64,000 nucleotides of DNA from a virus (taxonomy: Duplodnaviria > Caudoviricetes), in IMG/VR virus record IMGVR_UViG_3300028797_000014, positions 1,951 through 65,950 of that record. One strand, written 5' to 3'. Numbering within the stretch: position 1 is the stretch's first letter; each line of letters begins with the position of its first letter. The notes below the pieces were generated by a model. That model ran no database searches and had not been told where the DNA came from. It saw only the letters and a program-made list of their open reading frames with translations. The position numbers and the translations under genes were made by a program. Below, piece after piece: positions 1 to 64,000 of this stretch.

Positions 1-661
1 TCTTCACGGTCGGCTCCGTATTTATGGAGAATATCGAATTGTTCTCGTAATTGCTGTTTATACGCTGCGCTACATTCTTGTAGTCGTCCAGCTGGGGGTA
101 CCTTGAACGCAGCATCTTCTTTAGGGAACCGTCGGAAACGTCGCAGAGGTGCATGTCCTTCCTTACTGAATCGATAGAGATATTCAGAAATTCCAGGTCA
201 TGTAAATTCAATGACTTCGTTTCCTCTCCTTCTATATTATTATTAAATTTAGATGGTGTAGTAGGGGTATTAGATATATTACATACATTAATGGACAAAC
301 TCGTATCTTCTGGAACATTTAGTATCAAATCCACTACGTCTCTGTTGACTACGAAACAGCGTGACTTCGGATCCCTACAGTTATACCTGACGTCGTTGGA
401 AACGATAGCCATCATGCCTATGGACAGCGCAGTCTTTACAATCCTGGAAGCCTTCCTGTGATAGCCGAACAGCTTCGTCATCCACGGACCGCTGACGCTA
501 AGATGGACAGTACGTATCTTGTTCTTCGGGTAATACCTGTACGTCTCGGCCAGCAGCCTAAGGCCTTCCAACTGCCCTTTCCATTCACGCCCGAGCATAG
601 CCTTGAGCGTTTCGATATCCCTGGGATAATTTCCGAATATTTCCTTTGTAAGTTCTCTCAT
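1..661 (-). CDS. Hypothetical protein running off the left edge (not in ORF track); possibly replication-related
   Basis: Hand translation from ATG at 661 (ATGA overlap with the stop of 658..843) is open to base 1: MRELTKEIFGNYPRDIETLKAMLGREWKGQLEGLRLLAETYRYYPKNK... Confidence 0.7.
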   Translation of the reverse strand, partial: MRELTKEIFGNYPRDIETLKAMLGREWKGQLEGLRLLAETYRYYPKNKIRTVHLSVSGPWMTKLFGYHRKASRIVKTALSIGMMAIVSNDVRYNCRDPKSRCFVVNRDVVDLILNVPEDTSLSINVCNISNTPTTPSKFNNNIEGEETKSLNLHDLEFLNISIDSVRKDMHLCDVSDGSLKKMLRSRYPQLDDYKNVAQRINSNYENNSIFSINTEPTVK

Positions 662-843
662 ATATTATTTATGACCAGATATTTCACGAGTTTGCCGTCC
701 CTTCTCCTGGCTATGAAATAGGCCTGGTCCATGACAATCTGCGAAACGTGAGTTTCGACGATTTCCATTCCCACGGACAGCTTCCTCTCGTAGGCCTTGT
801 TGAGGTCCCTTATAGACTTAACGTATACCTTCTTCATCTTCAT
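658..843 (-). CDS. Hypothetical protein, 61 aa, near-leaderless early gene
   Basis: ORF directly downstream of a TTGACG-N17-TATATT promoter and coupled to the next gene. Confidence 0.65.
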   Translation of the reverse strand: MKMKKVYVKSIRDLNKAYERKLSVGMEIVETHVSQIVMDQAYFIARRRDGKLVKYLVINNI

Positions 844-849
844 GGACGT

Positions 850-878
850 AATATAGCAATAATCCGCCGAACCGTCAA
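850..878 (-). promoter_or_regulatory. Sigma70-like early promoter TTGACG-N17-TATATT
   Basis: -35 at 873-878, -10 at 850-855, 17-nt spacer, 6 nt upstream of the ATG at 843. Confidence 0.7.
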
Positions 879-953
879 CCCCCGGTGAATATTCAGACTA
901 TTTAGCCGCTACCGTTTATGCAAGATTTAATTTGCTAAATTTATATATAATAT

Positions 954-1559
954 ATGAAGAACTTCGTAACGATAGACATAGAGGGAGATGCTCTGAGCAG
1001 GGACATGAACCAGAAGCTGTTTCCTAACCCGCCACATTACGACCCGGAAACCCGTATATGGTGTGTAAGCATGTATAACGGTTTCAGAACCGTGACATAC
1101 GTATGCAAGCTGCCTAACGAACCGAGATGTATACGTCCAGGCATATATACCAAGGCATATCACGAACTGAAGACCAGGATTCCATACGACATGGACGGTC
1201 ACCATATAACCGGATTCGAAACTTACACGGGTTTCCTGGCAAACTTATACTGCATGTTAAACAGGGCTTACCAGTCAGGGATAAAGGTATTCTTCAGGGG
1301 ATACGGGAAATACGACTACGACTATGATACTTTGCTCAGAATCTTCACCAGGAACGATATTCCGACGGACGTACTGGAATGTATGGTTAACTGGAACAAG
1401 GTCTCCAGGAATTACGTATGGAAGAATACGGCGGCACAGGTGAAGACTGGCCAGTGGATATCGAACCAGCAGTACATGGAGAACGGCATACGGCATAATA
1501 TTCAAGACGTAATACAGCTTTACGAAATAATAGACAGAGCAATCAACGACGAGGAATAG
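954..1559 (+). CDS. Stand-alone DEDD/DnaQ-like 3'-5' exonuclease
   Basis: ExoI-like TIDIEGD at the N-terminus and ExoIII-like HNIQDVIQLYE at the C-terminus. Confidence 0.6.
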   Translation: MKNFVTIDIEGDALSRDMNQKLFPNPPHYDPETRIWCVSMYNGFRTVTYVCKLPNEPRCIRPGIYTKAYHELKTRIPYDMDGHHITGFETYTGFLANLYCMLNRAYQSGIKVFFRGYGKYDYDYDTLLRIFTRNDIPTDVLECMVNWNKVSRNYVWKNTAAQVKTGQWISNQQYMENGIRHNIQDVIQLYEIIDRAINDEE

Positions 1560-1560
1560 T

Positions 1561-1698
1561 ATGAGAACTAACGAACAGATTGAACTTAGTAAGAAACTGA
1601 TCAAGGACATGGACGAACTCGCCTTCCAGTTATGGCTGGAACAGTTCGAAACTACGTATTATACCAAGGAAGAACAAGAAGTTTATGAGAGGGAATGA
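1561..1698 (+). CDS. Small hypothetical protein, 45 aa
   Basis: MRTNEQIELSKKLIKDMDELAFQLW...; tightly packed between neighbouring genes. Confidence 0.5.
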   Translation: MRTNEQIELSKKLIKDMDELAFQLWLEQFETTYYTKEEQEVYERE

Positions 1699-1699
1699 T

Positions 1700-1900
1700 A
1701 TGATTAACAAGGCACTCGCAAAGCTATTCAAGGAATACAAGTTCCAGGAGATTCCACAGCCGGAGACGATATATCGTGTCGAATTCATGGGCTGGGAAGG
1801 ATACCTGGACAGCAAGGAACTGACAGAATTCAAGACGAAGTTGGAATTGATATTTCCGGCTGCGGCTCTCATAGTAGAGGAGGTAAGAGATGAAGAATAA
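1700..1900 (+). CDS. Hypothetical protein
   Basis: ORF 1685..1900, probable start at ATG 1700; operon packing. Confidence 0.55.
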   Translation: MINKALAKLFKEYKFQEIPQPETIYRVEFMGWEGYLDSKELTEFKTKLELIFPAAALIVEEVRDEE

Positions 1901-2162
1901 CGAAATTGACAGACCGTTGAGGGAAGAGATAGCCGAAATCAAGGAGATACTAGAGTCCATGAAGAAGGATATCAAGACCATCAAGGACAATACAGATGTC
2001 GACATTTCGGAAGAGGCATGGAACAAGGTATCCATCAATAACGCAATCATGCCGTATGTGCCTACGCAGGCATGCAGTCTCGATCAGCAGATGGAAGCCA
2101 TGCGCAAGTATAACGAATGGGATAACAAGAACAAGGAATTCAAGTTCAGCTGGGAGAAATAA
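1890..2162 (+). CDS. Hypothetical coiled-coil protein, 90 aa
   Basis: Overlaps with flanking genes at start and stop. Confidence 0.6.
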   Translation: MKNNEIDRPLREEIAEIKEILESMKKDIKTIKDNTDVDISEEAWNKVSINNAIMPYVPTQACSLDQQMEAMRKYNEWDNKNKEFKFSWEK

Positions 2163-3025
2163 TGAATATACTTATAACTAACCAACAACTGTGGCCCATG
2201 AGGGGCTCCGAGAACTGGTGCTATTCTGTAGGTCAGGAACTGGTACGCAGGGGTCACCAGGTGTTTATTTACAGCCCTATGCCTAGGGAAGGAGCCAAGG
2301 CGTTCGCTGATATCGGCATAAAGTTTACCGCATGCGGAGATTTCGACCTTATCCTGGAGAACCATAACGTCCTGCCTCCTACGTGCAAGGGAAGGGTAAT
2401 CATCCATACGTGTCACGGTTCTATCCGAGAGGAGAGACCTATGCCAGGCGTCATAAACGTGGCCGCTACCGACAGGGCTTCGAAGGCTTGGAATCTGGAC
2501 ACGGTCATATATAACGGAATTGACTGCGAAAGGATGAAACCTATCAAGGAACCGAACAAGGAAATACGTAACGTATTGTCACTGTGTTCCTCCAGGGAAG
2601 CCGACAACGTTATTCGTGAAATATGCGGGGAGCTCGGTTATAGCTTCTGGCCTACGTACGGTCAAGAAGTCCTGTCCGTAGAGAATCTCATCAACTGGGC
2701 AGATGTGGTATTCGGTGTAGGTCGTTCGTGCCTCGACGCGATGGCATGCGGGAGACTGGTCATATCGTTCGACTGCCGTCCGTATATCCACATGAATCAC
2801 GGACTCGGATACCTCTACCCGTACATGGTTAAGAACGACCAGACGAATCTTACAGGTCCTCAGAACACATGGACGAAGGAAGAGCTAAAGAAGGAACTTC
2901 TCAAGTACGACACGGCAGACGGTATTCACAACAGGGATTATATCCTCAACTTCAGGAATATCCAGGAAACAGTCAACCGCTACTTATTGATATATGAAGA
3001 AACCAAAGACCTGCAAAGATCCTAA
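2162..3025 (+). CDS. GT-B fold (GT4-like) glycosyltransferase
   Basis: N-terminal MNILIT...GSE...ELVRRGHQV and C-terminal VVFGVGRSCLDAMACGRLVISFD motifs. Confidence 0.8.
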   Translation: MNILITNQQLWPMRGSENWCYSVGQELVRRGHQVFIYSPMPREGAKAFADIGIKFTACGDFDLILENHNVLPPTCKGRVIIHTCHGSIREERPMPGVINVAATDRASKAWNLDTVIYNGIDCERMKPIKEPNKEIRNVLSLCSSREADNVIREICGELGYSFWPTYGQEVLSVENLINWADVVFGVGRSCLDAMACGRLVISFDCRPYIHMNHGLGYLYPYMVKNDQTNLTGPQNTWTKEELKKELLKYDTADGIHNRDYILNFRNIQETVNRYLLIYEETKDLQRS

Positions 3026-3329
3026 AGCCGCGTTCAGGCGTTCCAAGCAATGGCACGACCTGAGGATGAGAACGAAGAAGAAACAGAAATACGACTACGT
3101 TACCGGTTCCCCGCTGACTCCCACGTATAACCTTCACCATATATGCGAGGATCCGGACAAGTATTCCGACATAAGCGACGAGAGTCTGTTCGTAGGGTTG
3201 AATTCGACAAGCCATACCTGCCTGCATTACCTTTGGGGTGACGGAAAGAGGCGATACAACTGGCGGGAGAGAATGGAGCGTCTGAAGGAGCTCTGTGAGC
3301 GAATGGACGAGGTTAACGGAAGCGCGTAG
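2994..3329 (+). CDS. Small HNH-like endonuclease (paralog of 38713..39027)
   Basis: FRRSKQW...DYVTG...NLHH...LNSTSHTCLH pattern. Confidence 0.7.
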   Translation: MKKPKTCKDPKAAFRRSKQWHDLRMRTKKKQKYDYVTGSPLTPTYNLHHICEDPDKYSDISDESLFVGLNSTSHTCLHYLWGDGKRRYNWRERMERLKELCERMDEVNGSA

Positions 3330-3340
3330 CTTCCGTTTCT
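3315..3340 (+). terminator. Probable intrinsic terminator
   Basis: AACGGAAGC-gcgta-GCTTCCGTT stem followed by TCT. Confidence 0.55.
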
Positions 3341-3348
3341 AATTATTA
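3339..3348 (+). promoter_or_regulatory. Module 1-type motif CTAATTATTA (tRNA/terminase operon)
   Basis: Recurrent intergenic motif, 5 nt before the first tRNA. Confidence 0.75.
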
Positions 3349-3353
3349 GCCAT

Positions 3354-3442
3354 GGAAGGCTGGCTGAACGGTGAAAGCGCCGGTTTGCTAAATCGGTCCG
3401 GGAGTACTGCCTCGGATAGTGGTTCGAATCCACTGCCTTCCT
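3354..3442 (+). tRNA. tRNA-Ser(GCT), long variable arm, no encoded CCA
   Basis: Acceptor GGAAGGC/GCCTTCC, loop TT-GCT-AA, T arm AGTGG-TTCGAAT-CCACT. Confidence 0.9.
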
Positions 3443-3446
3443 CTAC

Positions 3447-3519
3447 GGGCTCGCATGAACCAAGGAGGCGACCGTGCTTTGCAAGCATAGTGAGGTGGGT
3501 TCGATTCCCACCGGGTCCA
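3447..3519 (+). tRNA. tRNA-Ala(TGC)
   Basis: Acceptor GGGCTCG/CGGGTCC with G3:U70, loop TT-TGC-AA, discriminator A. Confidence 0.85.
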
Positions 3520-3525
3520 CTACAT

Positions 3526-3599
3526 GGCCAAGTTACCAAACTGGCAAAGGGGTCTGACTAAGGATCAGGTATTTAGAAGTTCGAATCTTCTCTTGGCCA
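3526..3599 (+). tRNA. Atypical tRNA-Leu(AAG) with short variable loop
   Basis: Acceptor GGCCAAG/CTTGGCC, anticodon arm TCTGA-CTAAGGA-TCAGG, 5-nt variable loop TATTT, T arm AGAAG-TTCGAAT-CTTCT. Confidence 0.75.
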
Positions 3600-3606
3600 T
3601 TAAATA

Positions 3607-3680
3607 GCCGTTCAATCCAAATCTGGTGATTGGACTCCGCTGAAACCGGAAGCAGCTTAGTTCGATTCTAAGGGGCGGCA
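3607..3680 (+). tRNA. tRNA-Phe(GAA)
   Basis: Acceptor GCCGTTC/GGGCGGC, loop CT-GAA-AC, T arm CTTAG-TTCGATT-CTAAG. Confidence 0.8.
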
Positions 3681-3695
3681 TAAAGGAGATTTATT

Positions 3696-3893
3696 ATGGC
3701 GACAAAGAAAGTAGTCAAGGAAGAAACCAAGAAACAGCCTGAAGCGAAGCGTGACGGTTCCAAGGACAACGAACTGCTCCTGGCGTGTATCCTCAGGGAA
3801 ATGGAGACCCTCAATAGGGAAATCAAGGATTTGAAGCATTACGCCGCACTGATTTCTAAGCTGAAGGTACTTGAACACGGAGGCGAAGCATGA
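3696..3893 (+). CDS. Small MATKK protein upstream of the terminase (paralog of 52127..52267)
   Basis: RBS AAGGAG; shared MATKK start and 'IL.E...LNR.I' core. Confidence 0.7.
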   Translation: MATKKVVKEETKKQPEAKRDGSKDNELLLACILREMETLNREIKDLKHYAALISKLKVLEHGGEA

Positions 3894-4300
3894 AGATAAG
3901 CGAATGGTGCGAGCAGAATTTCAAACATGTTACGTTCGAGGAATATATCGGCAACCTTAAGGTACCCAAGGTAAACGTCGAGCTTACCTACGGGCTTCTC
4001 TCTACCGAGACAAAGGAAGAGTTCCAGAAACTCGTGTTCCATCTCGCCCCTGTCGGCATAATCGTTGACGAAATATCTACAGAATTCTATGAGGGGAAGA
4101 TTCTGCTTCTCCGTAACATGCTTACGAAGATGGTAATGGAGGAACCCAACCACAAGATGGCCGACAGGTTTCTTACTATCCTGGAACGCAGGGACAAGGC
4201 TCACTGGTCCAAGGACAAGAAGGTTACGGAAATCAAGGCCGAGACTTCTGACAAGTCCGACAGCACCCCGTTCAACATCACGTTCACGGTCAAGGAATAA
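3890..4300 (+). CDS. terS: Putative terminase small subunit
   Basis: Directly before TerL; ILERRDKAHWS motif aligns with IMKRRWKDSYS in 52269..52844. Confidence 0.6.
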   Translation: MKISEWCEQNFKHVTFEEYIGNLKVPKVNVELTYGLLSTETKEEFQKLVFHLAPVGIIVDEISTEFYEGKILLLRNMLTKMVMEEPNHKMADRFLTILERRDKAHWSKDKKVTEIKAETSDKSDSTPFNITFTVKE

Positions 4301-5595
4301 TGAATCTGGAACTGTCCAAATGGCAACAGGAATTTATCAAGAGGTTCGACGACCCTCTTGTTATAGCCTGTACCGCCATCTCCGCGGGAAAGACACGTAT
4401 TCTCGCTACATGGCTCGTACTGCAGTGCCTTCAGAAACCCGGCATACGCGGTATCATAATCGCGCAGAACTACAAAGCCCTTACCAAGGTGCTCATATAC
4501 GAGATACTCGGTTTCGCCGCCCAAATCGGCGTAAACGTAGACTGGAACAAGTCTTCACAGGAACTTCACTTCGACAACGGATCCGTCCTCTTCGGTTATT
4601 CCTCCGAGAATCCTGCATCGCTCCTTGGTCTCTCCGAGATTGCCATCCTCGCGATAGACGAGGCCGCGTACTGTTGCGAAGAAATCTACAATTATGCCAA
4701 GGACCGTATGAGAGGTTCCAAATACCCCTCCATGACCAGGCTCATATCTTCTCCCTCTACGCTCGACAAGGTGATGAACTGGTTCAGCAAGGTAGTTAAG
4801 GAACACCAGGACTGCGTAATACGAGCTACGTATAAGGATAACCCGTTCACGTCAGAAGACTTCAAGAAGGAACTTGAAGAACGTTACGTAATAGGTTCCA
4901 ATTTGTTCAGACAGCAGTGCCTCGGCGAGATATTCGATACAGACATAGCCAGCCAGATTATATTCCGTCACGAGTTCCCCAAGGAGAAATTGAACGAGAC
5001 AGACATGAACTACTTCGGCATGGACGTCGCAGGACTGGGAGCCGACAACGACGCCTACGTTACCGTAGACAAGTACGGCGTGAAGGAACAGAGCGTAAAG
5101 AACATAACCAATACGTTCGAGAAGTCCGGCATCATAGAGGGGATTTACAAGAAATACAATATCCTGGCGGGTAACGCGGATACGACCGGCGGCTATTCCC
5201 TTGGCCTACTCGACGTGCTCAAGACAAAGAGCATAGACATAGGACGTGTCAATTTCGGTCAGAAACCGTTCAACGAGGACCTCTATCCAAACGCCCGTAC
5301 CGAAATGTATATGGAGGCCGCTAAGGCCATTAAAGGCGGTTTCTGGGTCCCGGAAGAGGCAAAGGAAGAGTTCCTCGCCCAGGAGACCACGATTAATTCC
5401 AGGGGCCAGATCGCGCTGGTTCCCAAGGAGCTCATCAAGAAGCAGCTGGGCCATTCTCCCGACCTCTCCGATGCCATATCCCTGGCCATATACGCCATGA
5501 ACCACTGCGACCAGATGCCCGAATACAATGCGAAGAAGGCTCAGGACGTAGCCAACAAGTACCTCAGGTATTTCAATTACTACAACGGAGTATGA
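4300..5595 (+). CDS. terL: Terminase large subunit (module 1), intact
   Basis: Walker A SAGKT, Walker B ILAIDEAAY, nuclease GMDVAG..D and HSPDLSDAISLA. Confidence 0.93.
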   Translation: MNLELSKWQQEFIKRFDDPLVIACTAISAGKTRILATWLVLQCLQKPGIRGIIIAQNYKALTKVLIYEILGFAAQIGVNVDWNKSSQELHFDNGSVLFGYSSENPASLLGLSEIAILAIDEAAYCCEEIYNYAKDRMRGSKYPSMTRLISSPSTLDKVMNWFSKVVKEHQDCVIRATYKDNPFTSEDFKKELEERYVIGSNLFRQQCLGEIFDTDIASQIIFRHEFPKEKLNETDMNYFGMDVAGLGADNDAYVTVDKYGVKEQSVKNITNTFEKSGIIEGIYKKYNILAGNADTTGGYSLGLLDVLKTKSIDIGRVNFGQKPFNEDLYPNARTEMYMEAAKAIKGGFWVPEEAKEEFLAQETTINSRGQIALVPKELIKKQLGHSPDLSDAISLAIYAMNHCDQMPEYNAKKAQDVANKYLRYFNYYNGV

Positions 5596-5834
5596 TAGAC
5601 TGCAGCCATTGTAACGCGCCATGTTGCAGGCACGTGTTCGGACCACTTGACAGGGGAGATGGCGTATGCCGTTTCCTCGATAACGTTTCGAATCGATGCA
5701 CTATATACGAGCACAGGCCGGAAATATGCAATACTGACGTCCTGTACGAGAAATACTTCAGCGACGTGATCACTAGGGAGGAATATGACGCCCTGAATGC
5801 AGCTGCGTGCGAGAAATTGAGGTCTAATTATTAG
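5592..5834 (+). CDS. YkgJ-family cysteine-cluster protein
   Basis: CSHCNAPCC...C.FLD....RCTIYEHRPEICN pattern. Confidence 0.75.
   Translation: MIDCSHCNAPCCRHVFGPLDRGDGVCRFLDNVSNRCTIYEHRPEICNTDVLYEKYFSDVITREEYDALNAAACEKLRSNY
5824..5833 (+). promoter_or_regulatory. Module 1-type motif CTAATTATTA (adaptor/hub operon)
   Basis: Followed by GGAAAG and an RBS before ATG 5855. Confidence 0.75.
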
Positions 5835-5854
5835 GAAAGAATTTAGGAGAGCTT

Positions 5855-6814
5855 ATGGAAGTAAGATCTATTATCAAGGAGGCTACGGTAAGGATTAACC
5901 TGGTGCCTCGCAAACAGGCCGTTCCCGGCGACATCCTCGAAACGGGTTACAGGCTCCTCAAGGGCGTAGTCAACAAGTACAACTACGACAACCTCCTCAA
6001 CTTTACCCAGAATGCCATCGTGGTCGACAACAGCATGATGATTCATCTCTTCGATGAGACGGATTACATGGCCGGTAAGAACAACCTCTACTTCGACACC
6101 GTGGAAAGCCTCGAGGCGTACGAAATCGACGCGGAGGACAAGGAGAACAAGGTATGGGCCATGGTGAAGTCCGACCCTGAAACGTTCTACACGATTACAT
6201 CTGTAGGCACGCCTTCCGGTACGGTTTACGTATGGGTTCCTCACCTCGTGGAAGAAGACAGCTACAACATTTCCAGGCTGCAGCAGATGCAGCTTTACTG
6301 CCGCATGCAGCATGTGCACGTGAAGGATGTAGCCAAGGTAAATTCCCTCTATCTCGTGACCCCGGTAGGAAGACCGTATTTCCAGCATTACGAAATCAAG
6401 TTTATCCCGGCGGATAAATTCGACGACTATACCAACGACGCACGCGTATTCACGGTAGTCCAGAAATCCGAAGGAGAATGGTTCATTAGGTTGAAACCGT
6501 ACCTCGCGGCCATGAAGGAAAGGAAGATCAAGATTAACTACAACGAGTCCATCGATTTCGACCTCGACGACGACCTGTTTATACCGGACAACTACGTCGA
6601 GCTCCTCATCGTCGCGCTTGCTCACAAGCTCGCTATCCAGTATCCCCGTCTCGACGAAGCCCAGATGGCAAGGCTGGAGACAGAAGTAAGGGTCCTGGTC
6701 GACAACGTAAGGACTCCCAAGGCTATCACGAAGATGGTTCTCAGGGACCAGTACGATTACTTCGACAATCACACCGTAACGCAGTCGGAACTCCTCGGCG
6801 GTTACTGGGTATAA
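5855..6814 (+). CDS. Head-tail adaptor (P22 gp4-like)
   Basis: Sits before the gp10-like gene; C-terminal 'IPDNYVELLIVALAHKLAIQY' pattern; paralog of 56309..57193. Confidence 0.65.
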   Translation: MEVRSIIKEATVRINLVPRKQAVPGDILETGYRLLKGVVNKYNYDNLLNFTQNAIVVDNSMMIHLFDETDYMAGKNNLYFDTVESLEAYEIDAEDKENKVWAMVKSDPETFYTITSVGTPSGTVYVWVPHLVEEDSYNISRLQQMQLYCRMQHVHVKDVAKVNSLYLVTPVGRPYFQHYEIKFIPADKFDDYTNDARVFTVVQKSEGEWFIRLKPYLAAMKERKIKINYNESIDFDLDDDLFIPDNYVELLIVALAHKLAIQYPRLDEAQMARLETEVRVLVDNVRTPKAITKMVLRDQYDYFDNHTVTQSELLGGYWV

Positions 6815-6825
6815 GGAGATTATAG

Positions 6826-8553
6826 ATGGCCAACAGTGTCAAACTAGTCACTAATATAGCCGGGTCCATTACGCGTTCCAACCTCGCGAAGGTAGGGCTG
6901 GGTGAATCCGTAAACATGTTCCTCGAGACACAGAACCCGACGGAACATTCCTGTTCTATCCTCATGAGAACCGTGCAGGGCCAGGTAAAGGCCGCAGATA
7001 TTCCTGGAATTTGCCGTGGTATGTACCGTGTTTCCAGGGGTTACGATAATCGTCCGGTGCTGTACGCGGTTTACGGCAACACGCTGTACCTGATAAACGA
7101 AGACAATACATATAGTGCTATAGCCACCATAAGCTCGTACGGTACGGAATGCCACATGTGCGAAACCGGCGGCTACGGTTCCGCTCATCCTCACCTGATC
7201 ATCGTCGACGGGTACAGCGTCTACGCAGTAAATACCGGGCTGTCCGTAGGTGACCAGCAAATCGACTTCAGGTCCATAAAGCTGCCGTTACGAGTAAATA
7301 CTACAGATACGTATATTAGGCCTACCCACTGCGCCTATCTCTACGGCTACCTCATCGTCAACGACGCAGGTACGGACGCGTTCTATACTTCCTACCAGTA
7401 TCCGTTTGAAATCGAGGATTCCCAGCCTGCTTCCTTCTACCAGCTCAGGGCCAACTTCAACACCTGGTGGGCCACTCTCGACGACGAGACGAAGGAACAG
7501 TATATCGCCGGGGAAATTCACGACGGTTACTACGACATGTACAAGGACTTCATTTCCGGTACGGCTGACGATACCCCGGAGAAATATGACGTATTCAGGG
7601 TAGGCACTGTACAGTACGCTACCTACGGGTTCATCACTTATTCTGAATGGTGTCCAGATAATACGGTCGCCCTTTGTTCCAACGGATCCAAGCTCTATAC
7701 GTTCGGTGAGCGTTCCTGGCAGGTATTCAGCTATAACGACGACGTGAACAACCCGTTCAGCTCTCCTGACAACGCGGCCGGTAATATCGGTATCAAGGCG
7801 GCAAATTCGCTCGCGATGCTCGGCAACAACGTATTCTGGCTCGGTTCTTCCGATATAGGAGACAACGGTGTGTTCATGATTTCGGACACGCAGGTCAAGC
7901 GTATTTCCACTCAGGATATCGAACGCGAGATTACCCAGGTTATCAATCCTGAGAACGCTTACAGCTCAATCTGGCAAGAGCATCAGCACGTGTTCTATTC
8001 TATCACGTTCGAGGATTCCAAGAAGACATACGTATACGACGTGAGCGAGGACGCATGGCATTACAGGGCAAGCTACGATACGAGCAACAGGCTCACGTTC
8101 TGGAGATACAACCACGTCACGTTCGCATACGGCAAGCAATACGTCGGTACTAGGGACATCCTCGCCTACATGGACGAGAACAAGTATACCGAACACGACG
8201 GACGCCCGATTCTCAAGATGAGGAAGGGTGGCGTGCTCACGTCCAACGACTGCCCGTTCTATATCGACGCGGCAGAAATTATAGTCAACAACGGCCAGCA
8301 CAGCTTCAACGACCAGTACGACAACCTGGAACTCAACCCCAGGATATCCATACGTTATTCGTGGGACGGTTCTACGTGGTCGGACTACGAAGACTACTAC
8401 CTTGGAAAGATCGGCGCCTACGACTACTCTACGACGGTCTGGCAGCTCGGCATGGGCAAGTATTTCACCCTCGAAATCTCCTCTACCGAACCTGTACCTC
8501 TCTCCATCGAGAACCTCAAGGTTTCGTTCAGCCCGTGTTCCAACTTCATTTAG
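6826..8553 (+). CDS. Packaged DNA stabilization / tail hub protein (P22 gp10-like)
   Basis: ADAFY.S, SEWCPDN, FGERSWQVF, RISTQDIER and C-terminal S.DG.TW...G..G.Y motifs. Confidence 0.8.
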   Translation: MANSVKLVTNIAGSITRSNLAKVGLGESVNMFLETQNPTEHSCSILMRTVQGQVKAADIPGICRGMYRVSRGYDNRPVLYAVYGNTLYLINEDNTYSAIATISSYGTECHMCETGGYGSAHPHLIIVDGYSVYAVNTGLSVGDQQIDFRSIKLPLRVNTTDTYIRPTHCAYLYGYLIVNDAGTDAFYTSYQYPFEIEDSQPASFYQLRANFNTWWATLDDETKEQYIAGEIHDGYYDMYKDFISGTADDTPEKYDVFRVGTVQYATYGFITYSEWCPDNTVALCSNGSKLYTFGERSWQVFSYNDDVNNPFSSPDNAAGNIGIKAANSLAMLGNNVFWLGSSDIGDNGVFMISDTQVKRISTQDIEREITQVINPENAYSSIWQEHQHVFYSITFEDSKKTYVYDVSEDAWHYRASYDTSNRLTFWRYNHVTFAYGKQYVGTRDILAYMDENKYTEHDGRPILKMRKGGVLTSNDCPFYIDAAEIIVNNGQHSFNDQYDNLELNPRISIRYSWDGSTWSDYEDYYLGKIGAYDYSTTVWQLGMGKYFTLEISSTEPVPLSIENLKVSFSPCSNFI

Positions 8554-8562
8554 GGAATAGAC

Positions 8563-8853
8563 ATGATTAAGATTATACGATACGACGAGAGCAACCAGAA
8601 CATAGAGGCCATAAAGGGTCAGTTCGGGCAGGAAGGACAGAAGGACTACTGCATAACCGTACTGAAGAATATCCTCTATGTTGTCGTGTATAACGGCGGA
8701 AAGCTCACCGACGTGAAGATTCCTACCTGTTACGAAGGGTTCCTTCTTACCAGCAAGGGCAGGAGAATTCAGGTTGACGGTACAGTAATTAATGCGGATA
8801 TGGCCAAGGACGAGAATGCCTGGGGCATTCTGGCCATTAAGAAGTGGAATTAA
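8563..8853 (+). CDS. Small tail-associated protein (counterpart of 58815..59114)
   Basis: Same position after the gp10-like gene in both modules. Confidence 0.55.
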   Translation: MIKIIRYDESNQNIEAIKGQFGQEGQKDYCITVLKNILYVVVYNGGKLTDVKIPTCYEGFLLTSKGRRIQVDGTVINADMAKDENAWGILAIKKWN

Positions 8854-8857
8854 AGGA

Positions 8858-8867
8858 CTAATTATTA
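8858..8867 (+). promoter_or_regulatory. Module 1-type motif CTAATTATTA (ejection operon)
   Basis: CTAATTATTAGGAAAG, identical to the 5824 copy, before ATG 8890. Confidence 0.75.
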
Positions 8868-8889
8868 GGAAAGATTAAGGAGATACATA

Positions 8890-9609
8890 ATGGCACCTCT
8901 AGTAGCAGCTGCAATTATAGGAGGCGCCGCTTCTTTAGGCGGCGCAGCAATCAACGCATACGGTAATTACAAGGCTCAGGAAGCCGAGCTCGAATCCCGC
9001 AAGGAAGCGGCCAAGCAACTCCTTCAACAGGGCAAGATTACCAACGCCGAATATAACGGTCTCATCGGTCAGATTAACGACTATTACGCCAACAGGGGTT
9101 CCCTCGGTACCGCTTCCGACGTGAACGCCTACAAGCAGGCTATCGCGGGTTACAATCCTGAAGACTATGCCCCAGAAGTCGGCGATTTCGATTATAACAA
9201 ATCCGTAGAGGACTTCACCAATCCCTATTATGCCCAGATTATCGGACAGACTAGGGATACACTCCAGCACAGTGCTGCAGGTGCGGGCCTCGGAAGAGGA
9301 ACCGGTGCGGCCATGAATATCGCCCAGGGAGTTGCTTCTAAGTCCGACGAGCTCTATAATACTGCTCTCAACCAGTATAACCAGGACCGTAACTTCGAAT
9401 ACCAGAAGTACGCCGACGCAATCAGGAACAACCAGAACAGACTCAACGCCCTCCGTACCGCCAACGAATACAAGATCGGCATGCAGGGCAATCTCGCTCA
9501 GGACTACTACAATACTCAGGATTCCAAGATGTCTGATATCCTTCAGGCACAGCAGGACAGGCTTAACGCCCGTGTCGGTTACGATTCCGCAATCGCGGGA
9601 CTTTACTAA
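8890..9609 (+). CDS. DNA ejection/transfer protein (P22 gp7-like)
   Basis: Hydrophobic Gly/Ala-rich N-terminus and Q/N-rich helices; homologous to 59143..59874. Confidence 0.65.
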   Translation: MAPLVAAAIIGGAASLGGAAINAYGNYKAQEAELESRKEAAKQLLQQGKITNAEYNGLIGQINDYYANRGSLGTASDVNAYKQAIAGYNPEDYAPEVGDFDYNKSVEDFTNPYYAQIIGQTRDTLQHSAAGAGLGRGTGAAMNIAQGVASKSDELYNTALNQYNQDRNFEYQKYADAIRNNQNRLNALRTANEYKIGMQGNLAQDYYNTQDSKMSDILQAQQDRLNARVGYDSAIAGLY

Positions 9610-9618
9610 GGAGAAATT

Positions 9619-10563
9619 ATGCCAGGAATTTACAATCGCGACAACATCAATTACGGTGGCATGCTCGGTAACGCCATGGCAAGTCGTGCGAATTATGCAC
9701 AGAGGCTCGGCGACATGAAGGCCCAGAGATGGAAATACTGGGGTGACGCCGTGAACAACACCGGCAATATCATTGGCGACACTCTCAAGACCTATGCAGG
9801 TTATGACATGCAGAGGGAACAGAGAGATTTCCAGGCTGAAGAAGCCGCTAAGCGTGCGCAGGAACAGCTCGCTCGTCAGAGAGAACAGGAAGCATGGCAG
9901 GCCGAACAGAATAGACTCCAGAGAGATTCGACTGAACGTATCGCCGGGTTAAACCGTCAATCTGCGAAAGAAGACCGCATGGCACAGAATATGATGAACT
10001 ACCAGAATATGGAGTCCATAATTAATCAACTGCAGTTTGAATACGATAATACGAGCGACAAGACGGCTGAAGGAATTCTCAAACGTGCGCAACTGAAGAG
10101 TCAAATCGAACAAGCGAACAACAAGAAGAACTATTACGAAGGATTGATTCCTCAGCAGTTAAGGACACAACCTGTGTCTAATACCGTTATTACCGGTGAT
10201 GACGCGGAGAAAGCCCTGACTATGTTCGATAATGAACCTCCCAAGACTGCTGCTCAAGTTGCAGAAGATGATAACAAATTCGATGAAATCCTCAAGGGTA
10301 CATGGAATAATGCGAACAAGCAAGAAGCTCTGAAGCTTGCTGGTAATGACACTGTCAAACTACAGAAGATTACGAATAAAGGACTTACTGCTGAAGAGAA
10401 ACAAGCCAATATTGACAGAGCAATTAATGAAGCAATTAAATCAGGTGATAGAGGTAAATTGCCCGATGGTTATATGGTTCGTACCTTTGATGACGACAAT
10501 GTTCAATATGTTGCCAAGAAGAAAGGTGTCAATTGGGTTAAAGTGAAGAAATGGGGTAAATAA
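9619..10563 (+). CDS. Putative ejection protein
   Basis: Helical Q/E/A-rich protein in the ejection operon. Confidence 0.5.
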   Translation: MPGIYNRDNINYGGMLGNAMASRANYAQRLGDMKAQRWKYWGDAVNNTGNIIGDTLKTYAGYDMQREQRDFQAEEAAKRAQEQLARQREQEAWQAEQNRLQRDSTERIAGLNRQSAKEDRMAQNMMNYQNMESIINQLQFEYDNTSDKTAEGILKRAQLKSQIEQANNKKNYYEGLIPQQLRTQPVSNTVITGDDAEKALTMFDNEPPKTAAQVAEDDNKFDEILKGTWNNANKQEALKLAGNDTVKLQKITNKGLTAEEKQANIDRAINEAIKSGDRGKLPDGYMVRTFDDDNVQYVAKKKGVNWVKVKKWGK

Positions 10564-12011
10564 TGACGTCAGCAGAAATCAATACAATCGCTAACAAGTT
10601 AGAAGAACTTGGTCGCGGTGACCTTGCGGATCAATTTCTAAAGAACCCTAATGCATTTGACTTTACGGTATTAGAGCGTGATCCTAACTTCACAGACAAA
10701 TACGCCAATGTTGCAGGATTTGTTGGAGATAAGTACAAGGTACTTCAAGACCTGTACGTACAGTTTGACGGTAAGAAACCAACAGATACTCGATTTGAAT
10801 CTCTGAAGGTCAAATATCCGTTTCTTGACAGAAATGAACTGAACGAATGGTTCGACAAGACCAACGAGTTCAAGAAAGAGTACGAACAGGAACGCGAGAA
10901 TGAAGCCAAGAGGCAGGAACGCGTAAAGGAAGTAGAACGAGATTGGCCGCTTCCCAAGAAGCTGGTTACTACCGATTACGAGAAGCAGCGCTATATCAAC
11001 GAACCAGAGAAAGCCTTATTCGGCGAACAAGCTCCCAGCTGGGGAAGCGCGGAGAACACCAGATGGCGTTCCATGGGTGACCTTGCCGCAGGTGCGTTGG
11101 GTACGGCGGCAGATTTAGTTCCTACTCCTGTCCATTCTGAAATCTGGGCAGGCCCCGTAGTTAGGGGTCTTCTCGACGCTTCCTACTACGGTACGCCGTA
11201 TCAAAGGAAACCTGAAGACATCATCTCTGATTTAGCCCAGGATATGTCGATTAACGCAGGCGCGGAATTATTTCAGAACTGGCGTAGGGCTAAGAGGGGA
11301 GAACGTAAGTTACTTAACCAGAGCAGCGACCTCGCCAGACATATGAATGTCGTCGACGAGACTAAGAACATATCTGGCAGCATAAACAAGATAGAGAATC
11401 TGATTAATAATAAGGCGGGCGTAACGGATATTGTCAACGCGATAAACGAGCTTCCAGACAGCGAACTCAAGAAAGAACTGATGTCGAAGACATCTGGTCC
11501 GCTTAGGGAAGTACGTAAAGGTGACGTAGAAGAAATTCTTAATAACTATAGGACCTATATTAGTGAACGTACAAAGAACGACTATGTCAAGGAACTAGGT
11601 AGTAAATTCTATGAACCTAAGCCGATGCCAAATGTACCGCAGGAAGCTGACGATTTCGCCCTGCCGAATAACGAATACATGAGGCGCGTCCTGCTCGCAC
11701 CCGATAAGCTGAGCAAGATTGACAAGGCAAAGGAACAAGGTATTAGATTATTCGACTTTGCTTATAACAATATCAGTACGCCCGTTACCAAGTTTGCCGG
11801 TAGAGAAACTGCTAATCTCAGAAAGTTCAGTAACGAAGACAAGAAGAATATCGTGGCCAATATCCTCGCTCAGGAAGAACAGAAGGATAACATAAATCGC
11901 ATAATCTCTAGTTATTCACTGTTATGGAACAAGGATAAACCTCCTATGGAAGCCAAGGATAGTCCTCTTATCGAGGCTGCATGGAAGAAGTGGAAGAAGG
12001 AGCAAGAATAA
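10563..12011 (+). CDS. Putative large ejection protein
   Basis: Helical protein with a central Gly/Ala hydrophobic segment; counterpart of 61915..63759. Confidence 0.5.
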   Translation: MTSAEINTIANKLEELGRGDLADQFLKNPNAFDFTVLERDPNFTDKYANVAGFVGDKYKVLQDLYVQFDGKKPTDTRFESLKVKYPFLDRNELNEWFDKTNEFKKEYEQERENEAKRQERVKEVERDWPLPKKLVTTDYEKQRYINEPEKALFGEQAPSWGSAENTRWRSMGDLAAGALGTAADLVPTPVHSEIWAGPVVRGLLDASYYGTPYQRKPEDIISDLAQDMSINAGAELFQNWRRAKRGERKLLNQSSDLARHMNVVDETKNISGSINKIENLINNKAGVTDIVNAINELPDSELKKELMSKTSGPLREVRKGDVEEILNNYRTYISERTKNDYVKELGSKFYEPKPMPNVPQEADDFALPNNEYMRRVLLAPDKLSKIDKAKEQGIRLFDFAYNNISTPVTKFAGRETANLRKFSNEDKKNIVANILAQEEQKDNINRIISSYSLLWNKDKPPMEAKDSPLIEAAWKKWKKEQE

Positions 12012-14398
12012 TGGCCAGAAATTTCGACAACTGGAACAGATACCTGGACAACGACAGCAAGCCGCTTCACGGCTGCGTCATGTTCAACGTCAAGGACGGA
12101 AACACCGTTGCGCCTATCTACGATGCCGACGGGACCGCCCTCGACAACCCGATCATAACGGACGAATACGGAAGGACACAGCACCAGGTATTTATCGATA
12201 CCGACGTGACTGCGTATTTCTACAAGTATATCGGCACGGGCTCCTATACGAGCTACCGTAGCCAGGATATCGACATCAACGACGACGCCATCTGGGACCT
12301 CCAGTATACCTCGGAGAACGTCAACGACATCCTCGCACATATCACTTCGGACACGGTAATCGCCGTATCCAGTATTTCTGCGCTGAGGAATATTGATATC
12401 GATACGATTCCGGAAATCAACGGTTACAAGATTGTTACCCTGTTAGGTTACGACGAGCCAGGTGACAAGGAGCCCGTCAATTACGTTTGGTACCCCAGCC
12501 TAACCGATAACGACGACAACGGTTCGATTATCCAGGGACCTGAACTTACGGGAAGATGGAAACTCGTGAAGCCGACAGAACATTGCGACTGTCGCCATTT
12601 CGGCATATTCGCCAAGAATACCACGAACTTTGTCGGCGATACAGCCAGGATGGAACAGTGGATTGCCTACTGTAACTCCGCGCGTATCAAGCCTTACTTC
12701 TCCGCCGAAGGAGACTACCGTTACTACAGGTACAACAACCTCAGCTTCACGATTCCTCAAATCGACGTGGCCAAGGGAGTAGTGTTCCTAGATACGGGTA
12801 CTTCCAACATCTGGACGACCGAGATTAACGGCAACCCGTACTTCTACAACCACTCGACGAACCTCAACGCCAAGGAAGTTAAGACTTCCTGGGGCGCATA
12901 CATGTTCATCAGTCCTAAGCACGTCGTAGTCGACGACGCGGCAAATTTCTACAATACAGCCATAAACAACGCTACGGTCGATATCGATGTACCGGTAACG
13001 GCCGCATGCGCATTTACTAACTCGAGAGTAAACATAAACGCTACGTTCAGCGGTATTTCCACGTTCACGAACTGTATCGTCAATTCCAAGAACGAAATCA
13101 CGTCCGGCTGTACGTTCTACAACTGCAAGCTCACAGAGGACATGTTCTACGGAAGTCCTCTCATTAACGTGGACATCAACTGCATAGCCGACTTCAACGA
13201 CTTCGAACACAAGCTCGGCATGTGGAAGCGTATCAAGTCCCAGCAGGGCATGGTAAACTATGACTGGGAAGGTCTCCTTACGTCCGAAAGTCCGTGGGCA
13301 TCCGCCGTTGAATCCGACAGGTGGCTCATCAACTACAAGTCCACGTCCGCAAACGCGGTCATGGAAGAAGGCGACAACGCACACGCGTATTTCCTCGAGA
13401 ACTGTTCCGGCACCCTGAAACTCCAGGGCAAGGCAGCCAATACCTATATCTTCAAGAACTGCGACATGACGATTACGTTCGAATCCGGATATAACGAAGG
13501 ATGTTCCATCCGTTGTGTCGATTCTACGCTCAACGTGTCCCAGTCCAGGATCAAGCTCGTAGCCCTCAACTGTCAGGGAGGCGTACTTACGGGTACGGGT
13601 TCCTTCGATGTCGTTAACGCATACCTCTACAATACGGTGCAGGACGTCCCTGTCTATGCCGGTTATGCAGACGTCAAGGATTCCAATATCGATTCTACCT
13701 TCCAGGTCTACGGTCTCGACGGTTACGACATTCCTGTTACGGGCGAAGGAAGTGCTTCCGGTACTGTTTACCACGTGCATAGGGTTATCAGCGGTAACTT
13801 CGTAAACAACTTCGTCAACGGCCAGATCGAAATCGGCACGGTCGATTCCCAGGACCCGCATATCGCATTGATAGACCTCGTTAGAGGGCTTAACATCACC
13901 AATAACCAGGGCATCGCGGTCACTCCGATCAAGGTAAACCGTAGCGCCACGAGTATCTACGACCAGTACAACATCTATACGTACAAGAACAATACGGGTA
14001 CTATGGAAATGTCCAGTCTCAAGGACGTCATCCTCACGGCAGTAGGTTATACTCCCGGTTCCATGAATACGCTCTATCTGAACTCTTCAGACAGCGTTCT
14101 GAAGGCCATTGTCTGCTATACCGAGGCCGGAGACCCGACGCTCGACGTCAAGCTCTTCTCTATCGGTACGCTGAACGTCAGCGTGGACGTACGCATAGAA
14201 TTCACTGGTTCGGCACCTGACTACTTCATTGGCAGCAACTGTATATGGGTAAGTTCAGGAGCGGTAAACAGGAGGAATATCAACTATGCCGGTACTACTT
14301 CTCAGTTCCACTGGCAGGTATTCAACGCCATGTTCGGTACGGCGCTCATAGAACATGCGGCCAATATGCCGAGCTACGTCAAAGTTGTCCAGGTCTAA
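12011..14398 (+). CDS. Tailspike-like protein with N-terminal head-binding-type domain
   Basis: D..GKPL.G.V.F...G......IY....NPI.TD..GR pattern, beta-helix-like body; paralog of 41021..43378; start ATG 12011 overlaps upstream TAA. Confidence 0.65.
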   Translation: MARNFDNWNRYLDNDSKPLHGCVMFNVKDGNTVAPIYDADGTALDNPIITDEYGRTQHQVFIDTDVTAYFYKYIGTGSYTSYRSQDIDINDDAIWDLQYTSENVNDILAHITSDTVIAVSSISALRNIDIDTIPEINGYKIVTLLGYDEPGDKEPVNYVWYPSLTDNDDNGSIIQGPELTGRWKLVKPTEHCDCRHFGIFAKNTTNFVGDTARMEQWIAYCNSARIKPYFSAEGDYRYYRYNNLSFTIPQIDVAKGVVFLDTGTSNIWTTEINGNPYFYNHSTNLNAKEVKTSWGAYMFISPKHVVVDDAANFYNTAINNATVDIDVPVTAACAFTNSRVNINATFSGISTFTNCIVNSKNEITSGCTFYNCKLTEDMFYGSPLINVDINCIADFNDFEHKLGMWKRIKSQQGMVNYDWEGLLTSESPWASAVESDRWLINYKSTSANAVMEEGDNAHAYFLENCSGTLKLQGKAANTYIFKNCDMTITFESGYNEGCSIRCVDSTLNVSQSRIKLVALNCQGGVLTGTGSFDVVNAYLYNTVQDVPVYAGYADVKDSNIDSTFQVYGLDGYDIPVTGEGSASGTVYHVHRVISGNFVNNFVNGQIEIGTVDSQDPHIALIDLVRGLNITNNQGIAVTPIKVNRSATSIYDQYNIYTYKNNTGTMEMSSLKDVILTAVGYTPGSMNTLYLNSSDSVLKAIVCYTEAGDPTLDVKLFSIGTLNVSVDVRIEFTGSAPDYFIGSNCIWVSSGAVNRRNINYAGTTSQFHWQVFNAMFGTALIEHAANMPSYVKVVQV

Positions 14399-14403
14399 TT
14401 ATT
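14395..14403 (+). promoter_or_regulatory. Module 1-type motif CTAATTATT (portal)
   Basis: Overlaps the tailspike stop, about 20 nt before the portal ATG. Confidence 0.7.
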
Positions 14404-14422
14404 GACTATAAAGAGGTTCTTC

Positions 14423-16261
14423 ATGGAAGAAAGAGAAATTATAGAACAGTGCAACCGCTTCCTCAGCAGGAGCGACGCCCGTTATAACAGTACGATAACC
14501 AGGGCTCTGGAAGACCTACAGATTTATTCAGGCGATTTCTGGAACGACAAGTTCAAGAAGAAATACAGACGTAACAAGAATCGTCTCAACCTGAGTCTGA
14601 ATAACTGGAACGTCCTCTGTAACGCCATAGCTTCCCCGATTTCCAATTCGCCGTGGCATACGGAGCTCGTGGACAAGAAGAACGGCCTGGAAGATATCCA
14701 GGAGATGATTGACGATATCGAAGCCGACAACGACGCCAAGAGCGCGATGATTGACGCCTTCAGGAAAGCCGTCCTTACCGGTTACGGCTATATCGTAGTC
14801 ACCACCGTCGCAGACGAAATGACAGGCGAGCCGAAGATTACAATCGAATCTGCGAACCGTATCAACGCGGTCGCGTTCGACCCGTCCGTTGCCACGGTAG
14901 AAGGTTCCGACGCGGAAGAGGGAGCGATCCTTAACTTCATCCCTACCAAGAAGGCCAAACGCCTTTACGGTGACGACGTTGTTCCTTATACCTATCCTGA
15001 AACGCCGTGCTTCATCAACATCGGCGACTTCAAGCAGTGGAGGATGCCGGAAGATTCCGTCGCGGTTATCTCTTACTACGTAAAGAACGTCAACGGTTTC
15101 GTAGACATGTACAAGATTTGTGGCGACAAGCTGGTTGAACACTACGAACTTCCTATCAAGATTATCCCGATCATACGTATCGCTGGTAACGAAATCTACA
15201 ACGGCGGTGACATCGACTATAACGGTATCGTGCAGCAGACGATGAGCCTCGAGCTCGGCGCCAATATCGCCTATTCTACCCTCATCGAACGTTGCGGTCG
15301 TTCCGCCAAGGCTAACTACATGGTCCATGTGGACGCGATGGACGGTCTCGAAGAGAATTACGCACGTTGCAACGAAGACGACTCCGTGGCCGTATTGTGG
15401 AAGGGAGAACACCAGCCCGTTCCGCTTACCGAGGGTTTCCAGACCGGCGACCTCCAGGCTACTGTGTCTACTTGTAGGACTCTCCTGGAAGACGTAACCG
15501 GTATTCCCCTTACTGGTATCCAGGGTGGAGAAAGGGAACGTACCGCTACTGAAATCCTCAGACAGCAGATTTCCAAGGAATCCAATACTGCCAACTACTA
15601 CAACAACGCGTTCAAGGCAGTAAGGGCTGTTTCCAAGATTATCATCCAGATGCTGACATACGGTAACGATCTCAAGTTCACTCTCGAGAACGGTCCTTCC
15701 GTAATTACCAGACAGATGAAGACGCGCCAGGAACTCTCCGCACTCGCCACCATCATGCCTGAGAACATGAAGCCGATTATCGCTAAGTATTTCGCTGACT
15801 CCCTGAAGAACGATCTCGGAGACGAACTGAGCCGCAATATCGTGGCCAACCTGCCGCCTGACGTCAACTTCATCGCTGACAGCATGGATCCAGCTGCCGT
15901 ACACCAGCTCAACCAGATGCAGGCTACCCTCGAAGAGACCATGAGCGAACTCGAACTCAGACAGAAGGAATGCGAAGACCTGCGTCACCAGCTCAACGCG
16001 GCACAGCTCAGCATGATCGACAACCGCGAACAGAGACAGCATGACTTCAACAAGTTCGTCGTATCGGAACAGGACAAGATGGCGCTCGAAACAGCCAAGC
16101 TCCAGCTACAGTCCGACAAGATTGATACCGACGCGATTATGAAGCAGCAGGAAATCAACATCAAGGCGGCCGAAGCCGACATGAACGCCCAGGAGAAGGA
16201 ATCCAACGCGTACATCAGCGGCGTAGAGGACGCGGTCAATGCGATGACGAGAGGTATGTAA
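14423..16261 (+). CDS. Portal protein (P22-like), module 1
   Basis: DLQIYSGDFW...RLNLSLNNW pattern and long coiled-coil C-terminal barrel; paralog of 39108..41021. Confidence 0.85.
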   Translation: MEEREIIEQCNRFLSRSDARYNSTITRALEDLQIYSGDFWNDKFKKKYRRNKNRLNLSLNNWNVLCNAIASPISNSPWHTELVDKKNGLEDIQEMIDDIEADNDAKSAMIDAFRKAVLTGYGYIVVTTVADEMTGEPKITIESANRINAVAFDPSVATVEGSDAEEGAILNFIPTKKAKRLYGDDVVPYTYPETPCFINIGDFKQWRMPEDSVAVISYYVKNVNGFVDMYKICGDKLVEHYELPIKIIPIIRIAGNEIYNGGDIDYNGIVQQTMSLELGANIAYSTLIERCGRSAKANYMVHVDAMDGLEENYARCNEDDSVAVLWKGEHQPVPLTEGFQTGDLQATVSTCRTLLEDVTGIPLTGIQGGERERTATEILRQQISKESNTANYYNNAFKAVRAVSKIIIQMLTYGNDLKFTLENGPSVITRQMKTRQELSALATIMPENMKPIIAKYFADSLKNDLGDELSRNIVANLPPDVNFIADSMDPAAVHQLNQMQATLEETMSELELRQKECEDLRHQLNAAQLSMIDNREQRQHDFNKFVVSEQDKMALETAKLQLQSDKIDTDAIMKQQEINIKAAEADMNAQEKESNAYISGVEDAVNAMTRGM

Positions 16262-16698
16262 TGATACATTTCGACGTTATGACAGGAAGGGGAATGGGGC
16301 ATAACGCCCTCATGACCGGCGACAGGACGGCGGCGGAAAGGCAGACTCCCCTGCAACACGAGGAACTCCTCGACATTTCCAGCCTCCCGGACTACCCGGC
16401 GTTCGTCGCCATGCCCCCGGGACCTCAGAAGTCCCTCATGTACAACGCCCTCGTGGCCCAGGCCGAACTGAGGGAGAGGGAGAACCCGAGGTACTGGAAC
16501 GACGCGAATCCCAGGAAGAACATCACCCAGTCCTCGAGCTTCATAGGCAACATAGACTACGAACCGAATACCAACATGGCGATGGTCCAGATGGGCAACA
16601 AGGTATACCCTTACGCCGGTATCGACCCAGTAAAGATGGCGGAATGGCTAAATTCGCCGTCCATGGAAGAATATTACCTTAATTACGTAAAGAGGTAG
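16261..16698 (+). CDS. KTSC-domain protein
   Basis: C-terminal SSFIGNIDYEPNTN...VYPY.GI......EWLNSPS...YY pattern. Confidence 0.7.
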   Translation: MIHFDVMTGRGMGHNALMTGDRTAAERQTPLQHEELLDISSLPDYPAFVAMPPGPQKSLMYNALVAQAELRERENPRYWNDANPRKNITQSSSFIGNIDYEPNTNMAMVQMGNKVYPYAGIDPVKMAEWLNSPSMEEYYLNYVKR

Positions 16699-17110
16699 TT
16701 TGTCCGGTTCGTTTCATTGATTGAGAAATCTTACGTTTGTGTTCTTCTGAAAGCTTCTTACCTTTCTTGGCTTTAGACAGGTTTAGTTTAGCTTCTTTAA
16801 AGTTATTATTCTCTTCTCTGGTACACCAACGTAAGTTTCTAATATCATTGATATTCATTCCAACAGGGTGATGCGTAATATGGTCAATACAGTTTCGACC
16901 AAGCGCAATATCCTCAGAAGTCTTGGGGATGAAATAATCGGCTAGAATCTTGTATGTATATACGTATTCACCGTTTATAAGTACATGGTGCCTTAGCTTT
17001 GCCACCTGTATAGAACCTTTACGAAGCTTATATAGTCCTGTATTAGAAACAGCTACTATATCGTTCGGATGGTTACTGTAGTGCTTTATTTCGATCCAAA
17101 TTTCTTGCAT
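16679..17110 (-). CDS. HNH homing endonuclease with NUMOD3 tail, antisense insertion
   Basis: CIDHI...NDIRNLRWCTREENNN and KGKKLSEEHKRKIS motifs; AT-rich. Confidence 0.85.
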   Translation of the reverse strand: MQEIWIEIKHYSNHPNDIVAVSNTGLYKLRKGSIQVAKLRHHVLINGEYVYTYKILADYFIPKTSEDIALGRNCIDHITHHPVGMNINDIRNLRWCTREENNNFKEAKLNLSKAKKGKKLSEEHKRKISQSMKRTGQTTSLRN

Positions 17111-17118
17111 ATAACTTC

Positions 17119-17128
17119 CTAATTATTA
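17119..17128 (+). promoter_or_regulatory. Module 1-type motif CTAATTATTA (first of two before the scaffold)
   Basis: Exact motif; also overlaps the RBS of the antisense HNH gene. Confidence 0.5.
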
Positions 17129-17133
17129 TTTGA

Positions 17134-17162
17134 AATATAGTAATTTACACCAAATTTGTAAA
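17134..17162 (-). promoter_or_regulatory. Sigma70-like promoter TTTACA-N17-TATATT for the HNH gene
   Basis: -35 at 17157-17162, -10 at 17134-17139. Confidence 0.7.
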
Positions 17163-17171
17163 TACACTATA

Positions 17172-17180
17172 CTAATTATT
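17172..17180 (+). promoter_or_regulatory. Module 1-type motif CTAATTATT (scaffold/capsid operon)
   Basis: Intergenic, upstream of the scaffold gene. Confidence 0.7.
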
Positions 17181-17249
17181 CTAATAAAGATTAAGCAGCG
17201 TGGGCTGAGTCTTTGTATTTAACTACCACGATTGAGGTTGGTCGACCGT

Positions 17250-18257
17250 ATGAATACGACTGAATGTTATGAATATCTTGCCAATTTGAAGAACAAAGGG
17301 CAATCCGAGGAAGTAAAGGAACCGTCAACTCCCGAAACCAAAGAAACTTCTCAGGAAGCACCTGCCGAGAAAGTTGATGACAAAGTTGCCGAAGAAGACA
17401 ACAAGGGTGTTGAACAGAAGCAAGTAGAAGAGAAGGCCGATGACAAGGCAGTCGAACCGAAAGCCGAAGTGAAAGAAGATACGGACAAGGAAGCTCCTAA
17501 ACAAGAAGAAGTAAAGGATTCTCCTAAGAAGGAAGAACCGCAATCCAAGCGCGATTACGCGTTCGAACGCCTCAAGAAGAAGTCCAGGGAACAGAAGGAG
17601 AAGTACGAGGCACGTATCAAGGAGCTCGAAGAAGAGCTCGCAAAGGGTAAAGGTCTGAAGGCCGAGCATTTCGTCAAGCAGGACGGAACGCCTGACCCGA
17701 ACAGCTATGTCGACTGGAAGTTCAAAGAACGCAGCATGCAGGACGAAATCCGTCAGCTGCAGCAGCAGGAACACGAACGACAGATGCAGGAGGACATAGA
17801 GGAAGACAGACGCAGGGTAGAGAACTGCTTCCAGGACGAGAAGGAACGTAAGGATTACGACGACCTTATCTCCAGGAACGGCAAGGCATTCTACGAGGCT
17901 GTCTCCGAAGTGGATCCGAAGGGCGTAGTATTCGGTTATCTTAGCACGATGCCTGAATATCCGGTCGTATTGAGGGAACTCATGACCGACAGCAAGTTGC
18001 TCGGATACACGTTCAGGAGCACCGATCCGGACGCTCTCAAACGAAATATCGCGAAAGTCGCAGACGATATCCTAGACAGACGTCACAATTCAACACCGAA
18101 GGTCACGGAAGGACCCAAGGCCGAGCCTCCTAAGGCAGAAGCCAAGAAGGAACTCCCGATCGTAGGTAAACAAATCAATTCTACTCCCTCTTCGGGAAAC
18201 GTGGTTCACGACAGGAATTACTGGAACAAGTACCTGAAGGAACACCCGAGAGGCTAA
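17250..18257 (+). CDS. Capsid scaffolding protein
   Basis: Acidic low-complexity N-terminus, coiled coil, immediately before the coat gene. Confidence 0.75.
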   Translation: MNTTECYEYLANLKNKGQSEEVKEPSTPETKETSQEAPAEKVDDKVAEEDNKGVEQKQVEEKADDKAVEPKAEVKEDTDKEAPKQEEVKDSPKKEEPQSKRDYAFERLKKKSREQKEKYEARIKELEEELAKGKGLKAEHFVKQDGTPDPNSYVDWKFKERSMQDEIRQLQQQEHERQMQEDIEEDRRRVENCFQDEKERKDYDDLISRNGKAFYEAVSEVDPKGVVFGYLSTMPEYPVVLRELMTDSKLLGYTFRSTDPDALKRNIAKVADDILDRRHNSTPKVTEGPKAEPPKAEAKKELPIVGKQINSTPSSGNVVHDRNYWNKYLKEHPRG

Positions 18258-18288
18258 CACAAACCATTTATTATAAGGAAATCAAATT

Positions 18289-19476
18289 ATGGCAAATACA
18301 TTCGCCCCCAACAAGCTCACTGACCTCATCGCAGTCCGTGCCGCAGAAAGCGGTGCCTACCTCACCGTAGGTGCCAAGTCCTACCTCAAGAACCAGCTCC
18401 GTCCCAACATGCGTAACGGTCAGGAATATGACTTCGTCGTTCGCGACGCAGGCAAGTTCGTTACCGGTATCGCCCTGAGCGACTCCGACGTTTCCGAACT
18501 CAAGGAACGTAAGGTAAAGTGTGCTCTCCAGGTCGGTAACGTCGTGGTTGACACCAACATGGTGGAAGCTATCACTGACGTCAACTGGGACAAGGAAATC
18601 GCTATCCCGAACGGCAAGGCACTTATCGAAGGTGTCGTTAACGAAGCTATCAAGAACGACCTCGGCCGTCAGAACATCGCGTTCGTCGGTACCGGCTTCC
18701 TCCCGCTCTCCAAGGCTTCCCGCGCTCTCGGCTCCATCACTTCCGACGCTCGCTACGGCTTCATCGACCCGATGATTGACTCCGTTCTCGCCACTGTCGG
18801 TAAGGGTTTCGATCCGATCAACGCCGATCCGATTGCCTCCAAGGGTGTCTACGGCAAGTTCGCAGGTACGGAATTCCGTGAACAACAGTTCCTCCCGAGC
18901 ATCGAAATCAGCGAAGCTCTCGCTGCTCAGCTCGCAACCGCAACCGTTTCCAGCTATGTAACTGGTACGGACTATGACACGCTGAACCTCAGCGGCGTTA
19001 CCGAAACCATCCCGGCCGGTACTCCGCTCTTCGTCAAGGGTGTGTTCGCAACCAACCTCCAGGGCAACAAGATGTCCTTCCCGAAGGCCTTCATCGCTAT
19101 CGATGACGCGACCAGCGGTGCCGTCAAGGTCCGTAAGGTTGATTTCGCCGGCCAGGGCACCAAGGAAGCTACCAAGCTTCCGGCTGCTTCTGACAAGCTC
19201 GTCAACCCGATCGCCGCAGGTACCTACTACATGGGTATCCTCCGTGTCGAAGGCGCACAGGAATTCGATACTCTCGACAAGCTCGACTGGAGCAACGCCG
19301 AGAAGACTTCTGAATCCATCGAAGGTATCTTCGTTCACGAAGGCCGCGCAGTGGATATCCTCGCCGGTAGCAACAAGACCCGTTGGAGTGTTGCAAGCAT
19401 CGGCCAGTGCATCGAACCGCGTTGTGCCGCTCTGGTACTCGTAAAGGACGCAAATCCCAATTTGGTATCGATGTAG
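18289..19476 (+). CDS. Major capsid protein (P22 coat/gp5-like), module 1
   Basis: MANTF start, 395 aa, strongly biased codons, follows the scaffold; paralog of 55040..56212. Confidence 0.85.
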   Translation: MANTFAPNKLTDLIAVRAAESGAYLTVGAKSYLKNQLRPNMRNGQEYDFVVRDAGKFVTGIALSDSDVSELKERKVKCALQVGNVVVDTNMVEAITDVNWDKEIAIPNGKALIEGVVNEAIKNDLGRQNIAFVGTGFLPLSKASRALGSITSDARYGFIDPMIDSVLATVGKGFDPINADPIASKGVYGKFAGTEFREQQFLPSIEISEALAAQLATATVSSYVTGTDYDTLNLSGVTETIPAGTPLFVKGVFATNLQGNKMSFPKAFIAIDDATSGAVKVRKVDFAGQGTKEATKLPAASDKLVNPIAAGTYYMGILRVEGAQEFDTLDKLDWSNAEKTSESIEGIFVHEGRAVDILAGSNKTRWSVASIGQCIEPRCAALVLVKDANPNLVSM

Positions 19477-19498
19477 TCTATAACATTACCATCTAACT

Positions 19499-19532
19499 AA
19501 GAAGGCCCTAGGAAGTTCCTAGGGTCTTTCTT
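19499..19532. terminator. Bidirectional intrinsic terminator
   Basis: AAGAAGGCCCTAGG...CCTAGGGTCTTTCTT between convergent genes. Confidence 0.8.
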
Positions 19533-19549
19533 GTTATTGTCCGTGTATC

Positions 19550-20575
19550 CTATCTGAACAGGTTCTTATATTCATCTATATGATTGTCTAACCAGTAATT
19601 CTGTAACATATCATATTGATGCTGAAGTATCTCGCCGTAGTGCTTCTTGGCACGGTCCACGATATATTCGATACCTTGGTAAGTAGAGTTTACCGGAATC
19701 TTCTGGTATTCGTGAGCCAGTTCGCTATACGGAGAACCAGGGAAATCAGACACAAGGCATACTCTTCCAACGGCTGCACATTCAAGAAGCTTTAACGGAG
19801 ATTTACATTTGTTAAAGATGTTATCCGTTAACGGAGCGATTACGAACTTACATTGTCTTGCAGCTGAATAGAACTGTCTAGGATACATGGTCATCGGCAC
19901 GCCAGGGAACACATGGATTGGATTCAAGAAGAATGGCGAACAGCCCATAGTCGCTACCTTCTTATTCTGTAAATAGCGAACTAATCCAGGAGTGAAATCG
20001 CCATAGGATTTAGTAGACTGGTTGAAATGGGTGTTAGAACCGGCGAAGAGGAAGATGTCATCCTGGGGGATAGTCGTAGCCCTGTCGAAGAGCCAGTCTG
20101 TAGTAGCGAGCCTGTTCGGCATCACCACGATACGGTCCTTGTCCATGAACTGCGCCAATGATTCCTTGAGGAACTCAGTAGAAACCAGGGCGGTATCGAT
20201 TGTATCGTTCGCGTATTTCTCGAGGGCCTTGGTATTCTCGTCGCAGTTTACCCTGGACTTGCACCAGTTATAGTCGGGAAGTCCTTCTCCCTTGTAGTTC
20301 CAGATTAGGTCGTCGTAGTCTACCACGATCTTGGTTCCGAGCTGTTTCTTGATTTCATGCATTGGTCCGAGCGAACGTTCAGAACACAGGCGTTGCGTGA
20401 AGATATATTCCTGTCCGAGGTGCCTGAAATGGACAGGCGAAGACAGCGTGACGTCCATACCGGCCATCTGCATGAAATGCGCTGGCCTCATCACCCTGTA
20501 GTAACCGCAGGCGGAAGTATCTCCCGGTACGGCCATGATTACTGGTTTACGTTCTTCTTCTTTGTTCTCATTCAT
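19550..20575 (-). CDS. Phage glycosyltransferase (GT-B-like), paralog of 37595..38716
   Basis: ACGYYRV..P, VVDYDDLIW and FNKCKSPLKLLECAAVG motifs. Confidence 0.75.
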   Translation of the reverse strand: MNENKEEERKPVIMAVPGDTSACGYYRVMRPAHFMQMAGMDVTLSSPVHFRHLGQEYIFTQRLCSERSLGPMHEIKKQLGTKIVVDYDDLIWNYKGEGLPDYNWCKSRVNCDENTKALEKYANDTIDTALVSTEFLKESLAQFMDKDRIVVMPNRLATTDWLFDRATTIPQDDIFLFAGSNTHFNQSTKSYGDFTPGLVRYLQNKKVATMGCSPFFLNPIHVFPGVPMTMYPRQFYSAARQCKFVIAPLTDNIFNKCKSPLKLLECAAVGRVCLVSDFPGSPYSELAHEYQKIPVNSTYQGIEYIVDRAKKHYGEILQHQYDMLQNYWLDNHIDEYKNLFR

Positions 20576-21056
20576 GATTTACATTCCTTATCTTGTGATC
20601 GTTAATTGAGTCGAAATATTCGTGCAGTTCTTCCATGCAGTGTTTCATGATGGCGTCCTGCTTCTTCCTGTCCCTCTCCCTGTTCGTATATACGTGGCAG
20701 AAAGCCGTGTAGCATATCCTGTAGGCGTAACTGTATATCGACGAGCCCTTCGATACGTCGAACGACGGAAGGCCCGTACAGAGCTCGTATACGGCCTGGT
20801 CGCTCAGTTCCTCTCTCTCGTCCTTCGGTTTGCCCTTGAACTTGTCGTTCTCGAACACTATGTTGATTACCGTGTAGATGTAGACCGCGTACCTTCCGTT
20901 CTCCTCGTGGGAGAGGACCTTCTTGTCGTGCAGCTTCGAGACTATGTTCGTGAAGTCTTCCAGGTCAAGGTCATAATACTTGCAGTAATCCTTGTCCCCG
21001 TATGAGATTTCTGTCTTTCTCTTCCTCCCGGGGTCGTTCCATCTGAATAATGGCAT
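20568..21056 (-). CDS. Divergent T4 gp55-like late sigma factor (sigma-1)
   Basis: Sigma region 2-like ELSDQAVYELCTGLPSFDVSKGSSIYSYAYRICYTAF; 162 aa with no region 4. Confidence 0.7.
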   Translation of the reverse strand: MPLFRWNDPGRKRKTEISYGDKDYCKYYDLDLEDFTNIVSKLHDKKVLSHEENGRYAVYIYTVINIVFENDKFKGKPKDEREELSDQAVYELCTGLPSFDVSKGSSIYSYAYRICYTAFCHVYTNRERDRKKQDAIMKHCMEELHEYFDSINDHKIRNVNHE

Positions 21057-21074
21057 ATTAAGTCCTCCGTGTTA

Positions 21075-21082
21075 TATTTATA
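21075..21082 (-). promoter_or_regulatory. TATAAATA (module 2-type) upstream of sigma-1
   Basis: Minus strand reads TATAAATATAACACGGAGGACTTAATATG. Confidence 0.7.
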
Positions 21083-21191
21083 AACGTTTCGATTTGAAAC
21101 TCGCTGTTTCAATTTGAAGCATAAGTTAAATATAGTAAATGTTTATTTACATAACGCAGCTATAGAAATATTCCGGATTTCTTCATACGTT

Positions 21192-21201
21192 CTAATTATT
21201 A
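21192..21201 (+). promoter_or_regulatory. Module 1-type motif CTAATTATTA (tail fibre operon)
   Basis: Intergenic, before ATG 21247. Confidence 0.75.
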
Positions 21202-21246
21202 CGTAAGACATAGACCATACCGCTATGCTTAGGAGTTAAGAATTAT

Positions 21247-24200
21247 ATGGTTACAGGCGACGAAGAAATCAAGTGGGCCTACCTCATAGGTCCTTGTTTC
21301 CAATTAGAGAACACCGCAGGAAAGCCCCTCACCGGAGGCTACATCGAAGTTTACATAGCCGGTACTCGCGACAAGTATTACTGCGCGTCCGACTTCAACG
21401 GAACCCTCCACCCGTTCCAGATTCCCCTGGATTCGCTCGGTTCCAATATCGTTCTCGCTTCCCCCACCAACACTTACGACGTATACGTGTATAACAAGTT
21501 CGGTTCCCTCGTGATGAGCCGATACAACGTGATGTGTACGAACGGTTCCGCCGACATCTCGGTTACCGGTTTCACTTCCGTCATTTCCGATGGCACCCTC
21601 GACGTCTACGTTACGGGCAATTCCTTCATCATTTCCGCACAGGAACTCTGGGACGCGGTTTCCGGAATCGTCAACGACATCCAGTTCGTCTCCTCTACAC
21701 TCGAGACCGTATCAGGTTCGCTCGCAAACGATATCCAGAACGTCTCTTCTGCCCTCGACGATGTTTCTGGTATGCTGAGCGGCAAGAAGGACATACAGGT
21801 GCCCTACGGCGCGACAGGAAGCGCCATCCAGACCATTACCTCCATTACCCAGGACGAACAGGGTGTAATTCGCGTCCAGTATGGCGATATCGAGGCCCAG
21901 AACCCTCTTACTCCTGGCCAGTATGTTTCCATCGAGAACGACGTCATCACGGTCACCGGTCTCCAGCCGGAAGGCGACTATCTCGTATCCGGCGATTTGG
22001 AAGGTTACGCTACCGAACAGTTCGTTACGGCGTACGTAGAGGAACACGGCGGAAGCGACCAGGTTCAATCCGACTGGACCGAGACCGACACTTCCAGCAA
22101 GGCGTATATCCTCCATAAACCGCCCGAGAAACAGCTCGTGGCCGGTGCCAACGTATACCTTACCCCGACGGCAAGTTCTGTAATTATCAACGCCTACGGC
22201 GAATACCAGGCCGGTCAGAACATCAGTATCGACCCTGACTCCCATGCCATTTCCGTTACCGGTCTCCCGACTACGGAATTCGTTACCGGTTACGTAGAAT
22301 CCGCTATTTCCGGACTTACCGGCGCGGAGACCTACATCACTTCCAACGACGGAACGATTATAGTCAACCCGACCGTCGACGGACAGGTAACCTCGTTCGA
22401 CCTCAGCGTTTCGGGCGACGTGTTCGACAGCTGCCTCAAGGCTAACGGTCGTGACCAGTTCCTCAGTTCCTTCAACGACCTGCACTTCCAGGACCTCCAG
22501 TTCAAGAAGGGCGACGATATTTCCCTTAATTCCAGTGGCCAGGTGGTTATCAACAAGGAAGGCCGTTACTTCGTCTCCGTCAAGGGCGGATTCGCCAACA
22601 GGGCGCAGCGCAACGTGGACCTCACGGTCACCAGTACACTCGCCGATACGACCAAGAGATTCCAACTCGACCTAACTGTAACCGGTAACTACGATACCGG
22701 CGAAGGCGCCACGTATTTCGACAACTGCACGATAGTCAACGTCGTTTCCGCGCCGTATACTATACCCTGCAGGCTCACATACGACTATTCCACGTACGAT
22801 CCTTCCGTCGCCGTGTTCGACAAGCAGATTAACGTGTTCCGTATCGGTTCCGTAGGCGGTGACAGCCATGTCGTTCCTGTTACGGGCGCGACTTACGAAG
22901 CCGGTTGGGGAATCAATATCGTAGACGACGTCATTTCTGTGGACGCCAATATCATCCCTGACGTTTCCGGTATCGCGGAAGCCGCAGCGGCAGAGGCGAC
23001 TGAAGGACTCGCGAGTCTCTCCCAGGTTTCTTCTATCGTTCAGCAGGCCACTTACAACTTCGTTACCGAACCCTACGTGACGAGTTACGTCAGCACGCAG
23101 ATTGACAACGCGAAGGAAATCTACACTGTCTACTGGAACGTGTCCACTCTCGCGGAGATTATCCAGGCTTCCGTTCTCGACGCCAAGAAGGTATATCTCG
23201 GAGTATCCCACGTAACGGACGGTTGGACCGATATCCATTATGAAGTTCCTCTGACGAGACTCGTAACCCCGGGCCAGACGGTTTCCGAATGGTATGCCGA
23301 GTTCGTCGTGCCGTATACGGCCGCCGACAATTCTCCGAAGGGGGTCGTGTTCAAGGTCGACGCTACCAATACGTGGTCCAAGTATGAATTCGGTCAGGTA
23401 CAGGCTGACTGGTCCGTAACCGCTACGGACTCGGTGAGCTATATCCAGAACAAACCGGATCTCAGCGGCTTCGTTGATGAATCCTATGTCACAGGATACG
23501 TAGAATCTCAAGTTTCCTCTCTCGCAACCGAATCCTATGTAACCGCCTATGTCGACAGCCACGTTACGGGAGGTATTTCCCAGGTCTATGTAACCGGATG
23601 CGTTACCGGCAACGGTACAGAGAGTTCCCCGCTCGCCATCAATTATGACGATACTCTTCGTATCAATTCTATTTCGGATAATGTATTACCGATGTATAAC
23701 AACTATCCTCTCATTGAGGCTGATTCTGAACTCGCCTACTATTTGAGAACTGGTAATACATATCATACAGTGACGTTCACGTTCAGCGGTTTCACACCGT
23801 CTGCTTCCAGCAGGACTATCGTAGTTAACTTCGAAATGCTTAACAGCGAAGAATATACTTGGCTCGGCGGATACAGAGTTACGCTCGCTGCAAACGCTAC
23901 TTCCATGTCGGTACAAATCAACATGAGCAGTGCGCCCGATCTCTATAATGAGTTCGATCCTGCACACAGCTGGATTGCTACTCTTAACGTGGACAATGAA
24001 ACCTGGGATTCGATTTACTGCACAGAATGTACACATAACGCCCCTGTTGATACTACTGATTTCCTCTCCGTTAAGAACCCTCTACCAACTGCTGTTTCTG
24101 GCGATAATGGTAAGGTTCTCGGCGTTACAGATACGTCAGGTAGTATTGGATGGGTAGAAGCCGGTGGCGGTACCGAATACACTGCCGGTAACTACATCGA

Positions 24201-24687
24201 TATCACAAACGACGTAATCTCCGTTACTGGTCTTCAACCTGCCGGCGACTATCTCGTATCTGGTGATTTAGAGGGTTATGCTACAGATGAGTCCGTTACT
24301 GCCTATGTGGAATCCCAAGTTTCTGGTCTCGCTCCTCAGGTACAGTCCGACTGGTCTGTTACGGCGACTGACGCCGTTGACTACATCAAGAACAAGCCTG
24401 AAATCGTAGAGATGGATATCCTCCCTGTATCTGCCGGCCAGGGTATCGCAATCGACAACGTTTCCGGTACGATTTACATCTCCAATACGGTTACGGAAGA
24501 CTTCGTTACCGGTTATGTGGAATCTCAGGTTTCCGGTATCCCGACGTATTCCGCCGGCAACTGTATCAGTCTGGCTAGCGATATCGTTGCATGGACGACC
24601 ACTGCCGGTATCACGGATATCGTTTCCGTTGCCGCTTTGCCTGCAAGCCCGGTATCCTCTGTTATCTACCTTATTCCGGAGGCATAA
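21247..24687 (+). CDS. Long tail fibre/appendage protein with internal repeats
   Basis: Head-binding-type N-terminus; repeated Y.AG..I.I.NDVISVTG, GDYLVSGDLEGYAT, QSDW.....YI.NKP and E..VT.YVES motifs. Confidence 0.75.
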   Translation: MVTGDEEIKWAYLIGPCFQLENTAGKPLTGGYIEVYIAGTRDKYYCASDFNGTLHPFQIPLDSLGSNIVLASPTNTYDVYVYNKFGSLVMSRYNVMCTNGSADISVTGFTSVISDGTLDVYVTGNSFIISAQELWDAVSGIVNDIQFVSSTLETVSGSLANDIQNVSSALDDVSGMLSGKKDIQVPYGATGSAIQTITSITQDEQGVIRVQYGDIEAQNPLTPGQYVSIENDVITVTGLQPEGDYLVSGDLEGYATEQFVTAYVEEHGGSDQVQSDWTETDTSSKAYILHKPPEKQLVAGANVYLTPTASSVIINAYGEYQAGQNISIDPDSHAISVTGLPTTEFVTGYVESAISGLTGAETYITSNDGTIIVNPTVDGQVTSFDLSVSGDVFDSCLKANGRDQFLSSFNDLHFQDLQFKKGDDISLNSSGQVVINKEGRYFVSVKGGFANRAQRNVDLTVTSTLADTTKRFQLDLTVTGNYDTGEGATYFDNCTIVNVVSAPYTIPCRLTYDYSTYDPSVAVFDKQINVFRIGSVGGDSHVVPVTGATYEAGWGINIVDDVISVDANIIPDVSGIAEAAAAEATEGLASLSQVSSIVQQATYNFVTEPYVTSYVSTQIDNAKEIYTVYWNVSTLAEIIQASVLDAKKVYLGVSHVTDGWTDIHYEVPLTRLVTPGQTVSEWYAEFVVPYTAADNSPKGVVFKVDATNTWSKYEFGQVQADWSVTATDSVSYIQNKPDLSGFVDESYVTGYVESQVSSLATESYVTAYVDSHVTGGISQVYVTGCVTGNGTESSPLAINYDDTLRINSISDNVLPMYNNYPLIEADSELAYYLRTGNTYHTVTFTFSGFTPSASSRTIVVNFEMLNSEEYTWLGGYRVTLAANATSMSVQINMSSAPDLYNEFDPAHSWIATLNVDNETWDSIYCTECTHNAPVDTTDFLSVKNPLPTAVSGDNGKVLGVTDTSGSIGWVEAGGGTEYTAGNYIDITNDVISVTGLQPAGDYLVSGDLEGYATDESVTAYVESQVSGLAPQVQSDWSVTATDAVDYIKNKPEIVEMDILPVSAGQGIAIDNVSGTIYISNTVTEDFVTGYVESQVSGIPTYSAGNCISLASDIVAWTTTAGITDIVSVAALPASPVSSVIYLIPEA

Positions 24688-25871
24688 TGTCCTTATATTT
24701 GGGAAATACAAAGCTCGGACAAATTTATCTCGGTTCCACAAGGATATCGGAGATGTATCTCGGTTCGACGAAGATATTCTCAGCGGCACCGGTTCAGTAT
24801 CCTTACCTGCTTATGGAATTCAATTCCGGGTATACGCCGACTACCAGCATTCTGCATAGTGTGTATAGATCCATCTGCGAATGGGTACAGGTGACGTCGA
24901 GCCCCAACGTATGGAAGCTGGAGATTCACAACTGGGGACAGCCTCAGGAACAGATGGGCTGGGGGATACCGGTGCTCTTCTGCAGTAATACCGACGGTTC
25001 CACCAGTTATCTGTCAAACGTGCCGTGTAAGCTTGCCGGAGGCGATTTATCCATACCTATCGGCGGTTATTACTGCCAGTCTATGGACCGTACGTTCTCT
25101 AATGCTACGGGACTTACAGAAATCAGCGACATTATACAGTGTACTACCCTGATTAATGTCAACGGTACTTTCAGCGGCTGCACGAACTGTGCTTCCGGCC
25201 AGTATGACATGTACGACTATTTAAGCACGTATAATCTGGGGATAACAAACCATTCGGGCACGTTTACCGATTGCGGTTCCGATACCCAGACGGGTCTGGA
25301 CGAACTGGACCAGATTCCTACCGGATGGGGCGGCAATATGGCTCCTCCTGCTTCCTATATAACTGGTACCAGGACGAGAATTTATTCGAATTACGACGCG
25401 TGGAATTTAGGCAATACACATTCGGATATCTTTGAGAACCCGTACGGTATGTCCCTCTTCACGCAGGTCTCCGTATCTACATACGCAGGCGTGTCTATGA
25501 ACAGGTCCCGTATAAAGGCGATAAACGGACTCGGTACTACCAAGGGGACTTATTCGCTGTATTTCTACCCGTGTTTCGCCCAGTTTAACGGCACAGGTTC
25601 GTCATCTACGATAAAGTGGTGCTATACGACTACGGGCTACAACGGCATGCTTACTATCAATCAGGGCAATACGGACATGCCTGGTACGCTCGACTACAGC
25701 ACGTACGGCACGTTCGCGAATGAATTTGGTTCATACAACTCGAGTGATAACGTATACTTCATATTCCTGGTCACGAACGTTCCGATAGACCAATGGAGTG
25801 GTCTCAGCGACGCTTACGGCGTACTGTACAACGGTAACTTCAGGGATACGGACTTCTGGTATTTATTCTAA
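24687..25871 (+). CDS. Tail-associated protein with DUF285/BspA-like segment
   Basis: Start ATG 24687 (MSLYLG...); shares F..CG..T..G..EL.QIP..W motif. Confidence 0.6.
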   Translation: MSLYLGNTKLGQIYLGSTRISEMYLGSTKIFSAAPVQYPYLLMEFNSGYTPTTSILHSVYRSICEWVQVTSSPNVWKLEIHNWGQPQEQMGWGIPVLFCSNTDGSTSYLSNVPCKLAGGDLSIPIGGYYCQSMDRTFSNATGLTEISDIIQCTTLINVNGTFSGCTNCASGQYDMYDYLSTYNLGITNHSGTFTDCGSDTQTGLDELDQIPTGWGGNMAPPASYITGTRTRIYSNYDAWNLGNTHSDIFENPYGMSLFTQVSVSTYAGVSMNRSRIKAINGLGTTKGTYSLYFYPCFAQFNGTGSSSTIKWCYTTTGYNGMLTINQGNTDMPGTLDYSTYGTFANEFGSYNSSDNVYFIFLVTNVPIDQWSGLSDAYGVLYNGNFRDTDFWYLF

Positions 25872-25876
25872 CAGGG

Positions 25877-25886
25877 CTAATTATTA
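25877..25886 (+). promoter_or_regulatory. Module 1-type motif CTAATTATTA
   Basis: CTAATTATTAGG 9 nt before ATG 25896. Confidence 0.75.
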
Positions 25887-25895
25887 GGTAGAAAT

Positions 25896-26714
25896 ATGAT
25901 AACATACGGAAGCGACATTGTTACCGACAACAGCGGGTTCTGGCTCCAGAACTCCATCGGTACCTCTTTACCCGCTGGCGTTCTCAGGTTCAAGTTCGAC
26001 GAGCCGTGGAATCCAGCCGATCAGTTCCCTAACTACACGTGGGTATGCGTGGACATGTATAACGGCGTATGGGACTGTGTCGGTATATCCGGCAATGTCG
26101 ACGGGTATTTCCAGTCACTCGGAAATTCTTACGTGAAGTTCATGGTAATCGACGGCAACCTGGACGGCGTCACCAGCATGGACAGGATATTCATGGACGT
26201 AAGGGACAAGATGACTTACGCATGCATACCCAACATACCTGACGTTACGTCGATGACGAACGCGTTCATGGATACCGGCGTAAGCTACCTTTACATGGGA
26301 GGTCTCGAGAGCTTAACATCGATGACCAGCCTGATAAACAACAGTACGGTACCGGGAGGCACTCTCGTGTTAGAAGGCACTTCCTCTCTGACGTCCATCG
26401 AGAACGCGTTCCAGTACAGCAATTTCGGCAGTTTCTATATCAGCGATACTTCCAATCTCGTCAATATCGACGCCGCATGGGCCGGTTGCGGGTACCTGAC
26501 CGTGATACCTACGATAGACGTTACGAACGTTACCTCCATGTCGGAGACGTTCCAGAACTGCATTAACGTAAACAGCGGCATAACAGACCTGTACAACAGG
26601 GCTTCGACAAAGGAAATACCGGTAATATACCATAGCGGTACGTTCCTTCACTGCGGTGAGAACAGTCCTACGGGTTCGATAGAACTCGCCCAGATACCTT
26701 CGGACTGGAAATAA
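25896..26714 (+). CDS. DUF285/BspA-like surface-repeat protein
   Basis: VTSMDRIF, VTSMTNAF and NVTSMSETF repeats. Confidence 0.7.
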   Translation: MITYGSDIVTDNSGFWLQNSIGTSLPAGVLRFKFDEPWNPADQFPNYTWVCVDMYNGVWDCVGISGNVDGYFQSLGNSYVKFMVIDGNLDGVTSMDRIFMDVRDKMTYACIPNIPDVTSMTNAFMDTGVSYLYMGGLESLTSMTSLINNSTVPGGTLVLEGTSSLTSIENAFQYSNFGSFYISDTSNLVNIDAAWAGCGYLTVIPTIDVTNVTSMSETFQNCINVNSGITDLYNRASTKEIPVIYHSGTFLHCGENSPTGSIELAQIPSDWK

Positions 26715-26726
26715 CAAGGAGTTTAT

Positions 26727-27539
26727 ATGAAGAACAATACAATCGTCACCAACATGACACAGAACTTCACCGACGCCGAGAAGAAGCAGGCGCGTTCCAA
26801 CGCCGAGGCTTCCAAGGTCAGGATTCTCACGGGCGGAAGCAGCCAGGGCCCTACTTACGCCACTGCCGATACCCTCACACTCTCCAACTCGTCGAACACT
26901 ATTTCCGCCGATACGGGGAGCGGTAGCAATATCTATACCGGTACGGTGCCTATTCCGGGCAGCGGCGACGCCGGCAAGGCCCTAATCGTGTCCGATAACC
27001 TCGGCAATTACACCTGGGCTAACCAGAAGAGCTATACCGCCGGGAACAACATCTCCATCTCTGGCACTACCATATCGGCTCCTAACGTCGTCAAGCACGA
27101 CCCGTTATGGTTCCATCTCGACGCCGCCGGACAGGCAGGACAGGATAACCCCTATACGGGCGAAGTAAATCTCGCCGGGGGCGACCTCACGTTCAAGCTA
27201 GAGTTCTACAAGAGAAGTTCCACGACCCATTCCAACCTCATCGACTTCTATCTGAAGAACAACAACCCAGGCGACATGTGGTTCGACATCACGTACATGA
27301 CCGCCGATGACGCCACGTTCTCCGGCTACTTCACCTACACAGGCAATACCACCAACTACGTGTCGTTCCAGTCGGACGTCACTGGCGGCGCCGGCGTATG
27401 GTTCCCAGAGGCGGAGAACCCGGCCTACAGTTCCATGGAGATCAACGTCTGGTATTCTAAGAACAATATATTCAAATACTGCCACTTCAACTGTACCAGG
27501 AAACACTACGTCATGGTGAGCAGCTACTACTACGCATAA
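26727..27539 (+). CDS. Tail-associated beta-rich protein
   Basis: FTDAEKKQARSN start and YTAGNNISISG repeat shared with fibre proteins. Confidence 0.55.
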   Translation: MKNNTIVTNMTQNFTDAEKKQARSNAEASKVRILTGGSSQGPTYATADTLTLSNSSNTISADTGSGSNIYTGTVPIPGSGDAGKALIVSDNLGNYTWANQKSYTAGNNISISGTTISAPNVVKHDPLWFHLDAAGQAGQDNPYTGEVNLAGGDLTFKLEFYKRSSTTHSNLIDFYLKNNNPGDMWFDITYMTADDATFSGYFTYTGNTTNYVSFQSDVTGGAGVWFPEAENPAYSSMEINVWYSKNNIFKYCHFNCTRKHYVMVSSYYYA

Positions 27540-27548
27540 GGAGGAAGC

Positions 27549-28247
27549 ATGGCTACACTATTCACATACGGAAACAAGCTAATGAGCTTCGGGAACAACA
27601 CGTTCCTGGGTATAGGCGAACCGGCGCCCGTTCCTCCAGAACCGGAACCGATAGACTGCGTTACCCTCGGAACGCTGAAATGGGCATCGAGCAACCTTGC
27701 TGTACAGCTGGATTCCTCGATGTGCTCCGCTTACGACAACGTTACGAACAACGGCGTCAACATGGGCAAGCAGTATTACTACAACGTCAACAGCATTTCC
27801 ACCCTCAACTCGCTCTATACAGGGTGGAGGGTCCCTACTTACGACGACTGGATTAACCTCATGGCATACTGCGCCTATACCTATGCGGGTTACCATTATG
27901 AGGGAGGCAGTTACATAGATACGCCTTACGGCAAGTTCTACCCTCCTGTGACAATCGACTCTTCGACCAAGGGTTACAACTACGGCAGCATGTTAAAGAC
28001 CACTGGTATCGTATGGCCGACCTCGAGCTCCGGCAATACGAACGATTCTGGTTTCAGCGCGTTACCTACCGGCGAATGCTGGTCGGGCGGCACCGATAAC
28101 GTAGGTACGGCGTGGTACCTGATGAACGACAGTACGTACGGCGTATTCTGGATAGGCGATACAATCTACGACAATAATACAAGGTTAATGAATTACCAGT
28201 ACATGAGCACCGACAGTTTCACCGTAAGGCTCGTAAAGGACGTGTAA
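27549..28247 (+). CDS. Fibrobacter succinogenes major paralogous (FISUMP) domain protein
   Basis: LG...W...NL, GWRVPT..DW..L, G..LK...W, ..SGFSALP.G and C-terminal VRLVKD motifs. Confidence 0.8.
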   Translation: MATLFTYGNKLMSFGNNTFLGIGEPAPVPPEPEPIDCVTLGTLKWASSNLAVQLDSSMCSAYDNVTNNGVNMGKQYYYNVNSISTLNSLYTGWRVPTYDDWINLMAYCAYTYAGYHYEGGSYIDTPYGKFYPPVTIDSSTKGYNYGSMLKTTGIVWPTSSSGNTNDSGFSALPTGECWSGGTDNVGTAWYLMNDSTYGVFWIGDTIYDNNTRLMNYQYMSTDSFTVRLVKDV

Positions 28248-28248
28248 T

Positions 28249-28566
28249 ATGGAAGAAGTAATAAATGCCTTGGTAGGCAACATGCCGGCGTGGGGAGTAC
28301 CTATCGTACTCTGCTTCGTATTCTATTTCAAGATAAAGTCCGAGAGGAAGGACACAGCGTCCAGGCGAGACACCGACAGCCTCGAGATCCACGACAGTCT
28401 ACAGAAGCACACGTGGGAAATATCCAGGCTGAAGGACGACATGGCCCTCCACAACACGTTGATGGAGGACATAAGGACGACGGTGGACGCCCTCAACGTA
28501 TCCACGGCCAAGCTGTCCGTCACAGTGGACAACCTCAACAACGTGATAAGGGAGATGAAGAAATGA
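28249..28566 (+). CDS. Single-TM plus coiled-coil protein, putative holin (paralog of 47896..48153)
   Basis: One N-terminal hydrophobic segment followed by a heptad pattern. Confidence 0.5.
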   Translation: MEEVINALVGNMPAWGVPIVLCFVFYFKIKSERKDTASRRDTDSLEIHDSLQKHTWEISRLKDDMALHNTLMEDIRTTVDALNVSTAKLSVTVDNLNNVIREMKK

Positions 28567-28670
28567 CGGAGGCGTTCATTCACGGACTCGTCTGCGTCCT
28601 CTTCGTCGTCGGAATACTTCTCTTAGGTTACCTATTGTTCGACGAGGACGACTGGGAGGGGAGGAGATGA
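28563..28670 (+). CDS. Small membrane peptide, 35 aa
   Basis: MTEAFIHGLVCVLFVVGILLLGYLLFDEDDWEGRR; ATGA overlaps at both ends. Confidence 0.55.
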   Translation: MTEAFIHGLVCVLFVVGILLLGYLLFDEDDWEGRR

Positions 28671-29092
28671 ACATAATCGGTTATTCTCCTACGTGCCGTT
28701 ACCACAAGGTCAACGGCCTTTACGTACTGGACGAGGACGTCTGGATAGACTTTGTTCTGAACGGCGTAAAGTTCAGGATAAGGGTGGACAGGGGAGGTAT
28801 GACTGACGGTCTCTCCGTGCCAAGGATATTCAGGTGGTACCTTCCCGACTGGGACGATTCCAATCCGCTCTACAACATTTCCGGTATATGCCACGACGGA
28901 TGTTACGGTTCCGAGGTAGTATGCAAGGACATGGCCGACGAGCTATTCTACAGTGGGCTCGTGCTCGCGAATATAAAGCCCTCCAAGGCCAGGGTGGCAC
29001 GCTGGGCTGTAGAGAACCTGGCCGGTCTCCATTACGGCTCCAAACACGACGATTTCGGTATTTCCGAATATGTCTCCCTCTCCACGCTGTAA
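28667..29092 (+). CDS. DUF1353-domain protein
   Basis: GGMTDGLSVPR.F.W, ICHD..Y and ADELF motifs. Confidence 0.8.
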   Translation: MNIIGYSPTCRYHKVNGLYVLDEDVWIDFVLNGVKFRIRVDRGGMTDGLSVPRIFRWYLPDWDDSNPLYNISGICHDGCYGSEVVCKDMADELFYSGLVLANIKPSKARVARWAVENLAGLHYGSKHDDFGISEYVSLSTL

Positions 29093-29121
29093 CTATTTAT
29101 TACTTCACGACGAGGAGTAAT

Positions 29122-29394
29122 ATGGAAACGTGCGACAACTGCGGCCCGGAATGCGGCCATCTCGAAGAATGCCTAGAATCGCGTTATGAGGCGATGTTGA
29201 GGCGGTGCAATATAGATATACCCCCTAAGCAAGAAACGAGCCCAGAGGCGCCTCTAAACGCGAAAGAACAAGGTATAGGGGAAGGAATAGGGTTCCAACG
29301 ACTCAGACGTATAACCGGCTACCTGGTAGGCGACGTATCTAGGTGGAACGACGGTAAATTTGCGGAATTGAAGGACCGCGTAAATCATGGATAA
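29122..29394 (+). CDS. Stand-alone NrdD C-terminal-like (glycyl radical) peptide
   Basis: RBS GAGGAG; GEGIGFQRLRRITGYLVGDVSRWNDGKFAELKDRVNHG plus a Cys-rich N-terminus. Confidence 0.7.
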   Translation: METCDNCGPECGHLEECLESRYEAMLRRCNIDIPPKQETSPEAPLNAKEQGIGEGIGFQRLRRITGYLVGDVSRWNDGKFAELKDRVNHG

Positions 29395-29398
29395 AGGA

Positions 29399-29428
29399 AA
29401 TGCCGTAGAGAGTAATCCCTACGGCATT
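29399..29428. terminator. Terminator hairpin at the right end of module 1
   Basis: AATGCCGTAG-N10-CTACGGCATT between convergent genes. Confidence 0.7.
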
Positions 29429-29449
29429 GTTATAACGTGCAAATGAAAT

Positions 29450-29656
29450 TTATTCTTCCTTTGAGGCTATGATCTTGTCGATACGGTTCTGTATGCGCTT
29501 CAGGCCTATCCTCTGGCCTCCGTAGACGTGCCAGTCTCTCCTGTCCTCCAGGTTGCGTATCTTCACGCTCGTGCCCTCGCAGTTGCGGCCGTTCCTGAAT
29601 ATCGTGCAGTTGGTAGCCTCGTACCAGTAGTTCCTATATGTACCGACCTTAATCAT
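29450..29656 (-). CDS. Early basic protein 'X', copy 1 (68 aa)
   Basis: RBS AGAGGGA; near-identical to 63789..63992. Confidence 0.75.
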   Translation of the reverse strand: MIKVGTYRNYWYEATNCTIFRNGRNCEGTSVKIRNLEDRRDWHVYGGQRIGLKRIQNRIDKIIASKEE

Positions 29657-29664
29657 GGTTTGTC
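29463..29664 (+). repeat. Direct repeat copy 1 (about 200 bp, may extend further)
   Basis: Matches 63799..64000 (offset 34,336) except two synonymous substitutions. Confidence 0.95.
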
Positions 29665-29677
29665 CCTCTTTACCTAT

Positions 29678-29706
29678 AATATAGTTAAATACGGTCCGTT
29701 TGTAAG
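29678..29706 (-). promoter_or_regulatory. Sigma70-like promoter CTTACA-N17-TATATT for gene X
   Basis: -35 at 29701-29706, -10 at 29678-29683. Confidence 0.6.
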
Positions 29707-29857
29707 CCCATGGCTACTAGTTATTCAGTTTCAGATACCCCTGCCTATAAGAATACCCCCATCGATTTCTCCGGGAGCGTCGACTACCGACATGTGTCGT
29801 GAATTTGTCCTCGAGAGCGTTTATAATTTCGGGGACATATTAGTTATAGCAATCGTT

Positions 29858-30130
29858 TCAGACATCCACATTACGTATCTGTTCCTGCCTAGTCATTATC
29901 TGCAGCTTCTCGTAATACTCGTCCATGTTCCGATTGCCGGTCATTATGGCCTCGTAGTCGTCTACGGATATTTCCGTATAGGTGTTGCTGCCTATCTCGT
30001 TGACGTAGTAGTGGCGATGTCTGTCGAGTATGTCGGCGATGGTTATCAGCCTGTTCCTCGCAGTGGCGAGCATTGTAGAATTATAGAACATCAGATGGTC
30101 TGTCCTTTCTCGAGTAGTTCGATTGTCCAC
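29858..30130 (-). CDS. Hypothetical protein
   Basis: ORF downstream of the DUF4422 gene in the same orientation. Confidence 0.45.
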   Translation of the reverse strand: MDNRTTRERTDHLMFYNSTMLATARNRLITIADILDRHRHYYVNEIGSNTYTEISVDDYEAIMTGNRNMDEYYEKLQIMTRQEQIRNVDV

Positions 30131-30822
30131 GGGAATACTGGCATATTCTTCGATATGTACAACCAGTAAGCTGTTGACAGTCTCTCGCTGAGGAACGACA
30201 ATACCCTTGCCTGATATTCCACGTCGTTATTACGGCCCTGATTGTCTTTATTGTAGTTGCCGTTCTTGACGCGTTCTACCATGTCCTCGTATGTCTTGAC
30301 GCCCATCATTTCAAGCGTCTTATCAAGCACGGCAATAAGGAAATTAGAATAGTCCTTGAGCTGAGCTACTGTACATGTGCAGATATTGTACGGGATAAGG
30401 ACGTGACCGTTAAGGACTTGTTCTACGTGCTGTACGAGGTGAGGATACAGTTCCTTAATGGCCTTTCCCATTACTGACAAATCGTTCAGATTATGGTAAT
30501 AGTCATACTGTGCAGCTAAAGTCTCGGTGAATGTCATCGGTTGAGGAATAGCAGTCCTGTCGTAAAGGTCCCGAGCGAAACGGCGCCTGTAGTGGTTGAG
30601 CTGTATCCATTTGCCGTTATCATCGTCAGACGTATAGAACTTGAGGATTTCCGGGAAAGCGGCGACTTCACTGTAAAGTCTATGGTCGCGTTCCGACTTC
30701 GTATTGTCGAATACAGTAAAGCCTTCCGTAGAAGGCCATATCTCGTTTACTTTGTCAATATCATGCGTAATGATGTATTTATCCATGTGAATACCTGTAG
30801 ATACTTTATTGGACACACCCAT
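30091..30822 (-). CDS. DUF4422-family (glycosyltransferase-associated) protein
   Basis: IQLNHYRRRF, QY.Y.H...DL, PYNI and YQARVLSFLSERL motifs; start may be ATG 30786. Confidence 0.8.
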   Translation of the reverse strand: MGVSNKVSTGIHMDKYIITHDIDKVNEIWPSTEGFTVFDNTKSERDHRLYSEVAAFPEILKFYTSDDDNGKWIQLNHYRRRFARDLYDRTAIPQPMTFTETLAAQYDYYHNLNDLSVMGKAIKELYPHLVQHVEQVLNGHVLIPYNICTCTVAQLKDYSNFLIAVLDKTLEMMGVKTYEDMVERVKNGNYNKDNQGRNNDVEYQARVLSFLSERLSTAYWLYISKNMPVFPWTIELLEKGQTI

Positions 30823-30963
30823 TATGAAATTGGAAAAGTAATAAAAGGTTTGGTGTGCCCGATAAAGTACCTACCCTGGCCAGGAGGAAAATAACAAAAA
30901 GAAGAACCAGGATAGGTACCGCAACCAGATATGAAGTGAATAGAGTTCTCCGGTCGCTGTATT

Positions 30964-30973
30964 TAATAATTAG
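30964..30973 (-). promoter_or_regulatory. Module 1-type motif CTAATTATTA inside the replication cluster
   Basis: Overlaps the SSB-like gene stop and points toward the DUF4422 gene. Confidence 0.55.
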
Positions 30974-31518
30974 TTGTCTGTCGTCTTAGGTGCCTGGTCG
31001 GCATAACCCTTAGTGAGCTCGTATTCGATACACGGCTTGCCGTAGACACGGAGATCGTAGTCAGACAATTCAGAAACTTCGATGTCCTGCTTGTCGCTTT
31101 CCTGGATAATGGAAGTCACGGAGTTGAATACCTTCCCGTCGTCCTTGACATCTACGCGGATCTGGAGAAGGCCAAAGAAGTCCATGAGCTTTCCGTCCTT
31201 GTCGTACATCATTTCGGCAAAGTCTTTCGGGCTAGTAAGCGGGCGGATGTTAGCCCACATTTCCGGGAGCTTGCTCTTATCGGTAAAGCTGAAAGTGCAA
31301 GGGCGTGTAGACACGTGAACATGCTGACCTTCATTGTTAACTACGTCGAATACGAAAGAAATCAATTCCTTAGGCTTTGTCGGATTTCCGTCTACGTCCT
31401 TGGCGTATTTCTCGTCTTGCATAGACTTGCGGAGCATGATGAGTCGTCCGTTATATGCACCAGCCTTAGTAATCTGTGCGAATGCTTCGTTAGTACCACG
31501 TTCTTCAAATTTAATCAT
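30970..31518 (-). CDS. Putative ssDNA-binding/replication accessory protein
   Basis: Follows polA; beta-rich OB-fold-like pattern with an acidic C-terminal part. Confidence 0.45.
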   Translation of the reverse strand: MIKFEERGTNEAFAQITKAGAYNGRLIMLRKSMQDEKYAKDVDGNPTKPKELISFVFDVVNNEGQHVHVSTRPCTFSFTDKSKLPEMWANIRPLTSPKDFAEMMYDKDGKLMDFFGLLQIRVDVKDDGKVFNSVTSIIQESDKQDIEVSELSDYDLRVYGKPCIEYELTKGYADQAPKTTDN

Positions 31519-31579
31519 AATTTATTCCTTATTTTAAAGTATTTGTAACCGTCATTGATTACGTTATTAAATATAGAAA

Positions 31580-33565
31580 TTATTTATCCTCCTGTTTGAC
31601 TTTAATTTTTAATCTGAATTTCTCTTCCTCTTTCTTCTCCCAGTGCGTTTTGGCTTTCTTACCACTGTTTATCAGCCGCACGAACTTATCCGTATCTTCG
31701 GATTCCTCACATCGCAGTACGTTATGTTCGAGTACGAACGGTTCGCCGGCATAAAGCAAGTCAGAACCAGTACACTTGTGTGCTATCTCGTCCATTATCG
31801 CCTTCAGCCTGTAACCGTCATCGATACTGCCAGCTTCTATCCATACGGCGTCGTGCACTGGGGCTATTACCTTCAATCCTTCTGCCTTACAACGCCTGAG
31901 CACTTGCCTGAGGATATAGGCGCCGAAGCTCTGGATAGGCTGGTTACCCAATGTGGTAGCGGAAGCACAATGATACTTCGTGAATATGGGATACCCATCT
32001 GGAAGAATCCATACGCACCTGTCCGTAATACCACCGTCGCCCTTGTCCATCGCATTAATATAAATCTTCTGGTTGGACTTTGCCCTGTTATATGCTAGGT
32101 CCAGACTGTGCCGCATCTTGACGGCTTCAGTCTGCGTAATCTTACACCTGTCAGCTAGCCTCTTAGATCCCGCGCCGTATTGCCAAGCCAACGTAAACGT
32201 CTTTGCCTTCTTTCTGATACCTGCCTGCTCCTTGGTAAGGTCCTTCTTCTTGATACCTTCCGGCAACAGCCCCATCTTGATGGCGTTAAAGATATACGGG
32301 TCTTCTGCCTTATACAGTTCCTGGTAAGTCTCGTCGCCGTACAACAGGCCCATCAAGGCTGTTTCCTGGCTGTGGTAGTCGACCTCTATAAGGAACTTGC
32401 CTTCGGGAGGAGTCATCACGCCTCTCATATACCTTGTCCATTGAGGTACGTATCCTTCAGCGGGTTGACCCTGCCATCTTTGCGTCTTTGCCTTGTTAGG
32501 ATTCAACGTCGGCACGTAGACACGGCCGTCACGTATATTCCTTGTCCAGTTCTGCCACTTGTGGTCCTTGTACTTATTCGTAGTGATACCGTTAAGGCCC
32601 TTCTCGACGTGTTCCTTCCAGTAGAACCACCATTCCATGAAATTGGCGTCGTTCTCTCTTGGGTCGTCCCTAAAATCGTAGTTCTTCAATATGTCCGCTG
32701 ACAGTTCCCAGCCGCCGTTAGCCGTCTTGGGCCAGTCCTTTATGCCCTGTTCCCTGATGAATTCGTCGGTATATTTCTGTATCGCCTTCAGGGACTTGTG
32801 CATGTTCCCTTTCTTGTCTACCTCGAATATGCCCGGGAACTTCGCGTTCATGGCCATCTGGAACGCCTTCATTTCTATCTGGGCTCCGTCTTGCATCCAC
32901 TGCATAGCCTCCGTAGATACCGGTATCCCGTTGTTGCATATCCACCTAGACAGCTGCATGTCCTCGGACAGCTTCAGGATATACTCGTCCCACGGCAGAA
33001 GCCTAGAAGTATATATCTCGCCGACGTTCATAGAGCAGAACGGGAACAGGAAAGCACCGTGCTCGTATTCCTCATACCTGGATTTCCAGTAGCCTTCCAG
33101 CATGTGGAGATACTGCACGTCGTGGCAACAGTACGTGAGGATTTCTTTCTCGTGACCCTCTGTCTCGTCGTCTATACAGTATTGCCTGCACCTTTCCTTC
33201 TCCTCGCTGTCGATTTCGATACCGAGGAATTCCTTGCATGCGTTAGCCAAAGCCAGCTGTTTCTGTCTTATAGCCGTCGGAGTGTAATCGTCGTTCATTA
33301 TATAGCCGAAATAGCCGGTATCGAATACGTTGATTCTGGTAGTGTCCAGGCCCAATTTCTCCAGACACTTTGCTTCCGCTATCTCGTAGAAATGGGCAAG
33401 CCAGAGAGCGTCCAGATTGCGATTAAACCAGTCTTTAAAGTCCTGCCTCTGGATTTCGTCCTGTAGCCACCAGCCTCTTGTGTCCTTTCCGTCGTTTATG
33501 GCCACGCAGTACAGTTTGTAATCCTGCGAGGCGTTGAATTCGAAGTCTATTGCTATTCGTTTCAT
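31580..33565 (-). CDS. polA: Family A DNA polymerase with 3'-5' exonuclease
   Basis: ExoI IAIDFEF, ExoIII YCCHDV, motif A EVDYHSQE, motif B RKKAKTFTLAWQYG, motif C VHDAV; ATG 33565. Confidence 0.92.
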   Translation of the reverse strand: MKRIAIDFEFNASQDYKLYCVAINDGKDTRGWWLQDEIQRQDFKDWFNRNLDALWLAHFYEIAEAKCLEKLGLDTTRINVFDTGYFGYIMNDDYTPTAIRQKQLALANACKEFLGIEIDSEEKERCRQYCIDDETEGHEKEILTYCCHDVQYLHMLEGYWKSRYEEYEHGAFLFPFCSMNVGEIYTSRLLPWDEYILKLSEDMQLSRWICNNGIPVSTEAMQWMQDGAQIEMKAFQMAMNAKFPGIFEVDKKGNMHKSLKAIQKYTDEFIREQGIKDWPKTANGGWELSADILKNYDFRDDPRENDANFMEWWFYWKEHVEKGLNGITTNKYKDHKWQNWTRNIRDGRVYVPTLNPNKAKTQRWQGQPAEGYVPQWTRYMRGVMTPPEGKFLIEVDYHSQETALMGLLYGDETYQELYKAEDPYIFNAIKMGLLPEGIKKKDLTKEQAGIRKKAKTFTLAWQYGAGSKRLADRCKITQTEAVKMRHSLDLAYNRAKSNQKIYINAMDKGDGGITDRCVWILPDGYPIFTKYHCASATTLGNQPIQSFGAYILRQVLRRCKAEGLKVIAPVHDAVWIEAGSIDDGYRLKAIMDEIAHKCTGSDLLYAGEPFVLEHNVLRCEESEDTDKFVRLINSGKKAKTHWEKKEEEKFRLKIKVKQEDK

Positions 33566-33696
33566 ATTCGTCCTCAAATATAGTAAAATTTAATTATGGC
33601 ACGTAAGGCACGCATGTAAAATCCTGTTTATATTGTTATCATATTAAATTAAATATTATATTTTTTACTTCTTCTCGCGCGTAACTTGAAAAAAAG

Positions 33697-33802
33697 TGCG
33701 TACCCTGCGTACCCTAGGTCAAAATTGGCCTTTTTGAGCAAATTTAAGCGATTTTGGGTACGCATTTAAGTGTGTACCCAATGCGTACCCTGCGTACCCT
33801 AG
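33697..33802. repeat. Iteron-like TGCGTACCC array, putative replication origin
   Basis: Copies at 33697, 33706, 33782 and 33791, inverted copy at 33756, variant at 33771; AT-rich tract at about 33625-33695. Confidence 0.75.
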
Positions 33803-35646
33803 AGCTCGAAATCGTTACAAATTCCGGATTTCTCCTCTTTTTGGAACATTTTTATTGATATGCCCGGCCATACGCGCAGCCTCTTTCCATCGCCTAGCTT
33901 CTTGTGCACGCACTTGTACTTGAGCTTGGAAAGGTGCTCGACAAGGTCGGAATAGGCTACGTTTATTTCGTAGCGTTCCATATTATTGTCCTTCCATTCC
34001 TTCCACGTGTCGCGCAGCTGTGTATCGGTAATTTCGCCGCTACCGAGAATAAGGCAGGACGCAAAGAAATCGTCGAATACTATCTTGTTCGTCTCGACAC
34101 ATTCTACCTGGATTCTTTCTTGCATGAAGTCCGGGAGGATAAGGTCGCTATTCCTGGGACAATATGTCTTGTAGTCTTTACGGCATTTGTACAAGAAATA
34201 TGGTAGTTCTTCCTTGAGCTTGACTTCCCAGCTCGGGTCGCCGGACGACAATAACGGAGTACCGTCAGCGGAAAGCAAGATGTTGCCTTCGGCGTCACAT
34301 TTGTACAGGATAGCCTGCGCGGATTTAGGCTTCTTGATATTGAACAAGACTAAACGAGATACTTCGTGTTCCGCATCCGTATCGATATCCAGCTTCACGT
34401 TGCCGTTGGCCCATATATGGCCCCTGAACGAAGCCGTGAATGAATCCCTACCCTTGTATTCAACGTCTGCCAGGTCTCCACCAGTGGCCGTATGTATAAT
34501 CTGCGACTTCAGCATCATCGTATTCTTGTTATCGCCAACGGTTACCAACTGCTTGTTCCAAATCTTGGCGAAACCGAACTGGTTATTAAGAGACTGTTTC
34601 TGAAGCGCCTGTGTAGCTTGAAGTAAATGGCTGAAAGCTGCTCTGAGCATAGCGGACTTACCGCTTCTGCCGTGAGGGTCGTACATGTAGACTAACTGCC
34701 TGCTCGTATTCTCGGTCTCGTAGACCTGCCAGATGGCCGCCCTGAATACCGCGCATTCTTCATCGTTCTCAAGTCTTTCAGAAAGTGCGAGGTCCCATGT
34801 CGGACATTCACCCTTCGCTATAATCTTGTCCAGTTCGAGCTTCACGAACGCGTATTCTTCCGCCTTATACGAATAAGGCTTCGGGTGTTCGCTGAGTCTC
34901 TTGGCATATCTGCCGCAGAGTAACGGTAAGTTGACGTTGAATGTGCGCACGAATACGTCCTTGCTGTGTAACGTATATACGTCTGTGAATTCGGTAATCC
35001 TCCAGCAGTCCTCGTCGTTCTCGGGAGGTATGGCCTTGTAGTTAAGGCCTATGTCGCCGAAGTGCTCGAGGATCCAGCTGCTGCAACAGTCCTGGAATTC
35101 TATTGCGAACCTGTTCGTAGGACCCCACGGGAAAGAACCCGGAACCTTTTGCTCGAACGGGCCGGAAGATACCATGTCGTTGAGCTTGTCTAGTATCATC
35201 TGCTTGTATTTCATGAACAGTGGCCACAGAACGTTGTCGAGTATTTCGGGGCTAGCGAGCTGTACCAGTCCGTCTACGCCTTGCTTGAGGTGTATGACCG
35301 AGCGGTCCTTAAGCACCCAGTACATCGACGACGTATTTCCGCCGTCGCTCGAGGCCAGCAGGAAGTTATCGCCTATTTCCTTGTCGAACTTGTTCGAGTT
35401 TAGACCGAGCAGGTCCTGCTGCTTCAGGATTATGGACCTGTCGATGCCACCGCGTGCTACGATAGTCTTGCGGTATTTCTTTCTTAAGGCGGCAAGTGCT
35501 TCTCTGAGTTCGTCAGTCCTATTCTTTAACGCTATATAATCTTTCGCGACAATCCCGTCCAGGATTTCTTCGTCTTCCTTGCCGAGATCGATGTCTTTAA
35601 GGTATTCTTCTATTGGCTTTACGCCGGACTTTCTAGTTATCGCCAT
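33799..35646 (-). CDS. SF3 (D5/P4-type) helicase, possibly primase-helicase
   Basis: Walker A GRSGKS, LVTVGDN and TATGGD..DVEYKGRDSFT; probable ATG 35646 (track ORF extends to 35721). Confidence 0.8.
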   Translation of the reverse strand: MAITRKSGVKPIEEYLKDIDLGKEDEEILDGIVAKDYIALKNRTDELREALAALRKKYRKTIVARGGIDRSIILKQQDLLGLNSNKFDKEIGDNFLLASSDGGNTSSMYWVLKDRSVIHLKQGVDGLVQLASPEILDNVLWPLFMKYKQMILDKLNDMVSSGPFEQKVPGSFPWGPTNRFAIEFQDCCSSWILEHFGDIGLNYKAIPPENDEDCWRITEFTDVYTLHSKDVFVRTFNVNLPLLCGRYAKRLSEHPKPYSYKAEEYAFVKLELDKIIAKGECPTWDLALSERLENDEECAVFRAAIWQVYETENTSRQLVYMYDPHGRSGKSAMLRAAFSHLLQATQALQKQSLNNQFGFAKIWNKQLVTVGDNKNTMMLKSQIIHTATGGDLADVEYKGRDSFTASFRGHIWANGNVKLDIDTDAEHEVSRLVLFNIKKPKSAQAILYKCDAEGNILLSADGTPLLSSGDPSWEVKLKEELPYFLYKCRKDYKTYCPRNSDLILPDFMQERIQVECVETNKIVFDDFFASCLILGSGEITDTQLRDTWKEWKDNNMERYEINVAYSDLVEHLSKLKYKCVHKKLGDGKRLRVWPGISIKMFQKEEKSGICNDFEL

Positions 35647-35761
35647 CTTTGTCCTCTGTATCCTCTTCTTGTTTACCGTACATTTCTTTCCATACGTCCC
35701 ACACGTTCTTCTCATCCACATACGGACCGAATTTGCCTTGTATCATATATTCAAACCTATT

Positions 35762-35798
35762 AAAAAGGACCCCATACAGTGCCGCCTGTATAGGGTCC
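35762..35798 (-). terminator. Intrinsic terminator upstream of the helicase gene
   Basis: Minus strand GGACCCTATACAG-GCGGCA-CTGTATGGGGTCC-TTTTT. Confidence 0.75.
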
Positions 35799-35895
35799 AG
35801 TGTTAACAAAAGAAACTTGTTTCACTACTAGCGGCAACTGAGTGATGATTCAAATATAGAATAAATTTCTGACCGCCCGGGAAACTGTAAAAAAG

Positions 35896-35919
35896 TCTGA
35901 ATATTTGAGAATATTCAGA
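35896..35919. promoter_or_regulatory. Operator-like inverted repeat TCTGAATATT-tgag-AATATTCAGA
   Basis: Perfect 10-bp arms in the divergent promoter region. Confidence 0.5.
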
Positions 35920-35964
35920 TTATTCTTCGCGCGCGCGAAACGTAAAAAAATTTTTTCTATATTT

Positions 35965-35974
35965 CTAATTATTA
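35965..35974 (+). promoter_or_regulatory. CTAATTATTA (module 1-type) upstream of the sigma-2 operon
   Basis: Immediately after CTATATT (35957-35963), before RBS GAGG and ATG 35996. Confidence 0.7.
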
Positions 35975-35995
35975 ATTGATTAAGTGAGGTTAAAC

Positions 35996-36607
35996 ATGAC
36001 TGAAGAACATAAGCAGCACCTTTCAGACACCTGGAGTATGGCCAGACGCCGTAAGCGTGCTAGGGAAATGAAAGAATTCTGGGATAAGCATAGGGACGAG
36101 CTCGTGATAGCTAACCGCGAGACTGACAACAGGAAGCACATCGACCTGAAGGAATACAAGCAGACCGAATTCGGAACCGGCGAAAGGGATCGTGAAGGCT
36201 ATCGTGACTACCAACGCGAAGTACAGCGCAAGTATCGTGCCGACAAGAATTCGAAGACAATGCAATATTTTAGGGAATACGCGAGGAAGAAACACGCCAA
36301 GATTCGCGAAGACAAGATCGCCCTTATACAGAGTAACCTTGACGTACCGAGCCATGTAGTCGGCAAGTACGTGGTTACAGCCGACGGGAGATTCTTCAAG
36401 ATTTCTACCTGCCAGCAGAGTTTCCCTGCTTATATTGCGGTCGACGGCGTACTGATACCGTCGTTGAAGGTAATGGAACTTTATTTCGGATGCGAGACCG
36501 AAGTGGATATTGACCCATCGGTAGACGGTATCGGATATGACCACGTATCGGACGAGATGTTCAACAGAATCGTAGAGGAGTATTATGGCACGTCCCTCCA
36601 AGAATAA
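35996..36607 (+). CDS. Hypothetical basic protein, possibly degenerate homing-endonuclease-related
   Basis: ATG 35996; K/R-rich helices and a NUMOD4-like YVVTADGRFF segment. Confidence 0.55.
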   Translation: MTEEHKQHLSDTWSMARRRKRAREMKEFWDKHRDELVIANRETDNRKHIDLKEYKQTEFGTGERDREGYRDYQREVQRKYRADKNSKTMQYFREYARKKHAKIREDKIALIQSNLDVPSHVVGKYVVTADGRFFKISTCQQSFPAYIAVDGVLIPSLKVMELYFGCETEVDIDPSVDGIGYDHVSDEMFNRIVEEYYGTSLQE

Positions 36608-37139
36608 TTATTTAGACAAGGAGGAATTACGCGAAGCTATAATCAAGTACAACAGGTTGAATCCGAAGGATAACGGCGAATGGCTGGAGAGATATGAGAA
36701 GACAGTCAGGACTCGAGCCAAGGGCGACAAAGCCAAACTGCAGGAACTGTCGGAGTTCCTGGAACACAAGAAGGAATTATACAAGAACAAGAGAGAATAC
36801 ACGGCCGAATGGACAGAAGTAGAATCTAAACTTGTCGGTATGTTCGACGCGTTAATCAGACACAGACTACCTTGTTTCAAGGTACCCATAGAGGATATTG
36901 AGGACGTGTATTCTGAATGCATGTATGCTCTGCTCAAGTACATATCCAGGTATGACGAGAGACAGGACACGTCAGCGTTCGCCTACGTGACCCAGATTTG
37001 TTCTAATGCAATAAAGCTGTGGCTCGATGAGAACGCTCAGTCGATGTTCTGCAGGCTCCCCATGGATATCATTGATAATGGTATTGACGGTAATGTAGGA
37101 CATTCAGAGTATTATTCTGATGAAGATTATAAGGAGTAA
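36585..37139 (+). CDS. T4 gp55-like late sigma factor (sigma-2)
   Basis: NYLDKEELREAII resembles gp55 NYVNNKELLQAII and RYDERQDTSAFAYVTQICSNAI resembles [22 protein letters not shown] (gp55 sequence recalled from memory). Confidence 0.82.
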   Translation: MARPSKNNYLDKEELREAIIKYNRLNPKDNGEWLERYEKTVRTRAKGDKAKLQELSEFLEHKKELYKNKREYTAEWTEVESKLVGMFDALIRHRLPCFKVPIEDIEDVYSECMYALLKYISRYDERQDTSAFAYVTQICSNAIKLWLDENAQSMFCRLPMDIIDNGIDGNVGHSEYYSDEDYKE

Positions 37140-37602
37140 GCAATTGACAAAACAGAAATACATAGAGAAATATGGTATAGAAGGATGGGAACGTAAGCTA
37201 TTAGCTTCTCGGAGATGGAATAAACTAAATAAGCAGAGACATAATGATGCTAGTCGAAAATGGAAAGTAGAGAATGCCGAAAGATATAAAATCTATTCAC
37301 AGCAATGGAATAAAGATAATAGTGCTTTGCACATGGAATTATCTAAAACGACATATAGGGCATACTGTAAGAAAGACGAGTATGAACTAATTGAGAATTA
37401 TGAATTGGCCAAAGCTGATAACTTTGAAGGTTGGCATTGTCACCATAGGCTAGAACTGCACACGGATTTCTCGTTAAGATACACGGTAAGTTCTCTAAAG
37501 AAGTTAGACTTGTATTACAATAGACCTGCCTCTGAGCTTATATTCTTGACGCAGGCGGAACACAGTAGAAGACATCGCATAGCAAGGTGGATAAATGAAT
37601 AA
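37120..37602 (+). CDS. HNH endonuclease
   Basis: WHCHHRLE...YYNRPASELIFLT..EH...H motif. Confidence 0.75.
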   Translation: MKIIRSKQLTKQKYIEKYGIEGWERKLLASRRWNKLNKQRHNDASRKWKVENAERYKIYSQQWNKDNSALHMELSKTTYRAYCKKDEYELIENYELAKADNFEGWHCHHRLELHTDFSLRYTVSSLKKLDLYYNRPASELIFLTQAEHSRRHRIARWINE

Positions 37603-38716
37603 TAATAATAATAAAGATATTATCTTAGTAATAAGCGCTGAACTCGGCGGTGGCGGGGGGTGCGTGTGGCATAGAATTATGACTATATCAAACCACATAA
37701 ACGCTACACCTAAATACGGCACCAAGGTGGTCGTTTCACCTATGCCCATATTCGACGGGAGTCTATTGGAAAGGACACGTTGCATATTGGTACAAAGGCC
37801 GGTATATCCGATGCCTTGGCTCAAGAACTATAAGGAGCTACAGCCCAAGTTCGGTTATAGTATCTGTTCTGACGTGGATGACGCGTGGGATGAGTCGCTT
37901 CCGGACTATAACGCTTCGTCGTTGAAATTTAGGGATTTCGCCGCAATCGAGAAGGCGTTGACTGAGAACCTGAAGTATATCGACAGGATGATAGTTACTA
38001 CCGAGTTCCTCAAGCGCAAACTGGAAACCAAGTATAATTACTGGAACGTGCATATCGTCGAGAATGCGGCTCCGAGGTCATTGTACAGCGCAGACAGGAA
38101 GACTACTTTCAGGGATATTCCCTTGTGCGTAATCCCGTCCGGTATGCAACACTACCGTTCTCCTATACCGTTCTGTCCGGAATATCCCTTAGGCGCTACA
38201 CCTTTGCGTGGTGACTATACAGGCGAATGGGCAGAATTCCTGATAAGGGAAATCAAGGACAGGCGTCTGGACTTACATTCGATGGCAGACAAGCCGTACT
38301 TCCTGGGCCCCGTCCACGAGATGATAGAGACTTCCCCGTGGCAGGACACCCCGAACTACGCGGCGTTCCTCACTAGGATGCGTCCGGACATCATATTGGC
38401 TCCGCTTATGGAGAATGACTTCAATAGGGCCAAGTCGAGACTCAAGTGCGCCGAGGGATTCGCGATAGGTGCAATCGTGATAGGTACGGTATTCGAGTAT
38501 TCGCCTTACGAGGTGTTGCACCCTTATTGCAAGGTACCGCCGAATCCGACAATGGAACAGCTTGAAACCGTCTTCAAGAACGTGAAGGAACACTGGAAGG
38601 AGATTCTCGAATACCAGTATGACTTCATCAACAAGAAGGGCGAGTTCATGGAATCGAACGACCACGTTACGGCATGGCTCAACGCGTGCCTGCAACCTAA
38701 CCAGGAGCTCGTATGA
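37595..38716 (+). CDS. Phage glycosyltransferase (paralog of 19550..20575)
   Basis: GCVWHRI, DVDDAW and DIILAPLMENDFNRAKSRLK motifs. Confidence 0.75.
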   Translation: MNNNNNKDIILVISAELGGGGGCVWHRIMTISNHINATPKYGTKVVVSPMPIFDGSLLERTRCILVQRPVYPMPWLKNYKELQPKFGYSICSDVDDAWDESLPDYNASSLKFRDFAAIEKALTENLKYIDRMIVTTEFLKRKLETKYNYWNVHIVENAAPRSLYSADRKTTFRDIPLCVIPSGMQHYRSPIPFCPEYPLGATPLRGDYTGEWAEFLIREIKDRRLDLHSMADKPYFLGPVHEMIETSPWQDTPNYAAFLTRMRPDIILAPLMENDFNRAKSRLKCAEGFAIGAIVIGTVFEYSPYEVLHPYCKVPPNPTMEQLETVFKNVKEHWKEILEYQYDFINKKGEFMESNDHVTAWLNACLQPNQELV

Positions 38717-39027
38717 ACCACCAGAAGGAAAAGAAGAGGTTCCGCGACACCAAGCAGTGGAAGGAATTCCGCAGGCGCAAGATAGAGGAACAGAAGACTG
38801 ACCCCGTCACTGGGCAGAAACTGTCCGGCAGGTGCAATCTTCACCACCTCGACCTGAACGAAGAGCACTATACGGACATATCGAACGAGGATAACTTCGT
38901 ATGTTTGAATGATTATTCCCATCGTGCGGTCCACTTCTTCTTTCTGAAGTCGAAGCCGTCGGAATGGCGGAAGCGGATAGCCAGGATAATACCGATACTC
39001 GAACGGATGGAAGCGCTCAATTCATGA
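38713..39027 (+). CDS. Small HNH-like endonuclease (paralog of 2994..3329)
   Basis: FRDTKQW...DPVTG...NLHH...LN..SH..VH. Confidence 0.72.
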   Translation: MNHQKEKKRFRDTKQWKEFRRRKIEEQKTDPVTGQKLSGRCNLHHLDLNEEHYTDISNEDNFVCLNDYSHRAVHFFFLKSKPSEWRKRIARIIPILERMEALNS

Positions 39028-39042
39028 CGTTGATTGACAACA

Positions 39043-39050
39043 TATAAATA
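39043..39050 (+). promoter_or_regulatory. TATAAATA late promoter (portal operon)
   Basis: Exact T4 late consensus upstream of the portal gene. Confidence 0.8.
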
Positions 39051-39107
39051 ATACCGGGAGCCTGAATGGCAGAATATCCCGGTAATTTTTTTACATAAGG
39101 AACATAT

Positions 39108-41021
39108 ATGATGGAAGAACAGATTAATGTTACCGACATGATCAAGAAGTTCACCGAGTTCCAGAAGCGCAGCAACAAGCGCTGGAAGCCGATGAAGGAC
39201 GGAATCAAGGACGACAAGAAATACATGAAGGACCCGTCGGACAAGTACGACGTGGAAACCTTGGGAAAGGACAGGGCCTCCAAGCAGCTCAACGTAATCA
39301 GGAACGCTGTCCGCACGATTTGCAACAGCTACAGGGAAAGACCTTATCGCTGGTCCGTGAAGGACATAATGACAGACTCCCCTTCCCAGATGCTGACCAA
39401 GGCCGGTAACGCTTTCATCGACTCGCCGGACAACCAGACAGCCGCAATCCAGGTATTGAACGACGCGGTGGCCTACGGTCTCGGCGTATTCGTAATCTCC
39501 AACGATTTCGGTATCGACGGTAGCCCGGAACCATGCATGTACTGTCCCAAGATCGAGAACGTTTATCTCGACCCGAACTGCAACAAGCTGAACGGCGCGG
39601 ACCAGGAAGAAGCCGCAATCGTGGAACTCAAGTCCAGGAAATGGATCCAGGACAACTACGGTATCGACATCGCAACGATTCAGGAACCCGCCGTAGACAT
39701 CGAGGAAGAATACGACAGGAAGGAATACATGCCGCTCGTGACCTATTACAACAAGGGTGATGGCATTGTAAACATATACAAGATGCTTGGCAACAACGTG
39801 TTCGAGCATATTGAGCTCCCGATGACCTACATCCCTATCATCCCGGTATTCGGTGAACGTGTTTCCGACGACAACGACGAGAGGAACTTTATCGGTATCG
39901 TCGACCAGATGGAAGGTATCCAGAGACTTATCAACTATGGCTATTCCAACATCCTCATCCGTCTTGCGGTTGCCCCGAAGAACCAATGGGTTGCAGGCGC
40001 AGAATCTATCGAGAACTACGAACGCTACTACAAGGATTCCAACAAGACCTTGAACCCGCTCCTTATCCATAACGACTGGAGCCCGGACGGCAAGAGGGAA
40101 CTCAAACCGCCCGTACGTATTTCTAACGAGATTCCTATCGGTGACGTCGGCGAACTGTTTACTCAGTCACTCCAGATGGTCAACAATATCATCGGTATTC
40201 CCGCTATCGGCATGGAATCGGAGACGGAAAAGACCGCGACAGAAGTTCTCACGGCCGCCAAGACTTTCCAGAACAACATAAGGACTTACATCTGGAACAT
40301 GCGCTCCAGCTTGTCCGTAGCCGGTATGTGTTTGTTCGAATTGATTTCCGGTACGAATCTTTACGGGCAGATTAAGATTGACGTTATCCAGGGACCTGAC
40401 GAACTCATGAAGAAACAGGAAGCCCGCGTTATCCTTCAACAGATGCAGCCGTTGCTCACGGAACCGCAGGACCAACGTAAGCTATTGATGGCCATGGCTA
40501 ACGTCGAAAGCGAGAACGAATTTGTTTCCGGCCTCGTGAAGATGCTGCAGCCAATGCCTACCCAGCAGGAAATGCAGGACCAGGCTCTGCTTACCCAGGC
40601 GGATTCCGAAATAAAGAAGCGCGACATGCAGATTGCTCAGCTCATGAAGCAGCTCGAGGACGAGAAGAGGATGAACGAACTGAAGGGCTATAGCCTCGAA
40701 CGCGAAATAGCTCTCGCCCAGATGAAGCACGAGCAGGAACTCCAGAAGATGATTCTCCAGCACAAGCTCGACGGTACTTTATCGGATAAGGAATTGATGG
40801 AAATGGCAGCCGAATCCGAAAAGAACGAAATGGAACTCGAGAAGAAAGCTGTAGAACTCGATACCGCCAAGACAAAGGCCGGTATGGAAATCGAGGCCCA
40901 GGCTGCCAAGATGCAGACAGACATGGTGAAGATGGAGAACGAAGTCGCCATGTCCAACGCCAAGGCTGAACAGTCCCTGGCCAAGGCTCAGGAAATCAAG
41001 GCAAAGAAGGAGATTAAGTAA
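39108..41021 (+). CDS. Portal protein (P22-like), module 2
   Basis: Homologous to 14423..16261 (LNVIRNAV..I, YIPIIPVFG, Q...N..YS) with a coiled-coil C-terminus. Confidence 0.85.
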   Translation: MMEEQINVTDMIKKFTEFQKRSNKRWKPMKDGIKDDKKYMKDPSDKYDVETLGKDRASKQLNVIRNAVRTICNSYRERPYRWSVKDIMTDSPSQMLTKAGNAFIDSPDNQTAAIQVLNDAVAYGLGVFVISNDFGIDGSPEPCMYCPKIENVYLDPNCNKLNGADQEEAAIVELKSRKWIQDNYGIDIATIQEPAVDIEEEYDRKEYMPLVTYYNKGDGIVNIYKMLGNNVFEHIELPMTYIPIIPVFGERVSDDNDERNFIGIVDQMEGIQRLINYGYSNILIRLAVAPKNQWVAGAESIENYERYYKDSNKTLNPLLIHNDWSPDGKRELKPPVRISNEIPIGDVGELFTQSLQMVNNIIGIPAIGMESETEKTATEVLTAAKTFQNNIRTYIWNMRSSLSVAGMCLFELISGTNLYGQIKIDVIQGPDELMKKQEARVILQQMQPLLTEPQDQRKLLMAMANVESENEFVSGLVKMLQPMPTQQEMQDQALLTQADSEIKKRDMQIAQLMKQLEDEKRMNELKGYSLEREIALAQMKHEQELQKMILQHKLDGTLSDKELMEMAAESEKNEMELEKKAVELDTAKTKAGMEIEAQAAKMQTDMVKMENEVAMSNAKAEQSLAKAQEIKAKKEIK

Positions 41022-43378
41022 TGAAATTGACACCGATTATCGACCAGCAGGACGTGTTCCTCGACATCAACCTCCAGCCGCTAGTAAACGGCAAGGTTGA
41101 ATTGCTGGACCCGGTTTCCAGCAACCTCATAGACGTATATGCCTATACGGACGATGAATACGTCGTTACGGCGAATCCCGTTATCCTTGATATCGAGGGC
41201 CGTTCGGAACAGACTATCTTCTCAGACAGGTTGACATACGTGAGGGTTTACGCTTATAAGGGCCTCGACGAGAACCGCCACCCGATTTACGAATTTATCC
41301 GCGATTACTATGCTGGTGAAGACGCCCCGGAAGAATCTAGGGAATACGTAATCGGCATGGAGGCCCTCAGGGACCTGGACCCTTCTATTAACTCGTCAGT
41401 AAACATTATCGGTTACTTCAACGCTTGGGACTGCCCGTTAAGAACATACGTTTGGGACGAAACGTGTTCTCAAGACGTCGATAACGGCTACATTGTCGGT
41501 TCCGACGTTTCTCAGACCGGTCGCTGGGTTCTCGTATTCGACGGCGAATATATACCGTCCAGCTACTACGGCGTCATGCCTGGTTCCGAAGGCAACATCC
41601 AGGCCTTGATGGGTTATCCTGACAAGGTAGGTTCCAACCAGAAACCTACGGCTCCCGGTATCTGGTTCGTACCCGGTAATTACGTAACATCTATCTCTAC
41701 TTTAAAGAACCTCCAGATTGACGCCAAATGTCAGTTCGATGGTATCGTAGATTGTAACCGTGTGGAAGTAGTCGGTAAGGCTAACCACTATATCGGTGAA
41801 ATCTACATGAACGGAGGCGTCGCTCATTCCTCATGGTTCAAGTCCGCAAGAGTGTTCCTCACATGCGGAGCCGACGAGATGGTTATCGACCCGGACAGCT
41901 ACTTTGTCAACAAGAGCGTAACGAACAGTGTAGACCTTACAGGTAAGACATTGCGCGGTAATAACCGTCTCGATGTAAATTTCAACCAGGGTGGTTGCTA
42001 TACTGTCAATGATACCACGGTCCTTATCGGTACTGTCTTCGATCCTAGAAAGGACAAAGTAATCTTCAATACATCTAAATATGGCGACGGTAATTTCGTT
42101 ACGGTGAAATCAACAGAATGGGATCCGGGTTCCATCTCTTCTGGGCACAAGGTGCAGTATTCTAGCTCCAGCCTTCCTGAAGTAAGGAAGTTCGATAACG
42201 TGGCTATTTGGGGCGCAATAATGGTGGAAATGCGCAACAGGCTTCCCGTACAGATATTCTCTCTGCAGGTACTCGACTTCGAAGGTACTGATGTGCCTGA
42301 AGCCGAAACCATTTACACTGGTACATACCAGGAAGTAAGGAACCTTAACTGCGTTCATTTGAATTGCTACAATCCTCTTGGTTCGCTCAGGCTGTATAAT
42401 ATACACGCCACTGATGTCAACGTCGACCTCAGCGCTCTTGAAGTGCATGATTCTACGATTACTTTCCAGCTGTTCAACGATACTGCTGTGCTCGGTCTTT
42501 ATCTTTATGACAGCGACATTCTTTTCTGGCAGAAGATAGCTAACCCTAATATCGGTATCAACGCACGCAACTGTACTATCCAGGGTACTATTGATGCTGT
42601 GCACGATAACGAAACGAATGACTGTCACTATAGTTTCGATAACTGTACTTTCGCGGCAAACGCTACCATCAAGAGCAAGATGCTGACAATGATTGATTGC
42701 GTTACTAGGAATAATACTATCAAGGTTTATCCATACAAAGTAGATAACGAATACCGTATGTACGCTGTCCTTTGTGGGAATACGTTCGCCAACAACCAGC
42801 CTATCGAGTTTACCAAACTTGACAGTGCTGACCCTAATAGTAACTGTTACGACTGTGTTTGTACGTGGACGATTACCAACAATACGTTTACGGGTAACAC
42901 CGAAGGCCTACGCTGCCGTTACTGGCAGAATGTCCATGGAAGCGAACCTACCCGAGTGTTCATCAAGGAAGCATTCCAGGTACATTCTATAGTCTATAAG
43001 AACAACTCCGGTAACTGCCCATGGGAAGACCCGAAGGCATATCCGTCAGTAAGTTACCTTACGACTTACACTACACATACTACTTCTGGTGGCACGACAT
43101 ATTACATCTATTACGGTACTGCTCTTGACCGTAAGCGTATTATGTCGCCTGGGATGATTGCTGGTGGCGACTGGTCTACAAACTATATTACTCCTACCAG
43201 GGGCTATGTATGTAAGACCAGTGTCAGTGACGAACGTGACCTGCGATGGATTGGTAATACGTGGCTTGCTCATTACGCACATCTGCAATATGACGACAAC
43301 GGGGATTTCTTTGAGCTATGTCCTTCGATGACACACCAGCTCGACAGCGGCGATTTGGAATATCTCCTGTTTGTTTAA
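41021..43378 (+). CDS. Tailspike-like protein with head-binding-type N-terminus
   Basis: QPLVNGKV...NPVILD.EGR; paralog of 12011..14398. Confidence 0.65.
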   Translation: MKLTPIIDQQDVFLDINLQPLVNGKVELLDPVSSNLIDVYAYTDDEYVVTANPVILDIEGRSEQTIFSDRLTYVRVYAYKGLDENRHPIYEFIRDYYAGEDAPEESREYVIGMEALRDLDPSINSSVNIIGYFNAWDCPLRTYVWDETCSQDVDNGYIVGSDVSQTGRWVLVFDGEYIPSSYYGVMPGSEGNIQALMGYPDKVGSNQKPTAPGIWFVPGNYVTSISTLKNLQIDAKCQFDGIVDCNRVEVVGKANHYIGEIYMNGGVAHSSWFKSARVFLTCGADEMVIDPDSYFVNKSVTNSVDLTGKTLRGNNRLDVNFNQGGCYTVNDTTVLIGTVFDPRKDKVIFNTSKYGDGNFVTVKSTEWDPGSISSGHKVQYSSSSLPEVRKFDNVAIWGAIMVEMRNRLPVQIFSLQVLDFEGTDVPEAETIYTGTYQEVRNLNCVHLNCYNPLGSLRLYNIHATDVNVDLSALEVHDSTITFQLFNDTAVLGLYLYDSDILFWQKIANPNIGINARNCTIQGTIDAVHDNETNDCHYSFDNCTFAANATIKSKMLTMIDCVTRNNTIKVYPYKVDNEYRMYAVLCGNTFANNQPIEFTKLDSADPNSNCYDCVCTWTITNNTFTGNTEGLRCRYWQNVHGSEPTRVFIKEAFQVHSIVYKNNSGNCPWEDPKAYPSVSYLTTYTTHTTSGGTTYYIYYGTALDRKRIMSPGMIAGGDWSTNYITPTRGYVCKTSVSDERDLRWIGNTWLAHYAHLQYDDNGDFFELCPSMTHQLDSGDLEYLLFV

Positions 43379-43381
43379 ACT

Positions 43382-43408
43382 AAGACCCCTCGCAATGAGG
43401 GGTTTCTT
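43382..43408 (+). terminator. Intrinsic terminator
   Basis: AAGACCCCTC-gcaat-GAGGGGTTTCTT. Confidence 0.8.
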
Positions 43409-43416
43409 ATTGTACA

Positions 43417-43424
43417 TATAAATA
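43417..43424 (+). promoter_or_regulatory. TATAAATA late promoter (fibre operon)
   Basis: TATAAATATAAGAGAA directly after the terminator. Confidence 0.8.
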
Positions 43425-43449
43425 TAAGAGAATTTATAAGGAACTAAAG

Positions 43450-44652
43450 ATGGCAGTAGCATTATACGATCTCTGTATCCAGTTTAACGACTTTAACGGT
43501 GTTCCTCTTTCCGCGGGTAAGGTTTATGTCTATTCGCTGAACAGAACGCAGCTGATGGACTCCTGGTCCGACGTAAACGGCGAGAATCTTAATACCAACC
43601 CAGTTATTCTCGATAACCTCGGTATGGCCAAGATTTACGTCGACCCGGCATTCGACTATTTGCTTGTTGTTTGCGACCAATACGACAACGAGATGTTCAG
43701 CGTCGAGAAGTATATCCTTTCCAACGCCCCGACTAACCACGCAGACGTAGCTATGGCCGGTTCCGATACGGTTTACGTAAGTTCGTACAAGGTCGGAGAT
43801 ACCACTACGTATGTTCCTTACCTCGCGAGCGGCGTCGGCAAGACATATACCGGCATTTACCCCATCGACGTCAACAACACGGCCAACATGATTTCCGCGG
43901 ATTCCGTGCCAATCGGCGTCCAGGAGCCGTTATACATCGTCCAGGACGACGAAAACGGTTTCATCATAGGCGCGTCAGGGCTGATGCCGGAAAGCGCCTC
44001 AGGGGACTTCTATCCGGCTTCTAACCCGAGCGGTTTCATCACGGGGGTCGACCTTACAGATTATGCTACGAAAAATTATGTCGATAACACTATTACTGGC
44101 AAACTTGATACTACTGCTTTTTCTGACGTATCTGGTTCGTTCCTGACTGCACTTCCTGCCGGCACCATGAACGAGAGTTCCTTCGGATACGACCAAGGAC
44201 TTATTACCGGCTTTAACGGTTCCGCGTTCTCTGCCGGTTCCGACACCGACCCTGCCGTATTCGTGCCGTGGAGCGCCTCTGGGGCCTTCGCGGCGAGCGG
44301 GGATATAACTGGGCTGGCAAGTAAAACGGAGCTCCAGAACGTATCTTCTACGATAACGGGGATGATTCCTTCCACGGCCGGCCTCGCCACCGAGGCTTGG
44401 GTTACTTCGCAGGGGTATCTGACAGCGGAGACCGACTGGACCGACACTATTACGGCTGCTTCCGCGAACGCCTACGAACAGGCTACCGCGGCTATCCCGA
44501 CGGACTACCTGACCACGGCCGATTCCGCAAATTTCTATACGACCGCGAACGAATCCGGTTTTATCACGGGGGTGGACTTGACACCTTACCAGACGACAGC
44601 GGGAATGACGGCCTATCAGTCCGCGCTTGAATTCGGCTACATGACAATTTAA
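43450..44652 (+). CDS. Tail fibre proximal protein with head-binding-type domain
   Basis: D.NG.PLS.GKVYVY...NTNPVILD.LG; GFITGVDL repeats. Confidence 0.65.
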   Translation: MAVALYDLCIQFNDFNGVPLSAGKVYVYSLNRTQLMDSWSDVNGENLNTNPVILDNLGMAKIYVDPAFDYLLVVCDQYDNEMFSVEKYILSNAPTNHADVAMAGSDTVYVSSYKVGDTTTYVPYLASGVGKTYTGIYPIDVNNTANMISADSVPIGVQEPLYIVQDDENGFIIGASGLMPESASGDFYPASNPSGFITGVDLTDYATKNYVDNTITGKLDTTAFSDVSGSFLTALPAGTMNESSFGYDQGLITGFNGSAFSAGSDTDPAVFVPWSASGAFAASGDITGLASKTELQNVSSTITGMIPSTAGLATEAWVTSQGYLTAETDWTDTITAASANAYEQATAAIPTDYLTTADSANFYTTANESGFITGVDLTPYQTTAGMTAYQSALEFGYMTI

Positions 44653-44662
44653 GGAGTTTACA

Positions 44663-46858
44663 ATGGAATTGATTAGTTCTATCAACAACAGCGGCATAGG
44701 TGCACAGTACGCGGTATCCGCTGCCAAGGACGTGAACGGAAACGAGATTACTTCCACGTACCTCACCGCGGTCCCGGAAGGCTACGCTACGGAGAGTTTC
44801 GTAACCAGCCAGGGTTATATTACCGGTTCATACCTTACGGCCGACGCACTGGACAATGTTTCCAGTACGTGGAATACGGTCACGGACAAACTGAATACGA
44901 CCGCGTTCTCTACTGTCTCGGCTTCCTTCCTCACCGCTCACCAGTCCTTGCCGAATTCGGCGAACTGGAACGACACGTATAATACCGTTAACGGCAATTC
45001 CGCTACATGGAATTCCACTTACGACACCGTCCACGACAATTCAGCTTCTTGGTCGGGTAGCGAAGTTTCCGTTACTAGTCCGCGCGGTACAATCAATGTA
45101 AATGGTGACCAGATAGAAGGGACAAATTCCGCAGTGATTACAGGTACGGCAGGCGGTTATGTTGAGTATCTGTTAACTGCTAACAATCATATAGATACAA
45201 CTCCTGCTGCATTGACTAATGGCACTCTGGAAACTATGCAAACGGGCGGTACTCTTGTTATACCTGTTCAGGGCGGCGATCCTTCCCTGTATATAACTGT
45301 TACAGGTGAGACAACCGGAGGCGGAACGGCTACGGCTAGTGGACAGGGTAGTGCGGGAATAAGTAATTTTATCTATATTCCTCTCGGAGAAATGAGTGGC
45401 CCGTTCTCTGCACAATCCACTTATTGGGTTAATATTAGTGACTGGCTGCTTACTGCGAGCGCTGCTCCTACTACGGGCATTATCGGCGTGGGTGAACTTG
45501 CATGGAATAGTGCCATTACTCCTATTCGTAACGCTTCTGCGGCTTGGCAATCCACTTACAATACGGTGGCTGTCAACTCTGCTTCGTGGGGAGCTGGTTC
45601 TACATATACGGGCGACGCTCAGGGCGCTCTTGACGAAGTTTATACGAATTCCGGTGACTGGAATACCGTTACGGACAAATTGGATTCTAGCGCATTCTCT
45701 ACTGTCTCGGGTTCCTTCATTACTGCACATCAGGATTTGACTGGTTCGGCCAACTGGGATTCCACTTATACTACTGTTTCCGATAACTCTGCTACATGGG
45801 CTACGGTCACGGACAAACTTGATGCGACGGCGCAGGTAGTAACTTCCGTAACTACTGGCAAGGTTTCCAGTACGGGTGTATCTGCGATAAACTCTACACC
45901 TATCATTTCTACGGCTGTCAACAATGCCGGCAAGATGTTGGTTGGTTCCAGCGACCCTGGTATGTACCTCACCGGTACGCACGGCACCGCCTACTATAAG
46001 GCCAACGAACTCATCATCAACCGTACGGGTTACGGCGAACAGATTAAGTTCAACCTCGGTTCCGCCGGTTCTCAGGTTATCGGTTCTGCCGCCGGAAACA
46101 GGGGCGCGTTCATCAACATGTTCAACGACAGTCATACGGCTTTCGTCGGGGTGTTGTCCGGTGAAGACGCTGCGATTGTTCTTGACGGCGCATCGGCCAC
46201 TCCGAACAGCATTACCTCCTGGAACGGCGTGGTTTCTACGGTTTCCGACAACTCGGCTTCATGGGGCGGTTCTGATGTTCCTGAAGGCGTTATGGTTGAG
46301 AGCGGACTGGAATACAATGCAGTCAATGAAATTTCTGGCTATAACGGTTCTGCTATTGCTCAATATGGTGCTGAGAAACAATGGCTCGTTCACGATGATA
46401 CATTGGTACATGCTTCTAATTCTGCTCAATATGCTTTGGGCGTCAACTTGAGTGCTGTTGCTCAGCTGCTTGGTATTGATGAGACTGTTCTTTGGAGTGG
46501 AACATACGGTTCAACAACCTTATCTTTATCTGAATCACCTTTGAACTTCAATAGCATAAAAGTATATTATGGTGGGCATAACAACAATACTAGCGGTCAA
46601 AATTCTTATTATGGTTGTACTGAATTTGAACCTGTCATAAACGGAACAACAGCACAATATATGCCAATAAATTCTACTTTCATCGGTAATTTAGCTACTA
46701 ATACAATGTATGAAGTTTATACAATGTGGTCTGGTGTAAATACTACTGAATGGGAGAGAATATATTATGGTTGGAAAAATATAACTGGAACCTCTTGGAA
46801 TACTGGTTCTAACTGGCAAAGTGTTTACAAAGTAATCGGTATCGGTCGCAAGCAATAA
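44663..46858 (+). CDS. Tail fibre protein with repeated W.STY.TV..NSA.W motifs
   Basis: Internal repeats (about 44870-44945 and 45660-45735) and a C-terminal DETVLW...KVIGI tip domain. Confidence 0.7.
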   Translation: MELISSINNSGIGAQYAVSAAKDVNGNEITSTYLTAVPEGYATESFVTSQGYITGSYLTADALDNVSSTWNTVTDKLNTTAFSTVSASFLTAHQSLPNSANWNDTYNTVNGNSATWNSTYDTVHDNSASWSGSEVSVTSPRGTINVNGDQIEGTNSAVITGTAGGYVEYLLTANNHIDTTPAALTNGTLETMQTGGTLVIPVQGGDPSLYITVTGETTGGGTATASGQGSAGISNFIYIPLGEMSGPFSAQSTYWVNISDWLLTASAAPTTGIIGVGELAWNSAITPIRNASAAWQSTYNTVAVNSASWGAGSTYTGDAQGALDEVYTNSGDWNTVTDKLDSSAFSTVSGSFITAHQDLTGSANWDSTYTTVSDNSATWATVTDKLDATAQVVTSVTTGKVSSTGVSAINSTPIISTAVNNAGKMLVGSSDPGMYLTGTHGTAYYKANELIINRTGYGEQIKFNLGSAGSQVIGSAAGNRGAFINMFNDSHTAFVGVLSGEDAAIVLDGASATPNSITSWNGVVSTVSDNSASWGGSDVPEGVMVESGLEYNAVNEISGYNGSAIAQYGAEKQWLVHDDTLVHASNSAQYALGVNLSAVAQLLGIDETVLWSGTYGSTTLSLSESPLNFNSIKVYYGGHNNNTSGQNSYYGCTEFEPVINGTTAQYMPINSTFIGNLATNTMYEVYTMWSGVNTTEWERIYYGWKNITGTSWNTGSNWQSVYKVIGIGRKQ

Positions 46859-46870
46859 GGAGAAAAGTTT

Positions 46871-47380
46871 ATGAGTGAAAACATACAAAGTATCGCAAAT
46901 GGTAGTTTCGTTTTAGGCAACACAAGTGCCACAACATATCAAGCAGGTCCTGGTATTTCCATTACACAGCCATCGGAAGGAACTGTAAGGATTTCCAACG
47001 ATGAAACGGTGCTATGGAGTGGTGCTAGAACAAGCGCAATACAAACAAGTGAATCTATGAAGAATTTTGATAAATGTCAAGTCTATATCGCTCATGGAAC
47101 TTATGGACCTCCACAAGTTTATACAATTGACTTTGCTGATATGGGTACAACTGGTTATTTTGCTATTACTAGACCTCGTGGTTCATCAAACTTAAATATA
47201 GCTTGTATTAGATTAACTGCTGATGATACTCATTTAGCCGCTGTCAATGCTAAATGTTTGGCATTTGGTTCTTGGTCTACAACAGCAACAGGTGTGACAG
47301 CAACAACAGGTGAAGCAGAAGATTTGAATAGTATCATAAAAGTAGTCGGCATCAACCGCATCTCAGGTTCTAATGCATAA
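46871..47380 (+). CDS. Short tail-tip domain protein (cassette 2)
   Basis: DETVLWSG...KVVGINRIS. Confidence 0.7.
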   Translation: MSENIQSIANGSFVLGNTSATTYQAGPGISITQPSEGTVRISNDETVLWSGARTSAIQTSESMKNFDKCQVYIAHGTYGPPQVYTIDFADMGTTGYFAITRPRGSSNLNIACIRLTADDTHLAAVNAKCLAFGSWSTTATGVTATTGEAEDLNSIIKVVGINRISGSNA

Positions 47381-47392
47381 GGAGGTTTAAAC

Positions 47393-47884
47393 ATGTCAGA
47401 TATTCAAAGTATTTCACAAGGCAATTATCTATTACAAGCATCTGTTTCTACTTCGGCCGGTATCATCGGCGACGGTTCTCCGAACAATCCGCTGAGGGCT
47501 GATGAAACGGTGCTGTTTGAGACAACTGCACAAAATGTTTCTGCTGTCACTTTAACAGAACCTTTATCAGCATTTGAAAGATTTAGATTATATCCTTTCC
47601 AAGGTGGAGGTGGTTATTACAACTATGGGGAATTTGATTATAATGTAGTTCAATCTTTAGGTACTGGTAATAATATACGACTATTATTTTCTAGAGCGAT
47701 TGGAGGTAATAACCCCTTACAGTTTCTTATTGGAGAGTATGAATTATCAAATGATAGAAAAAGTATAACCAGTATTAGTGGGTATAGACGATGGTTTCCT
47801 ATGGCGACGGGGGCAGGTGGTTCTGATAGTAATTCTACTTATATCCAAAAAATAGTCGGCATCAACCGCATCTCCAATAACTAA
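47393..47884 (+). CDS. Short tail-tip domain protein (cassette 3)
   Basis: DETVLFE...KIVGINRIS. Confidence 0.7.
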   Translation: MSDIQSISQGNYLLQASVSTSAGIIGDGSPNNPLRADETVLFETTAQNVSAVTLTEPLSAFERFRLYPFQGGGGYYNYGEFDYNVVQSLGTGNNIRLLFSRAIGGNNPLQFLIGEYELSNDRKSITSISGYRRWFPMATGAGGSDSNSTYIQKIVGINRISNN

Positions 47885-47895
47885 ATAGGATTACA

Positions 47896-48153
47896 ATGGA
47901 AGAATTCTTTACTAACGCGATGAACTCCGGCAACGCGACCGCCATTATAGCGGCCTGCGTCGTCTACCTTATAATCCACCTACAGCGTAATTCCACCGGC
48001 AAGAAGAGGGACAACGAGAATACCCTCATGAACTACCGTATAGACCAGCTCGAGAAGAACCACGGGTCCCTCATGACCACGATAAAGGAGCTGCAGGGGT
48101 CCATCGTCGACCTCGAGCTCGCCATAACCAAGCTGACGGAGAAGGTCAAATGA
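47896..48153 (+). CDS. Single-TM plus coiled-coil protein, putative holin
   Basis: Homologous to 28249..28566. Confidence 0.5.
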   Translation: MEEFFTNAMNSGNATAIIAACVVYLIIHLQRNSTGKKRDNENTLMNYRIDQLEKNHGSLMTTIKELQGSIVDLELAITKLTEKVK

Positions 48154-48872
48154 TATTGAATTTTCAAGGCGTATCTTTGAAGGAGCCTGACGTACTACTC
48201 GGGTATGGCAGCCAATTGCCCCCATATACTTTGCAGCTACTTTATCAGGACTACAACACTCCGCCGTTCGCTAAAGGAACGGCCGTTCAAGTAAGCCAGT
48301 TCCCTAATATCTGGAATCTGACATACGAGAACAGTGACTGGACGAGGTTATTGGCCTTCCACGACGGATTGTTGGCGGTGCTTAACGTAAACTCTACCGG
48401 CGTGACAAATATGCAAGGTATGTTTATGGACTGTAAAAAGATGAAATTCACGGTCCCGTTCGATACAAGTACGGTAACCAATATGGCTGAAATGTTCCAG
48501 GTGTGCAATTCGTTAAAGTCGGTTCCCCTGTTCAATACGAGTGCGGTGACCGATATGCAACACATGTTACAGTTATGTACCAGTTTGAAGGCCGTGCCAT
48601 TGTTCGATACTAGTAACGTAACAGATATGCACTATATGTTCGACCAGGCAGCAATAGAGGTTATACCGTTATTCAATACCAGCAAAGTCGTAAATACGAT
48701 AGGGATGTTCGGTCGTGCAATTTATGTAACCACCGGTGCATTGGCTTTATACCAGCAGCTTTCTACTCAAACTACGCCGCCGTTGTATTATTCCGATACT
48801 TTCGAAATATGTGGCTATGCTACAGAACAGGGCAGGGCTGAACTCGCACAAATACCGGACGACTGGAAATAG
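48150..48872 (+). CDS. DUF285/BspA-like surface-repeat protein
   Basis: PLF.TS.VT.M..MF repeats. Confidence 0.8.
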   Translation: MILNFQGVSLKEPDVLLGYGSQLPPYTLQLLYQDYNTPPFAKGTAVQVSQFPNIWNLTYENSDWTRLLAFHDGLLAVLNVNSTGVTNMQGMFMDCKKMKFTVPFDTSTVTNMAEMFQVCNSLKSVPLFNTSAVTDMQHMLQLCTSLKAVPLFDTSNVTDMHYMFDQAAIEVIPLFNTSKVVNTIGMFGRAIYVTTGALALYQQLSTQTTPPLYYSDTFEICGYATEQGRAELAQIPDDWK

Positions 48873-48880
48873 GAGTTTAT

Positions 48881-50035
48881 ATGATACTTGCCAAGAGCAA
48901 TACTTTATTGAAAAAAAGCGGGACTTTACTCGGCATGACCGACAGGCTGCCTCCTAAGACCCTGCGTGCCCTGTTCATAGACGACACTGTCCCTACTTCT
49001 CCAGATGGTACATGGACGCAGGTAAGCATATCGCCCAATATATGGGACTTCCACAGGGATTCGGATGACTGGGGTGTTTACCATCCTAATACCGAAGGTG
49101 CGACGAGTGTCCTCGACCGCCACTGGTATGCCGATAGCGGATTCTTTTTGGCAAGAATGTTAAAGGTCATAGCGTTCAATTCCACGGGCATTACAAATAT
49201 GGGTAATTTGTTTACCCATGCATGGAGTCTTACCGAGCTTCCGAGCACAATAGATACCTCCAGCCTACGTAATATGGACTATATGTTCAGAGAATGCCTC
49301 GCCCTGCAAGAAATACCTATAATGGACACTTCCAACGTAGAAACTATGCAAGGTACTTTCGCTTCATGTTGGGCAATTACAAGATTACCTTACATGGATA
49401 CGACGAAAGTAACGAACATGAACGAAATGTGTTTAGGTTGTGATAAATTGGTTTATTTCCCGCAGCTGATTACGTCAAATGTTGTTAGCTTTAAAGATAC
49501 GTTCCGTGAATGCTCAGCGTTAACCGATTTACCGACTATCGATACGGTGAGTGCTTTTACGACACAGGGTATGTTTTATGATTGTCTTTTGCTCGAGGAT
49601 GTAAACTTGACAGATACTTCAAATGTAGTCAACATGGACTCTATGTTCGCTGGTTGCAGCGCAATGACAGCTGGTCCGTCGATGAATACTTCTAACGTTA
49701 CGAGTATGAATGCTATTTTCATTAACTGCAGTGCAATGAGTTATATTCCGACATACGACACCAGTAAGGTAACAGATATGCGCAATATGCTCCGCGGTTG
49801 CGGAGTAGAAGTAATTCCGTCGTTTAGCGCGGATTCAGTAACGAACGTCGTCGGGTTCGCACAGAATGCCACTAAGGTAAAATCCGGTGCTTTGGTCATG
49901 TATAACAAGTTCTCGTCGAAGAACCCGTTGCCGACATACGACAATACCGTATTCATGAATTGCGGCTCCGATACAGTAGAGGGTGCAGCAGAGCTCGCCC
50001 AGATACCAGAAAGTTGGGGCGGAACGCAAGCATAA
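48881..50035 (+). CDS. DUF285/BspA-like surface-repeat protein
   Basis: P.MDTS.VT.M..MF..C repeats (about 10). Confidence 0.8.
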   Translation: MILAKSNTLLKKSGTLLGMTDRLPPKTLRALFIDDTVPTSPDGTWTQVSISPNIWDFHRDSDDWGVYHPNTEGATSVLDRHWYADSGFFLARMLKVIAFNSTGITNMGNLFTHAWSLTELPSTIDTSSLRNMDYMFRECLALQEIPIMDTSNVETMQGTFASCWAITRLPYMDTTKVTNMNEMCLGCDKLVYFPQLITSNVVSFKDTFRECSALTDLPTIDTVSAFTTQGMFYDCLLLEDVNLTDTSNVVNMDSMFAGCSAMTAGPSMNTSNVTSMNAIFINCSAMSYIPTYDTSKVTDMRNMLRGCGVEVIPSFSADSVTNVVGFAQNATKVKSGALVMYNKFSSKNPLPTYDNTVFMNCGSDTVEGAAELAQIPESWGGTQA

Positions 50036-50038
50036 ATA
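50031..50038 (+). promoter_or_regulatory. CATAAATA late promoter variant
   Basis: One mismatch to TATAAATA, upstream of ATG 50053. Confidence 0.6.
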
Positions 50039-50052
50039 TATGAGAGGTTAAG

Positions 50053-52017
50053 ATGGCTTTAATTTCCAATTCTCATACGATTTTAAGGGGTCTCAACGGC
50101 AACGCGCCGGTTGGCGACATGTTTACTTCTGGTCTCGAATATTCCGGCAGCGTAATTACCGGTTATTCCGGCTCGGCTATCGGCGCAAGTTCCCAGGACT
50201 ATTCCGCGGGTGCCAATATCGACATTACCGACCACGTTATCTCCGTGACCGGCATCCCTCCAATCGACGTAGAGGCTCCCCTTTACATCGTTTCAGATAC
50301 CCCTACTGGAAAGATTATCGGTTTCTCCGGTAGTCTGACGTCCAATATCAACGTAATCAACAGCACGCCCAATTTCGTTTCCGGTAGTTACGCTTCCGGC
50401 GACTTGACTCTTTCCGGTAAGGACTGGGAGAGCGATATCATGGGCGCTACCGCAAACGCCGCATACGTCGCTTCTGGACTCGCGATCGAATGGGTGGAGC
50501 AACAGGGCTATTTGACCGCAGAACAAGACCTGGCATACGTTTCTGCGCGAGTGGATGCGAATTCTGCCGACATACTTGACCTTTCCGGCAAGATTAAGGA
50601 CTATGATGTCGTCGGTGGTGCCAACGCTACGGTAACTACGGCTACTGCTCTAGGTTCTACCACCTTCACGGTTAACTCAAAGGACTGGACCAACGATATC
50701 ACAGGGGCGTCTGCGAACGCAGCTTCCGTGGCTTCCGCAGCCGCTACCGCATGGACTGACGCTCAGGGGTATCTGACAGCGGTTCCTACCGGTTCCGGTT
50801 CCCTTACGACCGTAAACAACATTACCCCTAACCTCGTTTCTGCTGGTATATCTGGAGACACCCTCAATCTTTCCGGTCGTGACTGGATGAACCAGATTAC
50901 GGCAGCTTCCGGCGCCGCTGTGACGTCCGCCAAGAATTATACTGACAGCCGCGATTACATCGGGATTACTCCGGTCCTGGTAAACAATACCTCAAGGACC
51001 ATCGGCGTGTCCGCGTATGATGTTTCCGGCATAGGCATAAACATTACCAAGGACGATGTGCACAGTGCCGTAATCTTCAGTGCAAATTCAGCAGGCAAGG
51101 AATATACGGGTATCTCTCCGGTCATGGTGGATAATACGGCCGATACTATCGGTGTGTCCGCGTATGAAATTTCAGGTATCAATATCGACATTACGAAGGA
51201 CGACGTAAACAGCGCCATTATCTTCAGCGCGGCCTCTGCAGCTCCCGCATTTAATGTACAGGTTAACGGCGATACGATAGATTACTCCGCCGCTTCTGCC
51301 ATGAAGATGAACGTCTATAACGGGGGCGGAAGGACTGCCGCCAGCGCGTGGGGCTACCTCGACTCCATTACGCTTTATCCGGAAGGCGGCTCTACTTCGT
51401 ACGGAAAGACCACTTTCTCTCTTCCGGACGAATACGGATTCAGCGGACTTCTCTGCCGCAACGGTAACCAGTACAAGTATATCCCGTACCCGTTCGAAAG
51501 CGCCTATCACACTTCTACGTCCGGTCTCGAAATGACAGGTACCGACACGAAGCGTACTTACTTCATGGCCGGTCCCGATACGAAGTTCTCTATTCCTGTT
51601 CCGAAGCATACGACCATCGAGCTGCATTACCAGGGCATGATGGACGTCGGCAACATCAACTACGACACCATCATGGGATTCGAGTTCACGAACAGCTTCA
51701 GCACGGCTGATACCGGTTCCAGCTACATCATGGCCACGGCCGAAATTATCCTGCCTACCATAAGGGAAGTGGCTAATGCGGCCTCTCTCGGCGATACGTA
51801 CAACGCGTATACATCCATTGACGCGCCTTATTACCGCAGGACATACAGCACTTACATGAGGTACGACAACACTAGCAACTACGACCAGTCACTTTACATG
51901 CGCGTTGCCCCGACCATCATGGGCACCCAGGGATGGAATACCGCTTCCTGGCTCAAGATCGGTCAGCCTCAGCCGTATGACAACATCTACTACAAGTTAA
52001 TCCCGGACTTAGACTAA
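50053..52017 (+). CDS. Tail fibre/appendage protein
   Basis: YSAGANIDITDHVISVTG and Y.GI.PV.V.N repeats shared with other fibre genes. Confidence 0.6.
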   Translation: MALISNSHTILRGLNGNAPVGDMFTSGLEYSGSVITGYSGSAIGASSQDYSAGANIDITDHVISVTGIPPIDVEAPLYIVSDTPTGKIIGFSGSLTSNINVINSTPNFVSGSYASGDLTLSGKDWESDIMGATANAAYVASGLAIEWVEQQGYLTAEQDLAYVSARVDANSADILDLSGKIKDYDVVGGANATVTTATALGSTTFTVNSKDWTNDITGASANAASVASAAATAWTDAQGYLTAVPTGSGSLTTVNNITPNLVSAGISGDTLNLSGRDWMNQITAASGAAVTSAKNYTDSRDYIGITPVLVNNTSRTIGVSAYDVSGIGINITKDDVHSAVIFSANSAGKEYTGISPVMVDNTADTIGVSAYEISGINIDITKDDVNSAIIFSAASAAPAFNVQVNGDTIDYSAASAMKMNVYNGGGRTAASAWGYLDSITLYPEGGSTSYGKTTFSLPDEYGFSGLLCRNGNQYKYIPYPFESAYHTSTSGLEMTGTDTKRTYFMAGPDTKFSIPVPKHTTIELHYQGMMDVGNINYDTIMGFEFTNSFSTADTGSSYIMATAEIILPTIREVANAASLGDTYNAYTSIDAPYYRRTYSTYMRYDNTSNYDQSLYMRVAPTIMGTQGWNTASWLKIGQPQPYDNIYYKLIPDLD

Positions 52018-52038
52018 GCTATATTTACCAATAAGAAT

Positions 52039-52069
52039 AACCGTCGTGCAAATTGTGCGGCGGTTTCTT
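52039..52069 (+). terminator. Intrinsic terminator
   Basis: AACCGTCGTGCA-AAT-TGTGCGGCGGTT-TCTT with G-U pairs. Confidence 0.65.
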
Positions 52070-52073
52070 GTTC

Positions 52074-52081
52074 TATAAATA
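52074..52081 (+). promoter_or_regulatory. TATAAATA late promoter (terminase operon)
   Basis: Exact consensus directly after the terminator. Confidence 0.8.
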
Positions 52082-52126
52082 TAGAGAATACAAAAGCGAA
52101 TTGGGCGAGACCCCAACAGGACATTT

Positions 52127-52267
52127 ATGGCAACAAAGAAGACAACGAAAGATGTTCCTGTTCAGAAGATTACTGAGCAGGATTTAAATTATACGGACGT
52201 GCTTAAGGCTATCTTGCACGAGCTTAAGGAACTGAACCGCAGGATTTCATGCATGACGGGGGTGTAA
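52127..52267 (+). CDS. Small MATKK protein, 46 aa (not in ORF track)
   Basis: MATKKTTKDVPVQKITEQDLNYTDVLKAILHELKELNRRISCMTGV; paralog of 3696..3893. Confidence 0.7.
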   Translation: MATKKTTKDVPVQKITEQDLNYTDVLKAILHELKELNRRISCMTGV

Positions 52268-52268
52268 C

Positions 52269-52844
52269 ATGGGACACGCTACGGACCTTAGCAGGCAGAG
52301 GATGAGGAAGAGGATTGCGCAAATGCAGTTCCTCCTGGACAACTTTACCAAGCCCGTAATCACAGAGGGCGGTTTCCACGAGATGGACGTCGAAGAGAAC
52401 GGTTACTGTCCGACAGGCATAACGATGGCCATAATAAACTACTATTCCCACACGAAGGAATACAATTACACCACCATCAGTTCTTTCATGGCCAAGATAC
52501 AGAACTACCTGCCGACGGAACTGAGGATAACGACCGCGAAGTGCCAGAGGAAGGACAGAAGAGAGAGCCCTCTCTGGAATCCCAGGAACATCAACGCCAC
52601 TAAACCGGACGACATAGGAGAGGAGACCAAGGAATACCTCGACCTCATGATTGACTGGTTAAACAACATGCGTTCTGCATGCCTCAACGACCTCACGTTC
52701 AGCTATTACATGCAGGGCAAGCCCCAGTACATCGAGATAATGAAGAGAAGGTGGAAGGACTCCTATTCCGAGAAGATAGAGCAGGACGTCGCGGCAAATG
52801 TCAATAACGATACGCAGATTAATCTCATCATAGAAGAAGTATAA
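52269..52844 (+). CDS. terS: Putative terminase small subunit, module 2
   Basis: Precedes TerL; C-terminal similarity to 3890..4300. Confidence 0.6.
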   Translation: MGHATDLSRQRMRKRIAQMQFLLDNFTKPVITEGGFHEMDVEENGYCPTGITMAIINYYSHTKEYNYTTISSFMAKIQNYLPTELRITTAKCQRKDRRESPLWNPRNINATKPDDIGEETKEYLDLMIDWLNNMRSACLNDLTFSYYMQGKPQYIEIMKRRWKDSYSEKIEQDVAANVNNDTQINLIIEEV

Positions 52845-54104
52845 TGAATTTACACTACAAACTATTCAAACATCAGAAGGAGTTGCTGGCCTGCCAGGAG
52901 AACCTAGTGTATCTCCGCGCGGGCCGATGAAAGCGGATCGGGGAAATCATATATCGCCTCGCTGATGGCCGTTATTTCCCTCCTGCAGGGAAAGAGGGTA
53001 ATTTGTCTGGGTCAGAACTTCAAGGCCGTATCCGAAGTACTCATGCAGGAATGCATAAACAGGCTTTACGAGATACTGAAACCCGAGGAATTCCAGATCC
53101 ATCGCGGACTGATGAAGATTACATACAAGACGGGGACAATTTACTTTGCTTCTTATGAGACTCCTGACTCTATCCGTGGTTATACGGAAATTTCTCTGGC
53201 CATCCTAGACGAGGCGGCTCTTGCTGACCCCGAAATTATGACTATCCTTCCTTTCTGTATGCGCGGTAAAGGCATTGTTCCCAAGCTCGTTATGATTTCT
53301 ACTCCTAGAGGACAGAACTGGCTCACCAGATTCGTGAAGGAGAACCATGTCCACTTGATTACAGCTACGACGAAGGACAACAAGTTCATCACGGAAGAGC
53401 AGATTGCCCTCATGAGGAAGTCCTGCGTTTCCGAGACTGCGTGGCGAAGGGAATATTTTGGCGAAGAATGCGAAGACGTGGACAACGGAACCATCTTCAC
53501 GGAGGACATGTTCGAAGCAGCTCCCAAGAACGGCACGACTATTACTATCGGTTGCGATCCATCTGGCTTCGGTAAGGACTCACACGTGCTTGTATTGAGG
53601 AGAGGTAACACTATCGAGAAATACCATAAGGCCCAGGTAGCCTCAGCGAAGGATCTTTACAATGTTATAAAGGCATGGGTTCACGAATACGGAGCCTCTC
53701 ACCTTTCCGCGATAAACATAGACGCCGCTTACGGTATTCCTTTGTATGAACTGCTCATGGAAACTGATTTGGCCCCGTTCGTGAACATGGTATCTTTCGG
53801 CGGGAGCGCGGATGAACCCAGTTATGCCAATTTGAGGGCCCAGATTTACATGAAGACTAAGCAGTACATAGACGAGCACGGTCTGAACGGTGTGGACGAG
53901 ACGGCTATTCACGAATTCATGTCCACGAAGTACCTCCTGAACGCCAGGGACAAGATTCAGCTTATTCCGAAGGAGGATATAAAGCTCGCTATTGGCCGTT
54001 CTCCCGATACCGCAGACAGTATTGCGCTCACTTTCTTCACGAATGACGTGCCTAGGGGTATAATAAAGGAAAGGCGTGCAAGACAGACCCAATATTTAGG
54101 TTAG
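52844..54104 (+). pseudogene. terL: Terminase large subunit (module 2), interrupted in Walker A by a stop and +1 frame change
   Basis: ATG 52844 gives ...YLRAGR then TGA at 52928; GSGKS resumes at 52935 in frame with ORF 52965..54104, which carries Walker B LDEAA and the nuclease motifs. Confidence 0.8.
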
Positions 54105-54113
54105 GAATTCATT

Positions 54114-54121
54114 TATAAATA
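54114..54121 (+). promoter_or_regulatory. TATAAATA late promoter (scaffold/capsid)
   Basis: Exact consensus, intergenic. Confidence 0.8.
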
Positions 54122-54169
54122 TTAACGTACGGCAATAAGGCGCCATAAGACCTTACAGGAAACACAAAT

Positions 54170-55021
54170 ATGATTGATGAAGTCGATATCTCTGAAGAAT
54201 CGAATGGTGAAGCTGAAAGCCAGGAAGTTCAACAGAATGAGACCCCGGCGGAAACCGCTGCCCCTCAGCAAGGTGCGGAAAATCCCGAAAGTAATGTGTC
54301 GGAAACGGGTAACGATGGTAAGCGCGAATATACTCCGGAAGAACGAGCTGCGTATTCCTTCAGGAAACAGATGAGGAAGAAGCAGGAGAAGTTCGACGCG
54401 AAGTATGGTGAGTTGCAGACGAACTATAACAAGCTGTTGGAACGTTTGGAACGTCTCGAGAATCCTGATAAGTATCAGCCTCTCAATAGACAGCAATTCC
54501 AGACAGACGACGACTTTATTAACGCTTTGGTCGAAGAGAAGTTCAAGAGCGTATGGGACAGCCGAATGGCCGAATACCAGAAGTTCTATGACGAGAAGAC
54601 CAAGCAAGAGCAGGAACTGAACACCTATCGTTCCAAGCAGGACGAGAATGTCAAGAAGCTGTTCAAGACTCCGGAAGCGGAGAAACAGTATCGAGACATC
54701 GTCGGACAGGCCTTGGCAAACGGCATGGGTGAAATGATCGACCAGGACAAGGAATTGTCCAATTACATCATGCGCAGTGACGTTGCTCCGAAACTGTTAT
54801 ATAACTTTGCAATGAATCCTGGTTTGCTCGAAGAGTTGTTCGCGGAAGGCAAGACCGAAATGGACAGACAGTTCATGATCAGGCAGATGGAACAAGACGT
54901 TAGAAAGGAAATTGCTCCGAAGCCGCCGATTATCGGTAAGCCTGGTATTCAACAGGAAACAACAAAGGGATCGATATTCGATTCGGACGATTCGATTCTT
55001 AATTACCTCCGAACACATTAA
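54170..55021 (+). CDS. Capsid scaffolding protein, module 2
   Basis: Acidic N-terminus and coiled coil before the coat gene. Confidence 0.75.
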   Translation: MIDEVDISEESNGEAESQEVQQNETPAETAAPQQGAENPESNVSETGNDGKREYTPEERAAYSFRKQMRKKQEKFDAKYGELQTNYNKLLERLERLENPDKYQPLNRQQFQTDDDFINALVEEKFKSVWDSRMAEYQKFYDEKTKQEQELNTYRSKQDENVKKLFKTPEAEKQYRDIVGQALANGMGEMIDQDKELSNYIMRSDVAPKLLYNFAMNPGLLEELFAEGKTEMDRQFMIRQMEQDVRKEIAPKPPIIGKPGIQQETTKGSIFDSDDSILNYLRTH

Positions 55022-55039
55022 ACATAAGGATTTAACATT

Positions 55040-56212
55040 ATGGCAGATAAAGTATTAGGAAATGATTTTTCCAACAACAAGAAAGTCAAGCTCATCGCTG
55101 GCGAAGTTTATGATAACCTCCCGTACCTGAAGAAGGCTCACAGCTACATGACCCAGGGTGAACTGGAAGGGAAGAAATACGGAAAATCCTACACGGTGTA
55201 CATCCCTGACCCGGGTGAAGTCAATGACGGTCTCGAAGCCAAACCAGATGGCGCTAACGAAGTCGAAGTCGACGTGACCCTCCAGAACAAGAACACTTCC
55301 GTTGAACTTGATTCTTGGTCCCGTCTGACTGATATTGAATCTTTCAGAAATGAAATTTCTCGTCCTCGCGCGGTCAAGCTCGCTCGTGCCGTTGAAAAGG
55401 ACGCTATCGACCAGACCATCAACAAGGCCTTCCAGATTGTCGAAGGTTCCGCCAACTTCAAGACCCTTACGGACATGTCCAAGGCTCTTGACGAAGTCGG
55501 CGTAGCTGGTACCAAGGTATCGTTCATCAAGCCGTCCGTGGCTGGTACAATCGCAGCTGGCGGTCTCGCTAACTTCATCCCGAACGAAATCCAGTCCAAG
55601 ATTTATAAGGACGCGTATCTCGGTCAGTATGCCGGTGCCTCCGTTATCGAAGAAAGCCTCATGCCGGTCGTGAACATTGCCGGTACAGAAACCGCTGCTA
55701 TGGCTGTTACTGCTATCACTGCTCAGGATGGTACCGCCACAATTACTGCCGGTTACGATGTCGCTTTCACCGCTGCTCCGGGTGTTCCGTTCAAGGTTAA
55801 CGCCAAGATTGTCGGTGTCGACGGTATGGAAACTGATCAGGACCTCTTCATCATCGCTGATAAGGATGGTAAGGTTCCTGCTGTTCGCTTCGCTGTCGAA
55901 GGTCACAACATCAACAACGCTAACGCATGGGTTCCGACTGGTTACACCACTGCTGCTCCTACTTTGGCTGTAGCTTCTGGTAAGTATGCCCTCGGCCAGT
56001 GCCGTACTGAAGACGCCGTTGGTTTCGACAAGTACACGTTCGCTGATCTTCCGGGCTCTGAGAACGTTACTGAAACTGTCAACAACGTGTCCATCAAGAT
56101 GTCGACCTATGGCGATGGCAAGTACATGACAAGTCTTACCAGACTTGATCTGCCGTACGCTGTCTGTTTGCCGGATCCGCGTAACGCAGTCGTAGGTTAC
56201 TTTAAGCTCTAA
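55040..56212 (+). CDS. Major capsid protein (P22 coat-like), module 2
   Basis: 390 aa, GKKYGKSYTVYIP, biased codons, RLDLPYAV...PR C-terminus. Confidence 0.85.
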   Translation: MADKVLGNDFSNNKKVKLIAGEVYDNLPYLKKAHSYMTQGELEGKKYGKSYTVYIPDPGEVNDGLEAKPDGANEVEVDVTLQNKNTSVELDSWSRLTDIESFRNEISRPRAVKLARAVEKDAIDQTINKAFQIVEGSANFKTLTDMSKALDEVGVAGTKVSFIKPSVAGTIAAGGLANFIPNEIQSKIYKDAYLGQYAGASVIEESLMPVVNIAGTETAAMAVTAITAQDGTATITAGYDVAFTAAPGVPFKVNAKIVGVDGMETDQDLFIIADKDGKVPAVRFAVEGHNINNANAWVPTGYTTAAPTLAVASGKYALGQCRTEDAVGFDKYTFADLPGSENVTETVNNVSIKMSTYGDGKYMTSLTRLDLPYAVCLPDPRNAVVGYFKL

Positions 56213-56233
56213 TCTTATTGGAATAACGATATA

Positions 56234-56272
56234 AACGAAAGGCCAAGGTGAAATACCCCTGGTCTTTTCGTT
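56234..56272 (+). terminator. Intrinsic terminator after the capsid gene
   Basis: AACGAAAGGCCAAGG...CCCTGGTCTTTTCGTT. Confidence 0.7.
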
Positions 56273-56273
56273 A

Positions 56274-56281
56274 TATAAATA
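56274..56281 (+). promoter_or_regulatory. TATAAATA late promoter (adaptor/hub)
   Basis: TATAAATATAAGAGAA. Confidence 0.8.
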
Positions 56282-56308
56282 TAAGAGAAATTATTTAAAG
56301 GATTTACC

Positions 56309-57193
56309 ATGCAAACAGTTAACGCATTAATAAATTCTGCTTTCCAAAGGTGCTCTCTTGTCGGAGATTCCCAGGCCGCTACCGGAAGCCAGGCCATGAA
56401 TGCACTCCATGATTTGCAAAGCGTTATTTCGGAACTTTGCGGACAGGACCTTATCCTTTCAGACGTCGAGACGGTGGACATTATCAAGGGTCTCAAGATT
56501 AAGATTATGGCCGAACTCCCGGAGAACTGGTCAGAAGTAGACGAGCTTCCGTACGGAAGTATGCCAGGTCAGGTATGTAAATTGAAGACCGACGGAAAGG
56601 TCTACGCGTGGGAACGTTCCGACCCAGATGACCCTTCTACTCTGACATGGCAATTGCGCGAAGACATCGTATGGCCGGACCTCCTTATCAATCCGCTCCC
56701 GGACAGGATAGTTACGATGGCCAGGAAGGTCGGCGAAAGATACGTACAGCTGTATCCTGCTCAGAGACAAGTTCTCGATGCCAAGACCAAACGTGGTCTT
56801 CCGACATTCTTCGCATGCGAAACGGAACTTGAAACAGTATCGGTCAACGGTACGAAGACGACATTCGAAGTATTCTATATCGAGCTCGATTCCATGCTGA
56901 CCCTTCCGCTCCGTATCACTTACCTAAAGTCTATTCCTCAGTACAAGTTAAACGACAAACTTTACTTCAACGAGAAGATTCTGTCCATCCTCGAAGACGG
57001 GTTATGCTCGAAGCTTTGTCTCAGATACAAGCTCCTGGAAATCAAGCCGTATTTCGACGAGGAATTCGCGAATGCGGTAAGACTCCTCAAGAGAGTCAAC
57101 CAGGCTAACAGGCCGATGACTTACTCTAATATCGAGGGCGGAAGTTATAGGGACAGTTTCTTCGATGCGTTCAGCCCGCTTGAATGGGGTTAA
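56309..57193 (+). CDS. Head-tail adaptor (P22 gp4-like), module 2
   Basis: TVNALINSAFQR.SLVG....ATG...AL..L pattern. Confidence 0.7.
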   Translation: MQTVNALINSAFQRCSLVGDSQAATGSQAMNALHDLQSVISELCGQDLILSDVETVDIIKGLKIKIMAELPENWSEVDELPYGSMPGQVCKLKTDGKVYAWERSDPDDPSTLTWQLREDIVWPDLLINPLPDRIVTMARKVGERYVQLYPAQRQVLDAKTKRGLPTFFACETELETVSVNGTKTTFEVFYIELDSMLTLPLRITYLKSIPQYKLNDKLYFNEKILSILEDGLCSKLCLRYKLLEIKPYFDEEFANAVRLLKRVNQANRPMTYSNIEGGSYRDSFFDAFSPLEWG

Positions 57194-57196
57194 TAG

Positions 57197-58813
57197 ATGG
57201 CAGTTAACAAGATAACATACAGTTTCACGGGTTCTACGGCAAAGACCAAGAATCCCAATATCATGGGCTCGGCGATCTCCCGCAACATGTTCTCCGGCAC
57301 GAACGGTTCCAAGGATGACGCAAGAAGGTTTATGCAGAGCTGCCCCGGTATCAGGTTCCTGATGTCGTTAGGTGAATCCGGACAAATTGACGGTATGTAT
57401 GTCCCATCGACCGGCCTTACGGCGATGAACTACACGCCGGATTTGTTCGTGGCATATAACGGCAACATTTACCGCATAGACACTGCATACAATACGGAAA
57501 TTATCGGACAGTACGCAATCGGCAACAAGGTTGAATTCGCCGAATCCGGTGGTGAACGTGCAATCCTTATGTGGGTTGATTCCACGACTATCCGCGGTTA
57601 CGACCTCAAGAACGGTGAGGCTGTTTCCATTACCTTGCCCAAGAGAATTACCGAGGACATGTTCATCCGTCCTACCCACATCGCAGTAGTCTCCGGTTCC
57701 ATCGTCGTGAACGACCTTGGTTCCGGCTATGTCTACTATTCTATCCCATATCCGCTTTCACAAGAGAAGAGGAACGTGTTCGACATCGTGGACGGGGTAG
57801 TCCAGTATGAAGATGACGGTATTACGGTAAAGACCACGGAAGTGGATTCCGGAGACTACTGCTTCCTCGACAATTACGGCGTTCAGCAATACTTCAACGC
57901 AGAATCTTCTTCGGATAAGGTCATCGCCATTTCGTCCGTCGGTTCCCTCCTTACCTTGTTCGGACCTTCGTCTATCGAACACTGGCAGAGAGGTGATTCC
58001 GAATCTAACCAGACATGGCAGAGGGTTTCGTTCACAGTAAACAAGGAACAGGGTCTCGAGGCAAAGTATTCTCTCGCGTCCATTAACCAGACACAGTTCT
58101 GTATCGGTACGGGCAAGGCGAACGCAAAATGTATCCTTATGATTGAGGGCACCAAGGTCCAGAAGATTTCTGACGAATGGCTCGACAGGATCCTCAACGA
58201 CAACGAGGTGGTCAACACGAAGGCCTGGGCATATTCGAAGAACAACCACAGTTTCTACCTGTTCAGCGTAAACGACGAATGTTATTGCTATGACGCGACG
58301 ATGGGTGAATGGCATATTCGTTCCAGCCGTAACTACTACAATTCCAAGAACAAGAACTACATGCCGCTTTACGCCGTATGGTTCAACAACAAGATTATCA
58401 CGGGCTGTTGCGAGAACGGTAACTTGTACGTGCTCGACGAGAACTACTACCGCGAGGACTTCGACGCCGAAAAATCCCTTCCGTTGTACAGGGTAAGGCA
58501 GACGCCGGTTATTACAGCCGACTACAAGCCTTTCTGTATCTACGAACTCTCCCTCGAGACAAACGCAGGCCACATGGAATACTACAACCATGAAGCTCAA
58601 TGTATCATGCAAATCAGTAACGACGGCGGTTATACTTTCGGTAACGCTATCCTCAGTTCCCTCGGTCAGAGGGGCCAATACTGGGCAAGGCTTAAGTGGT
58701 TGAATCTGGGCATGCAGAGACAGTGCGTAATCAAGGTCGCGTTCTCGGAAGACAGTGACTTCGTTATAAGCGATTCAAATATAAGGTTCGAAATCTTAAA
58801 CACGGGTCTATAA
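57197..58813 (+). CDS. Tail hub / DNA stabilization protein (P22 gp10-like), module 2
   Basis: AESSSDKV, FG.SSIEHW, KISDEW and ISNDGG.TFG motifs. Confidence 0.82.
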   Translation: MAVNKITYSFTGSTAKTKNPNIMGSAISRNMFSGTNGSKDDARRFMQSCPGIRFLMSLGESGQIDGMYVPSTGLTAMNYTPDLFVAYNGNIYRIDTAYNTEIIGQYAIGNKVEFAESGGERAILMWVDSTTIRGYDLKNGEAVSITLPKRITEDMFIRPTHIAVVSGSIVVNDLGSGYVYYSIPYPLSQEKRNVFDIVDGVVQYEDDGITVKTTEVDSGDYCFLDNYGVQQYFNAESSSDKVIAISSVGSLLTLFGPSSIEHWQRGDSESNQTWQRVSFTVNKEQGLEAKYSLASINQTQFCIGTGKANAKCILMIEGTKVQKISDEWLDRILNDNEVVNTKAWAYSKNNHSFYLFSVNDECYCYDATMGEWHIRSSRNYYNSKNKNYMPLYAVWFNNKIITGCCENGNLYVLDENYYREDFDAEKSLPLYRVRQTPVITADYKPFCIYELSLETNAGHMEYYNHEAQCIMQISNDGGYTFGNAILSSLGQRGQYWARLKWLNLGMQRQCVIKVAFSEDSDFVISDSNIRFEILNTGL

Positions 58814-58814
58814 T

Positions 58815-59114
58815 ATGATATTGAATTACGGTTCTTCAATTAGAGAAATACTGGGAGCCCTCTCGGGGACCTGGTCGCTGTCCAAGGACGGTGACTGGCT
58901 GTGCCTCGAGCAGGGTAACCTGAAGATATTCCAGAAGCTCTGTAACAGGGGCAAGAACGTCCTGCCGGACAAATTCATGAAGAACAGGGATACGGTTACC
59001 CCGTACATGGTATTCTATTCTCACGGTATCACGGGCGGATGCATAACCCTCCAGCAGGAATATATCGAATTGGATGCAAACGGTGTCGTAATGATACTTT
59101 GCATAAAGGCATAA
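58815..59114 (+). CDS. Small tail-associated protein
   Basis: Syntenic with 8563..8853. Confidence 0.55.
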   Translation: MILNYGSSIREILGALSGTWSLSKDGDWLCLEQGNLKIFQKLCNRGKNVLPDKFMKNRDTVTPYMVFYSHGITGGCITLQQEYIELDANGVVMILCIKA

Positions 59115-59117
59115 ATA
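59110..59117 (+). promoter_or_regulatory. CATAAATA late promoter variant (ejection operon)
   Basis: CATAAATATAAGAGAA. Confidence 0.7.
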
Positions 59118-59142
59118 TAAGAGAAATTAAGAGGAGTTTACC

Positions 59143-59874
59143 ATGAGCATAGGTGACGTATTTAGTAAAGCCGGCGAGTTCCTGGATCCAGGCGACATCT
59201 GGGGGTTCCAGCAAGACGACCGTGTAAAGGCAGCGAAGGATGCCATCGACAACAGTATCGGTTACGCTAAGCAGGCCGATACGCAGAATCGTACCCTTTA
59301 TCAGGACTATATCGACCGTGTGAACAATACTTACGGTGATCAAGCCGGTAAGCTTGCCGGTTATACCGAGCAGCTTGAAGCGCTTACCCCGTATGACGCC
59401 GGTCAGTTCGACGAGTCCAAATACGGCAAGACAGTAGAGGATTTCTATTCTAAGGCTGCCAATCAGCGCGTACAGAACGCAACTAACGCGATTACTAATT
59501 CAATGGCCAACGCTGGTAACATGTTCAGCTCGGACTACACGAACGCCCTTGCCGCCAAGCAGCAGGCATTGGCTTCCGAGGAATGGGATAAAAGTTTCGA
59601 ACGCTATCAACAGGATAGAGCTAGAGCATTGAACGAATTCAGCACTAATGCCAACTTGGGTCAGCAGGCCTATTCGAACATGTACAACAAGAACAAGGAC
59701 CTTCTCGGTATGTCTCAGAATGCACAGGACAATATCATGAACGCGTTCGGTCAGTACACAACGAACCTTGCAAACCAGAACAACACTCTTGCACAGTCTC
59801 AGATGAACGCCGCCAATTCCAAGGCTCAAATCGAGAACAGCAAGAAGGGTCTGTTAGGACGTATATTCGGTTAA
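59143..59874 (+). CDS. DNA ejection/transfer protein (gp7-like)
   Basis: Homologous to 8890..9609 (K.VEDF, YQQDR/YNQDR). Confidence 0.65.
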   Translation: MSIGDVFSKAGEFLDPGDIWGFQQDDRVKAAKDAIDNSIGYAKQADTQNRTLYQDYIDRVNNTYGDQAGKLAGYTEQLEALTPYDAGQFDESKYGKTVEDFYSKAANQRVQNATNAITNSMANAGNMFSSDYTNALAAKQQALASEEWDKSFERYQQDRARALNEFSTNANLGQQAYSNMYNKNKDLLGMSQNAQDNIMNAFGQYTTNLANQNNTLAQSQMNAANSKAQIENSKKGLLGRIFG

Positions 59875-59893
59875 TTTATAAGGAGATACAATT

Positions 59894-60052
59894 ATGTTAC
59901 CAGCGCTTATGGCAGTCATCGGTGCCCTCCAGGCAAAGGCCAAGAATCAGGACGCTTCTAATCAGCAGATGAACCAGATTATGCAGCAAGGCGTGCCCCA
60001 GCAGCAACAGGTTCAGCCGTTCGGTATCAATTCTGTATTCGGGAATAACTAA
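59894..60052 (+). CDS. Small Q-rich protein, 52 aa (not in ORF track)
   Basis: RBS AAGGAG; MLPALMAVIGALQAKAKNQ...; TAATG overlap with the next gene. Confidence 0.6.
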   Translation: MLPALMAVIGALQAKAKNQDASNQQMNQIMQQGVPQQQQVQPFGINSVFGNN

Positions 60053-60576
60053 TGACACCAGTAGATCAAGTCTTTGGGCCTATGCCTCCGGTAAACGACG
60101 TATTGCCTAATAATGCGCCGAACGGATTCCTATACGACTTGGTCTATATTCCTGGTGGCAAACAGATGAATTCCCTCAGAAACAGGGCAGAGAACGAAGC
60201 GGCACTCGCACAGAGTCAACAAGAACATAACGATGCGCTTAACAGTTTCGGAAACATGCTGAATTTGCCTATACCTGTACGCGAACAGTTGGGCAAGCAA
60301 GCAGAACGCGAATTGGCGAAATGGAATCCTGCAGAGGATACGAATCCTAGACGTCGACTGTCTCCGAGCTCTTCAGTTATTTCCGAACTCAAGATTACAC
60401 CGCAGAACACAATCGCCGTAAAGTACGGTACTAATCCTAAAGAATACGAATACCGTGGTGGCAATACGATTCAGGAAGCGGCGAGGAATGTTCTCGAACT
60501 CATAAACTCTCCCTCTATCGAAGAGGCATTGAACAAGAGGATACCAGGTTCTTGGGGTTCTAGAAACAGGATTTAA
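60052..60576 (+). CDS. KTSC-like domain protein
   Basis: SSSVISEL...KEYEY...LINSPSI; counterpart of 16261..16698. Confidence 0.55.
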   Translation: MTPVDQVFGPMPPVNDVLPNNAPNGFLYDLVYIPGGKQMNSLRNRAENEAALAQSQQEHNDALNSFGNMLNLPIPVREQLGKQAERELAKWNPAEDTNPRRRLSPSSSVISELKITPQNTIAVKYGTNPKEYEYRGGNTIQEAARNVLELINSPSIEEALNKRIPGSWGSRNRI

Positions 60577-60582
60577 TAAATA
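60575..60582 (+). promoter_or_regulatory. AATAAATA late promoter variant
   Basis: ATAAATAT core before RBS and ATG 60600. Confidence 0.5.
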
Positions 60583-60599
60583 TAGGAAAGAGGTTTACA

Positions 60600-60884
60600 A
60601 TGGCATTTAACGCTAATTTCGGTGCAACAACCCAGGCTGTATTCCAGGACCCCGGTCTGTATCAGCAGATAGCCCAGAAGTCTTATCTTCCTGAGGCCAT
60701 TAAGTCGTTATGGAATATGAACGCCACCCTCCAGGATGCGGTTCAGAAGAACAGAATCGCGAACGAAATAGAGGCGGCGGAAAATGACGACAAGAACGAA
60801 CTTGAATCTTCGCTCGCTGATGATATGAAGAAATTGGAAGAACTCAAGGCACAGCTTGAGGCTCTTCAGAACGGAGGTGTATAA
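60600..60884 (+). CDS. Small coiled-coil protein, putative ejection component
   Basis: MAFN start shared with the next gene; operon context. Confidence 0.5.
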   Translation: MAFNANFGATTQAVFQDPGLYQQIAQKSYLPEAIKSLWNMNATLQDAVQKNRIANEIEAAENDDKNELESSLADDMKKLEELKAQLEALQNGGV

Positions 60885-61912
60885 TGGCATTTAATTTTAA
60901 TTGGGCTCCGCAGAGAATTCCTACAAAGTTGAAAGGACAAGCAAATCTTCCAGAAATCGAACAGCCTTTCGATTTTAACTCATACTTTACAAATCTTGTA
61001 AACCGTGAAGAAATGGACGGTTATCATCCAGCACAGAATTTTAGTGTTCCTAATCAACAGCATGGTGGTAATCCAGCAGTTAATTATGCCGGTTATTCTC
61101 CAACTACACCGATGTCAGAACAAGATGTAATTAATCAAAATCTGGCAGAACGTCAAACTGGTAATGCTGGTGATATGGCTAACTGGATTCAACAGGGTGG
61201 CACTCCGCAAGCTGATGCTGCAGCAGCTGCACAGGCACAGGCTGAACAAAGAATGAATCAGATTGCTAACCTTCAGGCGCAGATTAAAGAACTTGAAGCA
61301 AGTATCGCTGAGAAACAGGCTAAACTGCAGTCCGGTCGTATGGAGAAGATTGCGGCAATGGACGCTAGACGTCTGCTCAACAACGACCCGACATCTATGT
61401 ATAGATGGAAGAAGGGTCAGGATTACCAGAAGCAAGTCCGTGCCGAAGACATGAAGCGTATTCAGGCTGAGAAGGATAAGAACGAAGCCCGCAATAAGCT
61501 CATGAACCAGTACAAGATTGAAAGCATTCTGAAGGGTGCGATGCCGTTTAATGCTAGGTCAAGAGATGAACTCATGATGATGGAGAAGTCTCTCAATACA
61601 GCAGAAGAATTGGCTAAGCAGTATAACGATGTCGACATGCTCAAGCAAATCGACGAACGTAGAAATGCTCTGCAAGGCTATGAACCAGTGTCCGATAAGT
61701 CTAGCAGAATAGAAAGTGATTTCATCCGAGAACTCTCTATGGTTGGTAAAGTTGGAGGCAGAACGCAAGAACAATTTGTTTCTTACGTAAATGATTTGCT
61801 GAATAATAACCCGGACGTCTGGCGTTATAATCCAGGTCTGCAACAGAAACTCTACCAGGCTATCGGTAAAAATACAAAGAATGTTGGCAAACCGCAACCT
61901 CCGCAGGAGTAA
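60884..61912 (+). CDS. Putative ejection protein
   Basis: Q/A-rich helical protein. Confidence 0.5.
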   Translation: MAFNFNWAPQRIPTKLKGQANLPEIEQPFDFNSYFTNLVNREEMDGYHPAQNFSVPNQQHGGNPAVNYAGYSPTTPMSEQDVINQNLAERQTGNAGDMANWIQQGGTPQADAAAAAQAQAEQRMNQIANLQAQIKELEASIAEKQAKLQSGRMEKIAAMDARRLLNNDPTSMYRWKKGQDYQKQVRAEDMKRIQAEKDKNEARNKLMNQYKIESILKGAMPFNARSRDELMMMEKSLNTAEELAKQYNDVDMLKQIDERRNALQGYEPVSDKSSRIESDFIRELSMVGKVGGRTQEQFVSYVNDLLNNNPDVWRYNPGLQQKLYQAIGKNTKNVGKPQPPQE

Positions 61913-61914
61913 TT

Positions 61915-63759
61915 ATGTCAGTTGATTTAAAGCAATATGACGATTGGGTAATTAAGAACCAGAAGGATGTCCTTGACTGGGTTAAGAAGTACTCTACTGC
62001 GAGTTATGCTTCTGTACGTGACGCATTCCAGAATTATCATCGCGCTAATTCCAAGTGGAAGCGTATTGAAGCGTTCGAAGACATAAAGAACTCGTTGAAG
62101 AATCCTGAAGGCGTGAAGTTTACTGACCGCCTCGAAGAACGTTTCGAACCGGCCAGGGCAAACTTACAAAGACTTGCAGATAAACATACCGGTGGCGATA
62201 TAGACTCGCTCTGGACGCAATACAGTCCCAATAAGGATATGCAGACTTATGAAAGGTATAAAGACCTATATAAGTCTCTTTCCACTATTCCGGAGAAGGT
62301 TGACAAGTATGAGAATCTCGAACTAGACCGTGCCTATCAGGACCAGTATGACTACAAGGCCATGAAGGCTCTTGCTGACAAGTATAACTACGATTATACT
62401 GATCCTAAGGACCGTAAAGAATTCTTGAAGCATTTGTCTGAAATGGAATTACAGAGGCTCAAGAATGAAGCCTATACTCCAAATGATGCCGCAGGTATGC
62501 TTACACAGCTCGCCTATCCTGTTTCTTTGGAACACGCCCGTAAGACAGATGAAATTTCTGGCCCAGCAATCGCGACTGACTTGGTATCTCAGGCTGCAAT
62601 GATGGGTGCTGGTGGTGCAGCTGCTCGCGGTGCGGTTCCTGCTATTGGCGAAACAGGTGAAATCTTTGCTAACTTGGTCGCTGCTCCGATAATTACTGAA
62701 GCTGGACAGGTATTAGTCAACGATAAGGACCTTGGTGATGCTGTCAAGGATGCCGGTGTAATGGCCGGTACTAACATGCTGGCTCCTGGTATGGTTAAGG
62801 GGTATGGTGCAATGCTTACCAATCCTGTTAAGACCACGGAGAAAGCTGGAGCACAGAGACTTGTCAATAAGCTGGTAAATGAGAGTGAACAAATCAGACG
62901 CGCCCAACTTGCCCGTACTCCGTATAAGGTAATTAACTCGCATGAGAAAGAAATAAATGAAGCGGTAAATAAGGAATTCTATAAATTAGTAGATGAGTTT
63001 AGAGAGAAGTATCCTAATCACACTCATGAAGATTATATACGATTCGCTAAAGCAGCAAGGCCTAAAGTAGAGCAGAAGGTACGCGCTGAATTCGCTGACC
63101 AAATCAAGCAGGAAGAATTAGGACAGTTGGCTTCTAATAATACCGACATATACAGAAGAAATTTCTTTCTTAGAAATAAGGAATTAAATCCCAAGCAGGT
63201 TGCGGATGTCGGAAACGACGTAATGAACATTGGGCCTGAAGACCAAATGAACAGGCAATTACGCTGGAAGAAACAGACTAAAGAAACGAACAAGCAGGTT
63301 GCTGCCGATAAGAAGTTTAGACAAGACCTTGCTCGTGCTGAATTGAACTACAAGATGATCCATAACGAGCCCATAACTGCAAATGATTTGCTTCGTGCTG
63401 GTTACTCGGAAGGATTCCTCCATAGCGTATTCCGTAATCTTGGTACAGCTGGAAGTGTCGTAAAGAACCCGATAACTTCTATCGGTACAAATCTTGGTGC
63501 TACAACACGTATGACCGACAGGAAGATTGGCTCTTTAGGTCGCAACTTCAATCTCCCGTGGAAATATGGTGAAAGTCAGTCAAAGATTGACTATGATGAC
63601 CCGAGAATAAAGGCTTATATAGAGGCGTACGGTAGATATAAGGGCAACAAAGCTTACTATAGCGAACCGCCCAAACCTAAGGGCTTATCTGAAGACGAAA
63701 TCAAAGAACTTCAGAAGAAAGCGCCAACTATTTCGATTATGGATATATTCGGAAATTAA
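61915..63759 (+). CDS. Putative large ejection protein
   Basis: Central Gly/Ala hydrophobic segment; last gene of the operon. Confidence 0.5.
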   Translation: MSVDLKQYDDWVIKNQKDVLDWVKKYSTASYASVRDAFQNYHRANSKWKRIEAFEDIKNSLKNPEGVKFTDRLEERFEPARANLQRLADKHTGGDIDSLWTQYSPNKDMQTYERYKDLYKSLSTIPEKVDKYENLELDRAYQDQYDYKAMKALADKYNYDYTDPKDRKEFLKHLSEMELQRLKNEAYTPNDAAGMLTQLAYPVSLEHARKTDEISGPAIATDLVSQAAMMGAGGAAARGAVPAIGETGEIFANLVAAPIITEAGQVLVNDKDLGDAVKDAGVMAGTNMLAPGMVKGYGAMLTNPVKTTEKAGAQRLVNKLVNESEQIRRAQLARTPYKVINSHEKEINEAVNKEFYKLVDEFREKYPNHTHEDYIRFAKAARPKVEQKVRAEFADQIKQEELGQLASNNTDIYRRNFFLRNKELNPKQVADVGNDVMNIGPEDQMNRQLRWKKQTKETNKQVAADKKFRQDLARAELNYKMIHNEPITANDLLRAGYSEGFLHSVFRNLGTAGSVVKNPITSIGTNLGATTRMTDRKIGSLGRNFNLPWKYGESQSKIDYDDPRIKAYIEAYGRYKGNKAYYSEPPKPKGLSEDEIKELQKKAPTISIMDIFGN

Positions 63760-63761
63760 AT

Positions 63762-63785
63762 AAAGAGGGTCATTTGACCCTCTTT
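63762..63785. terminator. Bidirectional terminator at the right end of module 2
   Basis: AAAGAGGGTCA-TT-TGACCCTCTTT. Confidence 0.85.
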
Positions 63786-63788
63786 CTA

Positions 63789-63992
63789 TTATGCCTTGGA
63801 GGCTATGATCTTGTCGATACGGTTCTGTATGCGCTTCAGGCCTATCCTCTGGCCGCCGTAGACGTGCCAGTCCCTCCTGTCCTCCAGGTTGCGTATCTTC
63901 ACGCTCGTGCCCTCGCAGTTGCGGCCGTTCCTGAATATCGTGCAGTTGGTAGCCTCGTACCAGTAGTTCCTATATGTACCGACCTTAATCAT
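63789..63992 (-). CDS. Early basic protein 'X', copy 2 (67 aa)
   Basis: Identical protein to 29450..29656 except the last residues (KA versus KEE). Confidence 0.75.
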   Translation of the reverse strand: MIKVGTYRNYWYEATNCTIFRNGRNCEGTSVKIRNLEDRRDWHVYGGQRIGLKRIQNRIDKIIASKA

Positions 63993-64000
63993 GGTTTGTC
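63799..64000 (+). repeat. Direct repeat copy 2 (runs to the window edge)
   Basis: Matches 29463..29664. Confidence 0.95.

Follow-up and report, generated by a model that had tools for sequence, protein, structure and literature searches.

In the Bacillus phage SPO1, a sigma cascade, gp28 followed by gp33/gp34, runs one-way within a single genome. Between phage P2 and its satellite P4, late promoters are reciprocally transactivated by Ogr and Delta; P4 lacks virion genes, and both activators are zinc-finger proteins that work with sigma-70. In the late transcription of phage T4, the sigma factor gp55 reads the word TATAAATA (PDB 7D7C/7D7D; PMC7892883, PMC2988020), with deep pockets accommodating A-12 and A-8 (PMC7892883). 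Here we analyze a window of 64,000 nucleotides from a 66-kb virus record, in which a sequence-only reading had noted two modules with distinct late-promoter words, the sigma gene of each standing behind a copy of the other's word (hereafter, the cross copies; Table 1).

Table 1. Features discussed in the text (window coordinates)
Feature	Position	Strand	Remarks
A-type late promoter	3339..3347	+	ends 6 nt before tRNA-Ser
A-type late promoter	5824..5832	+	
A-type late promoter	8858..8866	+	
A-type late promoter before portal-1	14395..14403	+	syntenic in relatives
Two A-type late promoters (17119, 17172) before scaffold and coat genes	17119..17180	+	doublet conserved in relatives
Glycosyltransferase gene	19550..20575	-	phrog_7162, E 3.6e-23; paralogue of 37595-38716, 28% identity
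Sigma-1, 162-aa gp55-like late sigma of phage A	20568..21056	-	phrog_234 late sigma, E 7.4e-6
A-side cross copy, B-type word TATAAATATAA	21072..21082	-	18 nt before sigma-1 ATG (21056)
13-nt inverted repeat (hairpin or operator)	21086..21118	.	between early -10 and TATAAATA box
Early -10 of sigma-1, CTATATT	21129..21135	-	host-type
A-type late promoter CTAATTATTA of 1146-aa gene (21247-24687)	21192..21201	+	syntenic in A relatives
A-type late promoter	25877..25885	+	
Shared segment copy 1, A-to-B join	29451..29841	.	gene X, gene X early promoter, start of divergent gene
DUF4422 (glycosyltransferase-like) gene downstream of box 2	30091..30822	-	PF14393, E 3e-15
Second A-type word in B (box 2), CTAATTATTAA	30963..30973	-	at stop of gene 30970-31518, upstream of DUF4422 gene
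Early -10 of sigma-2 operon, CTATATT	35957..35963	+	host-type
B-side cross copy (box 1), A-type word CTAATTATTAA	35965..35975	+	21 nt before operon's first ATG (35996)
203-aa gene, first in sigma-2 operon	35996..36607	+	no Pfam or PHROG match
Sigma-2, 184-aa gp55-like late sigma of phage B	36585..37139	+	phrog_234, E 1.4e-6; Sigma70_r2, E 1e-4
Glycosyltransferase gene of sigma-2 operon	37595..38716	+	phrog_7162, E 5e-15
B-type late promoter before portal-2	39043..39050	+	syntenic in L032, L033, L035, L040, L050
B-type late promoter	43417..43424	+	
B-type late promoter (CATAAATA)	50031..50038	+	
B-type late promoter	52074..52081	+	
B-type late promoter	54114..54121	+	
B-type late promoter	56274..56281	+	
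B-type late promoter (CATAAATA)	59110..59117	+	
B-type late promoter (AATAAATA)	60575..60582	+	
Shared segment copy 2, B-to-A join	63787..64000	.	continues into record's first 255 nt

Architecture of the record

We are confident that the 66-kb record consists of two separate rumen phage genomes, A and B, joined at a common segment. Phage A (~31.5 kb) most likely extends from the record start to window position 29450 and phage B (~34.3 kb) most likely spans 29665-63800, the two most likely being different P22-like podophages with a common rumen host and occasional recombination between them. Paralogue pairs between the halves share only 22-40% amino-acid identity, and near-identical DNA between them is confined to a 390-bp segment that recurs at both joins and has an inner 168-nt identical run (29538-29705), which also contains the 75-nt exact terminal overlap (“terminal repeat”) of the record. 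This recalls metagenomic composite contigs, wherein two circular genomes with a common repeat are read as one ‘circular’ contig: the record length equals A plus B, and both joins and the end overlap fall within the one identical run. The difference is that the shared segment here is genuine, as its copies are set apart by 18 mismatches and small indels (94-100% identity), and it shows recent exchange between A and B within one cell.

The A-type genome G002 (35,570 bp, 127-bp terminal repeat, 100% completeness) runs colinear with just the A half. No relative of A is longer than 35.6 kb, the longest of the best 120 B-portal relatives listed is 38.4 kb, and genomes of 30-38 kb are otherwise the only form in which either family is seen. 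In other assemblies, proteins identical to sigma-1 and sigma-2 are found on separate contigs of 31,653 and 34,450 bp, with these assemblies breaking at the 168-nt repeat. The assembly graph is a figure-8, and thus the re-assemblies by themselves are compatible with a physical cointegrate; the family genome sizes and the complete stand-alone relatives favor two replicons over both sigmas on one. As would be seen with two independent replicons in one host, each half corresponds to a complete family genome, and the two have the shared segment and early promoters of the same type in common.

The sequence-only reading had proposed that the late expression of two virion programs is coupled in one genome. 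We regard as very unlikely that A and B are physically a single 66-kb replicon, with the sigmas in a mutual positive-feedback loop coupling those programs. The record was indeed assembled as a single contig with a terminal overlap and is classed as complete in IMG/VR, one crossover within the shared segment would yield exactly such a structure, and the figure-8 graph is compatible with it. However, each half matches a complete genome of its own family, 66 kb is about twice the genome of any relative in either, and no relative exceeds 38.4 kb among about 150 contigs of both families. Moreover, the coat proteins (~390 aa) are P22/HK97-sized, the terminal overlap falls within a 168-nt repeat, too long for 150-nt reads to span and at which other assemblies break, and the cross copies are present in relatives without the partner half. 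The coupling claim is therefore not supported, the record most likely being two complete phage genomes joined. For counts of ‘dual-capsid’ phages it matters that a record with the rating ‘complete, direct terminal repeats’ most likely comprises two genomes.

Late-promoter words and their sigma factors

When counted against shuffled sequences, as the sequence-only reading had proposed in outline, both words proved enriched: CTAATTATT has 10 exact copies against 0.54 expected and ATAAATATA 7 against 0.59. One-mismatch variants of the two show no enrichment, and the words are therefore strict. Intergenic DNA makes up just 3.9 kb of the 66 kb (6%), yet nearly all the copies are found there, and all point toward the following gene. 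This enrichment, placement and orientation support both as real late-promoter words; every module-1 and module-2 copy listed earlier is present at its coordinates, and a tenth, overlooked copy of CTAATTATT (30965-30973, minus strand) lies inside the B half. Both are short, -10-like words situated at -13 to -6 before late units. Upstream of CTAATTATT, a comparison of 84 distinct sites in relatives shows no conservation, indicating that there is no -35 element. CTAATTATT is a transcription rather than a translation signal, because the copy at 3339 directly precedes a tRNA gene (at 3354).

The proposal that both sigma genes are gp55-like is borne out by their phrog_234 matches and by models of both proteins, five- to seven-helix bundles that match sigma region-2 folds including 7d7c_F (at rank 2 for sigma-1, pLDDT 82). 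At the sequence level, T4 gp55 (7d7c_F) is the best PDB match of sigma-1 (residues 56-156) and is also matched by sigma-2, weakly in both cases. Sigma-2 retains a gp55-like N-terminus and the pocket residues Y97 and T99 of T4 gp55 (PMC7892883), of which T99 is replaced by Y in sigma-1. Neither sigma has a Pfam match to Sigma70_r4; thus, sigmas lacking region 4 accompany promoters that need no -35 element. Sigma-1 is the sole sigma-like ORF of the A half, HMMs of each sigma family retrieved no second such ORF in either half, and no sigma-1 homologue was found among the B proteins.

The stand-alone A-type genomes G002, G001 and G003 carry 7, 8 and 10 copies of CTAATTATT, respectively, with CTAATTATT placed before virion genes, and show no systematic placement of TATAAATA. 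G002, the only one of the three searched whole, has a single sigma-1-type gene and no other sigma. In the B relatives, NATAAATA precedes the portal and tail genes, and the only sigma gene is of the sigma-2 type; TATAAATA is the word carried by stand-alone B phages. Given this one-sigma, one-motif content, each sigma very probably reads the late promoters of its own phage, sigma-1 CTAATTATT(A) and sigma-2 (T/C/A)ATAAATA(TA). Of the two wirings that had been offered, only that in which each sigma serves its own module plus the motif at the partner's sigma gene fits; that of autoactivation plus driving the other module does not.

Cross copies at the sigma genes

A motif of the form T(G/A)CTAT(A/C)TTTA precedes every sigma-1 and sigma-2 homologue examined, and the early-type CTATATT reported near each sigma gene is present. 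The cross copies were likewise found in place, TATAAATA at 21075-21082 (minus strand) before sigma-1 and CTAATTATTA at 35965-35974 before the sigma-2 operon. Under Markov models fitted to the AT-rich intergenic sequence, the chance of occurrence is 1.5-3.3% for TATAAATA and 0.5-1.2% for ATAAATATA in a 190-nt spacer, and 0.4-0.7% for CTAATTATT in a 274-nt spacer. With a chance of 0.4-3% each and about 1e-4 jointly, the cross copies are non-random. They stand 18 and 21-22 nt from the ATG, as the regular promoters of each motif typically do. They are also found in stand-alone relatives and are therefore not dependent on the A-B join. The reciprocal placement, which the sequence-only reading had suggested looking for in related genomes, holds on the B side in three lineages and on the A side in the nearest A relatives only.

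On the B side, box 1 (CTAATTATTA) is kept ahead of the sigma-2 operon in three lineages with a sigma-2 identity of only 33-70%, the arrangement recurring in L032, L044, L045 and L050. The 203-aa protein encoded first in this operon belongs to a small family seen in B-type phages only, with no members found among the A proteins and no recognizable DNA-binding or sigma fold. Box 2 recurs as the same word at the corresponding position of L032 and L052, amid unalignable flanks, and the site in L050 and L033 instead has (C/T)ATAAATAAT; in other words, CTAATTATTA alternates there with the B late motif between lineages. The six copies in the B clade all match the 10-mer CTAATTATTA exactly. At the B structural operons CTAATTATT is never seen in place of NATAAATA, and it therefore constitutes a separate promoter class rather than an interchangeable variant. 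We consider the B-side cross copies to be probably functional.

On the A side, the start of the glycosyltransferase gene overlaps the sigma-1 stop, placing the two in one transcription unit. The cross-copy site reads CATAAATATAT in L037, L038 and L039, and (C/T)ATAAATATA before sigma-1 is confined to the nearest A relatives, more distant ones having an A/T-only tract (e.g., TATATATAAT). The box is retained only in a 77%-identical subclade, with the leader 83% conserved overall. The inverted repeat of the leader has equivalent 15-nt arms in L037 and L039 and a fold z-score of -1.8. The A-side copy is weaker evidence than the B side, because across the A family its position is simply an A/T-only tract; here the sequence may instead act at the RNA level, for instance as a ribosome standby site.

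That tract, along with the 1-4 intergenic copies of TATAAATA in stand-alone A genomes, the fact that exceptions had been looked for after the fact, and the DNA swapping of A and B evident from the shared segment, would fit boxes without function, i.e., chance matches in AT-rich leaders or leftovers of A-B recombination, especially for the A-side box. We judge this improbable in view of the low joint chance, the two exact 11-mers in B, the retention of box 2 in three lineages with flanks diverged beyond alignment and of box 1 at 33% sigma identity, and the lack of A-derived DNA flanking the boxes.

A somewhat less unlikely alternative is that the boxes serve each phage alone as a second promoter class or regulatory site, read by some further factor of the phage or host, or weakly by the phage's own sigma in positive autoregulation. 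Box-bearing A- and B-type phages do exist as stand-alone genomes, box 1 is conserved in three diverged B lineages, box 2 takes the place of a canonical late promoter at an orthologous site, and the boxes are found only in B lineages in which the 203-aa gene heads the sigma operon. Further, in a T4-style alignment the two words have T-13, A-12, A-8 and T-7 in common, making partial cross-reading by one sigma conceivable. However, a sigma-2 that read both words should mix them at the structural operons, where they are never mixed, and the six B copies are exact rather than degenerate weak variants. It would be a large coincidence for a non-homologous reader to have the exact 10-nt specificity of the A-family late promoter. 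With a host reader, sigma-1 would be left targetless in A phages, and the 203-aa protein has no recognizable DNA-binding or sigma fold.

Putative cross-activation between co-infecting phages

Our best reading, a tentative one, is that the cross copies are sites of cross-activation between co-infecting phages. In each phage, an early promoter of host type (TTTACA-N17-cTATATT, or an extended -10 TGcTATATT) would switch on the single gp55-like sigma gene, and the sigma would then steer the host RNA polymerase to a strict -10-like word without a -35 element. Each sigma unit has, downstream of its early -10 and ahead of its ribosome-binding site, a single copy of the word of the other phage, of promoter grade, and B has a second copy of the A word before the DUF4422 gene. 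In a cell holding both phages, the partner's sigma holoenzyme would fire these copies, because the promoters need the word alone, and a phage whose competitor's sigma had captured the polymerase pool would still express its own sigma and the linked glycosyltransferase genes. More speculatively, this might amount to reciprocal transcriptional eavesdropping in mixed infections between complete phages that look unrelated yet co-circulate, whereby the sigma winning the host RNA polymerase would turn on that of its rival. The motifs, their strictness, the sigma homology, the one-sigma, one-motif relatives and the persistence of the cross copies are seen directly; from them we infer which protein reads which word, the firing of the copies and the mixed-infection setting.

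As the B phages are stand-alone and keep the box through deep divergence, cross-activation requires that co-infection with A-type phages be frequent and long-standing. The possibility that CTAATTATT has a reader in the host or within B also speaks against it.

Viral cross-talk in co-infection is mostly known from satellites and helpers. If the cross copies work, they would present a case between two complete phages, wired by orthogonal sigma/promoter pairs, and a simple system in which to study competition for the host RNA polymerase. Whatever the outcome for cross-activation, the record is still most likely two genomes, and so stands the finding that small rumen podophages have gp55-like sigmas with at least two strict words, CTAATTATT and TATAAATA, which are useful as orthogonal parts.

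Comparison with described systems

The A and B phages resemble T4 in having a small region-2-only sigma and, ahead of every late unit, an 8-9-nt -10-like word without a -35 element; the word of phage B is that of T4 itself, and its sigma-2 keeps the N-terminal motif, Y97 and T99 of gp55. They differ in being 31-34 kb P22-like podophages rather than 170-kb myophages, and no PHROG match to the co-activator gp33 or the sliding clamp gp45 was found among about 60 proteins scanned (smallest ORFs excluded). In addition, sigma-1 has a new word, CTAATTATT, and the sigma genes sit behind the late word of a foreign phage.

As in SPO1, the promoter for one phage sigma precedes the gene of another; unlike in SPO1, each sigma here comes from a phage of its own that is complete without the other, and the placement is reciprocal. 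The likeness to P2 and P4 lies in two separate replicons in one cell, with late promoters that could be fired by the other's activator, and a sequence match with promoter-like spacing is seen on both phages. The difference is that here both partners are full phages, with sigma factors as the candidate readers and the sigma genes as their targets.

A record probably composed of two phages

PHROG scans of the 65,950-bp virus record, of which the window covers bases 1951-65950, recovered two terminase, two portal and two phrog_578 genes, along with a second-half coat gene whose BLASTP partner is a first-half gene. The paralogues of the first half (phage A) and second half (phage B) are only 22-40% identical. 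Both halves carry a common segment of ~390 bp (94-100% identity) holding a 168-nt identical run, within which the exact 75-nt end overlap of the record falls; after removal of the overlap, the circle measures 65,875 bp (31,539 + 34,336). The first half by itself is colinear with the A-type relative G002 (35,570 bp, 127-bp terminal repeat, 100% completeness), and the largest contig among the best 120 of roughly 1,300 relatives of the second portal does not exceed 38.4 kb. Based on these genome sizes, the completeness of each half and the stand-alone relatives, the record very probably represents two phages rather than the single genome with two modules proposed in the sequence-only reading, and a true cointegrate circuit appears improbable. 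The IMG/VR class of the record, 'direct terminal repeats, 100% complete', is misleading because its 75-nt repeat falls in the segment common to both genomes. Other assemblies also place the exact sigma-1 (A) and sigma-2 (B) proteins on two different contigs (31,653 and 34,450 bp), with both ends of each inside the 168-nt run and an overlap of ~114 nt; as proof of separate molecules these re-assemblies are neutral, since a k=141/figure-8 graph yields such contigs under either topology.

A near-DNA search against isolated phages gave no match, portal searches found only P22-like portals of 22-25% identity, and gene X, a small gene of the common segment, was not found in IMG/VR. PF09603 (Fib_succ_major) domains are present in tail-fibre-region proteins of both families (ENA gene tables of window-A and B-type contigs), which, along with 48% G+C, hints at a Fibrobacter or Bacteroidota host.

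Positions of the promoter words, genes and leader elements (window coordinates unless stated otherwise)
Feature	Position	Strand	Remark
TATAAATA before sigma-1	21075-21082	minus	18 nt upstream of ATG of 162-aa gene 20568-21056
CTAATTATTA before sigma-2 operon (box 1)	35965-35974		21 nt upstream of ATG at 35996
Tenth CTAATTATT (box 2)	30965	minus	before DUF4422 gene
CTAATTATT before tRNA-Ser	3339
Common segment	29451-29841; 63787 to record position ~255
75-nt repeat	record positions 1-75 and 63926-64000
Leader stretch beyond box 2	30823-30895		L032 890-960
104- to 111-aa proteins	2994-3329; 38713-39027
143-aa early gene	16679-17110	minus	between A portal and scaffold operons
CTAATTATT at early promoter of 143-aa gene	17119
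Hairpin with CAGCGTGGG-like loop	17181-17231		3' of second CTAATTATT, before scaffold and coat genes
Terminator-like hairpin	35767-35798	minus	between early promoter 35853 and primase ATG 35721
160-aa protein	37120-37602		adjoins sigma-2
Recurrences of its C-terminal ~75 residues			L004, L021, L018, L002, L006, L035; twice in L002 and in L035
Second terminase large-subunit gene, Walker A region	52844-52967
Sigma gene starts in distant B relatives	L033 7463-7485; L035 7519-7540
PF09603 domain	L041 894-1472

Pairing of sigma factors with late words

All coordinates of the sequence-only reading were confirmed when the sequence was re-checked. Both late words exceed background: 10 exact copies of the A-type word CTAATTATT against 0.54 expected, and 7 of the B-type word ATAAATATA against 0.59. 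One-mismatch variants of the two words are not enriched, and nearly all copies lie within intergenic DNA (3.9 kb of 66 kb). One CTAATTATT copy ends 6 nt before the start of a tRNA-Ser, marking the word as a transcription signal; across 84 distinct sites from relatives, no conserved sequence was found upstream of it.

In the A-type relatives G002, G001 and G003, 7, 8 and 10 copies of CTAATTATT, respectively, stand at syntenic late units, with no systematic placement of TATAAATA, a B-type form; G002, the one of the three searched whole, has a single sigma-1-type gene. In B-type relatives NATAAATA precedes the portal and tail genes, and the sigma-2-type gene is the only sigma. Because each type of relative thus has one sigma type and one late word, and family HMMs detected no sigma-like ORF beyond sigma-1 in the A half or sigma-2 in the B half, sigma-1 probably pairs with CTAATTATT and sigma-2 with TATAAATA. 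Such a pairing excludes one of the two wirings suggested earlier, namely autoactivation of each sigma combined with control of the opposite module: a stand-alone A or B genome has a single sigma and a single late word.

Conservation of the cross copies

The late word of the other phage occurs before sigma-1, before the sigma-2 operon (box 1) and at a third site (box 2) that was absent from the list of the sequence-only reading. A CTATATT element lies directly upstream of both sigma-associated copies. Markov models trained on AT-rich intergenic DNA gave chance probabilities for the cross copies of 1.5-3.3% (TATAAATA), 0.5-1.2% (ATAAATATA) and 0.4-0.7% (CTAATTATT). The palindrome of the sigma-1 leader occurs nowhere else in the window, the GAATATTCAG element near early promoters shows no significant enrichment, and no Rfam family was detected in 16500-37500.

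On the B side the placement recurs in relatives. CTAATTATTA follows the early -10 directly and precedes the first sigma-operon gene not only in the window but also in L032, L044 and L045, a lineage with ~70% sigma-2 identity, and in L050, where sigma-2 identity falls to 33%. At the second B site, directly beyond a 182-aa gene, it is present in the window, L032 and L052, with (C/T)ATAAATAAT in L050 and L033; the flanks of this site are unalignable in these five genomes. Each of the six B-side copies matches the 10-mer exactly. At B structural operons NATAAATA is never exchanged for CTAATTATT, which in distant B genomes occurs at control level only. From these comparisons we conclude that CTAATTATTA represents a selected, distinct class of putative promoter within one B clade; that the cross copies are without function seems improbable.

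The reciprocity seen in the window is less evident from the A side. CATAAATATAT occupies the corresponding position of the sigma-1 leader in L037, L038 and L039 (sigma-1 77% identical); at greater distance in the A family, this position is taken by TATATATAAT-like tracts of A/T only. Since the entire leader is 83% conserved across the window and L037-L039, the box is not conspicuously better kept than its surroundings; together with the A/T-only tracts, this makes the A side appear much weaker evidence for cross copies.

Possible readers of the boxes

All three cross copies stand at the head of units with glycosyltransferase-type genes. The shared segment shows that A and B meet within one cell. 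The most economical reader of the CTAATTATTA boxes would be an A-type sigma acting in trans on phage B in cells infected by both phages; we tentatively propose such inter-phage cross-activation as plausible, if short of probable. A reader supplied by the phage's own side is rather unlikely: one internal to B would need the exact specificity of an A-family sigma without kinship to it, a host reader would strip sigma-1 of any target in A phages, and no candidate protein was found whose occurrence is confined to A plus the box-bearing B clade.

We also considered the 203-aa protein, the first gene product of the sigma-2 operon, as a reader of CTAATTATT and rejected it: it has no Pfam or PHROG match, and the Atlas yielded nothing useful. 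Its family is B-only with 7 representatives, no A homologue was found, and a pattern scan of IMG/VR and JGI contigs returned no further members; the sole hhalign match is to an HNH endonuclease N-terminus (23%).

Neighbouring genes and leader elements

The 140-nt leader between box 2 and the DUF4422 start includes a stretch ~78% conserved in L032, which contains GGGTAGGTACTTTATCGGG and has no Rfam match. The small hairpin with the CAGCGTGGG-like loop before the A scaffold and coat genes, which many A relatives share with the window, is a candidate conserved element of the 5' leader. In the B early leader, the strong terminator-like hairpin with its 13-pair stem and trailing T-run is a possible attenuator. 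In the distant B relatives L033 and L035, the sigma gene starts only ~12 nt beyond the TGCTATATT early -10 and lacks a ribosome-binding site, pointing to a sigma mRNA with little or no leader.

A DH..N..NLRW motif, as is typical of HNH homing endonucleases, occurs in the product of the 143-aa early gene of A; the early promoter of this gene overlaps a CTAATTATT copy lying on the opposite strand. Copies of the C-terminal ~75 residues of the 160-aa protein turn up in A-type as well as B-type relatives, at differing positions and with 42-58% identity, suggesting a mobile, homing-endonuclease-like domain. In the second terminase gene the frame shifts within the Walker A motif: ...YLRAGR is followed by a stop, and the SGSGKS frame is 7 nt out of register. 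We could not tell whether this is a true B-strain defect, a population variant or an error.

Relationship to T4 late transcription

We found no published description of sigma genes reciprocally placed behind a partner's word. Both late words are putative T4-late-type promoters. Sigma-1 and sigma-2 match PHROG 234, 'late sigma transcription factor'; T4 gp55 aligns with both around its HAYITQACFNAF segment, and their predicted models match sigma region-2 folds. The 104- to 111-aa proteins, a family occurring throughout B relatives, form the best-conserved A/B paralogue pair (40% identity) except for the recently shared gene X; being about the size of gp33, with the B copy within the sigma-2 operon, they are candidate co-activators. 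In T4, the gp55 pocket residues for A-12, A-9 and A-8 are N13, H95, Y97 and T99 (PMC7892883); sigma-2 retains Y97 and T99, and sigma-1 retains Y97 with Y at position 99. A T4-style alignment of the words would make T-13, A-12, A-8 and T-7 common to TAATTATT and TATAAATA, with the central three bases differing.
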